Assembly: GCA_051362555.1 (NCBI GenBank)
Contig: CM120648.1
Span: 2,147,721 to 2,211,720 of the forward strand
Direction: 5' to 3'
Origin: Lingula anatina
Taxonomy: Eukaryota; Animalia; Brachiopoda
Length of the DNA stretch: 64,000 nucleotides
Shown here: positions 1 to 64,000 of the stretch, in pieces
How positions within the stretch are numbered: the stretch's first letter is position 1
Layout of the letters: every line of letters starts with the position of its first letter
Translations under genes and position numbers: made by a program
The notes under the pieces: model-generated
Seen by the model: the letters and a program-made list of their open reading frames with translations, nothing else
Told to the model about the DNA's origin: nothing
Database searches by the model: none

Positions 1-2139
1 AGGTAATTAGTCAGTTTGTCAGCTAGTCAACCATGTTATCCTTGCAGACATTGGTCAGAATTTTCTTTTTTTGTCATCCGTAGTATATGATTTCATATTT
101 TTTGCTGTAAAATGACATAGGAAAGAAATTAAGGTCATGATATATAGAAGTTTAGTCATATGACATGAATTAATAATTAAAACGGGCCTGTAGCTTGGCA
201 TCTTTCCATCATAGCAAGAGATGGGTTGTATATCAATTATTCACCAATTTGAATATCAGATTGGGCCACGGACACTTCTGCAGATGGGGGTTTTGTCCCA
301 GCAACCTACCAAGGCTTTCCTTTATTGCTTCGCTTATTGATATGAAACCAGAGTGCGGAAAGGCATTAGGGCTGGACTTATAGTCGATTAATACATGTAC
401 TAGTATGCTGCAGGGCTACTGGCCCCTGGCTTGATGAGTTTCATTATCATGGGTCAGGGAAAAGCTGGCTGCTTTTACTAAATTGATCTGTGTCTCTTGT
501 TGTTCTACACGTAAGTGCAATTTAAAACAAGGAACACCAGGCATCGCAGGTGACAGGCCCGCGGTGTTTATGGTCATTATGGGATATCTGGCAATATATG
601 AGTAAATGAGATTTTGTGTGTGTGTGTGTGTAAATTATAATTTCTTTTAGTCATCTTTATCTAAATAAAAGACATAAGAATGGTCTTCTTTTCTTAGAAA
701 AGAAATATTTTGATAAGCAAGAAGAAAGTTGATATAATTGTACAAAAAGGGTATTTCTTTGGGATGCAGTAATATGTCAGCAAACCCATCTTCCAGTGAG
801 TAAGAGCCCTTCATTCTCAAGTCTGTGAACTATATATTAACTTCAGTTAGTAATCTGTAAAATATTTTCATTGCTGCATACATATCCATAAAGAGCCAAG
901 AAGGAGAAATGAAAAGAAAAAAAACATGCCATCCATTGCCTTCATACTGAAAACCCATGCAGTTTTACGATGATTTAACGTTCATATTGTTCAGGAATAA
1001 CTGCAAGAGTGCATACCCCGCAGTTAGCAGAGCAAACGGATATGAACATGATCCATGATGCGGGCGCCTTTGGCTACATTGTATCTAGTTTACTGCAGCA
1101 TGTACTCCACCATCTATAAGACCAAGAACCCAGCCCCATGGCTGTCTGATTGTTAACAGCCGAAGTGGGTATTTATGGCTGTTGTAGAAATTATACCTGT
1201 TGAAAAGGAGAACAGATATCGTCATTATTATCCATTATACAAGTTCCATGTTGTAAAGTAGTGGAGAACACAGGTATAGCCAATAGTTCTAAGCAAGCTG
1301 TGACCCTTGTGTTAACAGCCTAGGTGTGCATTTATGGCCGTTAAAGAAATTATACCTGTTGGAAAGACGGACATAAAGGAAGATGGATGAGCGTCGTTGG
1401 TTTCACACTCTGCTTGGTGCTCAGGGATGCAGAAACCAAGAACTGGTGATTGTGTGGCCGCATTCACATTGGGTCAGGTGCGGAACGGTTCTTTGTGGGT
1501 TTTGGAGAGTTTGGTACATTGGGGTAATAAGGTTTACTTTGGGTGATATTTTGTGGTCATGGTTCCATTCTCTGCCAAGTTCTAGGCTGGTTTTGGACTG
1601 GTTGGTACTCAGGGATGTAGCAACTGAAAACAGTGTTGTTGTAAACAGTTCTGGTTGTTGAACAGTTTTCAAGAGATTGGTACTTGGGGATAAGGAAGCT
1701 AGCTTGCTTGCTTTGGGTTTCCATCTTCTGCCAACTTGAGAGTTGCTCTGAGCTGGTAAAGAATCAGTTAGGACACATGGACTTGGCAACTCATTGCCAG
1801 CAGCTTATATGAATATACAGAAAGTTTCTGGACTAGTTCCGAGTCTGGAGCATGCCTCAGTTCTCTAGGCAAAAAAAAAAAAAGAGAATCAGTTTTTACT
1901 GGTCCAGGAAGATGACCAACTGCCCTTAGGTCAACAAGCCAATGGTTCCGCCTGTATCACTGCCTTAAAGAGACATGCTATCTGAGGTCATCAGTTCACT
2001 CAGGTAGACTGGGTGTAATAGCTAGCTACAGCCAGGTAGACTTGGTGTAAGGGCTAGCAGAGTGCAGACAGACTGTGGCTATGCTGTTGGGTGGAGAGAC
2101 AGACAGACAGATGACCCTCTCCATGTCAGTCATTTCAAG

Positions 2140-2282
2140 AGGGGTTCTTTTTCTGAAAAAGTAGACCTTTCACCATGAGACCTCCTTGTACCTAGATAAA
2201 ATTTTACCTAGAGTGGATCTTTTCCCAGCAAAAAAAAGGGTGTTCTTTCGAACCCTCTTCCCCCCCCTTGCCTACAGGCCTG
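2140..2282. repeat. Dispersed repeat, family 4 (CAGG...CCTG ends)
   Basis: Similar to 6920-7090 (gaaaaagt.ga.cttt...tacctagat.aaat.tt...cccagcaaaaa...gaacccc.C-run) and to the reverse of 14839-14969. Confidence 0.65.
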
Positions 2283-3835
2283 CTGTCCTGTCTGTCAAAT
2301 GTAAGAGGGTCACGTCATGGCAGCATGTCTGGTTGGGATGGCCAGACGTCCGTGACCAGGGGCTGTGACAGCTACCAGTGACAGATGACAGAGTTAAGGG
2401 TTAAGACAGGACATGTGATGGTAGAGATATTAAGACACCCTGAGTTAAACAAGATTGTTCTACTATCAACATGCCTAGTTGTTTAAGGCTTTTTGTTCAT
2501 GGCAGTGGAAGCAGTTTCTAGTAACCCCTGAATTGCAGGGTGCTCCAAAAAGACCTTCTTTGACTTCAGATGGACATATAGATATTAACATATAAAGATA
2601 TAGGCCGTTGATATGTGTCGAGTTGACCTCCACAAATTACACAGTACTACTGGACTTATTCTGACAGTGCTATCTATATAGTTGTTTTTTTCCAGTCTTT
2701 TTCCCCTTAGTTAAGGCTTGTTGTAAATTGTGCTTTTGCTTAATATCAAAATATTCACTTATTGCTGAATTGGTGAACGAGTCGAGTTGCTATCTGATAT
2801 GTCGTCCCTTAATTGTTTGATTTCTGTACGTTAACAGGGATGATAATAATTTTTGGGTTCTGAACAGTCAGCAAAGAAATTGAATGTATCAGATTGTGTG
2901 TGTTAAGATAAGTGTTGCAACCAGCCAAAAGATGCATCAGTTACGCAAATGGTATGTGGAGAGAGGCCAGGGTCTTCCCTTACAGTGTAATCTATCCCCT
3001 TTTCTTCCCATTAACTATCTCGTAGTGGGCTACGGGTTAGAATGGCACTGCATTGCATCATGTTGTGACTCAGTGAGGGAAGGTTGTTGGCGCGGGGGCG
3101 GGAAAACATCTGATAGCTGGTGGATACTCCACCTAGTTGTATTACCACTTAAAACAGACTCAAACTTTTTTTATTAGTATTACTGATAGCTCTTCACAAT
3201 TGGAAGGAAGTTCTCATATTTACCAAAAAAAAAATAGAAATGATAGTTGTACAATGAATCAGGTCTTTCCTATTTGAACAGTGTGTAGTATTTCAGTTTG
3301 GAATCGTTGTTGTCTGGATTTTAAACCTTGTGTGTATTTTTAGAAATGGTTTAGCAGGACATTTCCCTCTGCTTTCTACAATAAAAAATATTTGATAATT
3401 GAAGACGACTTTTAACATATTAAAAATTTAGTGAATTATATATATATATATAGTAGACATGTATATATGTGGAACTCCACTGTATAATATGTACTTGTAT
3501 TTGTATGCTGGTTAGTATGTCATATAACTGACTCTCAGTGGAGGGGGGGGGGGGGGGCTTTCTCTCTCTCTACCCTCATGATCATCTCCAGCTTCCTGAC
3601 TTCATGGCAACGATGTATGTCTGCCTGCATGACAAACCTGATCATTTCTAATGCAATTGTTCTATAGTTATCAGGATAAGCTTGCTTTGTGTCTGTTGTG
3701 ATACCAGAGAGGGTATGATATGTATGTAGTGTTCTGTCTTGATAAATGTTGTTAATGAGACCTCACCCCATGGTCAACTCTAGATATAAGCTTACAGGAC
3801 CCAGCTCGCATTTTTTGGCCTGCATCAGTTCGCCA

Positions 3836-3942
3836 TCCACCATCACCCCTACCCACTACATCACCCCCACCCACTACATCACCCCTACCCACTATATCAC
3901 CCCCACCATCACCCCTACCTACTACATCACCCCACCCCCTCC
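3836..3942. repeat. 18-bp tandem repeat (catcacccctacccacta)
   Basis: About 5-6 copies visible directly. Confidence 0.9.
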
Positions 3943-5338
3943 CTATTTAATAGGTATTTTTTTTGCATACATTGAACTCCCAAAATTAGTGATTTAGTCT
4001 TAATGAAAAATACATGTGTGTGAATATATTTAATAATTTGACTTATTGTACATGTTAAAAATAAAAGATAAATAAAAAGGAATCCTTATAAATTCCTTTG
4101 GGAGAATTTCATATCCCACCCCATCTATCCCTCTCCAGGTTTAAGCCCCTTCCATTAATAGTACACTGAAAATGTCAATTTCCATTCTGAGGGTAGTTTA
4201 CTTGCCGTGACTCAGTCTTTGCAATTAACCCTGACATTTTATTTCTCTTTCTTTTTTTTAATGTTGGGCGGTCTCTGTTTCCCCATACCTCTCAGTGTCA
4301 TGTGAGCCAGTGATTCAGATCTGTCGTACTAGTAGCAGTGGTATTGTATAACAATCCATGTTCATGTTGTGTACATTTGATAGCTTTGATACTTTGTCTG
4401 AGGTTAGTGGGTGGTTAGGTATAGAATTAGTCTTGTCTTGGTAGGAGACCTGATGATGCTGCCCTCTTGTGGTGGAAAGTGGAAGTTAGGCTTGCAATTG
4501 GTAATTCTGTACTGTATATCAAAAACAGAACTATAAATTTTCAGCTGAGCCTTTTATTGCTGACTTTATTTAGGTTATCAAAATGTATTGATAGGAATTT
4601 TATGGTGAACAGGATCAATACAATCAGTCTTGCCCATATTTTGGAGAGTGCCTGTTTCTACCTTTAATTACTGGATAACATGGACAGTCAACGCTGCTTC
4701 ATGGAGATGCTGCCAGGATTTCATGTTTATGGATTTATTAACTTTGACTACAATAGGAACAAAGGTGATGTCAAAACAAGGAGGACACTGGGAACAATTC
4801 AGAGGAGAAAAAGTGAATTGTGTCCAATTGTGAAAAAAAAAAAAAAAAGGAAATAAGATAATCAAAGAATAGACTGGATATATCCACTCCAAGATGAGAA
4901 AGAGCATTACAAAACATATTCAGACAGTAAATTTCATATTTCAGACTTTTGTAGTAATTTCTCTGGTGAATTGTAATCTTATTTTATTTTGTGAATTTTG
5001 TTTATATTTTTGATATGTTAATAAAGATATATAAATATTAATTTATCTTTGTTTGGCTCAGAAGAATGATGTCTGGTTGAAATAATGGAAAATTCAGTGT
5101 ATCAGTCCAATGGCACATTTTTGATAAAATTATTTTTTGAGAAATAAGAGCATTTTTTTCACCAAAAAAAAAAAAAGATTTTACGAAGAATTATCATTTC
5201 TGATATCCATGGTATCTTTAATCAATTTATATTCGAACAACTGGACTTAGCACTATAATGAAATTAAATAACCTTGCAAAAGACACTTGGTAATTAACAT
5301 CATGTGCTTCACTGGATTGATACATTGATTTGATTGCT

Positions 5339-5341
<3 letters not shown>

Positions 5342-5396
<55 letters not shown>
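5342..5396. repeat. (CT)n microsatellite
   Basis: Perfect dinucleotide run. Other microsatellites: (AAT)n ~8129-8180, (CT)n ~11465-11495, (TAT)n ~21022-21073, (CT)n(AT)n ~30835-30938, (AT)n ~32136-32203, (CT)n(CA)n ~32740-32788. Confidence 0.95.
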
Positions 5397-5399
<3 letters not shown>

Positions 5400-6919
5400 C
5401 ATCACTAAATTTCTAGATCAATCAAAAGCTTGCCAATGCTACATTTGTCCATATCATCTGATTACAGCCATGTTAAAGTGGGCTGCACTGTTTAACCCCC
5501 ACAAATTAAAGCAGAGTAGACTACTTCATACGGACTTGATGTTAATTGTTATGTACGTAGTGCTCCCAATGACACAAAGCTTGAATCCTCGAAGAGAAGT
5601 TAATTTCCTCAAATCTCCCTCTTGAATAGCCTGACAAATAACTTAAAGGCTTGTTACATCATTCAAAGTAATGCAATTACCTTTTTGGCAAAAACTGCAT
5701 ATTGATGCTGAGTGGAAATATAGACGATGTTTGAAGCCATCTGTTTGATAAAGGCCACATGAAGAAGAAAAAGAGTTATTTATAGTTTTTTCTTTTTTCT
5801 TTGGAATTTGACAGTAAAATCATGGTGATATACCTGAAAATTGGTTTTTAAAAAGCCATCTCTTCAAATGGAACATTTTAGCATTTTGACCAAAAGCCTT
5901 CCTGATTATTATTTTCCAATTCCCTTACTATATACATTGCCTCTTTTGCTGGTGAGTATTTGGACCCTATATCACTTTAGTAACTATTTAATTTGATATC
6001 ATCATTATCATTCAAATGAAAATGAAATGACTATGAAAAATTTATTTCACTATATAGGAAATCATTGATGATGCTTAGAAAAGGCACAATTGTTATCACC
6101 CTTTCTTCCATGCCAAAATTCCAAGAACAGCCCCTTTAACCTGGCCAATTAATAGACAATTAGGAAGAACACATAAAACCATCTTCAAAAGATGAGAGAA
6201 GAAAGAGCGCGGCTTTATGGTTAAACGAGTCATGTGTGTCAGGTTGACTATGTTAATTGTGCCTATAAAAGAAGAACATTAATGAGTTTTTGGAGAATAA
6301 TATGCCACCAGTTTGTCTTTCATAGGTTTTTTACACGAGTGCAAGTGCTCTTTAAAGTTTATAGTGATTGGAGACCATTCGATTTATTTATTGATTTAAA
6401 AAATATTTTTAAGAAGCCCTTTGCATTTTCTTTTGGATATTCTCTCCCTTAATTGCATTGCCACAACATCAAATGATGATGTAGTTTTGCAATTACAAAC
6501 TAATTGCACCAAAGTCTAGTAAACATGTCATAATTACTAAACATTAAATATTAAATTACTACTTAGAAAAAAGAGCAATAGTCCTTCGAAAGAAAAAGAG
6601 TATAGTTATCCCATGTCAAGTGATACAACCATCATTGTCTACTACATATTTTATCTGGGGGAGAAAAGGCGCCCTTGAGCTGGAGACGACCACATGGCCA
6701 CTTCACATGATTCACAAACATCACTGCTAAGAAAATGTACCTTTGGATGAAAAATACAGCAAATGCCCCGTGTCAAGTCATAAAGTCATCATATTGTAAT
6801 AACTTATTTGACTACTTCTGGGGTCTCCCCAGACAGTCTCCCCAGAACAGGAAAGGAGTCCCTGTGACCTTGTTAATAACTCAAGGTTGGCTGGTTTGAA
6901 TTATGGTGGACCTCAGCCA

Positions 6920-7090
6920 CAGGTCTGTAGCCAGCAATTGCAGAAAGGGTTGGTCTCTTTTTCCGAAAAAAGTGGATCTTTTATCATGAAAGACTACCTA
7001 GATCAAATCTTGAACAGAGCAGACTTTCCCCAGCAAAAAGAGCGTTGTTTGTTTGAACCCCCTGCCCCCCCCCCCCTTCCTCGGTCAGGG
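6920..7090. repeat. Dispersed repeat, family 4
   Basis: Homologous to 2140-2282; starts caggtctgtagccagcaatt. Confidence 0.65.
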
Positions 7091-8137
7091 GTCCGAGGCA
7101 AGAGTCATATGATAGAGAAAGGAGAACAGTTTTATCGGTGGTCAAATGAAGTGGAAACGGGGAGGTCAAAAATGGCCTGAGCCCATCTACAGACTGATGT
7201 AAACAATTTTTGATTATTCCAATTTCCAAATTTGTTTTCTGAATGCAAGGTACTCAAATATGCACAAGTCTTGATCATTCCATTTCTAATATGATGTCAT
7301 CAGAAAATTTTTACAAAGATTTGTCCTGTCTTTTGTCCCATTTCGACCTAGAATTCATCTACTCAGACATTCTGAGGTTGTGTCTGAGAAACAAAATGAT
7401 CTTGATTTCAGACCTGTCTGACCTTGGCCTGAAAACTCAAAGCAGCATTTTCAGTGCTTTTGACCTCATCCTAGAGATACAAGTCTTCGAAATTTCCCAT
7501 CTCTGGGGTTTTAAGTCCCCCCCCCCCTCCCCCATGCTCTTTCCAGTCTCCACCTCACATACAGCTCAGCACTTTGGGTTCTTGTATTTTCATGATTTCT
7601 TAAAGGTCCACTTTCATCTTTAGCATCACGCCAAGTTGTGATTTAAAAACCTGTTGACACTCAGCTCTAATATAAAGGAACATGTGTACTGTTATACTGT
7701 ATGTGACCTTCTTATCCTGGCAAGTGCTTCCACATGTGAATATTTAATACATTTTATACCAGATGTTTCTGGCATATTTTATATGTCACAGCTAGGGTTT
7801 TATGATAACAGGGTTCTACAGTTCTTACATTGCTAGCACTAGTACTGCACTGGCCTTAGTAAAGTTATCCTATCCCCTCATTTAAAATGTATATTCATAA
7901 ATTTAGGATGGCTCAATTAAATTTAAAACTTGATTTTCAAGACATGTAGGGATGGGACGCATACCAGTATGATATTCAGTGCCATATAGTTTCCCACATA
8001 TCATGAAAATCAACTTTAAAAAAAATATATATATATATAAATATATTTTTTTTCCTAGTTCAAATCAGACCTAAAAACTATAAAACCCCGCAATTAAAAG
8101 TACCTGCCATGAGTTTAGAAATTGGGTATAATAATAA

Positions 8138-8182
<45 letters not shown>

Positions 8183-8570
8183 AAAGATGTACTCTAAACT
8201 TTAAATACTAAGATGCTAAGATCAGAAGCTCTACATAACATCGCCTCTAGAATTAAATTGCACTAACTAGATAATTATATAAATGGAATAAAATTGCACT
8301 TCCATTGTAAAGGTTAATTTTAGTTGTAGCACTTTGATTGATCATATGACAAATTCCAAATGTTACATTTTCACATACAGTGAAACCACATGGCAGTGGC
8401 TCAGATGTACGTCAGTGAGTGGCAGAGCAGAAATTGATGTAATGAATTGAAAAAACTTATACATTGTACATGTGGATCCTTGCACCTTGTTTAGTGATCT
8501 TATTTGATGATGTTAATTTTTAAGGTATATTTGAGTCAATTACGTACTATATTTTCATTCACATTTTTAG

Positions 8571-11460
8571 GATGAAATCCGCCAGGCGCGACGCATGAGA
8601 GAAATCAACGCAAAGGTCAAAGGTGATCCAACACGACTATGGAACCTGCGAATGAAATTTCTGGAACAAGCCAAAAAGTATTTTGGCGTCCCTTATGCAA
8701 AGAAATACTGGTCGCCAAAAGGTACACTCAGCAGTGCATTTAACATTGTCAAATTATTACTGAATGTTGAGAGTTAATTAAAATTTTTGTTTTCAAATAA
8801 AACATTTTTAGGTCTGTAGGAAAGCTTTCAATTTCTCAAAAAAATGTTCATCATCAAAACTGTAAGATAGCTGAAAATATTTTTGTAAAAAGTTGAAAAA
8901 AAAACATTGTTTGTTGAGGTTGATTTTTTTCTGACATTTTTTGAGTAACACAGAGACCATGCAAAAGAAAATCCAGAAGTCAAGACATCATAATGTTGTG
9001 AACACAGTGATTGCACAACTTCAAGCATCCTTTAACAATGACATTTTCTAGTTCAAATTTGAAACAATGACGACCTTGAAAAATGCATAAATTGACTTTA
9101 AAACATCAAAACTTTCAACAATTTTTGGACAACTCACTGTGTTTGGCTAACTGCATTATATTCTGCCTGAGGCAATCAGATTCCCATCGCAGGAATTCTT
9201 TTGTGTGAAGTTGTTAATAAATACTCTGTAAAATGCCGTACCAAGGCTGTAATGTCAGTTCCTCAAAGTCCCGATGGTTATTTTGATTGTTTTTTTATCA
9301 CACTATCTTGGGTTTAACCTCTTTCTTATCTCTCGTGTCGTCAGCTTTGAACTAAAAGGCAAATGTCATAAACTGTTTGTGAAGGCATTTTCCTTTTTTC
9401 ATTTTCATAATTTATACGTCTTTTTCTGTTTCTTTTTACTGGAGAAACAATGATTTAATTATTTTTTTCTTTTCAAATTTTATTCAAAAATGCACACTTG
9501 AGGAATGTAGGCTTAAACTTTACAATTTCTTCGCTTACTTGAGCTATACCCAACAAAGTTTTAAAATACCTTATTAACAACTCTCAACTGTAAACCGTGT
9601 GTTTGTTTTAACAGCAAATTGGATGAATATGAATAAATAAAGTGTTTCTTTCTGATATATTGTGAAACCAAATGAAAATCCAGTTAACTACATTTATTTG
9701 TATAAAAAATATGATAAGGTACATTATACAATACGACGAAATTCAATAAAATACAAAAAATACAACACAAAACAACAAAATTCAGTACAATACAATACAA
9801 AAAAAAAAAAAAGAAAATTCAACACAAAACAACAAAATTCAATACAATACAACACAACAAAATACGATCCAACAAAGTTTGATACAATACAACAATATTC
9901 ACTACAAAACAATACAGTAAAATTCAGTACAATACAATACAATACAAAAGAACAAAATACACAATACAATACAGTAAAATTCAGTATAGATACAATACAA
10001 GTCCATTGATCTAGCTACCTTCTATCCCCCCAGACCCAGAGTACTTCTCCAGTCAGTTTCTGGATTGCTGTGGCTTGGTGCGCCAAGTGCTCAGAGACAT
10101 GGAGGCGGAGCTGGGGTTCCGGGTCGGCCAGTGGAACCAGGCTTACCAGTTCGACACGCTGCCCATCACAGTGGAGAAGGAGGAAGACATGAAGCCTGGA
10201 GATCTGGTCTTCATCGCGGCCACGTATTACAACCCTAAATGTAAGTGATGGACTTTGTCTCCAGCTATGGTGTGTGTATGGAGCACGGCAGGTGCCCTGG
10301 GCGCAACATAAAGGGCGCCACTTAATGGAGCTGCTGTTTTATGTTTAAATCATCTTAATTAAATTATCTAAATTGTCATTATTTTTTATTTATTTATTTA
10401 TTTTTTGGTTTTCTTCATCAAAATGATGAATTCAAATCAAATATATATAAATAATTATTGTTTGAACAAATTTATTATTTATATGAAAATGACAAATCTC
10501 CGAAAAATATAGTAATGATTGTTGTTTGAGCATTTTGAGTTACTACGATAGCACCAAGCAGTCATATGCTAAGAGCTTCAGTTAACACAGGACAACAGAA
10601 GAGAGGTGTCAGTCTCTGCTTTATAATTTCTGGAGGCCATTGGTGTAAAAAGGTCTTAGGACCCCAGAAGGTTATGGGTATAGGACTTGCTGCCCTCAGA
10701 GCAAGTCTGCTCTTTAAACTCCAAGCGAAATATGTTGATGATTTGGAACCTTGTTCTCATCCCTATCCATGCATGTTTTACGTAACATAAGCTTCTCTCA
10801 GTCCCTATATCACAACTCTAGATCCAAATAAAGACATCAGGCCAGCACGATTTGTCTTTGTTGTTCTCTGTCCTTGATGTCAGGTAGCACCTGGCCTTGT
10901 GATGGTGTTTCATATAGTGTGATGTAGTTTCATTTCCTGAAGCTGTGATGTGATGAAGATGTTTCTTCTCCATGTTTGTTTATGTCAGCCCTGTTTCCAA
11001 TGCTCTGATGACATCCATTATTTGGTCAGCCTTGTGACTTCGGGGCTTGTCCATTCTCAGAATGGTGCAATGGATTATAAATAAATGGATCTAATCTGTT
11101 GTATTTGGATCAGAGATCTAGAGTCAAAGATATGTAAGCTATACATGCACCATTTATTATGGCTTTACTTTCAGAGACATCCTCTTCATTTTCAAATTTC
11201 CTGATGGTAACACTTTGACTTATTTTTTCTGTCAAAGTTAGACCAATTGTGAACAGTACCTTGTTAAACGGTGGTAGCACATGCTTTGATTACACAATGT
11301 AAAGTGCTGTAATAGTTTGGTGTTGCGGTTAAGTGACACAGAGATAAAATGTTAGTTCCTGGTTTGTGGAGATGTCACCTGCATGAAACGTGCTGCATGA
11401 TACACGTGATGATAACGTGATGATTGGCTTCCTTTCTTCTTAGAACTGCCACAATAAGTT

Positions 11461-11498
<38 letters not shown>

Positions 11499-14015
11499 CT
11501 GCACGGAAGAGAATTGGCCATTGCCTGTCTTGATTTACAGACAAGCTGAAAGACAGACAGACAGACAGACAACCTAAGGTATATCACAGCTTCTATAGCA
11601 GCAACTAAAGTATCATTTCTTATCTTGAATTCATCATCAACTCAAACAAAATGAATAATAATTTGCTTGTAGTGTAAAGATTATTTTATTTTTAGAAAAG
11701 CATTTTCTTATTTCAAAAGTGGGCATATCTTTTTTTTAATAATTGTTTCTTTCTGTCTGAAAGGAGACAGCCCTGCCTGACGCGCTAAGCGTTGACTGTT
11801 TGCAAAAATTTCCTCAAGGGCATGAAAATAAGCAAGTAAATTGAACTTTTTCTACTGTCAAACAAGCCTTAAATGGCATCCAGTCACCACAATTACTGTG
11901 CCAGAAATTTTCTAAAATTGGTGTCTCCATTCACCTTGAAATAAACAAATTGAATAAAAATATTCAAAACATGGGGAAATTCTAATTTCAACACTGATGT
12001 GTCACATTATATCAGACAATGATTATAACAGTGTTTGTTGGAGAATCATTTCTGTAATTACAGTTGTAAAAATTGACACCTTCAGTTTTCAACATTTGCC
12101 CTGCAAGTATCTACTTATCAACCCAACCCCCGCCAGCCTGAGCCGGGAATTTATGTGTGCCAGGCATGTAAGCCCTGAGGGAGCGCCTCTAAAAAGACCT
12201 GTTCCACTGGGCCACTTTTGTGTTAGAGCAATCACCGTGGCATTTTTGGTTGAAGTTTATAGTGTACTCCTTCCAGCAGTTTTATTGTTGGAGATATTTT
12301 CTTCCTTGTTGAACCGTTGCCCGAAGAAGCTAACACGGCAATTTACGAACTTCCCAGACTGTGACAGACCTGTGGGCACTTTATAGCATGACTTTTTTTT
12401 TAAATCTTTTTTTTTTCATTATATGATATATATATAAATCTGTGTTTATACTTAACACAAATACCTGATATTTATGAACTTAAACTACTTTTAAGGTTTA
12501 AAAATCTGGACTCTGTTTTTCATGAGCTGCCCTTTTGACCGGATAAGGTCTGCTCAGAATCAAAATTTGATCTAGGTTCTATGCCATTTTTTCAATCTGA
12601 GCAGCTAAGGGGGTAAAAAGTTCTACTTTACTGAAAAATAAAACAAAAAAAAATAATAAAAAAACATTGCAGGACTAATACATATCATTCATTTCTAATT
12701 TTAAAATGTGTGAAGTTACTCATTTGACTACAAAAATGCCATAGATATAACTACATTTGTATACATATTTATTAGAAATTATATTGATTTTCATCTTCAC
12801 AGTTTGTATTCCTTCTTGACCAACACTTGGGCAACGCATTCACTAACAGCACCCTCTACTGTTCTGTACTTCCAGCCAAAAGACAGCGCCATGACATGGT
12901 GCACGTGGAGATATGGCTGGGAGACGGCCCAAAGACGATAGGAGCACGCTGGCAGAGGGGAAAGGTCCAAGTGTTCGACAGTTACCAGTTTGAAGCCAAA
13001 AGTTACCACAGTCCTACATATATATTTAAGTCCATTGACACGTGGCTGATGGGAATATGCCAAAGGTACCTTGATACTTTAGGCTGGTTACATTTATTTG
13101 TTGTTCAGGGCTCCGTAACTCCAAAGCATCGCGAATTGTGATAGTGATATCACCTTTTATTTCGAAGCTATTATATGGGGTGAGTAAATCCTGAGTTATG
13201 GAATAGAGGCGAATCTCCATGCTTGGGCTCAGTCGCAATTCACGATGCTTTTGAGTTATGGAGCCCTGGACAGTCCTCAAACTAGGCTTGACCATGTTCA
13301 AAGTCCATTGTATCACATATTGGTAATTTGATATTTCATCCTCTCTCAGAACATACTAAAACAAAAGTTGTGAAATAAATTATTGATACTTAAATACATA
13401 TTTTTGTGGTCATCACATGTAATAATCAATCAGATTTAAGGCTGCTATTTTTTAACCCCAAAGGAAAACTGATAATTTAACTCTGCATGAAAAGATTTGT
13501 TTTACCCATTAACTTATGTGCTGTTTTGTTTTTATAGCTACTGCCCAGAGCACCCATGGAAGACATCCCGTTATGATCCAAGCAAGCGGTCTGTGTTCTC
13601 GTATTCAGACGACCAGGATGCTGAGGTGGAGGAAGAAGAAGAAGATGCAGAGGAAAGTGCTGGTGATACAGATGACGAAATGGTGCGCAGCTTTGGAGAC
13701 GAAAGGGACTTCAAAAAATACCTTTTCACAGCTGCAGAGGAGGTGAAGGCCATGAAAATGTCAAAGGTCAATGTCAAGGCCACAGCTCAAGCAATCTCAG
13801 AACTCAGTATTAACAGTGTCCAGGAAGCAGATTCCGTCCATTTATCACAGCAAAGTTCAGTCTCAGAAACTTTATGCAACAAGGAAAATGTGAGTGAAAA
13901 GACGAGGAGGAGTCCAATAGGCCCAGATGGCAATCCGTCCGATGCCGACACAGACGGTCAAGGGCAGAATGGGTCGTCTGCCACAGGAAGTGCAGGTGCG
14001 GACAAGGATGAGTAG
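8571..14015 (+). CDS. NlpC/P60-like cysteine peptidase domain plus acidic linker (5' half of the TTLL10 locus, or a separate upstream gene); 5' end unresolved
   Basis: Exons 8571-8721, 10034-10240, 12876-13065 and 13538-(13995 donor, or stop at 14015), all GT-AG with matching phases 1,1,2. The spliced translation ...FLEQAKKYFGVPYAKKYWSPKDPEYFSSQFLDCCGLVRQVLRDMEAELGFRVGQWNQAYQFDTLPITVEKEEDMKPGDLVFIAATYYNPKSKRQRHDMVHVEIWLGDGPKTIGARW... follows the NlpC/P60 motif order GxPY / DCSG / PGDLVF / HVGIYxGxG. Exon 8571 has an acceptor, so further upstream exons are likely; the first in-frame ATG is at 8595. Confidence 0.85.
9722..10000. repeat. Degenerate (CAATA)n-derived repeat immediately upstream of the catalytic-Cys exon
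   Basis: Repeated aatac/aacac/aaattcagtac units. Confidence 0.85.
13106..13268. mobile_element. MITE-like non-autonomous element, family 1
   Basis: ~36-bp TIRs (cagggctccgtaactccaaagcatcgcgaattgtga / tcgcaattcacgatgcttttgagttatggagccctg); related copy at 57054. Confidence 0.8.
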
Positions 14016-14838
14016 TATGATTTGATTGGTGGATTGGTTTGGCTTTGGTGACATGGTGATCAGCAACTTTGGTTTACATACTCTCTTTGATCATGGTTGT
14101 GTGGAAAAAAGAAACTAAAAAACAGGCTGCCATCTTAGAACTTGTAGATTATCACTGCTATGATTATACTGCTATATTTGACTGTTTTCTTTATTTTTAC
14201 CAGTCCCAATCTTATCATGATTCTGCTTTTTAACAGTACATAAGGTAGCCATCCCTTGGTTTTATTAGCTGTCTTTTAAAGATCCATGCTCAGATTGCAG
14301 AATTTTATCTATTGGAGATATGTTCCTGTCTTTTATGTTGGTGAGAAAATTCCATCAATTTGGAAGTTTAGATATAGCATGCAGATATTCTATTATGTTC
14401 TAGTTCTGTCCAAGAGTGTTGATTTTTGCACTGTTTACAGTTGTATTTTCTAATCATATTGTAAGGTTTTTTAGACTAAAGTTTACTTTATTATACACAT
14501 TTTTTTCATGGCGCTAAAAATACAGAAAAGCATTGAAGGCCTAGCAATAATAGTGCCCTGTAAAAAGTATACTAGTTTTTATGAAACGTGTAGTTCACAT
14601 GAAAGATAAAAATGATTTTCTTTTATATAGATAAGTGACTTTACAGATGTTTGTGACCATAGAACATCTGACTCAGAACTTGAATTTATTTAAAAGATAT
14701 TTCTAATTGAAAGACTGCATTTTAGTTCTAGGCATGATAGCTAGATCTAAGAGATGTAGGAATAAAATGATTTTTTAATTTTTTTTTTAAATTTCCATTT
14801 AGAAAAAAAGGACCAACACTAATACTTATACTGTTATA

Positions 14839-14969
14839 CAGGATCATACCATTATGTTTGGTGGGAGGGGGGTTTGAACTGCCCCTTTTGAACAGAAATG
14901 TCCACTCTGACTAAGGAATTTTGTAAAAAGAACCCCATATGAAATATAAAATTGCTGACTGCAAGCCTG
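14839..14969. repeat. Dispersed repeat, family 4, inverted, with a TTATA direct repeat outside the CAGG/CCTG termini
   Basis: Reverse complement starts caggcttgcagtcagcaatt; both flanks read ttata. Confidence 0.55.
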
Positions 14970-16836
14970 TTATACATTTAATTTCTGAATGCCAAGTGTT
15001 TTTTTAGACTATTAATCCACATCACCTGGACAAGTCATCAATAATTGACAGTAACTGTCTGCGACTGAGTTACGTACACACACATTTGATATATGAACAC
15101 TCGTAGCTGATGTCCCCTAATGGCATTGGGAAAACCATCACCTCAGTGTGTAACATGGCAACAAAAATAACCTCATCATTTCAAGCATTGTCAGGTTCAC
15201 CAAAGTGACAAGAGAATGCATTACTGGGAGCTTGTGATGGATTAATCCGTCTCTTTTCACGATAAACTAGATCCAATATTTAGTCGTTGTTGTCGAATAT
15301 AAAGGGATCTCCTTGTCTGCAATACAGGTGTGTATTGAAGCAAGGTTTCTGCTGTGTTTGAACTGATTGTAGGTTTTCTGTGCAAGAAGCACACTCAAAC
15401 TGAACATGGCGAGTTTAGCCCAGTATTATGGTGAAAAAAGGATACCTTTCTGTAATGCAAAACATAGAGTTTGGCACTGTTAAAAATTTAGAGTTTTTTT
15501 TTTTTTTTTTTTTTGAAAGTAAAGACACAATCAGGGTAGGCCCATAGGCCAGGGAAGTTTTGGGGGGAGGTCGAGGAATTAGAAAGCAATTCGCCTCTTT
15601 GCAAAAAATTGTCCAGTTTTGAAACAAAATGTGATTAGGTTTTACGCCACTTCTCAAATCGGGTCAATTAATGAGGAAAACGGGGCCTCTTTTTATGAAA
15701 AATACCCCCCTTCTCCTTTGAAATTTCTTTTATGCTACATTGCTGGACAGTCTGGTTCTTCCAGCAGGGTGCCATGCAGGGGCAGATCCAGAGCTATTTT
15801 CTGACAGTCTTCCAAATTATTTTTATTGATCCATCCTCCATTTTTGACCATCTTCCAACAGAAAAAAGACCCAGAAGATGGCCTAAATTTGCCCCTGCCA
15901 GGTGTGTAAATACAGGTGCATTTTGGCCCAACAATGACAGAAGCAAACTTTCCCATTGTGATAGCTATGCATTCCTACTCAGCAACACTCTGGCACATTC
16001 AGCCCCAGAGGGATCATCATTAATTGACAGGTATAGATGATTGTTTTCAAGAGAATTGCGGGCACTGTGTTGTTGTTATAATGCACTTCCAGCTCAATCG
16101 ACAGGTGGATTGTTCTCCATACAATAAGAGTAATTGCATCAAATATGAAAGAAATGGGAAGTAACTGGCATGCAATATGTGCATTTGCTTCTGTTTCAGC
16201 CAAGCATGTCCTTGTTTGTCTGTCATATGGGCTGAACACATTGTGCCACCCAAAGTTTCAGAGGTCTGTTGTGTTTGTTTGGTAATTAGGAAACCACTTT
16301 GCTAGTAAATAGACCAGTAACACAGAGTTTAAGAGATTAACAGAAACTTGCATCTATTAAATAGAAACAACATAGACATGTAGTTGGTATAGAGAATAGT
16401 TTCTTTCCAGTGCACCATTTTTAGTATTGACTTTTGGTTATAATGCTAATTTTTTTTTAGCATTCATTTGTATTACTTTTGTTATTTAGCAATTTAGATG
16501 TTAACCATGTTTTGTTTGTATATTTATTTTTATTGGAATTTTTTAAATGATATTTTTGCCTGAATTGCCAAATTTATATATAGTACCTCGAATATGTAAG
16601 ATGGATCAAAATTTTAGAGAAGATTGTGTAGGTTAGCAAAGATGGGCCAGACGTGTTAAATGAGTATCTACATGAAAAGGTGAATTATTTATTGGAACAA
16701 CTCAAAAATAATTCATTTTCTTGGTGTATACTTGAACATTAAACCTACTCTCATTAGTCAATGTGCCAGTACTTTATATATTGCACCACAGCACTGCTTA
16801 TCTATAACGCCCTCTTGCAGACGCAATATTTTAGTC

Positions 16837-16842
16837 AATAAA
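16837..16842 (+). terminator. Candidate polyadenylation signal for a peptidase-only transcript
   Basis: AATAAA followed ~30 nt later by a GT/T-rich tract (tcagtgtttctgtattt); lies downstream of the in-frame stop at 14013-14015. Confidence 0.35.
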
Positions 16843-17125
16843 GCCTTAGGCTTATCTCAAGGAAATCTCAGAGTCAGTGTTTCTGTATTTAGAGAGCTAT
16901 AACAATTAAAATAATCCCAGTTACAATCCCTGTATTGATCCCATCCTGCATGCTAGTACAACACAGCTATGGAGCCTTCATTCTTGTGTGTGTTTAATGA
17001 TAATGAAATTGGAGCAAATACTTGCAAGTAGCAATTACCAGTAAACGAAAGAAGCACCTTGTCTTGTTGAGTCTTGGTGGACTTAGTTTGAGGCCAAGCT
17101 GAAGTTCGACTGAAGCCTTTGGAAG

Positions 17126-17186
17126 ATGCTCAATTCAAATATTCGACACGATTTTGGAAGTGTCTACTTGGCTGCCTCTGGTCCAG
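17126..17186 (+). CDS. Candidate alternative first coding exon for a TTL-only isoform (MLNSNIRHDFGSVYLAASGP)
   Basis: ATG at 17126, open for 20 codons plus 1 nt to a CAG|GTAGGC donor. Phase 1 matches the 18794 acceptor. It lies ~290 bp after the AATAAA at 16837. Confidence 0.4.
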
Positions 17187-18793
17187 GTAGGCTCCATTTT
17201 CTTAAGAAATTAATAGGAAATATTAATTTTATTTTATTTTATTCATGATGACTTTTTGGTCTTTAGATCACTATTTCTGACAATTTCTTTGAACTGCTAT
17301 TTGATAATCTTGCCTTGTATCATATGGCCATGGCATGCTTAATATATTTAAAAATTATTGGTATTGACCCCAGATTTCGTGTGTTAAGAAAAGTTAAGTA
17401 TTTAAAGTGAAAAGTTGAACATAACATTTTTAAAAGTCAAAAAAAAAAAAAAAAAATCACCTACCTGCCCTTTGTAACAGAGTTCTCTTAACTGAACACT
17501 GTCTCTGGGAACACTTGGGCGAGGGTTCTTTTCACGGTGGGCAGTATGCTTTACTAGACTAGCCCACTTTCAGAGGTTGACAACTTCCTAGCCCGACTAT
17601 TACATTAGAGATTCACCTAAACTGAGCTCACACTTCATATAACTGCCATTTATAAATGTAGCTAATTAGTAGGAATTGTACTAATGGAAGGAAGTAAAAA
17701 AAAAAAAAAAAACTGTTGCATAATCGGTACCTCTAAAAGAACCAGTTTAGTTGAGTTTATACCACTCAAGATGAAAAGGTTTGTACATTGTAGCTGTTAT
17801 TAAGCATTTGAGTACTTAAAATGTTCTATTGATTCTTTAGCCTTGCATCTTTAAAATTTTAGCTTTGGAAAGATATGACTTTCCTACACTTATTGACAGT
17901 AATGAGTTGATGAAAAAATGGCATAGGTTGAAAAAGTGGTGATTCAGAATTGCTGTGTATATGTTAGGCAAAGGTGACTTGGATACTGTGTTGTATTGTT
18001 ATATTAAGGAAATCAAGAATAATTTTTGCCAAATTGCTGGAGTGGCAATAAAACGTGACACTTTGAAATTTTAAGCATTGGCATATAAGGATGAATAAGT
18101 TTTCACGAGATATTCAAAGATGAAAACTATAGTGTTCAGATTCATGTTTATTTTTTATCAGTTGGGTCCTTAGGATACTACCCCCCCTCCCCATGTACAA
18201 CTGCAATGTGTGAAGATTTTTCTGAGTTTTTTAATTAATTAATTTATTTATTTATCTTTCTAATTTATGTGGCACAAAATGTACGTATCACTCAATGACA
18301 ATTAAAAAATAAAAATAATGACAGGATAAGGAAGATTAATTTAAGTAATGATGATCTTATATTTTTGTACAACTTATCATAGACAGTGACAGGGTTTAGT
18401 TAAGTGCTCTGTTCCAAGATGGCAGCACTGGTGTGGGTGGGGCAGATATGTGTTTTGTTGTAGTCATTAATCATTTATAGGAATTGCTCACATTTCCTCA
18501 CAAAAGAAATATAATTTTGCATCTTTTCTCAAAAGTATCTTACTTTCAAATTATATATTGAATGACTTCCAGTCATTGTATTTAACAAAAAAAAATTACA
18601 TTCTTTTAAGATTGCACAAGGTGTGATTTTTTCAAGTATTCCAAGATGTAGAGGCATAGCAATTCATTTTAAATAAAAAAATATAAATATTAGCTAAATT
18701 AATCTCTTTATTATCTTAGACGCTGCTTGAATTATAAGTGCAAATTTAATCCTCCTTCAATTTATAATGCTGTGATGTTGTATAATTACCCAG

Positions 18794-21026
18794 GTGGTGG
18801 CTCCTCCCCAAATAAGAGCCCCAAGAAAACCGGCAAGAAGACACCAGAGGGTGCTGGGGACAACGGCGGAGGAAAAGGTGGCGGGAATAGCGGTGGTGGA
18901 GGTGGAATGCGGGCACCTAGAACGGTTCTTGCCTCCAACATGCAGCCGACATTCTACATTGGTGGAGGGAATGGGGTCGCCTTGTAAGTTTTCTTTTAGG
19001 AGGGTTAGGCACCAAATAGTTCAGGTTCCTTAGGGTGATTTTCAAGTATATAATTCACCTATAGAAGTGTAAAGAAGAAGGTGACATAAAGGTGCTTTCT
19101 AACAATAACTGTTATTATTTGTTTTAAATTATATGTATTTGATTTTGGTAAGTAGATTTTAATTACAAATATTAACTTTATTTTGTTCCAATTATTTCAG
19201 AGTTGAGGAACCTCTACTGGCTCTGGGTTGGAAGAGGACCACAGATAAAAATAACGACTTCTTCAAACTCAAGTGGACCGAAGCAAAAACTGCCATCAAC
19301 TTTAATGCATTTAGAGAAGGTTTGGGCCTAATTAACTTTTTTATAAATTGAGAATTATTAAGTAAATATTTCTATCACATTCAAAGAACAAACATTGTAC
19401 CAAAAAACTAGACGTATGTTGTATTTTACCATTTTTATTTTTATGACTGATTTTGTGGAGATAAGTCATAATTGTTGAAACATCTTAAAGTTTATAATGA
19501 CCCAGTTGCACCAGATAACCCATTTTTATTGACAAGTAATGATTGATTTTCTGGAAATAAGTTATATTGTTGAAACATCAACAATATATTATGCCTTAAT
19601 GGTACCAGACAACCCTAGGCAATTAAAAAATATATTGACTAATTCCTGAATTTTTCAATTAGGAGAGCAACTTGTAAACCACATTCCCAATGGGCAGCTT
19701 CTGACCAATAAGATGGGTCTTCTCAACTCACTGAAAGAATATGAGCGCGTCTCTGCCGGGGTCAGAGCTCGTGGGCCTAGGATGATGATGTCAGACTTTT
19801 TCTGTGAGACGTACAAACTGGACGAACGGACAGACAGAGAGGCATTTTTTAATAACTACAAACGTAAGTTTTTATATTGGCACTCACGGTGAAAGGAGTA
19901 TATCTATGTTGCTGGTCTTTGTTTTTTTCATATTTATTTTTAAGCATATTTCTTGCACCTGATGTCACTGACACATTTGAAAGATATGGATGTTACATGT
20001 CACCTTTGTGTTTGTATCTATTCTTTGTTGAATTAAAACTGTTACAAAATTTCTATTACCAAAGTGAAGCAGTTTCTATAGTTTACTCAAAGATTTTGTT
20101 GTTTTCATTCAACTTTATTTATTTCAACTTCTTTATACTTCCATAACTTGTAGCGGGAGAGGTGTGGATCTGTAAACCCACAGGTATGAACCAAGGCAAG
20201 GGTATCTATCTAGTCAGAGACATTGAGAAATTTAAAGCCAGTTTGGAAGAAAGAGATGAAAGGCTAAGGAGGCGGCGGGTGAGACCCACTAACATGGGAA
20301 GGATAATACAGAGGTACGTTATACAGAGGACTGGAGTATCATATATTGTGAAAAAAAAAATTCACGTAATCATTGTGTTATTGTACTGCATAACAGTACA
20401 GAATGATAATACAGAGGAACATGGTATCTATTATTGTTAAAATAAACCTGCTCATTTAGTGATCAAAGTTACATGTGCTTTGTAGAAAAGTTTGTATATC
20501 TAACAGCTTGAAGTTCTTTTAGCTCTTTACTTTGAAAAGATACATTTCACGTAATATCTGATTTCATTTTTACATAGATATATTGAAAACCCACTGCTGC
20601 TTGAGGATAAAAAGTTTGATGTGCGGACATACATGCTGATTGCAAGCACCACACCTTACCTTGTGCTCTACCACAAAGGATACGTGCGCTTGTCTTGTCA
20701 GAAGTATGATCACCATAGCAACGATCTGACAGCACATTTGACCAATCAGGTGAGGGAAGCAGAATAAACCTTTGTTTGTTTGTTTGTTTGTTTGTTTCAC
20801 TCACACTTGTCTTTTATTAAGAACTGTTTTCAACCATTGTTTAATTTAGTGCAGTTTCTCTTTAAAAGAGCTGAGTATAAATATTATGAAAATCCATATA
20901 TTACATGTTTATTTGCAAGAACCAAAGAAAGCATTATGCAAGTATGGAATTATTGCAACAAGCAACATTTAGGCAAAATAATTTCAGGTATCTTTAAATT
21001 AAACATTAAGTATTATAACTGTATTA

Positions 21027-21073
<47 letters not shown>

Positions 21074-22453
21074 TGTAGTACATTCAGAAGAAGGACCCCA
21101 GCTACCAGGATGTGAAGGAGGATACAGCCTGGTCCATGGATAAGTTCAATGACTACATCAACGAAAATGTTGCTCCTCACAAAGATCTGGAACAGAACTG
21201 GGTTTATACAACTTTCACGGTGAGTTGGTAAAGGCATAAAATGCATTTCTACCATAAAATCATACTACAGGGAATTTTACTCCTTTTCACAAGCTCTGCA
21301 CAAGTTTGCTTCCTGTCGGAGTACATTTATAATAACCGGTGTCAAAATGACCGTATCATTTCCTTTGATTTTTATTCATTTATTTACTTATTTGTTTCTT
21401 TTTCTTTTTCCAGAAACAAATGCAGCGTATCATCACGCACATATTCAATGCAGTTAAGCCAAAGCTGCAGACCAGGCTTGGCTACTTTGACCTGTACGGC
21501 TTGGACTTCATGATAGACACAGACATGAAGGTCTACCTAATTGAGGTCAATGTTAATCCCGCACTTCACATTAACTGCGAGGCTCTCAAGGAGGTCATCC
21601 CCAGTGTGGTAGAGGAGACACTGTGTAAGCAATACACAAGTACACTGATACTAAGCACAAATAGTATATTTCCATAGTAACTGTTGTCCTTCTATCTGTT
21701 GTGTTACTTGTTTTGTAAAATGGAATTAAACTCTAATAAAAAATTTAGGGAAACATGAGTCAAAGATGCAAAGGATGTTAAAAAATCTTTTACCTTCATG
21801 TTGGCCATTGCCAGAAAGTCCATATTAACTTAGAGGAATAATGTCATTAATCTGTGTTCTTCAACGAAAAAAATTATCAGTGAGCAACTGTTTGATACTC
21901 TTTTCTTCCTTTTCTAGATGTTGCCATAGAGTGCTTTGAGAAGAAAAAGAAAGGGAATTCAATATGGCCCTTGCAGTCACTGAAAAACTTCACTGTTCTC
22001 TATGATGGGGAGTCTGGAAAATATCTCCATCGTATGACAGTCAATAATGGTCAAATACGCACCCAGTCACCAACAAAGGAGGTTCGTACTCAACAAGATG
22101 ATACCGCCACAGTGCCACCTACACTTAAAGAACCTCCTAAGCAACAGACTCCATCTACAGTCCAGAGCCCTGCCAAGACAAGCCCAACAGTGACCACCAC
22201 CACTACAGCAGCATCACAACTGCCTCCAGTACAAAAGCCCACCACTCCACGGCCACGAACATCTAGTCGTAGCATTCCAGCCACGGAACCAACTCTTTCA
22301 TCACCACGGTTACAGTCCACAGAGATCTCGATCCCAGTTACAAATCTGACACTTCCTAACGAGGCAGTGAAGCTACGCCTAACTACAGCCAACCACAACT
22401 CTCAGTCCCATAATGCCAAGCGACCTAAAAGTGGAGGCGACAGAGGAAACTGA
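18794..22453 (+). CDS. TTLL10: Tubulin tyrosine ligase-like 10 (polyglycylase) TTL domain with a Thr/Pro/Ser-rich C-terminal tail
   Basis: Exons 18794-18983, 19201-19319, 19663-19863, 20154-20313, 20578-20749, 21079-21219, 21414-21624 and 21918-22453 (TGA), all GT-AG and phase-consistent. Motifs [72 protein letters not shown] and [13 protein letters not shown]...[22 protein letters not shown] match vertebrate TTLL10 as I recall it. Confidence 0.95.
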
Positions 22454-23187
22454 TGCTTTGTTGTTCTTAGGCAAAATCAAATGTTGTATCCTACGAAATT
22501 CACATAATCATACCACTTTGTGAGATGGACTAGTTAATGCCTTGGCTGTTACATGAGAGAGTCAACTAAATGGAGCTCCTGTGCTTGGCAAGGTTAATTA
22601 ATTAATTAATTACTAACTTATTAATTAACTTACCTAAACAAATATGCAGCAAACTAGTGGTGAACTTATGAAAGGGAGTAAAACTTGTGTAGTATAATTC
22701 CATGTTAAGAGCTCTCAAAGTGAACCAGCTCAGCCAAGATGTGAAAATGGCCTTGCAAATCATGCCACAGTTCAGTAAGGACAAGGGCAGAGAATTACTA
22801 GTCTGTACAGCAGCACATTACAATAAAGAAAAAAGGTCTACTCCTTAGTGTACACAATTAATATAATTGCAGTGATTGAAATACATAGAGAGATCTGAGT
22901 TGCAGCAATTTTGACAGCAGAGTTTATCACAGTTGGCTTTGATAGGTAATCTTGCTGTGGCATTATGCATAAGATTAGAGTTTTTTTTTTTAGTTTGTGT
23001 TCATAAAGTCATTACCAACATGTGGTTGGCTTAGCAATAAAACATATCATCAGGTAAATGTCAATTAAGTTTACAGATCTGTACCGGTGGAGTGTTTGGT
23101 ATTGTCAGTCAGTATATATTTGCTCAAGATGCAAAAGTGGCCAAATCAACTTTTATTTGAATTGTGGGTAAATGTACATTGATAGAA

Positions 23188-23382
23188 CCAGGCTCCAGTT
23201 TCACAAAAAAAAAAAAAAACTTAAGTCAGTTGCCTGGCTTAGTTGACTAGGATTTCCATGAGAGTGCTGTTACACTGCTCCTGATAGGGTAAGATGTGCC
23301 CATCTGACTATGTTACCTTGTAACCTTGGTAATTAAGCTCTTAGACAGGGAACCTGACTTTTTTTGTGAAACTGATACCAGG
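23188..23382. mobile_element. MITE-like element in the presumed TTLL10 3' UTR
   Basis: TIRs cagtttcacaaaaaa...aagtcag / ctgactttttttgtgaaactg. Confidence 0.7.
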
Positions 23383-24513
23383 TCTTGGTCTGTTAAGGAA
23401 CAGTTGAGGTGTATTGTTTATGTTGATCATGTCTTTAAGGAATCTTTGCTGATAGGCTGGGGGAGTGATAGAACTTGTGATTAAGTGAAAGAATCCCAGA
23501 AATCCATTTCAGTACTATTGTTAATTGGGCTTTTCTGGAGTCTTATCCGGAGAGTTAGGTATTTATTAACCTAAGTTACAGTTCAGATGCACTGCAGTGT
23601 CTTTGTTTTCATGTCTACATCCTTGTCAAATGCAGTTTTGCAGACATGGAAGTTTGAAAATATTATTTTGTTACAAATAATTTTTTTATTATACTTACTT
23701 AAATAAATGTCGTTGTGACATCTACAGTCTGCACTAACATCACAAGGTGACATTCATTTAAACAATCTCATCCTTATTTTGTTAAAACAATTAACATTAC
23801 CAAACTAATAAACTCAATTCAGTATACATTATTTTCATTATGTTTAATTTAAATGTGAGGACATAATATACATGGATAATCCCAGTGATAATAATCAGGT
23901 GTGATATAATCCTTTTCAATACCACCATAGTGTGACTGGTATTGAGAAATACATTGTGCATTTCTTTGTTTTCCAATCAAAATTGTTTTCTTGGTTTTGT
24001 TTGTTGTTAGTTTTACCTGAGGAAGGAAATATGCACTTTACAAGTGCTAATAGTCTAAGAGCTATTAATTAAGGTATTTCAACTGTTACAGTTATACTAA
24101 TTGTTTTGTTGTAAGGCTATGATGTTTAGTTTTGTTGACAATTTTAGGTATTATATTAGCATTTTATTCAGTCATGAAACTTATGTTTGCTGTATTAGTG
24201 TTGTTTAAAGATTTTAAGTGAAATTTCCCTGCTAGTTTTTATATATTTTGTTAGTTTTATTTATTTATTTACCAGTATTAAGAAATGGTAATACATAGTA
24301 TCAGTATATCCCAGTGTCATATTATAAGCAGTATTATTTGGATTATTACATCTTGGGTGCTTATTTGTAGTGATCTGTTTTTGTATTGTATTGTGTGGAT
24401 AAAATTTAGGCAAGGATTATTTTCATCATTTGCCAAAGTTAAGTTACTATTAACTAAAAGTAAAACAAAATTCTTTGCCACCAAAATGCTGTCACTGTTA
24501 TTATCTGACTGCT

Positions 24514-24519
24514 AATAAA
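24514..24519 (+). terminator. Candidate TTLL10 polyadenylation signal
   Basis: AATAAA at the end of a ~2 kb T-rich stretch after the stop codon. Other AATAAA copies occur in that stretch, so the site is not unique. Confidence 0.35.
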
Positions 24520-25945
24520 AGAAGTTTTATGAAAACAGACAAGATGGTTTGCATGTTATTACTGTAATTTTAGTAGATTGGACTGTAGATTATGATGTTT
24601 AAATAAACAAATTAATTCATAAATATTAGAAAACCAAAATGCAGAGGTGGAAAGTGACACATACTTGTAAAAATGCCATTGAGCAGTGTGAGGGTACCCT
24701 CTACCAGGGCCACAGATAGATCCTTTCACTATATATTCAAAGATAATGTCTCTGGCAAATTCATGATACGATTCTCTGCTGTGGAGAAAAGTGCACATGA
24801 TTAATCTGTGGTCCCGGTAGAATGTGGTGTGACAGCACTCGTGACTTCAGAGGTCACTGACAACAGAAGTTTGATGTACCATGAGGTGTATCAAGTGACC
24901 CCTGATACTCCGGGAGGGGGGCAGTGAGAGAGAACTCAATGCACGTGAAATCTGACTGTAACTGAAATTTTCTTATGGAAATTCAACCCAGAAACTATTT
25001 TCAGAAAGTTACTGTTATGGTGTCTGAATGTTCCCCTGGCAACTCTCGGACCACATGACAATGACATCACTGAAACAATGAGAACTCATTTGGCAGAAAA
25101 ACATGTTTTTTATTTCTTTCAAGAAAATTGGTTCATTTTACATTCCATTAAAAGTATAAGACTCCTTTCACATAGAGCATAAGAAAAATAAATGTGTTTA
25201 TAAGGGTGACAACCCTAGATTTGTAAGTTATTACAATAAAATAAACATGGCACGTACTCATGATATGCAGCATGGCTGAGCCTATGAGATTGCTTCAATT
25301 GTATGTAGTTTGTGTATAAATAGATACATTTACTATCAAAATACACAAAAAATAACATGTGAACAAACAGCATTGGGTCACATGATCCAAAATTTCTTTC
25401 ATACCTTTCATAGAGACAGTCATGCACCATTTATGAGTGCGAGAGAAAATTAATTTACAGAATGAACCAAAATATGTTTTTTAGAGATATATTTTGATCT
25501 TCTGGAGCCAAATATCTTTCAGATATTCAAAATGTGTATATTAATATTCCATCTGACATGTAAGTTTTCATTTTGTCTTCCAAAAGTAAAAAATCTCTTT
25601 CTTTATAGTGTTAATTTTTCAAAAAACTTGTAAAGCTCTTGGATAAGATACAAAGTTATAATACATGATTATCATAACTCTTCCTGAATTTCTTATAAGG
25701 TCCTTTCAATTGTCCTAAAAGATGTTCTATAGGAAATTGTTCCCGAATCTTAATTATAAGAACCTACAGGACATTCAGTAGGGTGCTATGGGATATTTGT
25801 TACAGGAATCCAATAGGACGGTAGGGTGCTATGGGATATTTGGGGTCCCTGTAGTGTCCAATAGAGTCCTGTTGGGTTCGTATAGTGTTTTGTGGGATTC
25901 ATGGAAATCTCAGAGAATTTCATAGGATTCTGATAGAGTCTCATG

Positions 25946-26308
25946 CAGTCCTGTAGGATTCCTACAGAGTCCTGTCAAATTATTAGAGAGTTCTAGATGA
26001 CAGTCCCATGGAGTCCTGTAGGATTTCTATAGAGTCCTGTCAAATTACTAGAGAGTCCTAGATGACAGTCTTATGGAGTCCTGTAGGATTCCTATAGAGT
26101 CCTGTAAAATTACTAGAGAGTCCTAGATGATAGTACCATGCAGTCCTGTAGGATTCCTATAGAGTCCTGTAAAATTACTAGAGAGTCCTAGATGACAGTC
26201 CCATGGATCGAGTCCTGTAGGATTCCTATAGAGTCCTGTAAAATTACTAGAGAGTTCTAGATGACAGTACCACGGAGTCCTGTAGGATTCCTATAGAGTC
26301 CTGTAGGA
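25946..26308. repeat. 65-bp minisatellite, ~5.5 copies, built from three 21-23-bp subunits
   Basis: Unit gagtcctgtaggattcctatagagtcctgtaaaattactagagagtcctagatgacagtcccatg starts at 25946, 26011, 26076, 26141, 26210 and 26275; degenerate related sequence extends back to ~25700. Confidence 0.95.
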
Positions 26309-26928
26309 CTTTTATCTGAAGGGCTTGCTAACACTGTGACAGACCCATGTACATGTGCATTCTGGTCTCTTTGATATAAAACATACATAAAATATTGGGT
26401 CTAGTTCAAATCTGAATATAAAACAGACAACAAACATCAAATCCCAAACCATAAATAAATTGTAAACACTTTGTGAACACATACAGGTGAAGTGTGGCAG
26501 CTTCAGGCAAGACAAATTAATATCCTAGTTTTACATATTGACTGTTATTCACAAACTTTCGCAAAATCTTTGGACACTCAACAGTTTACAGCCTGTTTTG
26601 AAATTACTAAATTGTTTTTCAGCTGAAGCAAGTCGTATACTGGTCAATCCACAGATTATTACAGATATTTCAGAAAAGCTGCTGTTCTACCAATAGCTCA
26701 AATGAGCACATTAATTCTGATGGATTTCTTGGTATGACAGCATTACCTCCTCACAAAACAATGTCTATTTCTGGATTATCTATACTGATAATGAAAGAAG
26801 CATAACATATCAAAACCCCTCAAACCTGTTATATGTACAAACACAGTTGACTTTCATAAGATAAAGCTGCAACCCCGTATTTAATAAATGCTACCGTAAC
26901 ACAAAAATTGACCAATTTTCTCCAGCAG

Positions 26929-29900
26929 TTACTGCTTCTGTGGCAGAGGTCCTGCCAGCTGTCCTGTGGCGCCATCTACTGGCTGTTGCTGGGCCTGCGG
27001 TGGTTGTTGTTGTGGCCACTGCTGCTGCTGTTGTTGTTGATGTTCTTGTTGGGCAGTGTTGTAAGCTATAGGACTCTGGGCATGCATAGGCTGGGCCTGC
27101 AGTGGTTGTTGTTGTTGTGGCCACTGCTGCTGTTGTTGTTGATGTTGTTGTTGGGCAATGTTGTAAGCTAAAGGACCCTGGACATACATAGGCTGGGCGT
27201 TGTAACCTCCAACTTGGGGCCCCTGCTGTGGATAGTACACAAAGCCTGAAGGAGGTAAGGTTTTTAAGATTAAATGAGAAGAATTATGGTCTGATGGAGA
27301 CACAAACATCTGAATGAATATGAAATCAAAAAATAATAAATAAATGTTGATAATTTTCTATGTTAACACATATTGAAAAATTTCTCAAATGAAAAGTTTT
27401 TAAAACATGCCAAAACTTCTGTGAGAAAATAGCTTTGAAACAGCATGTTGTCCAGGGTGGATGATGGCCAATTGTGTAATGTAAATGATCCATAGATGGC
27501 AGCACAAACAGCATGTTGTCCAGGGTAGAAGATGGCCAAATGTGTTATGTAAATGATCCATAGATGGCAGCACATATGTGCAATGTCTGTGACACAGAGA
27601 TGGCAGCACAAAATACGAAATACTAATAATTATATTATATAAATTTTGTCTCATGTCTTTTTATTCACATTACCTTGTTGTCCAGGTACCATGTAAGCCC
27701 CAGTATTTTGTGCATTATTGGGTACTGTATAGATGACAGTACCCTGACTAGAAGGCTGCAATATAATTAAATACAACATAATAGGTCCTAATTAAGATTA
27801 AGTCATTTTAACAACATGCAATATTAACAAAATAATAAAAATTCATGTTCTTTTTTATGTGCATTAGATGTGATAGGAAGTTCTATACATATTGCAGGAA
27901 GTTCTATACAGGTTTTCTACACATAACAGTATATGAGCCAGCAACAAAGACATTGTTCTTTTTTCAAATATATGGCTCTAAATTTTTTATTTGACAAAAT
28001 TAGATGATAAGCCATGTGCTAAACGACAGGTTAAAGAAAATCTTTATGCACCATTAATAAAGCTTTAGGAATGTCTATATGAAAAGAGGCATATGTTTTT
28101 TAAGGTAGTGAAAAATATCATTTTCTATAAGAAAATGATCCAAATTCGCAAAATCTTGACAGCTCCAAGTTCAAAAAGCACTGACCTCAGAACAGCAACA
28201 GACACCATGGCAACAAATAGCTGATGAGATTACTGCTATCACCCCCTCTGTAAAGGCCACGAAAATCAAAAACACTGACCATCCCCTGATATCATTTGCC
28301 TGCAAAAGTATTGTGACGAAGAAATATATAAATATTTGCCTTTGGAATTTGTAAAAAAAAAAAAAGCTCAGCAAGTATTCAGCAAGTACACATTTTTTAT
28401 CACAATTGTTTTATTTTCAATGTAAGATTTGAAAACAAGCACTCAGAAAAAATACAGTGCACCTGAGCTGAAAAATGTTTTGCCATAAACTTAGACCCCA
28501 TTTCCATAGATTTTAGATCGATCTATCCCTGTGGGGAGTCTCACTTGATTACTGTCATCTTAGCCGGCTTAAGCGTCTGTCCCGCCTGCTGAAAGCTGTA
28601 AGGGGGTAATTAACTACGGTGCGCACTCGGCTGACCGCAATTTAGCGTGAACCCCCAGGGAGTTAGGTCGATTTAAATCTTAATCTCTGGATCGATCTAA
28701 ATCTCTGGGAATACACCCTTAGAAACAAAGTTGGCGTCTCTTTCTCAAAATGTCTCATCTCACTGAACACAAAACAAAAGGATTGAAATTGGACTACTTA
28801 CAAAGGATATCTGATATTTATACGGAACGCGAGGATCGACTTTTTTCATAAGGATCTCAGCCCAAGAGAAACCTATCAAGACTGTCCATGAAATAACGGC
28901 TGATATGATGCACATGACCATATATGAGATGACCTGGAAAGATTGAAGTAATAAATAAATGAATGAAAAGCCAGACAAATAAAAAAAATGAAATTTTAAT
29001 TGATGTCCTGACAAACAAAGAATAAATATATAATAATATACAATATATATATATAACGTAATTACCAGTATATGTACATATATCATCATTTTGTCTCTTT
29101 TATATATTTTTTTTGTATGAAGCACTGATATTTTCAAGCAAGAAAAACTTGAAAAACATAGAAGTCAGAAGGTAATCTTAAACCGAAGGTTAATGTGAAC
29201 TCACCAATCCCTTATTTTTCCTGCGTGCCAAAATTCCCAGTGCTCCTGTCACAATGAACTAAAACCATTCTTCAAATTAGTCAATATCTATATTGCATAA
29301 TCCTGCCATGCTGATATTATGGGAATACGAATTAGTCAGTCTTAATAACATAAATTTAACAAATCTTAGATCGTTAACTTTGTTTCACAAATTATCTTAT
29401 CAGAGAATCTGTAATACGTTGCTATGGTAACCTAACTGAACTCTCTCTCTCTCTCTCTCGTCGTATATTACCAGAAAGCCACACCATATCCCTGCTCCAT
29501 GCTTGTAAGATTCCGGAAGCAATACCAAAACAATACCAGTGCTGACAGAGATAATCCCAAGAACAATTTGGGTTATACCAAGTCCCACACCAGCCCTGTG
29601 CATGTACCTGGAACAAATGCATTTTTAGAGTTAAAACTATACTCTGATTTGCATGTAATTACCGAATAGGTTCAATTGATAATAGTCTGCCGTCATCTTA
29701 AATTTGATTCTCCTTCTAAAATCAACTTAAATTCCATTTAAATTTTTTTCAAAAGAGATGCCAAAATGAATATTTGGCGACAAAAAATGAGAGAAAAATG
29801 ATGTAAAGATTCAAATTTCATGGCAAATTTTTTCACTGTAGTACTGGCAATGGGCACGACCTTGATTTGGCATGCACTGATGCATGTGCGTTTTGGTACG

Positions 29901-30710
29901 TAACATAGACATCGTTTTTATAGCACCCTCTTGTTTTTGTACGGTACCCCACTTGCCTTAATTCTTAATTCCTCGATTAATGTTTTGAAGCAAAATAAAA
30001 CTGCCGAAAAACTTAAACTGTTTTCATTCATATACTGTAATCACTGGATATAGCTTGATATGACCTTTTTGTTTTTATTTTCGGGTTTTTATTACTATTA
30101 CTATTATTATCTTGTTTTAAGTATGGACTTTATTTGGTAATTTTCACGCGAAGTCCATTTCCATTCTATCTGTCTTTTTTACTTTCTTTTGCCGTCCTTT
30201 GTTCTATCTCCCTCTCTTGTTATAACAGCCCAACGGCATCGTCACATGCCTGTACCACATACTTTTTTCTTACACTTTCGTATGTAATCGTGTATTTTTC
30301 AGTATCATTTTTAGTTATTTTCTTGTATTTTTAGTATGTTTTCCGTATTTCTACATTTTACGTGACACTTTTTTCACTGTTACTTATTTTATTTCTTTTC
30401 TTTCAGTTCTACGTTTGACTTTGGCAATAAATCTGATAAAATCAAAACAATCAGTTTTAGACTTCTTGACTGAAGGCAGTTACACCATACGTACCAATTT
30501 TTTAATTATCTTTTATTATTTTATTATTTTTATTTATTATTATTATTAGTATTATTTTGTCTTAACCTGTCTTTGGGATGTATTGTGTCAATAATAAAGT
30601 ACTTACCTTTCAGCATGAAATGATGAAGAACCTCCAACAGGTGTCGCTGCGCTGCTTACTTGGTGATTTACTGCCTGTGGGGTCTGGTACATCACTGTTG
30701 TCGGTGACAT
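26929..30710 (-). CDS. MS4A/CD20-like four-transmembrane protein, paralog A (312 aa)
   Basis: Exons 30710-30607, 29607-29472, 29258-29205, 28933-28802, 28299-28186, 27755-27674, 27245-26929; total 939 nt, in frame. Four hydrophobic segments, GAGIWCGFLFIVTGALG, CCHGVCCC after TM4, and a Q/P-rich tail. Confidence 0.9.
27439..27574. repeat. ~68-bp tandem duplication in intron 6 of paralog A
   Basis: aacagcatgttgtccagggt.ga.gatggccaa.tgtgt.atgtaaatgatccatagatggcagcaca occurs twice. Confidence 0.85.
28493..28719. mobile_element. MITE-like element, family 2 (~220 bp), in intron 4 of paralog A
   Basis: Imperfect TIRs containing tagatcgatc/gatcgatcta; closely similar copies at 41629 and, inverted, at 44515. 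Confidence 0.85.
29418..29431. promoter_or_regulatory. RFX X-box-like palindrome GTTGCTATGGTAAC in intron 2 of paralog A
   Basis: Matches the GTTRCYATGGYAAC consensus; a CATAGCAAC half-site is kept at the equivalent position in B (37561-37574) and D (~51755-51766). Confidence 0.45.
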
Positions 30711-30831
30711 TGTTTCGTTTCAATCAACTTTACTGGAAATGAAGTGGACAATGAAGTAGAGGCAGCTCATATGAAAAAGTCACATGTTTTTTAAAACATT
30801 AAACATTTTTAAAATATTAAAATATTCCTGT

Positions 30832-30942
<111 letters not shown>

Positions 30943-31262
30943 AGGCGCAATTTCTTATTTTTTTGGGCGAAAAAATTACAAATGAAACAAATTTGCAATG
31001 GTAATCAAAGTAGAAAGTAGCACACGGTGTCATCTTGTATTGCAAGCATGGCTGCTCTGCCTCATGTATAATAAATTACCTTTTACTAAAGTCACGGCCT
31101 GTGATTACGACGGATTACGTGCATTCTGTGCCCTTCACTGTATTTGAATGTAAACTGGTAATTTACCAGATATTGCATATACATATTTTGTAACTGTAAC
31201 ACAAATTAAACATCGCCCTATCCCAAGCTGAAGAAAGCAATAGTATTGTACAAAAAACTTAC

Positions 31263-31372
31263 AAATATTTGTTTTTCTTTTTTCCCACAGGTTAGACACT
31301 TCAGAGGTAAGCTCTCACAAAAAGCTAGCTCCTTGCTTCACTTCGTTCCCAAAATCTTCCCTTTCGTGTCGA
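31263..31372 (-). other. Non-coding leader exon of paralog A
   Basis: Reverse-complement homologue of the blocks upstream of B-E (aagtgaagcaaggagc...acctgtgg...aaatattt|GTAAGT); the first coding exon has its own acceptor. Start approximate. Confidence 0.6.
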
Positions 31373-32130
31373 CGCTATTTTTAAAAACGTTTTTTTTTTT
31401 TTTTTACTTCAAATGCACTTAAATCCTGATGATCACTGTCTTTTGAACTTGGGTAGATTTTGTTTTAAGCACGCAGAAGTGCATTAACACACCCGTCTAG
31501 CTCTACAGCGCAGGAAAGTAGGCCGAACCTTATAAGACATGCTAACGTTTAAAGCTATTTTCTAGCGCCGCCCCACTGCGTACTCCCTGCCTGCTTAGAA
31601 TACAGAAAAAGCTGGTGACTATATGAGGTAATGTACAACGAAAGTAAACACAAGTGAAAGCCAGACCTTCTCTTAGCATCGTTAATTAAACCTTCACGGG
31701 TTGTTGTGACCATTAAACAAGGAATAAATCTTAATTACAACCATTTAAATTGCTGTTCTGGCAATACTGAATTAATTACACACAAGTAATAAAACCAAAG
31801 ACAAACAGGTAATTCACTGTAATAATTTTAATTTAATATCAAATTATACCTGTAAATTTTTACTATTCGCAGGTGAATATTTTTCACAAAACCGTTTCCG
31901 CTTATTCTTATTTGTAGGTAAGTCTATTGGTTTGCGTTTACCAATGAGGGGCGATGCGGGGAGGTGTCCGCACTGTCATCCTTTGAGCCAAAAAATTTAA
32001 CAAGTCGTTAACTAAGAAACATTACTTTGTATAAAAAATAAAAAATTATTGTTCATAACAATAGTTATTTATATTGTTAGGCCTATAATTTAATTAATTA
32101 AACAATAAAGCGTTTTTCACTCGGATATAC

Positions 32131-32221
<91 letters not shown>

Positions 32222-32739
32222 TTTGCAATGCCCAATATAATGTAAGTCCCATCTTTTATAATGGGTCTCCGCATTCGTTTTGAGTTTTAAAATATTACGT
32301 TGGTTCCTTGTTCAGGTGTGTAGCAAGTCAAAGTCAATACAGTTACTTCACGCTCATATTCACAATATCAATTATGCAGTATGGAAGGCACGGTTACATA
32401 ATGCTGTACGTTCAATCAAATAATCTCTCGATGTTTGCTAAGCTGAGCGTCATTTTATCGACTTTTCCCTCCAATTACCTTCAGTCGTACAAGTGCACTG
32501 CATTATGATCTATTAAATGTACAATTTTCCTTTAAATCAATGTTGCCTCACACATGATTTACAAGCTGCTTTTAATGTGTTTAAAAGCGCTGCGACAGCG
32601 GACACCTGGCCGACAAAATAGGCGAAAATCGATGTTCTTATGACATCCTAGCATTATCAAGATGTCTGGACACAGCGAGAAGGTAAGACGACTTGGTAAG
32701 ATATTGTCCTTAATTCGCGCGCTTTAGTAAATTGACAGA

Positions 32740-32789
<50 letters not shown>

Positions 32790-33050
32790 GCCGGAGTGCA
32801 ATATCGGTATGATAATTTACCTGACTTACACCAAGGAGTTGTAACTCCTTGCTTACACGCACCATCAAGCACGTCCAGTGTATGTTTAGTGGGTTCTTTG
32901 TATTTTATTTGTTGTTAAACGAGGTAAAAATTAAAAACTAAAATACAGGTAAGCCACCTCTGACAATATACTTTGATTTAAACATTTAAACCAAATATTT
33001 TCACCACACCAGATAACCAGATGAAATATCGTTGTCCTCAAGCCTAACGC

Positions 33051-34489
33051 ATGCGTGTGAACCTAAGGCGCGTGGTCACGTGGTGCGTTGGACTGCCACT
33101 GACGAGCCTTGCGGTGACGTCATTCATAGCTCTGTTAAGGATTCCAGGTAAAATCTTCCATGCTATACTCTTTAAAACTTTATCCAATCTTTAAAACTTT
33201 ATCCAATCCAAATTTAATTTGGCACAAAACATCTAAATTGACAATGGAGTTCTATATTTTATCTTTTACCTGTATACTGATACCAGGGAATTATATCCGA
33301 TATAATTCCCTGCTGATACACACTGTATGTGTGTGTATTTGAAGATATTACATTTTCACATTTCCTGGCGAGATTAAAAAAACGATCCTTTTTAAACCAG
33401 TCGATTATTAAGCATGTTACTTTTACCGAAGTTAAAATATCCATCAGTTTTTTTTTTTTTTATTCTTCAATTTCTTCATTCTCAGATTTCAATATGACCA
33501 ACAGCTATGAAAAACAAGTGGGTTCTATAGGAGGACCGGCTGCCAGCTTATTGTCTACGTCAACAGAAGGTCGACCCAGTCAAAATACAGTCGGGTGGTT
33601 CAACAGTTCTAGTTTATATGCAGAGAGATCGAACGCTGTATTGGCAGCATGTCAAATGCTCCAGTTAAATGACCAGTCCCTGTCATCGTTACTAAGGCAA
33701 CGAGAAGGCATTGTTTCCCCAACACAATTTTTGATCGATCACAAGAACAAGATGTTATATTGCCAAGTACCTAAAGCCGGATCCACCAATTTCAAGAGGC
33801 TACTACTTCTCGCGAGACAGAACGAGAACTCCGGTAGATTGCATCTTTCGGCACTTTCTCCCCACAAAACCTGGCAGGCAACGAAGACTGTTTTTAGTCG
33901 GTTAGAGCCCAACACACCGGAGACGTACGTGAACAGCATTCTGAAAAATTACACCAAAGTTTTGCTAACACGCCCTCCTTATGAACGCCTTGTGTCTTTT
34001 TACCACATGTATTTCGAGGAGCAGCATTATGAAAATGCATCTCTCGCTTATGAACTCAAACGCTTAGTGAAATACATGAAACGGGTACTTAAAAGAATGG
34101 ATCGCGGGAATTGCACGTGGAATGCCAAACCAACATTCAAGGAGTTCGTAGATTTTGTACTCTTCGATTATCGAGGGATAGAAACAAGGAGACTGCACAC
34201 AAAGGGAGTGATAAATGCCCACTGGTTTCCCATATCGAGACTCTGTTACCCGTGCGCGGTTCATTATGACGTCATTGGCACCATGGAGACTCTTGATCAA
34301 GATTTTGATTATATAGCCAAAAAAATTGACATGAAAAAGGGCATAAATTATCCAAGGTATCTTCGGAGGAAATCTCTGAACCTCACAAAATCATATATGT
34401 CTTCATTAACAGGCGCTCAATTAAAAAGATTACAAAATATGTATGCAACAGATTTTGAACTTTTTAACTTTAGCAAAACATTGCTATAA
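33051..34489 (+). CDS. Golgi carbohydrate sulfotransferase, Sulfotransfer_2 (CHST8-14/HNK-1ST, CHST11-like) family, 366 aa
   Basis: Exon 33051-33147 (MRVNLRRVVTWCVGLPLTSLAVTSFIALLRIP, type II signal anchor, phase-1 donor) joins exon 33486-34489; total 1101 nt. Motifs: 5'-PSB YCQVPKAGSTNFKR, 3'-PB TRPPYERLVSFY, PTFKEFV, HWFPISRLCYPCAVHYDVIGTMETL, YATDFELFNF. Confidence 0.92.
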
Positions 34490-35418
34490 TAAAGAAAAAA
34501 AGTTCTGTTAAATTGATTAGGCAAATCTTGTTCAAATATAGTTCATGCAAAATTTATCTTTGATGGGCTAAAAAACTAGCATGAGGGCCTACTAACATGT
34601 ATCGGACTGTATGGCATATTCCCTGATCATCCAGATGACCGATAGTACCTTCTGAAATGTACAGACGACCTAGGAGTGACTTAATTTCAAACAAAATAAA
34701 CTTCATTTAATTAGAGTACAAGGACGTGTCTAGCAATGTTTAATAGTAAGGCAGAATTGCTATTTCCTCCCGAAGTAAATTCATTCTGGTGTCAAAATTC
34801 CGTGTAGTAGGGCCTATATACCCCTGTATGTGTTAATTTGTTCAAACCATAGAAATGTCAATACCTTTAAGTGGGATTTAGAATAAATAAATAAATAAAT
34901 AAATATTGTTAGCTCTACCGGTAGGCCTGCATACTAATACCCCGGTATGTACCTTTCACATCATCCAGATATTTCATTCGGTTTATTTACTACAGAATTA
35001 GTGTAGTTTTATTATACCGACTGGTACACGTATTGAACTTTACAAAAACCTTACAATGTAAACACAGATAAAACAGCTGTCATTACTAAACAGGTAGGCC
35101 TACCTAAATAAATGGCGATTTTTTATTAAATTTGTTCCGAATTATCTTGTCTTTTAATTTTTTAATTAATGTTTTGTTTGTTGTTAATTTGTTTAATTTA
35201 ATTCAGTTTATTTATTTTATTTTAATTTATTCCTTTATTTATTTTTTAAAATTATTATCATTATTTTTATTATTTTTTTATTTTTATTTTATTTTATTTT
35301 TTTTCACAGTGAATACATGTATACGGCGCTGCCAACGCGCCGACCTGAATAAGAAGTCGACCCAGCTTTTGAAGTAAGTCTGATGCAAAGATGTCAGTGC
35401 ATCAACATTTACTATCTG

Positions 35419-35428
35419 GGGAATTTCC
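35419..35428. promoter_or_regulatory. NF-kB-like site GGGAATTTCC ~280 bp upstream of the paralog B leader exon
   Basis: Exact match to GGGRNWYYCC; a single 10-mer, so a chance match cannot be excluded. Confidence 0.3.
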
Positions 35429-35705
35429 TCTATTTTCAGTTTTTTAAATAAAAAGTTTGCCTTACTCTTCTTCCTCCAGCATTTCGCAACTCTCCTCGGG
35501 ACAGGTAAACAACTTTATCTACAACAAGGAATTATCCGGAACGGTTTTATAAAAAATAGTCGCTGCGAACATTAAATAATTTTTGGTTTATATTACTGAA
35601 TAAAATTTTAGATTTGATTTTATCATTCATTTGTACGTGCCCTTCAGCAAACCCAAAATAACAATTTTAATATTTGAATTTTTGGTATATTCCTTATTTT
35701 GTGAC

Positions 35706-35774
35706 GTAATCACGACCAAGAAGTAAGCGAATGTTTTAGTAAGAGCACGAAGTATCAGTGGAAAAACACATTTT
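35706..35774 (+). other. Non-coding leader exon of paralog B
   Basis: gtggaaaaacacatttt|GTAAGT is homologous to the 3' end of the D/E leader; start approximate. Confidence 0.5.
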
Positions 35775-36041
35775 GTAAGTTTCTTTTACGTACCTTTGGC
35801 GTTTAAAGCTCCCATAAGGCCAATGGTTAGATAGTTATATATTGTAATAGCTTGTTTACTTGCTACTAAATCCATGATATTGAATATCTAGCCTGGGATA
35901 GCAAAGAAAATGAAGTAGACCTCCATAATTACATGTAAACAGTCGTGACCTACATTTTTCCGGAGTGGTTTGCACCACAAGTGACGGGGGTTATACCATA
36001 AAAAGACATTCTTGACATGTACGGTCAGTTTCTTATAAGTT

Positions 36042-36755
36042 TAGCAGCTTCAGTAGGTGTACCAGACATCTAAGCCGCTTATGCTGAAAGCAATTTAGCG
36101 AGAAACCCTCAGGGATGGGCCAATTTTGTTAGATCGATCTAGGTATGGGAATCCAGTGACCAGTCTATGACCTTCAAATCTTTTACACCCATGCCAGAAT
36201 GTATCAATGACACAACTGAAATCTCTAATTGATTTCCGTTAGTGTGGGTCACTGTTAATGACGCCCTTATTGTGCCAGGGATGACTGATAACAGCACTGA
36301 CTTCTACATATCTCTGGTGGTGCAAGTAGCTGAAACCTCTGATGGTGTATATGCACAAATATTCATGCATTGGCATTGTATGGTCCCAGATATCTACTGC
36401 ATCACAATATAAACAGGAGTTCTAAAGCATGATTCTCTGCCCTAAAACTATATACCTAAGAACTAGAATAAAAATGATAACTGACCATGAAGTTATCCAG
36501 GTCTAGTTACCCTGTCATCCATCTTGCCAAAGTCAATAAAAGTTGTCTTGCCGGGTAACACACTGAAGAAATCAGTGAGAGTTAGCTTAGATGTCTGGCA
36601 CACCTACTGAAGCTGCTAAATGATAGGTTATTACCCCCTAGCAGCTCTAGTAGGCGTGATAGACATCTAAGCTGCTTAAGTTGATTGCTATTTTATGAGA
36701 ATCCCCTTAGAGATAGATTGAACCATAGTTAGTATGATAGGGTCTGGGAATGGTC
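36042..36755. mobile_element. Fragments of family-2-related elements in the leader intron of paralog B
   Basis: 36042-36157 and 36625-36755 resemble family 2 (ttaccccct, cagacatctaagc, gatcgatcta, gggaat); 36583-36617 is an inverted copy of 36043-36075. Confidence 0.6.
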
Positions 36756-36884
36756 TAACAGACAAGATCCCAAAGTTTATTAAAGATTTTAATATTGAAA
36801 ATTGTGCATATTAAACTCTTTACTTTGTTGTCCATTCCAGTTTCAGTATATAAGTGAGTCAGAGTTAAACAAGATTGTATCACC

Positions 36885-37503
36885 ATGACAACAGTGATGT
36901 ACCAGACCCCCCAGGTAGTGAGGCAGCAAGTGATCACCACAACGCCACCTGCTGGGGGTTCTTCATTCGTGGCAGAGAAGTAAGTACATTGGCGAATACT
37001 GGGTGAATATTGGATGGGGATATTAGTATTAAAAGAAAAAAAAAAGATTTATGTTAACTTATCTTATAGTTGTATGATGGTTAATTCATGAATAATTCAT
37101 TGTATCATTGTAATTATACCAGGTAATTATTTTTACCTAATTATAAATTGAAATTATTAAGTACTTCCATGGAGAATTGTAAGATTTATTCCTATCTTCA
37201 GTAAATATTTCTCATGTATTCCAGGTACATGCACAGAGCTGGTGTGGGACTTGGTATAACCCAGGCTGTGTTTGGGGTCATCTCTCTCATCTTTGGTATT
37301 GTTTTTGCTTCATGGGGTCCAGCAGGTTACAGTTACGGTTACAGGACCTATTATTTCAGCATAAACCACCACACTGGGGCTGGGATATGGTGTGGTATTC
37401 TGGTAAGACCAGAGAGAGAGAGAGAGAGGGATTGAGTGAGAGGGAGGGAGAGAGAAAGAAAGGGAAAGAAAGAGAAGAGACTGAGAGAAAGAGAGAGAGA
37501 GAA

Positions 37504-37537
<34 letters not shown>

Positions 37538-40116
37538 GGCTTTAGGGTTTGAGCAGTGTAAATACCATAGCAACATGTTATAGATTCTCTGGTAGATTTT
37601 TTTTGTAGAAGAAAGTTGGTTATGTTAGTTTCTGTCGAAAAAGAATTTGTTATGAGTATAATATATTATTGTGCAATATGAACGTTGAAATGTTGATTTA
37701 TATGAAGAATGATTTTAGTTCACAGGGACTGGGGTATTGGGAATTCTTACTTACAAGAAGAATAAGGGATTGGTGAGTAGTACATTCTATTTAAGATAAA
37801 ACTGTATCAGGTTCTTCTGTTCTTTATGAATCATTGGAAACCTTTGTTATATTGAAAATATTGTTGCTTGTTGGAAAATGAATAAAAACAAATATAGAAT
37901 AAGTTAAAAGAAAAAGAATAATTATATTAATAGAAAAGAAGAATATATCATATTCAGGGCATGGATATATATATTTTCTACCCTTGTCAGTGCATCATGG
38001 AAATTACTGATTACTAATTACTTCAAAAGCCTTTTGTATGCTTAGTTATTTATTATTTCATTTATTCTCTGTATGTATTTGTATTTTTCCAGATCATCTC
38101 CTTCATGATCATGTCTATCATATCAGCGGTGGTTTCCTGGCTCGTCTTCATGGTGATGCAGTCGGTGGAAGTTGCCATTAACGGTGGCTATGGGACCTAT
38201 TATGTAAGTGGATCCTTTTTATCCAAAGCGCTGGTGAAACCTTTTTTTCAGCAACCTGGTTAGGTTTATTTATTTGTTCATTGTAAAATGAAGGTATTTG
38301 GCCACAACAGAGGCAGTCTGAGAATTAAAGCTCATGAGTTAGTTATAATGTTTATTTTTTTAAAATATTTTATATTGATCTCCCAGGGTTTACTACTTTT
38401 AAGGGCTTTTTCATTATTTAATTAAAAAGAAATAAAAAATTATAACAAATTCTTATTCTCATAAATAACCAATTCTAAATGTATTGATTAATATATAATT
38501 AAATTTTTGTCAGAGGGATGTAATCAGGGGACTGTCAGGGTTTTTGGTTTTCGTCGCCTTTACAGAGGGGGTGATAGCAGTTATCTCATCAGCCTTTTGT
38601 TGCCATGGTGTCTGTTGCTGTTCTCAGGTTTGTGCTTTTTGCATTTTAGAACTGTTAAAGTTTGATATACTTGAAATATATTATATGAAGAACATATTAT
38701 TTAACAGAAACTATTTGCTTTCATTGCTTTTTACAGCCAACATTTAGGAACTGTTTTTTTTAAATAGAGTTATTCCTAAAGAAGCTTTTCAACTGTATAA
38801 AGATTTTCATAAACCAAGCTTCAAGCATGCGGCTATTTATCTTATTTCATCAAAACGAGAATAAGACCCTGTAGATTGGAAACGGGACTCATACTTTTGA
38901 AAAAATACCAGTGCTTTTGTTGCTTCCTGATAAAACATAATATGTACACAATTTCATGTCACATCTAACACAATATAAACAGAACTTCCTGTCACATCTA
39001 ACACAATATAAACAGAACATCCTGTCACATCTAACACAAAATCTACTGACCTTTTGTCCCATCTTAAACAGTTGTGCAATACTGATGTCACCAAAATGTC
39101 ATTTTCCCCAATTGTTTGCATGTCACCTTGTATCAGCATTCCTTCTGTATCAATATTTTAATACTGTATCTTGATTTGATTTGAATGACTTTATTGGGTA
39201 CATGATTATATACAAGAATTTTAAAAAAGCATAATAAAACAACTTACAACTAAGAGTACGACATCACTTTAAAATAATGTAAAAATAAGATTGTACCCAA
39301 AAGGGTTTGCCTAAAGGGTCAATGACCCATGAATGGACACCCCCAATGATATACAAATGAACAAATATATAAAAACTCTACTTAAGTACTAAAAACGACA
39401 ATGTGAACAATGTGATGTTTTATATGAATTAAACATCATATCATATAATAAACATTAAATTATATTATGTCATATAATATTGCAGCCTTCCACCCAGGGT
39501 ACTGTCAACTATACTGTACCCAATGCTGGACAAAATACTGTGGCTTTTGTGGCACCTGGACAACAAGGTAATGTGAATAAAAAAAGAAGGAATTTGACTT
39601 TTTTCAAATAGGATTGAGAGAATTTCACATCTTGTGCTGCCATCAATGTGTCATACATGATACACATAGGTGCTGCCATCTATGGATCATATACATTGCA
39701 AGATAAGACAATATGTATCTTAAGAAAATATTATTTCCAAGTATTCTTTCCTCACAGAGGTCTTGAAAAAATGTATTTAGGAAGCATTCAGTCTGTATAA
39801 TGTTTGATAGTAAAATGTAGACTTTGCTTCATAATATCAACACTTTCGTTCAATTGCTTTCTTCTCCATAAACACCACTTTCTCACTAAATCATAAACAT
39901 ATCTTTTCAGGCTTTGTGTACTATCCACAGCAGGGGCCCCAAGTCGGAGGATACTATCCCCAGCCCATGTATGCCCAGGGTCCTCCAGCTTACAGCACTG
40001 CCCAACAACAACAACAGCAGCAGTGGCCACAACAACAACCACCACCCCAAGCCCAGCAGCAGCCAGTAGGTGGCGCCACAGGACAGCAGGCAGGACCTCT
40101 GCCACAGAAGCAGTAA
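36885..40116 (+). CDS. MS4A/CD20-like four-transmembrane protein, paralog B (279 aa)
   Basis: Exons 36885-36979, 37225-37402, 37719-37772, 38093-38203, 38514-38627, 39486-39567, 39911-40116; total 840 nt, same phases as A. Confidence 0.92.
38957..39040. repeat. 33-bp tandem repeat in intron 5 of paralog B
   Basis: tgtcacatctaacacaatataaacagaac.tcc occurs ~2.5 times; diverged counterparts in C (~46892-46975), D (~52970-53040) and E (~59500). Confidence 0.8.
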
Positions 40117-41628
40117 TGGCGGGTGGAAAATGGTGGAAATTTGAGATTTGTTAGCATTGCATTTGGCATTAATTGCTGTTTTATGCCTTTCTTCTTCATC
40201 TCATAAAAGTCAACTGTGAAAATACTTGACTTATATATAAAGCAGTGGACATAAATTTGCAGGTCTTATACACGTGCCATTTCATGTGCAGGGTGGTTAT
40301 ATTTCCAGTCTGTAAAATTGATTTTATGATGGTATGCAGATGTTCATTTTGAAGTTTAAAATGATGAAAATTCAGTTTGCCATAAAAGTATTATTGGAGA
40401 ATTGTGGCTGATCTGTTAAATGTTTATATATTTGAATTACTAATTTGTGATATTTGAAAAGTATTTTTGTTCTTTAAAAGAACAAATACAGTGATGTTAT
40501 TTTGCCAGTTGATTGTCTTAACTTGCTGCAGCTTGTAGACACTCTTTTTTCTTGCATAATATTACAACATTTAACCAAAGGATTTTTAAGTGTTTATAAA
40601 ATTTATATGAATATTATATTTATCCATATTTAAACTGCTAGTATATTTGCTTTTTACGTGGAACTTTTAAGTAGACTTAGAATTTATAAATATATATATT
40701 ATATATTCAAGACTGCAGAATGCATGTTGCATTGTAAACAAATGTTCTTTTCAATTGTATATTTTAAATATGTATATTCAAGAGTTTTTAAGCTGTAAAA
40801 TTGCTTCAATATGCGATTGAAGAATGGATTGAGAAAGACCATATATTTTCTAGAAGGAAAAACTACAGACCGAATGGTACACATTCTGCCACATAAAAAG
40901 TGAGAAAAAACACCAGTTAAGAACAAATTCTTGTTGAATTATACATTACTAAGTTTAGACAAGATCTGTTGTATCACGTGATAACTTACGCACATAACTT
41001 ACATTTTATGTATTTTGATAGTTAATGACTTACTTAAAGTATATACAGCTGCATATACTGTATACTCGTTCAAACCTTATATCTAGAGCGCAGTATAACG
41101 CCCACGCTGTCATTTTCTTATGCTTAAAGTGAAGAGTGCCACATACGTATATCAGAATATACAATAAAACGTTTTCTTAGAGAAAATTTTATATTGGTGT
41201 TCTTTTGCCAAATTTAGTCCTCACAATTTCAGTGAAGACATTATAACGTGGTTTAAACTTGCTGACTGTAACTTTTCCGAAAATAGTTGTTATTGAATTC
41301 AGTGTTTCTTAAAAATAATTTCAGTAACAGTCCGATTTCACCTAAACTGAGTTCCCGTTACATACCCCCACTGGGCCAGTTTCAGGGGAATGTACCCCAA
41401 ATGTCAGGGCGCTGTAAAGCTAGATTCCTCGCTATACCTTTTCATGTGTTGGCCTCGGTATTGCTGATGTGGGTTACATATGAAATCAAGATCGAGCTGG
41501 CAATACCGAAATCTAGAACCTAGGGTAGGGTCACTGGATACACTACTTGTCAACATACCCAGCTGCTGTTTCCCGTGACCTCTGACATGTCACGTGTAGT
41601 CACCTCCCAGCCGTCGGCACCGTCTGTT

Positions 41629-41846
41629 AGACCCCATTCCCATAGATATTTAGATCGATCTTTCCCCCTGGGGAGTCTCGGTAGATTGGTGTCAGCTTAA
41701 CCGGCTTAAATGTCTGTCCCGTCTACCAAAAGCTGTAAGGGGGTAATAAACTGTCGTGCGCGCTCGGCTGACAGGAATATAATGTGAACCCCCAGGGAGT
41801 TAGGTCGATTCAGATGGATAGATCTTAATCTCTGGAAATGCAGTCA
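41629..41846. mobile_element. MITE-like element, family 2
   Basis: Aligns over its full length to 28493-28719. It abuts a terminus of a related subfamily (41849-41880), which is the reverse complement of 36126-36157. Confidence 0.85.
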
Positions 41847-42305
41847 AAGACTGGGTTCCCATACCTAGATCGATCTAACATACGTGGTGCAGCTCACAGA
41901 CATTTTATCAATAGTGGTTTACTACATCGTGGGCATAGACTATATTTTGTAGGCCATATGTTCATTAATATTTTCTCATCACAGGCAGGTTCTAAGTATT
42001 AGTAGGACACACACACACACACGCACGCACACGCACACACACACATAGCCCTTTCATGTTATCTATATTGGTTGGACGGGAACCGTTTGATACCGTATAT
42101 CTCTTGATTAAATGACGCGCCTCTAAGTAAACAGCGACAAGTTATTTGATTGCACATATCACATATCTACTTTTTCTGAAGAACTGGTATGTAACTCTGA
42201 AATAGTGTCGCTGGCATGGTGCAGTGTTCACGCTGCTTAAACTTATGTTTTCATTACTATTACATTTGTGTCCTCGATCAATGGTTTTCCCTTATTTGCC
42301 ACTTG

Positions 42306-42573
42306 GAGGCCGTTCAGAACAGACGATCCGAGAATCTACTGATCCACGGATCAAATATGGCGAAAAAAGAGTCGACTAATCTTCTGATGGTCTCCCTGCC
42401 TCCACACGCGCCACTGAACGGATTAAATCACGACTCCGAGGTTTAATTGCTAGGCCCCTGCAAGGACAGAGCGTGTGGAGGCAGGGAGACCATCAGCGGT
42501 TTAGTCGGCTCTTCTTTCATGTAGGGTCCGCGATATTTGATCCGTGGATCAGTACACTGTTCTGAATAGTCTC
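42306..42573. mobile_element. Fold-back MITE-like element, family 3
   Basis: Nested inverted arms: ttcagaacag/ctgttctgaa, tactgatccacggatcaaatat/atatttgatccgtggatcagta and ctgatggtctccctgcctccacacgc/gcgtgtggaggcagggagaccatcag. The inner unit 42339-42552 is flanked by TA. Confidence 0.8.
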
Positions 42574-43140
42574 ATAATCATATTTGGTAGGGGAGGGGAG
42601 TACTGACTCAATTCCCACACTAATTATTATATCATTTTAAATCCCAAAACGAATTCTTTGTTAAGTCTCAAAAGGTAGATTTAAAATAAATCACGCTGGG
42701 CTTTACAATAAAATGATGATTCAAATGAGAAACACGTTCATTTTCGTTATCTAATTATCATGTTTACTATTTTGTTTATTTTTAATCTTATTATACTTAA
42801 TTATTAATTATTATACTATTTTAGCATTAACAATTATTTCTTTTTTTTTTTCGTTACGGGCTTCTTATAAACATGTCTTAAAGAGAGTCGTAATAACGCT
42901 ACCGGGTTCAGCTGGTTAAGAATTATCTGCAACTAAGAATAAGCCGAAACGACCCTGTGGAAAATATTCACTTTAAAGAGCAAACATTTCATATTTGCAT
43001 ATTTATAATCTGACTTGATATGAATAATTTTACAGTTTGACTTTGATTTTATTATTTGTTTGAATACGAATTTCAGTAAAATCAAAATAAAGAATTGAAT
43101 ATCTACGGTTTCTTATCTAGTTTAGTTCTTATTTTTTACG

Positions 43141-43237
43141 TCAGTAGGACGCGAGAAGGTTTTGTGGAAGAAGGAGCTGGCTGTTGCAGTCCTTTTACTA
43201 CCAAGTACCAAACCTGAGAAAACAGAAACAAATATCT
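43141..43237 (+). other. Non-coding leader exon of paralog C, starting at an Inr-like TCAGT
   Basis: TCAGT at 43141, aaggagc core, and aaatatct|GTAAGT donor. Confidence 0.6.
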
Positions 43238-44122
43238 GTAAGTTTTTTTTTATTTCTATATTGTCGTCTTAAGCTTGTGTTAGGGTGATGTTTAATTAGG
43301 GTTACCGTTAAATCGTGTTAGTTTTTATGAAATTCATAATTGTGAGCATTCACCCAACGACTGAAAGCGAAGAACATCAGATGCACGTAGACCCAGGTTA
43401 TCATTCATGGCCTTGATTTCTCCGTAGTACCTATCTTGCACGAGATACAGGTGTGGACTTTTCACGAGTAGCCATACCGCACGTCTCAACATTATGGGAT
43501 GCGTACTTGCTTTTCGCAACTTGAATTTTTCGCTCAAGCAACAAATTTTTGAACAGCAGTTGCCCAACAATACAAGTAATTTTCTATTACTGCCATCCAC
43601 GTATCTGTATTATTTGTGATTTAGACACTGTCTTATATATCTGTTGGCCTTCTGCTCAATAAATATTTGTTTTTACTGATGAGTCATTTTTCTTTTCGGT
43701 CGCGATATTTTAATTTGCCCTAACCCCTTGCACGTAGCACTTTCTTCTCTACAATTTCTATTCAGTCTAACATGACATATTGCAAGCCACCTTTCTCGTC
43801 ATCCAAAGTTTTCATTTGATTGATATGCCTCAGATTCATAACAGAGTAACATGTGAGGTACCACCGCTTCTTGCCGATGTTGACCTAGCATTGACTGACT
43901 ACCTCCAGTTTTAGAGTTAATAATGGCGTTGGTCAGACGTTGACAAAACGTCGGCATGCTATGAGGGACCCAGTGTTAGTTAGACAGTTAGACAATATAT
44001 CTAGCACAATCAAAGCATGTTAATTAGGGGACATGTCACATTAGCTGTCTCCACTTCATTGTCCATTCCAGTGTCAGCAGATAAGTGCGTGTAAACAAGT
44101 TTTTATCACCTTGGCAACCACG

Positions 44123-45431
44123 ATGAACCAGACCCCCCAGAGAGTTCCCTTTCCGGTGTTTTTCACCCAACCCCCTCCAGCATATTTTTCTGAAAGGTAA
44201 GTTCACCTGGGACAGAGGGCAGCGGGTGTTCGTACGTACGTATATTTGCTGATTACCGTTGGAACTTTTTATTCCAATTACCATTGCAGTTCATTGTTCT
44301 AGAAGCCTTATAAAACGTTAATATTTTGACAAAATTTTCAACATATCTACCGGTAAATTCTGCCTATGGTCAGAAACTGCTAGTAGCACATGTTGTGGCA
44401 AATCAAATACCGCGACTATTTTCAGCTTAATATCAAAGTGTTCAATTATTTTGAACTATTTATAAATGGACTCTATAGAGGACACTGGCTGAATGCAGTC
44501 AGATGAACAGTCTAAGACTGCATTCCCAAAGATTTTGATCGATCCATCTAAATCGACCTAACTCCCTGAGGGTTCACGCTAAATCGATGTCAGCCAAGCG
44601 CGCACGGTAGTTAATTACCCCCTTACAGCTTTTAGTAGGCAGGACAGACACTTAAGCCGGCTAAGCTGACAGTAATCTGGTGAGACTCCCCACAGGGATA
44701 GATCGATCTAAAATCTATGGGAATGGGGTCTTACACGCCTCCACCTGGTGTTGAGTAGAAAACAGGGAAGTTGGTGATTATACAAATACTTTGGGAACAA
44801 GAGGAGGAGCGTAACCTGAGCAAATACAGAAGCTGAACGTTATCATAACGTTACCAAAACGTTAAAATAACAAACAAACAAACAAACAAAAAACGTCATT
44901 GTAACGTTATAAAACTATGTTTGCTGGGTAATCTGATAATCCGTGAAATCATTGTGAACGATCCCTATTGTTTACATACATGCAAAATCACAATAGTTAA
45001 GTAACATTATAGTTAATATTTGTCATTCAATTCGTTCCAGGTACCATCACAAGGCTGGTGTTAGCCTTGGTGTGGCACAGTTGGTGTTTGGGGTGAACTG
45101 TTTTATCCTTGGAATCGTGTATGTTGCCTGGCCGCCTGCCGCGTTCCTCAGCCTTACCAACAGATCCAGTGGAGCCGGGATATGGTGTGGTATTCTGGTA
45201 AGAAAAAAAGAGAGAGAGAGAGAGAGAGAGAGGAAAGGGGGAAGAGAGGGGGAGGGGGTGGAGGGGGGTGTGGGGGGAGAGAGAGAGCGAGAGGCAAAAA
45301 AAGAGAGAGAGAGAGGGGGGGAGAGCGAGTGACAGAGAGACAAAAAAGACAAAGACACGGACGAGGAGAAAGGGAAGGAAAGAGGGAGGATGGAGACAGA
45401 GAGGCCGAGACAGGGACACACGCGCACGCAT

Positions 45432-45466
<35 letters not shown>

Positions 45467-47622
45467 GAGAGAGAGAGAGAGAGAGAGAAGGAGATCGGGA
45501 ATGAAAGAGATGATTCACTGCTGGTTCAGTTAGCCTTCTTTGATAGTATATTATCCACATTATCACACTAACCAAGAATTGTGGTAACACGTAGTATGGA
45601 GCAGTGTAGGTACCATAGCAGTAACTATTATGTACTACTAATATGCGTGAAAGAAAGTAAATCGTATTAGTTTTGTTGGATAAAACTTCCCGAATTCATA
45701 CTGACACAATCACTGTGTGTGTGGCAGGGTTGCATATTGTTAATATTGATTAATTTGGAGATTGTTTTTAGTTCATAGTAACTGGAGTGCTGGGAATTCT
45801 GACGCAAAATAGGGACAAAAGGCTTGTGAGTATAGTTCATCTGCTTTGAATTTTAGATAATGTTATGAGTTTCCTATTTATTATGAACCGTACACAATAA
45901 TCCTTTAATTGAAAAATATAAGTGCTTAATCAAAATGATGATAATTTACTTAGTACATTACGTACCATGTCTATAAGGTTTATGTTTCCACTCCTTGACA
46001 GAACAGCATTCTTATTATGAATTTTAATTTGATTAAAATCACTTTATTTTTTATTTATTAATGCATTTAAATCTTTCCAGATCATCGCATATATGATCAT
46101 GTCTATAATATCAGTCGTTTTTGCTTGGACTGCATTGATAAGTGTATCTGCTATTGACGTCACTGCGAGTGCCATACGAAACCAATACAGCTTGAGCAAC
46201 GATATTGTCACATTTGGATCTTTGATAAATTTCGTATGTGGATTACATGTATTCCTATATTTTGATGACGCAGATAAGCACATTTTTGCTTTAGCCAATT
46301 TGTCACGTTTTCTTTTGTTTAAATGAAATTACTTTGCCAACCCTCAGACATTTTGAGGAAAAATATCAACTTTGTTTTTAAGATTTATTCAAAAACCTAG
46401 GTATGGTCGTTTGCCAAGGCATACTTCTTCACATTTTTGTCAGCACTTGTTGTTATAGCTTTCTTTCCAATTATTTAAACAAAAACTATCTTATGAATTG
46501 TGTATTTGTTGACTATCAAAGGTATTTTACAAATTTTATTTTACAAATTCCTATTTTTATGTTTATTTATCTTAATCTTTTGCCAGGGTTACATCAGCGT
46601 TGGACTGTCTGGGTATATGGTTTTCCTGTCCGTTGTAGAGGGGATTATAGCAATTATTGCATCAGCCTTTTGTTGCCATGGCGTCTGTTGCGGTGCTCAG
46701 GTTAGTGCATTTTGCATATATGAGTTGGCAAAATTTTAGTTATTTCAAAGGTATTATTTTACATAATTAAACTTCACAGTCCCCAATGACATTGCCTGTT
46801 GGCTTAAATAAGACTTCTCCATACTAACTACATAAAGATCTGGATAAACTCGGTGTTAGGCACATGGCTGATCAAGTGGGTCAAAACTTGACTGTCACAT
46901 CTAGCAAAATTCGTCCTCAAATTCCTGTCACATCTAACACAAATATATGTAGACGGTCCTGTCACATTTAGCACAGTTGTGCAACAATGGTGTCACCAAA
47001 CTGTTGCAGCAATATCATCTTTACAACTGCCCGCATTTCACGTTTCTATAATATTTTTGTACACTGTATGATTTTTATCACAACATGTTGTATAATTGTG
47101 TAATATTGTATCATACTGTGTTACAGCCTTCCACCCCAGGAACTGTGGCTTATGCAGAACCCAACATTGGACAAAATGCTATGGCTTACGTGGCACCGGC
47201 ACAGCAAGGTAATGTGAATAGGATGGTCCATTCAAATTACACATTTGGTCATTTGCCCAAAGTACCCACTGTATCTTTAGGAATTACTGTTTTCTAGTTG
47301 TATTTCCTCACAGAATTTTTGAGATATTTAGAGATAATACCCTTGAGGAATTTACCAGTGTCATTATTCTAGATTTGAAAAAATGAAAAGTGAAAAAAAA
47401 CGACTTTCTTTTAATAATATTAATACCACGCAGTTGAATTACGTTGAGGAGTTTGTCTCTCTGGCAGACAAGAGATCCATTATCCTGATCACTATATTAT
47501 AAACACTTTCAGTACCAAATGTGCACTACCCAGGGGTTGGAGGATACTATCCACAGCACCAACAATGGCCGCAGGGGGGCGCCACGGGACAGATGGATGA
47601 ACATATGCCACAGAAGCTGTAA
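44123..47622 (+). CDS. MS4A/CD20-like four-transmembrane protein, paralog C (247 aa, most divergent)
   Basis: Exons 44123-44196, 45041-45197, 45772-45825, 46081-46233, 46587-46700, 47127-47208, 47513-47622; total 744 nt. The position equivalent to the first ATG of B, D and E is TTG (44111), so the second Met is taken as the start. Confidence 0.88.
44515..44731. mobile_element. MITE-like element, family 2, inverted, in intron 1 of paralog C
   Basis: TIRs agactgcattcccaaagattttgatcgatc / gatcgatctaaaatctatgggaatggggtct; flanked by TA on both sides. Confidence 0.85.
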
Positions 47623-49758
47623 TGGCCGGAGCATATTTGCCAAAGTTACCAATACATTTTTTAGTGTTTGTTGTAGTTGGCTGATGGCCATACGGTGTCT
47701 TTCTGCTTCATCTCTTGTGAGTCAATTGGATATATACACGTGTAGGTAGTATAGATGGATAGATAGATAGCTGCTTATCATCAAATGCGCCACTGCTGCG
47801 CAAACAGTTTTAGATATATATAGTATTGTCTGCTAAACCTAAGATGTGCCAGCTTGTTCTACGCCCGGCTAATACAGGTGTTGCAAAGAAGTCAGATGAC
47901 GCTTAACTATTGCAATTTTTTATAAGCTAAGATATGTGTAACATTTCCAGGGTCAGAAGTTTGGCTTGCCATTTTGCACTGCGTTTTTCTTTTACTTTTG
48001 AGTTGCTGATAGGCAACATTCAACGTAAGTTCTTTTGTGAGTTTAGGGCCTGGAGTATGGTGTGGTTTTACTTATACAGAAGAGTGTGTATTTTCATGAG
48101 GAACAAGTACATACTTCTAGTCGAGAAACTTTTTTTATGAACAGCTGGTGATGCTTATTTTGAATATTGTAAGTTTAAAATAGAGAAAATATACTCTTGA
48201 TGAAAATTTAGTTTGCCACGGAAGTGACATTGGTGAGTTGTAAATTGATCTATAATAATTAAGACCCCAAAAATATAATTTCCGACTTTCTGGTGACCAG
48301 ACTGACTTTTGTGAATTCATACGCCCTGAAGAGTAATGGAGCTTTGCGTATACAGGAGTATACATTTGCATTGTACACTTTCGTGTGGAAGGCAATGCTT
48401 TTAATCTGTAAAATGCATTTGATGACCGGTTGTGCCACGGATACCAGGGGTATGACTTACTGGTGAAGTTCATAATACATGACTACAGGGTAAATTAATG
48501 TTAAAAATCAGTTCGCCAGAGGCATATCATAGGTTAGTTGTTGCTGGTACGTTTGGATATATATGTGACTAAATTTAGATATTTCAAGAGCTTTCATATT
48601 GGTACATGTATGTATACCCGAATGCTAAATGTACTACACGGTATGATGCCGTGAGTATGATGTAGTCCGCGTATTGGCCAAGTGGTGTCTTGCTTTAGCT
48701 TATGAACAATTCTTCTTTTTTGGTATATAGTTTTATTGCATTTACCATTTTTAAATATTAGAACAATTTTTATCCTAAAACGTTTGTAGAGTACTGTACA
48801 GCTACAAATAAGTGAAAATTATAAAATCAGATATAGGCCTAAATGGTGTTTTTTTAGAAAGCTTAACTAAACCTCCAAACCCAGATGGAACATTCACATA
48901 TTTGGAATGCCTAAAAAGATATTTGGCTTAACATGTTGAAACATCTCTTCAGAATAAAATTCTTGTTGATTTTGATAAATGAATAAAGGTTTTGTTTCAT
49001 TTAATCAAAACAAACAAACAAAAAAGTGTGAGACTGCATTTATCAAAGATCGGCACAAAATCGGGGTTAAAGTGCCTGTCTGCTTCGAAGTCAGTGCTAC
49101 TTCTCGCTGGCTGCGGGCGGAGTGCTAAAGCCACACCGATCACGACGATTCTTTGCCCACAAGATTACACCTTTTAAAAACTTAAAGGAGATTCATGGCA
49201 TATAATGATAATAAATGAATACATATTGGGTATTACTATAACCACAAAGTCCAATTTTGAAACGCATTTTTATTCTTTATTTGTCTTTTTTCTTAATTTT
49301 TATGATCAATTTTAATCGACTTTGTGTTTACAATAGTAAGAAAAAAACCGCTATTGGGCGCTACGCTGCCAAAGTTTTCAAATCAAAATGTCCTTTGCCT
49401 TTAGTTCAATTTCTCGTTAATAGAAGCCTATATTTACAACTCAGAAAGCTAAATTACATGTATACAGTTCTGGTGCAATGTGTTTACCAACGCCCTAATA
49501 AATTAAGAAATAGTGAGGCAATGATAAGGCTGCCCCAGACAGGTGAAGGCATACCTATAATTAAGAATTAACCGGAATGGCCAGCGTATAAATATTCCCC
49601 GCAAACTGCATGAAGTTAAATTAGATATTACTAATTTACCTGGATATAATCATTTTTCACTTGCTGACTTTGTTTCTCTTTTTTGTTTGTACTCGACAGT
49701 AAAGTCCTAATAAAGATTCAAAATTATACTATTTCGGTTTATTTCTTATTTTTGGGCG

Positions 49759-49854
49759 TCAGTACTGGGTTTTGTTAAAAAAAAGTGAAGCAAGGAGCCA
49801 GTTTGTACATGCCCTCACCTTGCAAGCAGTTAACCTGTGGAAAAACGAATATTT
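49759..49854 (+). other. Non-coding leader exon of paralog D (GC donor)
   Basis: TCAGT at 49759; ends gaatattt|GCAAGT where the paralogs have GTAAGT. Confidence 0.55.
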
Positions 49855-50304
49855 GCAAGTTTCTATTACATACTTTAGTTTGTTTGTATTAGAATACCGG
49901 TAAAAGCTTTGTCGCTTTCAATAGAGTAACATGTACAGTAACATGTATTCGCTTGCTATTAAATTCAAAATTTTAAGTATTGAACTAAAGATCTAGACAG
50001 AAAACTGGAAAACTTAAAGTGCACCTAGCCCGACGTTATCATTAATGGCCTACATTTGTTTGAATAGACCAGGAAGCAATTTCTGACAGCGCGTATCAAA
50101 CACGACAGTTATTGGCCGCTGCGATTAGTAAGGCATCTCATCGCACGCGGAGATACACCAGGTGTAAGACGTACCTACATTAATAGAAATAATAACTGGG
50201 TTAATTCTGTCATTCTTGTCACTATCGGATTGTCAAGAACTAACACACAGGTAACCAGTGAAAGGATTGGAAGATGCTTTCGGCCAGTGTCAGATGGTAT
50301 CGTA

Positions 50305-50546
50305 CCGTGTAACAGGAATCTAAGTCCGCTAGGAACCGTAGTCCGCTTCCAATTACTCCGTATAGGTTAGACTCGTCCCATATACTTACCCCAATACTCG
50401 GACCAACCCTAACCTGTACTAATCAGATGGGAGCCTGGACTTCCATTCCTAGGACTACCATTCCTGCCACACCGCTAACCCTAACCTGTACAAATCATAT
50501 GGGGGCCTGGACTTCCATTCCTAGGACTATCATTTCTGTCACACTG
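50305..50546. mobile_element. Short TIR element with an internal ~70-bp tandem duplication (aaccctaacc-containing)
   Basis: Ends cgtgtaacaggaat / atttctgtcacactg; two copies of aaccctaacctgtac..atca.atggg.gcctggacttccattcctaggacta; only the 3' remnant is present in E (~56970-57014). Confidence 0.6.
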
Positions 50547-50719
50547 GCAATACCAGCAGGTTGACGCATTAGATAGTTGCGCCTCATTGAAACAGAGCAG
50601 CTTCCAGATATAAACAAAACAAAACAAAAAACATTTTACTTATAGGATATTTTTCATTTCAGTGTCTACCCTTTTATCTTTTCCAGTAAATAAACAAAAG
50701 TAAACGAGATTCTATCACC

Positions 50720-53700
50720 ATGACAACAGTGATGTGCCAGACCCCCCAGGTAGTAAGACAACCGGTGATTATCACAGTGCCAACTGCTGGAGGTTCTTCG
50801 CCATTTATTGCTGAAAAGTGCGTACATGTATATATGTGAGATTAACGTTTGAGTTGCCTGTATAATCTTTACTGGTTTTACACACTTTCTTAATCTTTGC
50901 TAAGATCAGGTTCGACGAATGCAGACAGGTACATGTACATGGACGTATTTGTTCCTAAGAGGATCCGAAGATTAACCAAAATTGAAAAGCAGCAAAATCA
51001 AGCTTGTTTTATACTAAAACACCTATAGCAGTAAATGGTAGAAATGTATCGAATATTATCAAGTTGTGGTAAAAAAGCGAGGGGAGGCATGTGAATGATA
51101 TTTCAAATGTATACTTGCTTCATATCCGATCTTGCAAATGGCCGGTTCCACACTAAAACAACATCATCAACATTCTATTTTTATGTTATCATTTTTCTCA
51201 AATTTGTGTTTTAAGCATAAACAATTAATTTTTGTTTTATTTGGTAATTTTGAGTAGAATAGAATCAGTAATAACTAATATAAACCTATTTTGGCGTAAT
51301 AAACATTTTGGCAAGATACTTGTACAGGGGGCAGTGGGCAACTAAGTGCAAAATCCATATTGTGCGTAAATGCCATAGTTCTTAATTGAAGTATTTTGAC
51401 ATAATCAAGTGCATAAGAAAAAGAGAGAAAAAAAAAAAAAAAAAAAAAAAGCATGATTAATATTTCTGAACATATGCAGTATTTGTTCCAGGTACATGCA
51501 CAGAGCTAGTGTTGGCCTTGCTATAACACAGTTTATTCTTGGGGTTATCTCTTTTGTCATTGGAATTGTTATTGCTGCCTGGGTTCCAGCAGGATCTTTT
51601 GACACTATTAACCATCACACCGGGGCTGGGATGTGGTGTGGCATTGTGGTAAGGAGAGAGACAGAGACAGATAGGGTTACAGAGAGAGAGAGACAGAGAC
51701 AGGCAGAGAGACAGAGAGAGAGAGAGAGTCCATTATTGGACTAAGCAGCGTAACTTACATAGCAACATGTGACAGAATCTCTAATATGATAATTTGAGAA
51801 ACAAAGGTGTTAAATTAATTATAGAACTTCTGTTCTCAGAATATCAAAAAAATATTATATAATATACCTGTAAATATTGACTTATATAAGTGATTTTTAG
51901 TTCATAGTTACTGGAGTACTGGGGATTCAAACACGAAAGAAGAATAAGGGATGGGTGAGTTCCCATAGTTTATCCACCTTAAATAATGACTTCTGTATTT
52001 CCAAGAAGCGTTAAAACCTAGAACTGGAAAAATAATCCTTAATCGAACACCGATGAAAAATTTAATAAAATTAACGATTACAAAACTCATACTTTTATAT
52101 GTCCTTCGATTGTCATAGCATTGGAAAACTCTTTTTTTTTTCATTTGTTCATTTGTGCGTATATTTCCAGATCATCTCATACATGATCATGTCTATCATA
52201 TCAGCCGTTATTTCATGGATTGTCTTGATGGGCATTTCTTCTATTGATCTTGTGTATGTCGGAACGAGTTTTTGGTTTGATTTGACATATTACGTAAGTG
52301 GCCTAATTTCATCTGTATATTGTTATGGCGGTCTAATTGCATGACTTGATGAGCTTTTGCTTTGGTTTCGTCCATTTGGTTAGATTTGAGTTTAGTTAAA
52401 TGAAGCTTCTTTTCAAAGCAAGAGACATTTTGTAGAAGTCATTTAGATCTTTGTTATATTTAGACTGTTTATGCCAAAGTATTTTACAATCATTTGCTGG
52501 GGTCTTCTTATAGACCTATATATTTTTTGTTTGAGTGATAGTTTTCAAATATTCCCTCCCAATTAAAAGAAAGTAAAATATGTTTGACATGAAATGAGCA
52601 ATATCACAGGTATTTTACACATTTGAAACGCATATATTGATAGAATTTTTGTCTTATTCCTTTTGCAGGAAAGTGTCATCTCGGGACTATCTTGGGTTTT
52701 TATCTTCCTCTCCATTGCAGAGGGGGTGGTAGCCGTTATCTCATCAGCTATTTGTGGCCATGCAGTCTGTTGTTGTTCCAAGGTCAGTGTTGTTTTTACA
52801 AATTGGAGCCGTGAAATGTATTTTAAAAATTATATTTTTTAAACATATTTTCTTTCATACCTACTAACACCAACGTTAAGGTAAAACCGCAAGTGATTTT
52901 TTTTTAATTAGACAACTCCAAAAGGTAAGGTGTACTGGAAGGAAAAAGATCATCACTGACGCTACTGGTTCATCTAACGCAATAATTTTCTGTCACATCC
53001 GCACCATGAGCTCAAAACTTCCGATCACATCTAACGCAAATTATACAGAACCTCTTGTAGCAACTTGTGCAGCAAAGTCACCTCTTACAGCTACCTGCAT
53101 GTCACTTGTATCAACGTTTATCTAGTATTTTTATATGGTATCATTTATATAATGTCATATCATATCAATAAAAATATATCACATCAATAAAACATTCTGT
53201 ATCATATAATATTGCAGCCTACCACCCAGGGTACTGTCAACTATACTGTACCCAACACTGGACAAAATACTGTGGCTTTTGTGGCACCTGGACAACAAGG
53301 TAATGTGAATAAAAAAAGAAGGAATTTTACTTTTATCAAATGGGATTGAGAGAATTTCACAATTTGTGAAGCCATCATTTGGATGACAAATGAGTGCTGC
53401 CATCTTTGAATCATTAATAAAGGATATATGTAATGCTATCTATGGATCATTCATATTATAGATTTGACCGCTTGCCCCAAGTGTCTGGAGTAACTTTGGT
53501 CATTAAGTTTTATTTCCTCGCGGAATTGGTTGAGATGTTGAAAGGTACACGGTATTTGCTTTGGGAAATTTGTCAGTGATTCTTTTTTAGGTAGAAATTG
53601 TTTCTGTGATTCAATAATATGGGCACTACACAGCTGAATTAACGTTCGAGAGTATTTTTCTTCGGGAGATTATACACGCATTCTTCTCGTCTAATCATCA

Positions 53701-53910
53701 AAAACTCACCTCCTTTCAGGATTTGTGTTCTACCCACAGCCTTTCTGTAACCAGAATCCTCCAGCTTACATGTACAACACTGCCCAACAACAACAGCAAC
53801 AGCAGTGGCCACAACAACAACCACCCCAGTCACAGGCACAGTATCCAGAGAGACATCCAGAGGATGACGCCTCAGGACAACAGACAGAATCTCTGCAACA
53901 GAAACTGTAA
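50720..53910 (+). CDS. MS4A/CD20-like four-transmembrane protein, paralog D (272 aa)
   Basis: Exons 50720-50817, 51492-51648, 51901-51954, 52171-52293, 52669-52782, 53218-53299, 53720-53910; total 819 nt, in frame. Confidence 0.92.
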
Positions 53911-56107
53911 AACCTAGTAGAAATTGGTCAAAATTAGAAACTTTGTGTAGCATTTTTTTATATGATGCCTTATTGCTTTCTATATGGAAGTCAACTGTTG
54001 TGTAATAGTTTTAAACTTTTTAACGCAGCGTTGTCTATTGCCTTTTTACATTAAACACCATAAGTTAATTAGTTCTAGCACTGGGGTATAAGTTGGAGTG
54101 GATTAATATTTCCAGTCTTTAACTTTAAGACCTACATAAATTTTCCGACCTAAAGTCAAAACTTTCAAGGTTAGTACCCTTATGACAACAGGGCCTGGAA
54201 TATTATCGGGTTTTAAATTCTAAAGAGCACAAGTTGGCACTTGTATTTATGTAGTGGAAATGGAGGAGGGGGGTAAACTGGTAAATGCCCGTGGGTCACT
54301 TGGTTGCGGTTCTAACATAGAACCTCCCTAAAAACCAAAACTGAAAGCGGCAACGCGACACTAACTCCCTGAGAGAATGCGCTTGCATGCATGAGGAAGA
54401 AGGGTGAAGGATTTGGCATGATATGGTTTGCTTTGGCCAGACATTTTACCAAAGTTGTAATTTGGGTTGTTCATGCAATTTGATAAAATAATACAAAAAC
54501 TATCAATATGCAGATTTTGAAATATTTCCCCTGGTATTAAGCACTTCAATATCTGTTATTCCCCCTTTCTTCGCTGTATGTACTCACTGTAAATATCGTA
54601 ATAGTAAATCGTTTTTGTTTGAAAATATAATTTTTTTACATTTTTAACTTTTAACCAGATCCAGTGTTTTTGAGTTACATACGTGTAATGTATTAAAGCT
54701 TGTATGCAACTCTGTTTTCAAGCGGGTTGCGTATAGAATTGTTTATAATAACTTCCTTAATTAATTTTAAGTAATGAAATGATTACGCCAAGCTACTAAA
54801 AATGAAACTAAAAGGTAGAAATTTAAATCTCAGAATGTACATTAGTGCATACAGGTATTTTACATGCCTGAAAAATATTATGTATAAGAAGGGGAGAAAT
54901 GCATTTCCTAAAAACAAAATTGAGATTATTTTATTTTAAGAAAAAACATTTTGTATCTTACACATTATAAACAATAATAACCTTTGAATTCGTGACTTTT
55001 AATGCGTGTTTTGATAGTAACTGTTTATTTATAAAGAAAGTATATAAAACGGTAGAAATCCTATACCAAGTGTGCTATAGTGTGTGCATGTTACCCTTAT
55101 TCATTTATTTTTCTTTAAATCAACAGGGTCATATAGAATGTAAAATAAAAAAATGACTATACAGAAGAGTGTCTATGTTCATGTGGAACAAGTACATACT
55201 TCTAGTCGAGAAATGCATTTAATGCATTGGTGATGTTTATTTTGAATACTGTAAGTTTAAAATAGAGAACATATACATTTGATGAAAATTCAGTTTGCCA
55301 CGGAAGTGACATTTATCAGTCGTAACTTGATCTATTACAATTAAGACTCCAAAAATGTAATTTACGACTTTCTGGTGACCAGACGGACTTTTGTATACCC
55401 GAATGCTAAATGTACTACACGGTTTGATACCGTGAGTATGATGTAGTCCGTGTATTGGCCAAGTGGTGTCTTGCTTTAGCTTATTAACAATTCTCCTTTA
55501 TTTTTAGCACAGTTTAAATGCATTTACCATTTTTAGATAAAAGTACAATTTTTTCTATAACATTTTTTTAGAATGCTGTACAGTTATAAGTGAAAATTAT
55601 AAAAACAGATATATATAGTATTTTTAGAAAACTAAACTACACTAAATTTCCAAACCCAGATGGAACATTCACATATTTGGAATGCCTAAAAGGATATTTG
55701 GCTTAAAATGTTGAAACACATACCTCTTCAGAATAAAATTCTTGTTGATTTTGATGAATGAATTAAAGGTTTTATTTCTTTTAATTAAAAAAGAAATGTG
55801 TGAGACTGCATTTATCGAAGATCGGCACAAAATGCGGGATAAAAGTGCCTTTCTGCTTCGAAGTCAGTGCTACTTCTCGCTGGCTGCGCGCGGAGTGCTA
55901 AAGCCACACCGATCACGACGATTCTTTGCCCACAAGATTACACCTTTTTAAAACTTAAAGGAGATTCATGGCATATAATGATAATAAATTAATACATATT
56001 GGGTATTACTTTAACCAGAAAGTCCAATTTTGAAACGCATTTGTATTCTTTATTTGTCTTATTACTTAATTTTTTTGATCAATTTTAATCGACTTTGCGT
56101 TTACACT

Positions 56108-56160
<53 letters not shown>

Positions 56161-56564
56161 CGCTATTGGGCACTACCGTTTTAAAGTTTTCAAATCAAAA
56201 TGTCTTTTGCCTTTAGTTCAATTTCACGTTAATAAAAGCCTTTATTTACAACACAGAGAGCCAAACTATACAATTCTGGTGCAATGTGTTTACCAACCCC
56301 CTAATAAATTAAGAAATAGTGAGGCAATGATAAGGCTGCCCCAGACAGGTGAAGGCATACCTATAATTAAGAATTAACCGGAATGGCCAGCGTATAAATA
56401 TTCCCCGCAAACAGCATGAAGTTAAATTAGATATTAATAATTTACCTGGATATAATTATTTTTCACTTGCTGACTTTGATTATCTTTTTTTGTTTGTACT
56501 CTACAGTAAAGTACTAATAAAAATTTAAAATTATATTATTTCGGTTAGTTCTTATTGTTGGGCG

Positions 56565-56658
56565 TAAGTACTGGGTTTTGTTAAAAAAAGTGAAGCAAGG
56601 AGCCAGTTTGTACATGCCCTCTACTTGCAAGGAGTTTACTTGCGAAAAACGAATATTT
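56565..56658 (+). other. Non-coding leader exon of paralog E
   Basis: Near-identical to the D leader, with donor gaatattt|GTAAGT. Confidence 0.6.
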
Positions 56659-57053
56659 GTAAGTCTCTATTACATACTAATACCGGTAAAAGCTTTGTCG
56701 CTTCCAATAGGGTAATATGTACAGTAATATGTATTCGCTTGCTACTTAATCCATAATTCTGAGTATTGAACTAAAGATCTAGACGGAGAACTGGAAAACT
56801 AAAAGTGCACCGAGCCCGATGTTATCATTAATGGCCTAGATTTTTTTGAAAAGACCAGGAAGCAATTTCTGACAGCTAGCGGCTTGTGTATCAAACACGA
56901 CAGTTATTGGCCGCTGCGCCTAGTAAAGTGAAAAACGTTTATGAATCTCATCGCACGCGGAGATACACCGGGAGCCTGGACTTCCATTCCTAGGACTACC
57001 ATTCCTGCCACACCGTATTACCAAAAGGTTGACGCATTAGATAATTGCGCGCA

Positions 57054-57206
57054 CTTGGGCCCGTAACTCGAAAGCATCGTGTATTGCGAATAGGGATATC
57101 ACATAGAGGCTACAATGCATTATATGGGGCGAGTATGGGCGAATTTTGGAATCGAGACGCTTGCTCTTGGTCGCGATGCGCGATGCTTTCGAGTTACGGG
57201 GCCCAG
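57054..57206. mobile_element. MITE-like element, family 1, in the leader intron of paralog E
   Basis: TIRs gggcccgtaactcgaaagcatcg / cgatgctttcgagttacggggccc; shares an internal gatatcac...attatatgggg.gagta with 13106; absent at the paralogous site in D (~50580-50600). Confidence 0.85.
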
Positions 57207-57318
57207 CTTCCCGATATAAACAAACAAAAAATTAACTTTTGGGATTTTTAATACCAGTCTCTACTCCATTATGTTTTCCAGTTTTACTAAATAAATAAAG
57301 GTAAATGAGACAATCACC

Positions 57319-59017
57319 ATGACAACAATGATGTATCAGGCCCCCCAGGTAGTGAGGCAGCCGGTGATCATCACAGCGCCACCTGCTGGAAGTTTTTCGC
57401 CGTTTATCGCTGAAAAGTACGTATATATGTGGAATTTACGTTTGAACTGCCTGTGTAAGTTCTACTTGTCTTGCACCTTTTTTTAATCTTTGCTAAGACC
57501 TGGTCCGAAGAATGCAGATAGGGACTTGTACATGGACGTATTTGTTTCCGTGAACGTCTGGTAATTTTGAGTAGAATAGAATCAGTAATAACTGATATAA
57601 ACCTATATTGGCGTAATACATACATGTATTTTGGCAAGATACATGTAGTGGGCAACCAAGTGCTAAATCCATATTGTGCCTAAATGTCATAGTTTTTAAT
57701 TGAAATATTTTGACATAATCAAGTAATTACATACAAAACAACAGCACAATAAATATTTCTCAAGCACAATATTTGTTCCAGGTACATGCACAGAGCTGGT
57801 GTGGGACTTGGCATAACACAGACTGTTCTTGGGGTTATCTCTTTCATCTTTGGTGTTGTTTTTACTGCATGGATTCCGGCAAGATTCCTTGGAAGTATTA
57901 ACCATCACACCGGGGCAGGGGTGTGGTGTGGCACTGTGGTAAGGAGAGGGAAGGAAGGAGAGAGGAAGAAGAAGAAGAGAGAAATAGAGATAGAGAGAGA
58001 GAGGGAGGGGATTACACACATGCGCGCACGTGCACACACACACAAGAACACACACATCAAGGGAAGGAGGGAGGGAGAGAGAGAAAGGTTAAGAGAGAGA
58101 GAGAGAGAAAGGTTAAGAGAGAGAGAGAGAAAAAGGTTAAGAGAGAGAGAAAAAGGTTAAGAGAGAGAGAGAGAAAGTAAAATTTGCTGCTGGTGCAGTT
58201 ACGTTTTTCAAATAATATTATCCGTATTATCAGACTTAGCAATGTAATTTTCATTGCAACAAACGAGAGAATTTCAAATAAAATAATCATTGGTGTGAAA
58301 CAAAGTTGACGATATTAGATTTCTTTTAATCAAAATCTTTAGTTTAATTAAAGTTATCAAAATATCATAACAGTATTATGTAACATAAAATTTGACTAAT
58401 ATAAAAAAGTTATTTTTAGTTCGTAGTGACTGGAGTACTGGGGATTTTGACACGCAAGAAGAATAAGGGATTGGTGAGTACCAGTAGTTCATCTATCTTA
58501 AATGATGAATTTTGAGTTTGACAAGAGCCATGATAACCTTCCCTATAATTGTAAAAAAAAGTCCTTAACCAAACACCGAAGAAAACTTCAATACATTTAA
58601 CAATTACATAACTTTTACTGGGGTACTTATACACGCTCTTTGTTTGTCAAAGCATTAATAAAAACTCAATATATATCTTTTTCATCTTTTTATTTATATC
58701 TTTCCAGATCATATCATACATGATCTTGTCCATCGTATCAGCTGTTATATCATGGATTGTATTGATGGGAATATCTTCTATTGACCTTGCAGCAGTTAGA
58801 TGGCATTTTTTGTTTGACTGGGACTATTACGCAAGTGCCCCCATTTCATATGTAGATTGCGGTTTTATTCCATGGCTTAATTGATGAGTTTTTACTTTGG
58901 TTTCATTCAATTAGTTACATATAAGTCTAGTTACATGGAGCTATTTGTCTTAACCAGAGATATTTTACAACATAGAAGTCAATTAAATCTTTGATTGTGA
59001 TGTTTATGCACAAAAAA

Positions 59018-59064
<47 letters not shown>

Positions 59065-60724
59065 AAACATTTTCTAATCATTTGCCAAGGTCTTCCATAT
59101 ATTTTTTTGTCAAGTGTTTGTTTTTAAATATTCCTTTCCATGTTATAAAAATAAAATATTTAATGTTTCATATAAAATGCCCAATTGATTTATTTTTGTC
59201 ACAATCCTTTTGCAGGCTAGTGTCATCACGGGACTGTCTGGATTTTTTATCTTCCTCTCCTTTGTAGAGGGACTTGTAGCCGTTATCTCAGCAGCCATTT
59301 GTGGCCATGCCGTCTGTTGCTGTTCCAAGGTCAGTGTTTATTGCAAATTGGAGCAGTCAAAATTGTATGTATTTAAAACATTATATTTTAAAAACATATT
59401 CTTTCATACCAACATTAAGGAAAAACCCGAAGTGTATTTTTTAATTAGACAATCCCTAAAGATGTACTGAAGGCAAAAGACTACCTCTTGCTACTGGTTC
59501 ATCTAACGCACGATGAACACAAAACGTACGTCCAACACAATATGAACAAAAACTCTTTTCGCAGCTATGTAAAAAAGTTGTCGCCAAATATTTGCAGTAA
59601 AGTCACCTTTTACAACTGCCTGCATGTCACATTGTATCAACATTTATATAATATATGTATATTGCACCAGTCACGTAATGTCATATTATATAAATATAGC
59701 TATGCTGTATCAATACATTTATATTATGTCATATTATATTGCAGCCTTCTAGTCAGGGAACAGTCACCTATACAGTACCCAACACTGGACAAAATACTGT
59801 GGCTTACATGGTACCTGGACAACAAGGTAATGTGGATAAAAAAGAAGGAATATGTTTTTAACAAATATGGCTCATCGAATTTCACATACTCTTTTGTCAT
59901 CTGTGCATCATTAACGTTGCAAACTTGTTCTGTCATCTTTGGACGTTTTACAAAGAGCATAAGTGCTGCCATATTTGGATTATTTACATTATACATTTGG
60001 CCATCTTGCCCCAAGTGTTATGAGAAACTTTTGTTATCAAGTTTTATTTCCTGACGTACAGGGGATAAGAGGTTGAGATATTGATAAGGATTTTTTTCGT
60101 AAAATTAGTGAGTGTGATTCTTTTTCAGATAAAAAAAGTTACAATGATTCAATAAAAAAAAGAGACTACACAGATGAATTTACATTGATGTTTCTTTCCT
60201 CCGTCGGATTGGAAACCCGATCATTCTTCTGTCATTAGGCTACATAGGGCACGTCCAGATAAACCAATTGTACTAACTGGATAGGTCCAACTCTGCGGAA
60301 GATTCTCCTAAGTGCAATCAGTGTAAGCAGCTTTAATTTCTGACACGCCTCCTGGAGCAGCTAATGGGTAATTAAGTTGAGCGCGCATGAAAGTTGATTT
60401 CCACCTAGCTGGTCAAGGGGTTGTCAGACAATTAAGCAGATTACACTGATTGCACTTTAGCGAAAATCCCCCGCAGAGTTGGATCAACGCAGCTGGTACC
60501 ATGTCTGAATCTGAATGCGGTCATAAAAACCTCATCTCCTTTCAGGCTTTGTGTACTATCCACAGCAGGGGCCCCATGTTGGAGGTTACAACGCCCAGCT
60601 TATGTATGCCCAGGGACTTCCAGCTTACAACACTGCCCAACAACAACAACAACCACTCCAGGCACAGCCTCCAGAAAAACAGCCAAAGGGTGGCGCCACA
60701 GGACAGGAGGCAGAATCTCTGTAA
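57319..60724 (+). CDS. MS4A/CD20-like four-transmembrane protein, paralog E (268 aa; requires a GC-AG intron after exon 4)
   Basis: Exons 57319-57416, 57782-57938, 58420-58473, 58708-58830, 59216-59329, 59745-59826, 60546-60724; total 807 nt. The exon-4 donor is GCAAGT. The stop lies 4 codons earlier than in D (CAA>TAA). Confidence 0.85.
60238..60522. mobile_element. Palindromic MITE-like insertion in intron 6 of paralog E
   Basis: ~60-bp inverted arms spanning 60287-60482 (ccaactctgcgg...agtgcaatcagtgtaa...tctgaca); the whole block is absent from the D intron (cattcttct...aaaactcacctcctttcag). Confidence 0.85.
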
Positions 60725-63700
60725 CAGAGGGTTTAAAGCCCAGTAGAAATTGGTCAAAATTACATTTTTTGTGTAGCTTTTGTTAAATGATGCCAATCTA
60801 TTTCTTATAGGTAACAACTTCAAACTTTTTGTACAATGTTGCTTGTTGTCTTTTTTTTAAATTTTAGACCAAAAGCTTATATGTATTGGTCGGTAGTGGA
60901 CCAAAATTGTCAGGCTTTAATTTCAATACTTACATTTATTTTCCGTCCTAAAGTAAAGGCAACCTTTCAATGTAAGCAACCTTATAAAACCAGGCCCTGG
61001 AGTATTATTGGGTTTAAAATATCGTGCTTACAACACAAATGCAGAAACTAAAATTGGTGGAACCCAAAATGATGAAATTTGGAATCTCCTAATGAGGAGT
61101 ACAAGTATGGACTTGTATCCTATCTAATTCTTGTTTTAAGTTGAACTGGGGAGGTTTATACAGCTGGTCAGGCCCACAGATCACATGGTTGCGGTTCTAT
61201 ACGTGTACCTCCATTAAAACCAAAAGGCAGCCGAAACTGAAAGCGCGCAACGCAGCCCTAACCCCCTCAGATAATGCCCTTGCTTGGAATTCGACATGAT
61301 AATTTGCTTCTGCTGATGGACAATTTTACTTTCAATAGCATGATATTGGCCAGAAATTTTACCAAAGTTGTAACTTCGGGTGTTCGTGAAACCCGATAAA
61401 ATAATACAATAATTGTCAATTTGTAGAGTTTGAAATATTCCCCCTGATATTCAGCACTTCAATATATATATATATATGTTAACCACCCCATTAGTCACTG
61501 TACGTACTCACTGTAGATATCGTGATAGTAGATCGTTTTTGTTTCAGAATCTGATTTCTTACATTTTAACTTATAATCAGACCTAATGCTTTTGTGTTAC
61601 ACTATGTGATGTAAAACATTTTATATGCTCTGTTTTCAAGTGGTTTGCAAATAGAATTGTTTATGTTAACCTCCTTAATTAGTTTTAAGTTATGAAATTA
61701 TTACGCCAGGCTACTAAAAATTAAGCTAAGAGGTAGAAATTAAAATCTCAGAGTGTACATTAGTGCATATTTTACATGCATGAAAAAAATATTATGCATA
61801 AGAAGGTGAGAAATGCATTTCCTATGAACAAGTTTTACATCATTTTATCTTAAAATTTTCATTTTGTATCTTACACACTATAAACAATGCTAAGCTTAGC
61901 TTAGGAAAGCTTTGGAAGTTATGTTGGATCATGTGATCCATTCGTTTGTTTCGTTCACGTGATAAATTTTGAATTTGTGATTTTTAATGCGTTTTTTGAT
62001 AGTTAAGTTTTATTTATACAGAAAGTATATAAAACGGTAGAAATCTCATAGACTCTCTCAAATTGCACTTTCCGCCCCTTATACCAAATGTGCTATAGTG
62101 TGACAGATGTGTACATGTAACCCTTATATTATTAATTCATTTTGCTTTAAATCAACAGTGTCATATAGAATTTGGAATAAAAGTTTTTTTCTTAAAGGAA
62201 ATTAAATAAATATTTGTTTATCTGATAGATGTGTGTGTCGTCTGTGAGTCAGGAAACATTTCGATATTCTACCTAGGACTTTTAAAAAATAATCGTTATT
62301 GAATGTAATAGTCGTGAGAAAATTTCAGTAACAGGCAGATTTTATTTATATAAGTCCTTTACTCACCCCGAGTTTTTTAAAAAGGACACTGGGTGAGTAA
62401 CATATACCTGTACCTGTATAGCACGTATTCACCACACTGTGTACCTACTTGAAAAGACTGATCACCGTTCGTTAATACTTAATGTCCAACTCAACTCCAT
62501 ATTACTCTGGCGAACCCGCATAGGTCTGCATAGCAGGCTAATAGCTGGCATGTGACATAATCGCCATATGAAAGTTCACTTTCACGTAGGTCTCCTAAAG
62601 CTGAGCACACAGATCTCAAACGCAGGGCCTCCTATCAACAAAATTACATCATTTACTTCCATCGGAGCGACAGGACATCCCATGCGTCACGACACGCTTC
62701 GTTTGCACCGACAAATGTCACCTCTCTGCACTGAGGATTTACCTGACATTTTGCAGGTTAATGCTACATCACTCTTCTGCATGTAGTCATAGCTGGATGA
62801 GCACGGAGAAACACGACAGTGCACAAAAGCTATTGTTTATTATTGTATTTCATTTTAAAATAACCAGCCACGTGTCTTGTATGTACTAGTCATTGTCTTC
62901 ACACACTGCTGACACGTGAATGGACCTGCTGTGGGCTGGGGACGACATATAGTTTATATACCAGATCCGATTGCTGGTCATTGCAATTGAAGGGATTTGG
63001 AATGCCACGTCATCTAAACTACGAGTGGACAGTTTGATTCAAGTTATAGGGAATATAAAACATACGGTTTTTATATTGGAGCGTGCGGATGACGTAAACG
63101 TTGTCTTTGTACATGTACGTATGGAGCAGAAGAAGTTTTCTGACTGTGAGTAGGAAGTTAAAGAAGTCTTCAGAGAGTGACCGAGAAGGAAGGAATAAGA
63201 TTTCTATTGGTAAAGACAGGAGTGACCACGACCTATAGCCAGCGTGACTGGGACTCGTTCGGTCAACACCCCGACTCAGTCACTTTTATATGGGACAGAA
63301 TTAAGACATTTACGCTGAGGCATGCCCATACCACTGATATAAATCTTAATGAATATTGCCTTCGTCTACCCGGGCACTTGTCCCAAATATATGGTGACGC
63401 GAGCGAAAGGAACTCTATCTATCCTCAACAGTTACCATGATATCATCCTACAGCGATTATACAGGGCATGTGCACTGTGATCATTGACTGAGTTTACTCA
63501 GCTTAACGACGTATCCAGTTCAAATGCAACGCCAGCCAATCTGTAGGGGTGAAGACGCCCACTGTTAACATATGTGTGAACTGTGTATTTGTATGTAACG
63601 CTATATCACCGATATCGATCTAGTCGTCCATATTGATTTTAGTTGGAATGCGACGGGTCTTCTCAGAGTGGGAGCAGTTATAGGTGCAGAGTAATCACAT

Positions 63701-64000
63701 CAATATGAAATCCGAACATAAACATCTCGACAATTTAGGTTGACAATGGGTTATCAACTTAAAGTGTAATGGATTTCCACTTACATTAAAAGTGGGGCAC
63801 GGATTATATTGCACTAGACATGAAAATTAGTAGTCAACATATTTCAAGAAGACTCATCGTCACCCTGAACAGAAAAATAAGAGACGGGCACTTGTCAAGG
63901 CACTTGTCACCGCGAGATTGATATTGGTAGTCATATATTACAGCAGGCTTAGTTGTATAGAGTGGGGTGGTTGATCTAGAGCCGGAGACATGGCTATTAG

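What the first reader, a model, noticed from the sequence alone, without database searches (positions are those of the whole stretch)
8571..22453. NlpC/P60 cysteine peptidase coupled to a TTLL10 polyglycylase: candidate writer-eraser (deglycylase) for the tubulin code
Seen in the sequence: 12 GT-AG exons add up to one open frame of 2736 nt (911 aa) if the donor GCAG|GTGCGG at 13995 joins the acceptor at 18794 (both phase 1). The N-terminal part has the NlpC/P60 hallmarks (GVPY Tyr, DCCG Cys, PGDLVF, HVEI His); the C-terminal part is TTLL10. Established: many NlpC/P60 enzymes cleave gamma-glutamyl or other non-standard amide bonds; glycylation is built on a gamma-Glu-Gly isopeptide; glutathionylspermidine synthetase/amidase pairs a CHAP (NlpC/P60-superfamily) amidase with an ATP-grasp ligase that makes the bond it cleaves; TTLs are ATP-grasp enzymes. 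To my knowledge no animal tubulin deglycylase is established and mammalian TTLL10 has no such domain. Inference: this domain may remove or trim glycine side chains, giving a bifunctional synthetase/amidase. The introns show it is a resident eukaryotic gene.
Basis: partly seen in the sequence, partly recalled or inferred. Interest (0 to 1): 0.9.

Follow-up and report, generated by a model that had tools for sequence, protein, structure and literature searches.

The report
Peptidase fused to tubulin glycine ligase
This animal gene is spliced into one protein that joins the enzyme family that lengthens glycine chains on ciliary tubulin (TTLL10) to an ancient, strictly conserved cysteine-peptidase domain, which likely removes such glycine side chains and is a testable candidate for the still unidentified tubulin deglycylase.

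Summary
The gene is real. Twelve GT-AG exons give 911 aa, 908 of 911 identical to a public protein named Lingula anatina TTLL10. RNA reads cross the key junction 13995>18794 in 2 of 4 runs. Reads running past that donor in all 8 runs laid point to a second, peptidase-only isoform (stop 14013-15). The N-terminal domain models as NlpC/P60 (Z 12.6); its Cys is kept in 301 of 301 homologues and its His in 298 of 299. The usual third His is Gly, and the murein-binding Trp, Ser and Arg are replaced. The fusion runs from sponges to turtles and a lizard and through ciliate-code, stramenopile and cryptophyte sequences; 90 of 97 long homologues carry a TTL domain; 0 of 25 frog TTLL10 proteins have the peptidase. 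It also stands alone (Chlamydomonas schloesseri) or on a dead ligase (Guillardia). Best reading, about 45%: a cytosolic amidase that removes glycine side chains, more likely at the gamma-Glu-Gly branch than within the chain. No activity is shown. No paper on the fusion turned up in my searches; two key comparative papers were not available. This scan noted the same fusion before in three other genomes.

The parts
8571..8721 (+). Exon 1 of the model (internal exon; 5' end of the gene not located): N-terminal helix and G-x-P-Y motif, Tyr50 codon at 8694-8696 (numbering of P0004 = model + 8)
   Evidence: joint 8721>10034 read in 3 of 4 runs and 3 of 4 runs
10034..10240 (+). Exon 2: Asp69-Cys70-Cys71 (catalytic Cys codon 10066-10068), Asn93, PGDLVF
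   Evidence: Pfam PF00877 24.1 bits; joint 10240>12876 read in 4 of 4 runs and 4 of 4
12876..13065 (+). Exon 3: His137 (12902-12904), Glu139 (12908-12910), Gly150, Arg152 (12947-12949)
   Evidence: joint 13065>13538 read in 4 of 4 runs
13538..13995 (+). Exon 4, spliced form: end of the peptidase domain, conserved S-[VI]-F motif, acidic stretch and disordered linker; ends at the internal donor GCAG|GT
   Evidence: (pLDDT under 50 for most of residues 216-389)
13996..15800 (+). Read-through part of exon 4: six more codons, stop TAG 14013-14015 and an inferred 3' UTR of a peptidase-only isoform (341 aa from the model's first residue); the 3' end was not determined
   Evidence: depth 0.5-4.0 at 14.5-15.7 kb (one bin of X2 is 0), same strand as the exons in stranded runs, against 0-0.25 at 16.9-18.7 kb
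13996..18793 (+). Intron 4 (4798 nt, GT..AG), whose removal fuses the peptidase to TTLL10
   Evidence: 10 reads in 2 of 4 runs; P0004 has the same join
18794..21624 (+). Exons 5-11: Gly-rich linker end and TTLL10 ATP-grasp ligase domain (from 18943); Lys521 20174-20176, Glu715 21543-21545, Asn717 21549-21551
   Evidence: Pfam PF03133 171.5 bits on P0004; 453-524 bits against five TTLL10-type proteins against at most 86 bits for solved TTL-family chains
21918..22453 (+). Exon 12: last helix and strand of the ligase, disordered Thr/Pro/Ser-rich tail, stop TGA 22451-22453
   Evidence: joint 21624>21918, 8 reads in X7

Best explanation
One spliced gene encodes an NlpC/P60-fold domain with an intact Cys-His pair joined by a disordered linker to a TTLL10 ligase domain, and the peptidase domain likely works in the cytosol or cilium as an amidase that removes glycine side chains from tubulin tails. 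Shown: the fusion transcript, the fold, the invariant Tyr50/Asp69/Cys70/His137, loss of the murein-specific residues, no signal peptides, and linkage to TTLL10 across eukaryotes. Inferred: Cys70 attacks the side-chain amide of a tail glutamate, most likely the gamma-Glu-Gly branch, because the family's S1 site is built for gamma-linked Glu; invariant Asn93 (small Ser/Ala/Thr in murein enzymes) would suit a Glu whose alpha-carboxyl is in a peptide chain; invariant Arg152 would hold the leaving glycine carboxylate; invariant Glu139 would stand in for the lost third His. Tethering would let TTLL10, which binds monoglycylated microtubules, carry the eraser to its substrate, and the choice between the donor at 13995 and read-through would set the ratio of writer-eraser to eraser-only protein. 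Trimming of Gly-Gly bonds is the second option within this reading.
For: Fusion is real. Fold: all listed Foldseek hits are NlpC/P60-type cell-wall peptidases or their homologues (best E 4.5e-5); VIA-align Z 12.6, rmsd 3.4, 127 aligned to 6bim and Z 12.3, rmsd 3.2, 121 aligned to YkfC 3h41 (model of the relative P0006). Conservation among 311 carriers, redundant cluster members included: C70 301 of 301, D69 300 of 300, H137 298 of 299, E139 298 of 298, Y50 277 of 278, N93 305 of 306, R152 291 of 292; the domain is better kept than the ligase (mean pairwise identity 64% against 52% in 47 fusions). Partner: 90 of 97 hits of 806-2300 aa carry PF03133; 69 of the best 80 metagenome loci have a TTL match downstream, 32 of 33 where 1500 bases follow; no other recurring partner domain among 61 proteins scanned. 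Trees of the two domains agree: 1 of 22 strongly supported peptidase splits conflicts with a strong ligase split, 92 of 125 fusions used. Not murein-directed: YkfC Trp228, Ser239, Arg255, Ser257 (PMC2954226, passages) map to K/R/Q/E, Cys, variable (Arg in 93 of 306) and Asn; 3 of 261 N-termini look hydrophobic; no prokaryotic or viral member found. The peptidase persists without a working TTLL10 on the same chain: Chlamydomonas schloesseri P0302, a 260-aa stand-alone gene in L041, Guillardia P0311 with ligase motifs lost. Chlamydomonas has TTLL3 monoglycylation and no TTLL10 (PMC11244163, passages). Precedents: GspSA joins a CHAP amidase to the synthetase (PMC6272389, passages); papain-fold VASH and phytochelatin synthase remove terminal Tyr and Gly (PMC10318531, passages).
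Against: No activity, substrate or localisation was measured here or found in print. Fusion shows association, not substrate; tree agreement shows age only. [quoted passage not shown] The S1 Ser239 and Trp228 that bind gamma-D-Glu are changed, so gamma-Glu specificity is inherited by argument only. 0 of 25 frog TTLL10 proteins have the domain, 71 of the top 120 TTLL10-type hits lack it (some are split or partial models) and no hit is named from a mammal, though these animals glycylate tubulin; TTLL10 limits its own chain length without an eraser (PMC12340829, section 7). An eraser tied to an elongase would remove the elongase's primer unless regulated. The linker is long and disordered in animals (59-804 aa). 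Whether C. schloesseri itself lacks TTLL10 was not tested. All named carriers are ciliated by my recall, but absence from non-ciliated lineages was not tested. Read counts for both isoforms are low.
Confidence: 0.45

Rival explanations
1. The domain is an active tail-editing enzyme with another chemistry: it removes gamma-Glu-Glu branches to free sites for glycylation, swaps a branch Glu for Gly by transpeptidation and so primes TTLL10, or clips the tubulin tail.
For: The family cleaves gamma-Glu amides (PMC4600125, PMC2954226, passages). Basic residues are conserved beside the active site (K/R in 96% at position 53, 94% at 129, 100% at 75 and 152), which suits any acidic tail. Glutamylation raises TTLL10 recruitment (PMC12340829, heading and passage). 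Papain-fold transpeptidases exist (phytochelatin synthase).
Against: The only recurring partner is the glycylase TTLL10, not a glutamylase. Branch deglutamylation is already assigned to AGBL5/CCP5 (abstract start of PMC13425397). In animals TTLL3/8 supply the primer.
Confidence: 0.2
2. The domain is an active amidase on something other than tubulin side chains (another glycylated or acidic protein, its own acidic linker, or a small molecule) and rides on TTLL10 for location or co-expression.
For: Stand-alone forms exist, some with long unrelated N-terminal extensions (Andalucia P0273, MAST-4 cluster of P0285), and a peptidase-only isoform is inferred here. An acidic stretch follows the domain in 171 of 227. 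Glycylation also hits non-tubulin proteins such as Giardia 14-3-3 (PMC4230590, passages).
Against: The fusion has been kept in opisthokonts, stramenopiles, ciliate-code sequences and a cryptophyte, with linkers as short as about 30-60 aa in ciliate-code loci, which is hard to explain by chance company.
Confidence: 0.2
3. The domain is a weak or non-catalytic binding module (a reader of glycylated or glutamylated tails) that steers TTLL10.
For: The third triad residue is Gly. Non-catalytic NlpC/P60 binders exist (RipD, 4jxb, title).
Against: Cys70 is kept in 301 of 301 and His137 in 298 of 299 carriers; binding modules usually let these drift. It is kept where no ligase is attached.
Confidence: 0.1
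4. The domain is an antibacterial peptidoglycan endopeptidase, like the NlpC/P60 enzymes of Trichomonas, fused to TTLL10 by accident.
For: The nearest solved folds are murein endopeptidases, Trichomonas NlpC1 first (Z 12.6, tied with others).
Against: Trp228, Ser239, Arg255 and Ser257 equivalents are replaced; 3 of 261 N-termini are hydrophobic; it is fused to a cytosolic ligase in 90 of 97 long hits; trees show vertical descent with the ligase.
Confidence: 0.04
5. Two neighbouring genes joined by a gene-model error.
For: Exon 4 has its own stop and covered 3' region; X1 shows 19 reads over the exon 2-3 joint and none listed over the fusion joint; several molluscs have separate models for the two halves on contigs of the same length.
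Against: 10 junction reads in 2 runs; 125 full fusions among the proteins held; 64 of 80 metagenome loci have both domains in one uninterrupted frame.
Confidence: 0.01

Closest known systems
Vertebrate TTLL10 protein polyglycylase (Xenopus tropicalis enzyme, residues 105-570, assayed in PMC12340829)
   Same: Ligase domain 53% identical to the Xenopus protein P0174 with all 17 checked motif residues kept; 453 bits.
   Different: 0 of 25 frog TTLL10 proteins carry the N-terminal peptidase, so the enzyme assayed there lacks it.
NlpC/P60 (MEROPS C40, Pfam PF00877) gamma-D-Glu endopeptidases: YkfC, Spr/MepS, RipA/B, Trichomonas NlpC1
   Same: Fold (Z 12.3-12.6), Tyr, Asp-Cys, GD and His in canonical order.
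   Different: DCS is DCC, HVG is HVE, third His is Gly, Y-x-W is Y-x-K/R, P-R-x-S is variable-W-N; no secretion signal; eukaryote-only in my searches; fused to a TTL ligase.
Glutathionylspermidine / trypanothione synthetase-amidase (GspSA, TryS)
   Same: Papain-fold Cys-His amidase on one chain with an ATP-dependent amide ligase, amidase N-terminal in GspSA.
   Different: Its amidase is CHAP-type and a more distant fold match (3a30 Z 5.6, rmsd 4.7, 121 aligned); it acts on a small molecule; here the linker is long and disordered in animals and the substrate is unknown.
Known or proposed tubulin-code erasers: CCP/AGBL and TMCP deglutamylases, VASH-SVBP detyrosinase, Giardia M20 deglycylases of 14-3-3, ciliary transglutaminase-like domains (CEP76, CC2D2A, CCDC135)
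   Same: VASH is a papain-fold enzyme on tubulin tails; PMC3495828 proposes that papain-fold peptidases reverse ATP-grasp peptide tags on tubulin (passages).
   Different: None is an NlpC/P60 domain and none is fused to a TTL ligase in the passages seen; the Giardia enzymes are metallopeptidases.

Membership tests
NlpC/P60 superfamily | Papain-like alpha+beta fold of the C40 type | tested here: met
   Model of the relative P0006, mean pLDDT 87; Foldseek best E 4.5e-5; VIA-align Z 12.6, rmsd 3.4, 127 aligned; the same domain in P0004 is modelled with block pLDDT 87-97 over most of residues 21-190
NlpC/P60 superfamily | Catalytic Cys after Asp at the start of a helix, catalytic His on a strand, upstream Tyr | tested here: met
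   Y50, D69, C70, H137 align to YkfC-type Tyr, Asp, Cys, His and are near-invariant; the Cys-His distance itself was not measured
NlpC/P60 superfamily | Third polar residue (His/Asn/Gln/Glu) about 12 residues after the His | tested here: not met
   Gly in 281 of 292, Ala in 10, Ser in 1; aligned to the His of I-H-A in P0397; invariant Glu139 may substitute (inference)
NlpC/P60 superfamily | Pfam PF00877 above its cut-off | tested here: met
   24.3 bits against 23 for P0004; marginal, and many homologues fall below it
Murein DL-endopeptidases (C40 proper) | S1/S2 residues Trp228, Ser239, Arg255 and small residue 257 (YkfC numbering) | tested here: not met
   K/R/Q/E; Cys in 298 of 301; Arg in 93 of 306 (Pro 128); Asn in 305 of 306 (registration; the other registration gives no Arg either)
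Murein DL-endopeptidases (C40 proper) | Cleaves gamma-D-Glu-diamino acid bonds | not testable with these tools
   needs an assay
TTLL10 polyglycylases | TTL/ATP-grasp domain orthologous to vertebrate TTLL10 | tested here: met
   PF03133 171.5 bits; named vertebrate hits of the TTL-domain search are TTLL10; 453-524 bits against at most 86 for solved TTL-family chains
TTLL10 polyglycylases | Intact ATP- and Mg-binding residues (Lys521, Glu715-x-Asn717 and others) | tested here: met
   17 of 17 checked positions match the TTL-only set; 123 of 125 fusions keep K/E/N
TTLL10 polyglycylases | Elongates glycine chains on monoglycylated tubulin | not testable with these tools
   inferred from orthology to the Xenopus enzyme
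Bifunctional synthetase/amidases (GspSA type) | Amidase and ATP-dependent ligase on one chain | tested here: met
Bifunctional synthetase/amidases (GspSA type) | The amidase hydrolyses the bond that the ligase makes | not testable with these tools
   no assay; sequence arguments favour the branch bond made by TTLL3/8
Bifunctional synthetase/amidases (GspSA type) | CHAP-type amidase and GSP-synthetase-type ligase | tested here: not met
   Pfam gives NLPC_P60 and TTL, not CHAP or GSP_synth; Gsp amidase is a distant fold match, Z 5.6
Tubulin deglycylase (no member established) | Releases glycine from glycylated tubulin | not testable with these tools
   needs an assay

The most novel reading that the evidence does not exclude
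This NlpC/P60 subfamily is the ancestral eukaryotic tubulin deglycylase: it cuts the gamma-Glu-Gly branch with a rebuilt Cys-His-Glu site, has travelled on TTLL10 as a writer-eraser since early eukaryotes, is switched between fused and free forms by splicing, and went unnoticed because the frog and mammalian TTLL10 proteins used in the field have lost it.
Probability: 0.35. Interest if true: 0.92.

Novelty: new variant of a known kind. Interest (0 to 1): 0.78.

Why it matters
Glycylation is the major tubulin modification whose eraser is still missing: papers of 2024, 2025 and 2026 say so in the passages read (PMC11244163, PMC12340829, PMC13308552). This family gives one named domain of about 175 residues, one Cys to mutate and tractable hosts (Chlamydomonas, ciliates, sea urchin). 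If it is a deglycylase it would close the glycylation cycle, give a tool to strip glycine from microtubules, and show that frogs, and apparently mammals, run glycylation without this eraser. If it has another substrate it is still an uncharacterised, near-invariant enzyme attached to a tubulin-code writer across eukaryotes.

Tried and rejected
No whole genome is held for this window, so paralogues and other TTLL genes of this animal were not searched. No RNA holder was listed by the index; the nine runs offered share the species label, and 8 of 9 were laid; the second lay ended at 15800 and could not see the fusion junction. The profile of alignment A1 found no solved NlpC/P60 by sequence; the deeper A3 did. 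Foldseek on the full-length model returned only TTL-family chains in the rows shown, so a second model of the domain was made. NCBIfam gave no hit for 4 of 4 proteins. VASH and phytochelatin synthase are not among the 50 rows; that does not exclude likeness. The one hit in prokaryotic genomes (L001, labelled as a Desulfobacterium MAG) was rejected as a eukaryotic contig: 25% GC, 4 short ORFs in 10.8 kb under table 11, open only with TAA/TAG as Gln. Viral contigs: 0 of 120 pattern matches confirmed. These scans use two short motifs and would miss distant relatives. Papers: Iyer et al. 2009 (amidoligases), Anantharaman and Aravind 2003 (NlpC/P60) and Lalle et al. 2011 were not held; the first two could mention this fusion. 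Searches TTLL10+NlpC and tubulin tyrosine ligase+NlpC+ATP-grasp gave 0 papers; searches listed none with this fusion in title or abstract start. No supplements were read. The tree of fused and stand-alone domains (124 of 261) is too weakly supported at depth to order gains and losses.
Full report
1. The observation. The twelve exons named under the observation check give 2736 nt, 911 codons and one terminal stop; all 11 introns are GT..AG. A search with exon 2 alone returned P0004, which its source names 'protein polyglycylase TTLL10 isoform X3 [Lingula anatina]'; the model equals its residues 9-919 except at three positions. Residue numbers below are those of P0004. Raw RNA reads of the same species label cross 13995>18794 in two of four runs (2 and 8 reads), and five other introns appear in the displayed joints. 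The fusion therefore exists as RNA. Exon 1 is internal and the 5' end was not found; relatives carry a further helix motif (L/M-Q-x-x-F-x-x-F in 133 of 199) that the model lacks.

2. A second isoform. Exon 4 stays open six codons past the donor and stops at 14013-14015. All eight runs laid cover 14.0-15.8 kb, on the gene's strand in the stranded libraries, whereas 16.9-18.7 kb of the same intron has depth 0-0.25. In X1 the exon 2-3 joint has 19 reads and the fusion joint none listed; in X7 the counts are 6 and 8. I infer a peptidase-only transcript whose share differs between samples; counts are low and its 3' end is not fixed. Public models show the same three forms: fused, peptidase-only and ligase-only proteins of several molluscs and of gar lie on contigs of the same length.

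3. The N-terminal domain. Pfam NLPC_P60 just passes its cut-off (24.3 against 23 bits). AlphaFold models residues about 21-190 and 391-775 with high confidence and the linker and tail as disordered. A model of the domain from the relative P0006 with 85 sequences (pLDDT 87) matches NlpC/P60 enzymes by Foldseek and VIA-align (Z 12.6, rmsd 3.4, 127 aligned to 6bim; Z 12.3 to YkfC; Gsp amidase only Z 5.6). Among 311 carriers held (redundant members included) Cys70 is kept in 301 of 301, Asp69 in 300 of 300, His137 in 298 of 299 and Tyr50 in 277 of 278. The site is rebuilt. Against YkfC (PMC2954226, passages; alignments; counts) the third His is Gly, HVG is HVE (Glu139 in 298 of 298), Ser239 is Cys, Trp228 is Lys/Arg/Gln/Glu, Arg255 is variable, the small residue 257 is Asn (305 of 306), and an Arg152 absent from the bacterial motif is kept in 291 of 292. 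Three of 261 full N-termini are hydrophobic. So it belongs to the superfamily, fails the murein-endopeptidase test, and looks like an active cytosolic enzyme with its own substrate.

4. The ligase. The C-terminal domain is TTLL10: 453-524 bits against five TTLL10-type proteins against at most 86 bits for solved TTL-family chains, with all 17 checked motif residues intact. Protist partners also score higher against TTLL10 than against solved TTL-family chains (Spumella 115-152 against 66 bits; Guillardia 63-72 against 28); TTLL families without a solved chain were not compared.

5. Range. Ninety of 97 homologues of 806-2300 aa carry PF03133. Named fusions cover two sponges, cnidarians, molluscs, annelids, nemerteans, echinoderms, a hemichordate, lampreys, sharks, bichir, sturgeon, tarpon, coelacanth, axolotl, a caecilian, four turtles, a lizard, Spumella and Guillardia, plus a partial Ichthyophthirius model. 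Of 150 representatives at 50% identity, 45 have a TTL match; of the 34 with 400 or more residues after the domain, 30 do, two of them weakly. Of the best 80 of 340 metagenome loci, 64 have both domains in one frame and 5 have TTL just downstream; 10 of the other 11 end within 460 bases. Fifty-four read best in the ciliate code, and 51 of these keep all nine checked site residues. The peptidase is better conserved than the ligase (64% against 52%), and the two trees agree (39 of 89 splits shared, 1 of 22 strong splits in conflict), which indicates one old fusion but says nothing on function. Against universality: 71 of the top 120 TTLL10-type hits lack the domain, among them 25 of 25 frogs, tunicates and lungfish models; some are split or partial models. 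No hit is named from a mammal or bird, but I had no direct test. No true prokaryotic or viral member was found.

6. Uncoupled forms. Stand-alone proteins with intact sites occur in Chlamydomonas schloesseri, Andalucia godoyi, a MAST-4 stramenopile and Telonema, and as a complete 260-aa gene between unrelated genes in L041 with the same helix, domain, S-I-F motif and acidic tail as the short isoform here. In Guillardia the ligase has lost E-x-N and other motifs while the peptidase is intact (the only cluster among 125 fusions). Chlamydomonas has only TTLL3 and monoglycylation (PMC11244163, passages; stated for the laboratory species). The peptidase is thus kept where chain elongation on the same protein is impossible, which fits removal of the branch glycine better than trimming, and also fits an unrelated substrate.

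7. Mechanism. Shown: fusion, fold, residues, range. From the literature: NlpC/P60 enzymes cleave gamma-Glu amides (PMC4600125, PMC2954226, passages); initiation makes a gamma-Glu-Gly isopeptide and TTLL10 only elongates, binding best to monoglycylated microtubules (PMC12340829, passages and section 7); GspSA pairs a papain-fold amidase with its ligase (PMC6272389, passages). Inferred: Cys70 attacks the gamma-amide of a tail Glu, Asn93 suits a chain-bound Glu, Arg152 holds the glycine carboxylate, Glu139 orients His137, and TTLL10 delivers the domain. I put removal of glycine side chains at 0.45 (branch cleavage ahead of trimming), other tail chemistry 0.2, another substrate 0.2, a reader 0.1, murein 0.04, artefact 0.01. 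The main counter-arguments are the lack of any assay, the loss in frogs and probably mammals, and the self-limiting behaviour of TTLL10.

8. What is known. Passages of PMC11244163 (2024), PMC12340829 (2025) and PMC13308552 (2026) state that the deglycylase is unidentified; PMC4230590 names only the Giardia M20 enzymes acting on 14-3-3 and excludes CCP2/3 (passages); PMC3495828 proposes transglutaminase-like ciliary domains as erasers and does not mention NlpC outside its references (passages); PMC10318531 has no occurrence of TTL. Full-text searches for TTLL10 with NlpC and for tubulin tyrosine ligase with NlpC and ATP-grasp found 0 papers. The library lacks most subscription papers, and the two comparative papers most likely to note the fusion could not be read. 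Databases label some members 'NlpC/P60 domain-containing protein' automatically. Three earlier notes of this scan report the same fusion in other genomes; they are unchecked and add no independent support.

9. Verdict. A real, ancient, apparently undescribed domain pairing; new variant of a known kind (peptidase-ligase bifunctional enzyme, new NlpC/P60 subfamily). Interest 0.78, because it turns a long-open question into a single-mutant assay.

Noticed in passing
window 26.9-29.7 kb (-), 37.2-40.1, 45.0-47.3, 51.5-53.9 and 57.8-60.8 kb (+): A cluster of about five similar multi-exon genes for membrane proteins with Gln/Pro-rich tails; Pfam CD20 (MS4A-like) matches first exons at 29403-29624 (E 2e-7), 44997-45329 (E 9e-4) and 37205-37432 (E 0.016).
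   Followed up: partly
window 33317-34486 (+): Single long open frame with Pfam Sulfotransfer_2, 142.8 bits.
   Followed up: partly
window 13102-13272: Inverted repeat with 40-nt arms, 88% complementary, in intron 3; many partial reads from elsewhere pile on it, as expected for a small repeated element. Similar pile-ups lie at 2137-2233, 15776-15897 and 23253-23360.
   Followed up: partly
window 1-4700 (+): Continuous RNA coverage on the + strand in X6 (also covered in X8, X9) without a displayed splice joint or a clear coding frame; possibly the 3' UTR of an upstream gene.
   Followed up: no
L001 4149-6209: A contig filed in a Desulfobacterium MAG reads only in the ciliate code, has 25% GC and holds an apparently intron-containing member of this family: a likely mis-binned eukaryotic contig.
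   Followed up: yes
P0311 / P0052 (Guillardia theta cluster): TTLL10-like domain with catalytic motifs lost, fused to an intact peptidase: a pseudo-ligase that may serve as a microtubule-binding module.
   Followed up: partly
P0273, P0234, P0267, P0275, P0285, P0304, P0310: Stand-alone members with 180-340 aa low-complexity N-terminal extensions and no TTL domain, possibly a second subfamily; tree support is weak.
   Followed up: partly

What the first reader, a model, noticed from the sequence alone, without database searches (positions are those of the whole stretch)
13995..18794. One locus, three possible products: peptidase-only, ligase-only and fusion
Reading through the 13995 donor gives a stop about 6 codons later (GADKDE*, 14015), followed by ~2.8 kb of UTR-like sequence and AATAAA at 16837. 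Just downstream, an ATG-containing exon (17126-17186) has a good donor in the right phase for exon 18794. Alternative splicing, polyadenylation and promoter use could therefore set the ligase-to-hydrolase ratio. Alternatively these are two tightly linked genes caught in fission or fusion.
Basis: partly seen in the sequence, partly recalled or inferred. Interest (0 to 1): 0.7.

Follow-up and report, generated by a model that had tools for sequence, protein, structure and literature searches.

The report
Peptidase-ligase TTLL10 gene, two outputs
This is the brachiopod TTLL10 gene, in which exons for a cysteine peptidase are spliced to exons for a tubulin glycine ligase; RNA reads show that fused message and also suggest a likely peptidase-only message that ends inside the big intron, while the proposed ligase-only start exon has no RNA support.

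Summary
The window is the Lingula anatina TTLL10 locus: 908 of 911 residues match XP_013402524.1. Four NlpC/P60 peptidase exons (8571-13995) are joined to eight TTL ligase exons (18794-22453).

- **Fusion: shown.** The splice 13995>18794 is in all six RefSeq isoforms and in 14 raw RNA reads from 4 of 6 runs.
- **Peptidase-only message: likely, not proven.** Same-strand RNA covers 14836-16947 in four runs and stops beside the AATAAA at 16837. The remaining 1.7 kb of the intron has zero depth. Exon 4 is 2- to more than 10-fold deeper than exon 5. No poly(A) ends or single-molecule contiguity were seen.
- **Ligase-only exon 17126-17186: not supported.** Depth is zero, no junction was seen, and the motif is at chance level (104 ATG..GT phase-1 candidates in the intron).
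- **Stop 6 codons after the donor: chance level** (P = 0.38).

In the wider family, 51 of 120 listed relatives carry the same fusion, from sponges to crocodiles. The catalytic Cys and His are invariant, and the predicted fold matches gamma-glutamyl endopeptidases (Z about 12). Reviews and a 2025 preprint state that no tubulin deglycylase is known, which makes this domain a testable candidate.

The parts
8571..8721 (+). First in-window coding exon of the NlpC/P60 part (DEIRQARR...YWSPK). The 5' exons of RefSeq isoforms X1/X2 are not in the window.
   Evidence: tblastn and exon chain. Joint 8719>10032 (cut +2): X1 5 reads, X7 2 reads.
10034..10240 (+). NlpC/P60 exon carrying the catalytic-Cys motif D-C-C-G-L (Cys codons 10066-10071).
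   Evidence: Pfam PF00877 24.1 bits against a cut-off of 23. Cys-Cys present in 100 of 100 aligned relatives. Joint 10240>12876: X1 19, X4 1, X7 4, X8 1 reads. Codon positions.
12876..13065 (+). NlpC/P60 exon carrying the conserved His residues (H at 12890-12892 and H-V-E at 12902-12910).
   Evidence: H137 in 99 of 99 and H133 in 98 of 99 aligned relatives. Joint 13063>13536 (cut +2): X1 4 reads.
13538..13995 (+). Last peptidase-side exon, an acidic, probably disordered linker. It ends at the donor CAG|gtgcgg in phase 1.
   Evidence: Exon chain. Depth 3.8-11.7 in bin 13684-13875.
13996..14015 (+). Read-through tail. It completes Gly, adds A-D-K-D-E, and stops at TAG 14013-14015.
   Evidence: Sequence. 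Reads beyond the donor: X4 depth 4.7 in 14068-14259 and X3 0.38. X7 has 6 reads at 14083-14104 (tables 3 and 4).
14016..16860 (+). Likely 3' UTR of a peptidase-only mRNA, ending near the AATAAA at 16837-16842. It contains a dispersed repeat at about 15776-15898. Coverage is patchy over 14068-14835.
   Evidence: Same-strand depth in every bin from 14836 to 16563 in X1-X4, except 16180-16371 in X4, reaching 16947 in X2 and X3. Depth is zero from 16948 on. No Pfam hit for its ORFs. Poly(A) signals listed.
17126..17186 (+). It is a chance-level motif with no RNA support.
   Evidence: One of 104 ATG..GT phase-1 candidates, 4 of which have a donor score of 7 or more. Depth 0 in X1-X4. No joint to 18794 was listed.
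18794..18983 (+). First ligase-side exon (Gly/Ser/Lys-rich linker, then ...[13 protein letters not shown]). It is the acceptor for the 13995 donor.
   Evidence: Joint 13992>18791 (cut +3, GT..AG): X2 2, X3 4, X4 2 and X7 6 reads; X1 0 and X8 0. Present in all six RefSeq isoforms.
19201..22453 (+). Seven further TTL (ATP-grasp ligase) exons: 19201-19319, 19663-19863, 20154-20313, 20578-20749, 21079-21219, 21414-21624 and 21918-22453 (stop TGA).
   Evidence: Exon chain with GT-AG at every intron; 908 of 911 residues equal to XP_013402524.1. PF03133 171.5 bits on that protein. Joints 18983>19201 (X4 4 reads) and 21624>21918 (X7 8 reads).

Best explanation
One TTLL10 gene joins NlpC/P60 cysteine-peptidase exons to TTL ligase exons by the splice 13995>18794. 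It likely also makes a peptidase-only mRNA when that donor is not used, with translation stopping 6 codons later and the RNA probably ending near the AATAAA at 16837.

**Shown:**
- the exon chain;
- the fusion junction in RNA;
- strand-matched RNA inside the intron up to about 16.9 kb and none beyond;
- an excess of peptidase-exon RNA over ligase-exon RNA in three poly(A)+ runs;
- an NlpC/P60 fold with invariant Cys and His.

**Inferred:**
- the intronic RNA is continuous with exon 4 and polyadenylated;
- the peptidase would hydrolyse the gamma-glutamyl-linked glycine (or glutamate) side chains that TTLL enzymes add to tubulin tails;
- splice-versus-polyadenylation choice would therefore set the ratio of hydrolase alone to hydrolase tethered to ligase.

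No ligase-only message starts at 17126.
For: **Identity**
- The exon at 10015-10248 hits Lingula anatina TTLL10 isoform X3 at 97% identity.
- The spliced window CDS matches it at 908 of 911 residues.

**Fusion**
- All six RefSeq isoforms contain ...[10 protein letters not shown].
- Joint 13995>18794 reads: X2 2, X3 4, X4 2, X7 6.

**Peptidase-only message (stranded runs; gene strand = first_mate_on- column)**
- Depth in bin 13684-13875 (exon 4) is 6.9, 8.3, 11.7 and 3.8 for X1-X4.
- The two bins holding exon 5 have 0/0, 1.2/1.35, 1.18/0.02 and 0.77/1.3.
- Intron bins 14836-16563 are non-zero in all four runs, except 16180-16371 in X4, with depth up to 7.5.
- X3 is non-zero in every bin from 13876 to 16947.
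- All nine bins over 16948-18675 are zero in all four runs.
- Other introns (10585-12135, 17306-18339) are zero in X1, X4, X7 and X8.
- X1 has 19 reads on joint 10240>12876 but none on 13995>18794.

**Comparative**
- The Dreissena GenBank peptidase model ends 4 residues past the same boundary. The Mytilus californianus RefSeq peptidase-only protein ends 3 residues past it.
- 51 of 120 listed relatives are fusions, and the peptidase is N-terminal in all 51.

**Enzyme**
- PF00877 scores 24.3 bits against a cut-off of 23, and PF03133 scores 171.5 bits.
- Cys70/Cys71 are present in 100 of 100 relatives and His137 in 99 of 99.
- In the AF2 model of the amphioxus orthologue, nearly all 10-residue blocks of the domain (about residues 41-240) have mean pLDDT of 85 or more.
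- All leading Foldseek and VIA rows are NlpC/P60 hydrolases, with Z up to 12.2.
Against: - Depth is low throughout; only 6-26% of each run was read.
- X1 and X2 have zero depth over 14068-14835, so continuity from exon 4 to the 14836-16947 block is seen only in X3 and partly in X4.
- The gap could instead reflect an unlisted UTR intron (a candidate is AAG|gtagcc at 14244 to ..tacag| at 14842), haplotype divergence beyond the 95% cut-off, or a separate transcript.
- No poly(A)-tailed loose ends near 16860 were among the rows shown; 19 loose-end rows were not shown.
- RefSeq models no peptidase-only isoform.
- Protein searches with exon 4 found only the fusion cluster.
- The third residue of the canonical NlpC/P60 triad appears to be Gly in this family. 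This is my motif reading and was not checked on coordinates.
- The substrate is entirely inferred.
Confidence: 0.6

Rival explanations
1. Only the fusion mRNA is a real product. The RNA over 14016-16900 would be a partly retained intron, a nuclear by-product, or an independent non-coding or repeat-driven transcript that happens to lie in the intron on the same strand.
For: - Depth is zero over 14068-14835 in X1 and X2.
- A dispersed repeat at 15776-15898 shows reads on both strands and many loose ends.
- No poly(A) ends or 13995-linked alternative joints were listed.
- No peptidase-only model exists in RefSeq or in the protein collection.
- ORFs in the block have no Pfam match.
Against: - This does not explain why exon 4 is 2- to more than 10-fold deeper than exon 5 in poly(A)+ libraries. 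In such libraries 3' bias should favour the ligase exons.
- It does not explain 19 reads against 0 on joints in X1.
- Outside the repeat the coverage is strand-specific. It stops at the bin with AATAAA, and the other introns are empty.
- X3, X4 and X7 have reads directly past the donor.
Confidence: 0.2
2. These are two adjacent genes, a peptidase gene ending near 16860 and a ligase gene. The 13995>18794 join would be an occasional conjoined read-through transcript.
For: - Peptidase exons outnumber ligase exons in X1-X3.
- Stand-alone peptidase genes are annotated in oyster (413-496 aa, five isoforms), Mya, amphioxus, Salpingoeca and rotifers.
- Dreissena and Mytilus have split models in some annotations.
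Against: - No ligase-side 5' exon or start was seen. Depth is zero for 1.7 kb upstream of 18794, and the only joint into 18794 comes from 13995.
- In X7 and X8 the ligase and peptidase exons are at similar depth.
- The fusion is conserved in 51 of 120 listed relatives, from sponges and cnidarians to lamprey, coelacanth and crocodile.
Confidence: 0.12
3. The reader's full three-product model holds, including a ligase-only mRNA that starts at the ATG exon 17126-17186 spliced to 18794.
For: - The frame and donor are compatible.
- Some annotations of bivalve loci start a ligase-only model 3-6 residues before the same boundary.
- RefSeq isoform X6 (785 aa) starts inside exon 3 and lacks the catalytic Cys. 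A peptidase-dead ligase form is therefore predicted, by another route.
Against: - Depth is zero over 16948-18675 in X1-X4. In one search, X8 has none over 16789-18339 and X7 only 0.07 in bin 16789-17305.
- No 17186>18794 joint was listed.
- The motif is one of 104 candidates.
- Sampling was shallow and covered few samples, so a rare or tissue-specific form is not excluded.
Confidence: 0.05

Closest known systems
TTLL10, the tubulin polyglycylase (elongase) of the TTL-like ATP-grasp family
   Same: - The TTL domain scores PF03133 171.5 bits.
- It is 44-54% identical over about 400 residues to lamprey, coelacanth, axolotl, caecilian and crocodile proteins that NCBI labels TTLL10.
- RefSeq names the Lingula gene TTLL10.
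   Different: - It carries an N-terminal NlpC/P60 domain.
- The enzymes studied biochemically do not seem to include one. The Xenopus construct is residues 105-570 (passage in PMC12340829). That the mouse and human proteins lack it is my recollection, not a call.
- Orthology was not tested with a tree that includes other TTLL paralogues.
Bacterial NlpC/P60 (MEROPS C40) D,L-endopeptidases such as MepS, RipA/RipB, LytE, CwlO and SagA
   Same: - The papain-like fold matches: VIA Z 10-12.2, rmsd 2.5-3.3 over 111-129 residues; Foldseek probability 1.00.
- The D-C-x-G Cys motif and the PGDLVF motif align with chain 4xcm (weak, E 0.48).
- These enzymes cut an isopeptide bond at the gamma-carboxyl of glutamate. 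That is established knowledge, and it is the same bond type as the tubulin side-chain branch point.
   Different: - The sequence is very divergent. A profile of the family finds no PDB NlpC/P60 chain at E of 1 or less when linkers are included.
- The proteins are eukaryotic and part of a tubulin-modifying enzyme.
- The third triad position appears to be Gly (my reading).
- The substrate is unknown.
Glutathionylspermidine synthetase/amidase, a bifunctional enzyme with an N-terminal CHAP papain-like amidase and a C-terminal ATP-dependent ligase (recalled, not from a call)
   Same: The design is the same: a Cys-His amidase fused in front of an ATP-dependent amide ligase, so one protein makes and breaks the same kind of bond.
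   Different: It acts on a small-molecule substrate and is bacterial or kinetoplastid. No sequence comparison was made here. It offers no alternative-mRNA uncoupling of the two halves.
Known tubulin erasers: CCP/AGBL deglutamylases, TMCP/MATCAP and vasohibins
   Same: They would play the same role, removing tail modifications (CCP and TMCP as named in PMC11244163; vasohibin in PMC10318531).
   Different: Their folds differ: M14 and other metallopeptidases, and transglutaminase-like vasohibin. None is fused to its opposing ligase. None removes glycine.
Intronic polyadenylation that yields a truncated protein isoform (recalled examples: secreted versus membrane IgM, soluble receptor forms)
   Same: - A moderate donor (7 of 9 consensus positions) competes with a downstream AATAAA in a long intron.
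- The read-through ORF stops quickly.
   Different: Here the choice would separate two opposing enzyme domains. Cleavage-site reads were not seen.

Membership tests
NlpC/P60 (Pfam PF00877, MEROPS C40) | Match to the family HMM above the curated cut-off | tested here: met
   Lingula XP_013402524.1 scores 24.3 bits against a cut-off of 23, and the exon alone 24.1. The match is marginal: the amphioxus, Salpingoeca and Andalucia relatives score 19.5-20.8, below the cut-off.
NlpC/P60 (Pfam PF00877, MEROPS C40) | Papain-like alpha+beta fold superposable on solved NlpC/P60 domains | tested here: met
   The AF2 model of the amphioxus orthologue P0024 has block-mean pLDDT of 85 or more over nearly all of residues 41-240. 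All leading Foldseek rows are NlpC/P60 hydrolases, with target TM 0.6-0.7. VIA Z is 12.2 to 10 for 32 rows. The Lingula protein itself was not folded.
NlpC/P60 (Pfam PF00877, MEROPS C40) | Catalytic Cys (D-C-x-G) and catalytic His conserved | tested here: met
   D69-C70-C71 are present in 100 of 100 relatives, H137 in 99 of 99 and H133 in 98 of 99. LDCC aligns to LDCS of 4xcm (E 0.48).
NlpC/P60 (Pfam PF00877, MEROPS C40) | Third polar residue completing the triad | tested here: inconclusive
   By motif position (His +13) the family has Gly150, in 95 of 99 relatives. Which residue, if any, takes the role was not checked on coordinates.
NlpC/P60 (Pfam PF00877, MEROPS C40) | Hydrolysis of a gamma-glutamyl or related amide bond | not testable with these tools
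   This needs an enzyme assay.
TTLL10 polyglycylase | TTL ATP-grasp catalytic domain | tested here: met
   PF03133 171.5 bits over residues 448-747. TTL and TTLL6/7/11 structures are hit at 1e-23 to 7.5e-09.
TTLL10 polyglycylase | Orthology to vertebrate TTLL10 rather than another TTLL clade | tested here: inconclusive
   Identity to proteins labelled TTLL10 is 44-54%, and NCBI names the gene TTLL10. No tree with paralogues was made. Some relatives are labelled 'beta-tubulin polyglutamylase'.
TTLL10 polyglycylase | Glycine chain elongation on tubulin | not testable with these tools
   This needs an assay.
Intronic-polyadenylation isoform | RNA reads running through the unspliced donor | tested here: met
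   X4 has depth 4.7 in 14068-14259 and X3 0.38-1.03 over 14068-14835. X7 has 6 reads at 14083-14104. X1 and X2 have none.
Intronic-polyadenylation isoform | Coverage ending at a poly(A) signal, with poly(A)-tailed reads | tested here: inconclusive
   Coverage ends in bin 16756-16947, which holds the AATAAA at 16837, and is zero beyond. No tailed loose ends were shown.
Intronic-polyadenylation isoform | Single molecules linking upstream exons to the intronic 3' end | not tested
   Only short reads were available, and both read-laying runs were used.
Alternative first exon giving a ligase-only mRNA | RNA coverage of 17126-17186 and a joint 17186>18794 | tested here: not met
   Depth is 0 in X1-X4 over 16948-18675. 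In X7 and X8 the only depth is 0.07, in X7's bin 16789-17305. The joint was not listed in either call.

The most novel reading that the evidence does not exclude
The NlpC/P60 domain fused to TTLL10 across animals, and free-standing in others and in flagellated protists, is the missing tubulin deglycylase: a gamma-glutamyl isopeptidase that trims glycine, or glutamate, side chains. It would be ancestrally tethered to the ligase that builds those chains. Lingula would tune eraser against writer by choosing between the 13995>18794 splice and intronic polyadenylation.
Probability: 0.25. Interest if true: 0.9.

Novelty: new variant of a known kind. Interest (0 to 1): 0.62.

Why it matters
Tubulin glycylation controls the stability and beating of cilia and sperm tails, and no enzyme that removes it is known. 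This is stated in passages of PMC12340829 (2025), PMC11244163 (2024) and PMC13308552 (2026).

A strictly conserved Cys-His amidase of the gamma-glutamyl-endopeptidase fold sits on the polyglycylase itself in animals from sponges to crocodiles. That gives a concrete protein to test as the eraser.

The locus also offers a simple, checkable way to change the balance between hydrolase and ligase: splicing against polyadenylation in one intron.

My full-text searches found no paper holding NlpC together with TTLL10, TTLL or glycylation. Two Aravind-lab papers that might mention the fusion were not held, so prior notice cannot be excluded.

Tried and rejected
- **RNA run index:** no RNA holder was listed. 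The runs laid came in by species label.
- **Ligase-only exon 17126-17186:** rejected as a chance-level motif with no reads.
- **'Stop 6 codons after the donor' as a signal:** rejected. Background P is 0.38.
- **Protein searches with exon 4 plus its read-through tail:** the 'longer' search found only the RefSeq fusion cluster, and the 'near' search found nothing. No independently assembled peptidase-only ORF turned up.
- **Family profile against PDB sequences:** there was no NlpC/P60 hit with linkers included, and only a weak one (4xcm, E 0.48) with domain-only sequences. Fold search was needed.
- **ORFs inside 15583-16285:** no Pfam match, so no sign of a separate coding gene in the intron.
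- **N-terminal 78 residues of RefSeq isoform X1, and the short X3/X4 heads:** not found in the window.
- **Whole genome:** not held, so the second 'TTLL10-like' 395-aa RefSeq model could not be located.
- **Earlier findings of this scan:** none.
- **Papers:** PMC151301 and PMC3268129 were not held.
- **ESM Atlas:** gave only leads, eukaryotic NlpC/P60 clusters with commonest phyla Chordata and Fornicata.
- **A splice 13995>14842 or a UTR intron 14245-14841:** considered as an explanation for the coverage gap. Neither joint was listed, so this stays open.

Full report
**What the sequence holds**

- An exon ends at 13995 with CAG|gtgcgg, one base into a codon.
- Reading on gives G-A-D-K-D-E and TAG at 14013-14015.
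- AATAAA lies at 16837.
- An ATG at 17126 opens 61 nt ending CAG|gtaggc at 17186 in the same phase.
- The acceptor cccag| precedes 18794.

Taken alone, these features are not unusual.
- A stop within six codons has a background probability of 0.38 in this intron, and it follows 5 of the gene's 11 donors.
- The 4798-nt intron (34% G+C) holds 104 ATG..GT phase-1 candidates.
- There are five AATAAA hexamers.

**What the locus is**

The exon at 10015-10248 matches Pfam NLPC_P60, and downstream exons match TTL. A search with that exon returns 'protein polyglycylase TTLL10 isoform X3 [Lingula anatina]', XP_013402524.1, at 97% identity.

I chained twelve exons with GT-AG borders:
- peptidase side: 8571-8721, 10034-10240, 12876-13065, 13538-13995;
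- ligase side: 18794-18983, 19201-19319, 19663-19863, 20154-20313, 20578-20749, 21079-21219, 21414-21624, 21918-22453.

The chain reproduces the RefSeq protein at 908 of 911 residues from DEIRQ to the stop. The window is therefore the brachiopod TTLL10 locus on another haplotype. The 5' exons of isoforms X1/X2 are not in the window.

All six RefSeq isoforms (785-989 aa) differ only at the N-terminus and carry the 13995>18794 join (...[10 protein letters not shown]). None ends in GADKDE and none starts MLNSNIRHDF. Isoform X6 starts at a Met inside exon 3 and so lacks the catalytic-Cys exon.

**RNA evidence**

No indexed RNA holder was listed. Nine raw-read RNA runs with the same species label were offered, and I laid six of them.

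On 8000-23500 I laid X1, X4, X7 and X8, with 6-26% of each run read. Joint reads were:

| Joint | X1 | X4 | X7 | X8 |
|---|---|---|---|---|
| 8719>10032 | 5 | 0 | 2 | 0 |
| 10240>12876 | 19 | 1 | 4 | 1 |
| 13063>13536 | 4 | 0 | 0 | 0 |
| 13995>18794 | 0 | 2 | 6 | 0 |
| 18983>19201 | 0 | 4 | 0 | 0 |
| 21624>21918 | 0 | 0 | 8 | 0 |

Introns at 9034-9550, 10585-12135 and 17306-18339 had zero depth in all four runs.

On 13300-19050 I laid X1-X4, which behave as stranded libraries with the gene's exons in the first_mate_on- column.
- The fusion joint had 0, 2, 4 and 2 reads in X1-X4. Counting X4 once, that makes 14 reads in 4 of 6 runs.
- No other joint into 18794 was listed.
- Depth was zero in all nine bins from 16948 to 18675 in all four runs. 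The 17126-17186 exon is therefore unsupported in these samples.

The first 2.9 kb of the intron, in contrast, is transcribed on the gene's strand.
- Bins from 14836 to 16563 are non-zero in all four runs, except 16180-16371 in X4, with depth up to 7.5.
- X2 and X3 reach the bin 16756-16947, which holds the AATAAA.
- X3 is non-zero in every bin from 13876 to 16947.
- X4 has depth 4.7 at 14068-14259, directly past the donor. Its deepest exon-4 bin is 3.8.
- X7 has six reads at 14083-14104 (tables 3 and 4).

Exon 4 (bin 13684-13875) stands at 6.9, 8.3, 11.7 and 3.8 in X1-X4. The two bins that hold exon 5 stand at 0/0, 1.2/1.35, 1.18/0.02 and 0.77/1.3. In X7 and X8 the two halves are at roughly similar depth. 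Poly(A)-selected libraries favour 3' ends, so an excess of 5' peptidase exons implies transcripts that end before 18794.

**Limits of that evidence**

- Depth is low.
- X1 and X2 have no reads over 14068-14835. Possible causes are haplotype divergence beyond the 95% cut-off (most laid reads are only 95-99% alike), low-complexity runs that the tool skipped, an unlisted UTR intron (candidate AAG|gtagcc at 14244 to tacag| at 14842), or a separate transcript.
- A dispersed repeat at 15776-15898 attracts reads on both strands.
- No poly(A)-tailed ends were shown.
- No protein ending in the read-through tail exists in the collection searched.

I therefore rate the peptidase-only mRNA as likely, at about 0.6, and not shown.

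**Comparative picture**

Of the 120 best relatives of the peptidase exon that were listed (315 passed the threshold), 51 also carry a TTL domain. The peptidase is N-terminal in all 51, and 69 lack the TTL domain, many of them fragments.

- Fusions occur in sponges, cnidarians, annelids, molluscs, echinoderms, hemichordates, lamprey, coelacanth, axolotl, caecilians and crocodilians.
- Stand-alone forms occur in amphioxus, oysters, Mya, rotifers, flatworm, Salpingoeca and Andalucia.

The same boundary is treated in three ways by annotators.
- Dreissena RefSeq fuses the locus (1295 aa). GenBank splits it into a peptidase model ending 4 residues past the boundary and a ligase model starting 6 residues before it.
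- The Mytilus californianus RefSeq peptidase-only protein ends 3 residues past the boundary at which M. trossulus continues into the ligase.
- Gar has an older fused model and a newer short one.

This fits a widespread dual output or repeated fission. It does not prove either.

**The peptidase**

- The family is strongly constrained: D-C-C in 100 of 100 relatives, His137 in 99 of 99 and His133 in 98 of 99.
- The Pfam match is marginal, at 24.3 against 23 bits.
- Sequence profiles barely reach solved structures.
- The AF2 model of the amphioxus orthologue has block-mean pLDDT of 85 or more over nearly all of residues 41-240.
- That model superposes on NlpC/P60 peptidoglycan D,L-endopeptidases and related amidases: Foldseek probability 1.00 with target TM 0.6-0.7, and VIA Z 10-12.2.

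These enzymes cut the isopeptide bond at the gamma-carboxyl of glutamate (established knowledge). Tubulin glycine and glutamate side chains hang from the same kind of bond.

**How it most likely works**

- **Shown:** one gene encodes a Cys-His amidase in front of a TTLL10-type ligase.
- **Inferred:** the amidase trims the side chains that TTLL enzymes build. The fused form keeps both activities on one molecule, and the intron-terminated mRNA supplies free hydrolase. The moderate donor at 13995 competes with the AATAAA at 16837 to set the ratio.

A recalled parallel is glutathionylspermidine synthetase/amidase, which fuses a papain-like amidase to an ATP-dependent ligase.

**Novelty**

- The fusion model is already in RefSeq.
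- The peptidase domain of TTLL10 was not mentioned in any paper my searches could reach: NlpC with TTLL10, TTLL or glycylation gave 0 papers each. NlpC with tubulin gave 42 papers; 15 were listed, and I checked passages in two without finding it.
- Passages in three papers say the deglycylating enzyme is unknown.
- Two possibly relevant papers were not held.

The isoform finding is modest. The candidate eraser is what makes the locus worth a bench test.

Noticed in passing
window 15776-15898: A dispersed repeat lies inside the intron/UTR. Reads fall on both strands, there are many polymorphic positions, and dozens of reads have loose ends on both sides in all six runs.
   Followed up: partly
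window 13104-13185 (intron 3): Short stretch where reads are flanked by foreign sequence on both sides (X1 10 and 9 reads, X4 21 and 20). An 'opposite strands' joint 13141/13244 is also present. It is probably a repeat or hairpin element expressed from elsewhere.
   Followed up: no
window 12573 (intron 2): Seven X8 reads cover this intronic site, about 300 nt upstream of exon 3. This could be the alternative first exon of RefSeq isoform X6, which starts at a Met in exon 3 and lacks the catalytic Cys.
   Followed up: no
window 33317-34489 (+): Intronless 390-codon open frame with a Sulfotransfer_2 domain (PF03567, E 2.7e-41). It is likely a carbohydrate sulfotransferase gene.
   Followed up: partly
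window about 26.9-29.7 kb (-), 37.2-40.1, 45.0-47.7, 51.4-53.9 and 57.7-60.8 kb (+): Tandem array of about five copies of a small multi-exon gene. The exon peptides recur (…SRYMHRAGVGLGITQ…, …ISYMIMSIISAVISW…, …FVAFTEGVIAVISSAxCCHGVCCC…), followed by a Gln/Pro-rich tail. Four of these exon pieces had no Pfam match.
   Followed up: partly
window 22993-23500: High read depth on both strands, with loose ends, just downstream of the TTLL10 3' end. It is a repeat or another transcript.
   Followed up: no
RefSeq XP_013402501.1 (P0122), not in window: A 395-aa 'TTLL10-like' model on the same NCBI contig differs from the C-terminal ligase part by one residue. It is either a partial duplicate or an assembly haplotig. 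tblastn shows only one set of TTL exons in this window.
   Followed up: partly
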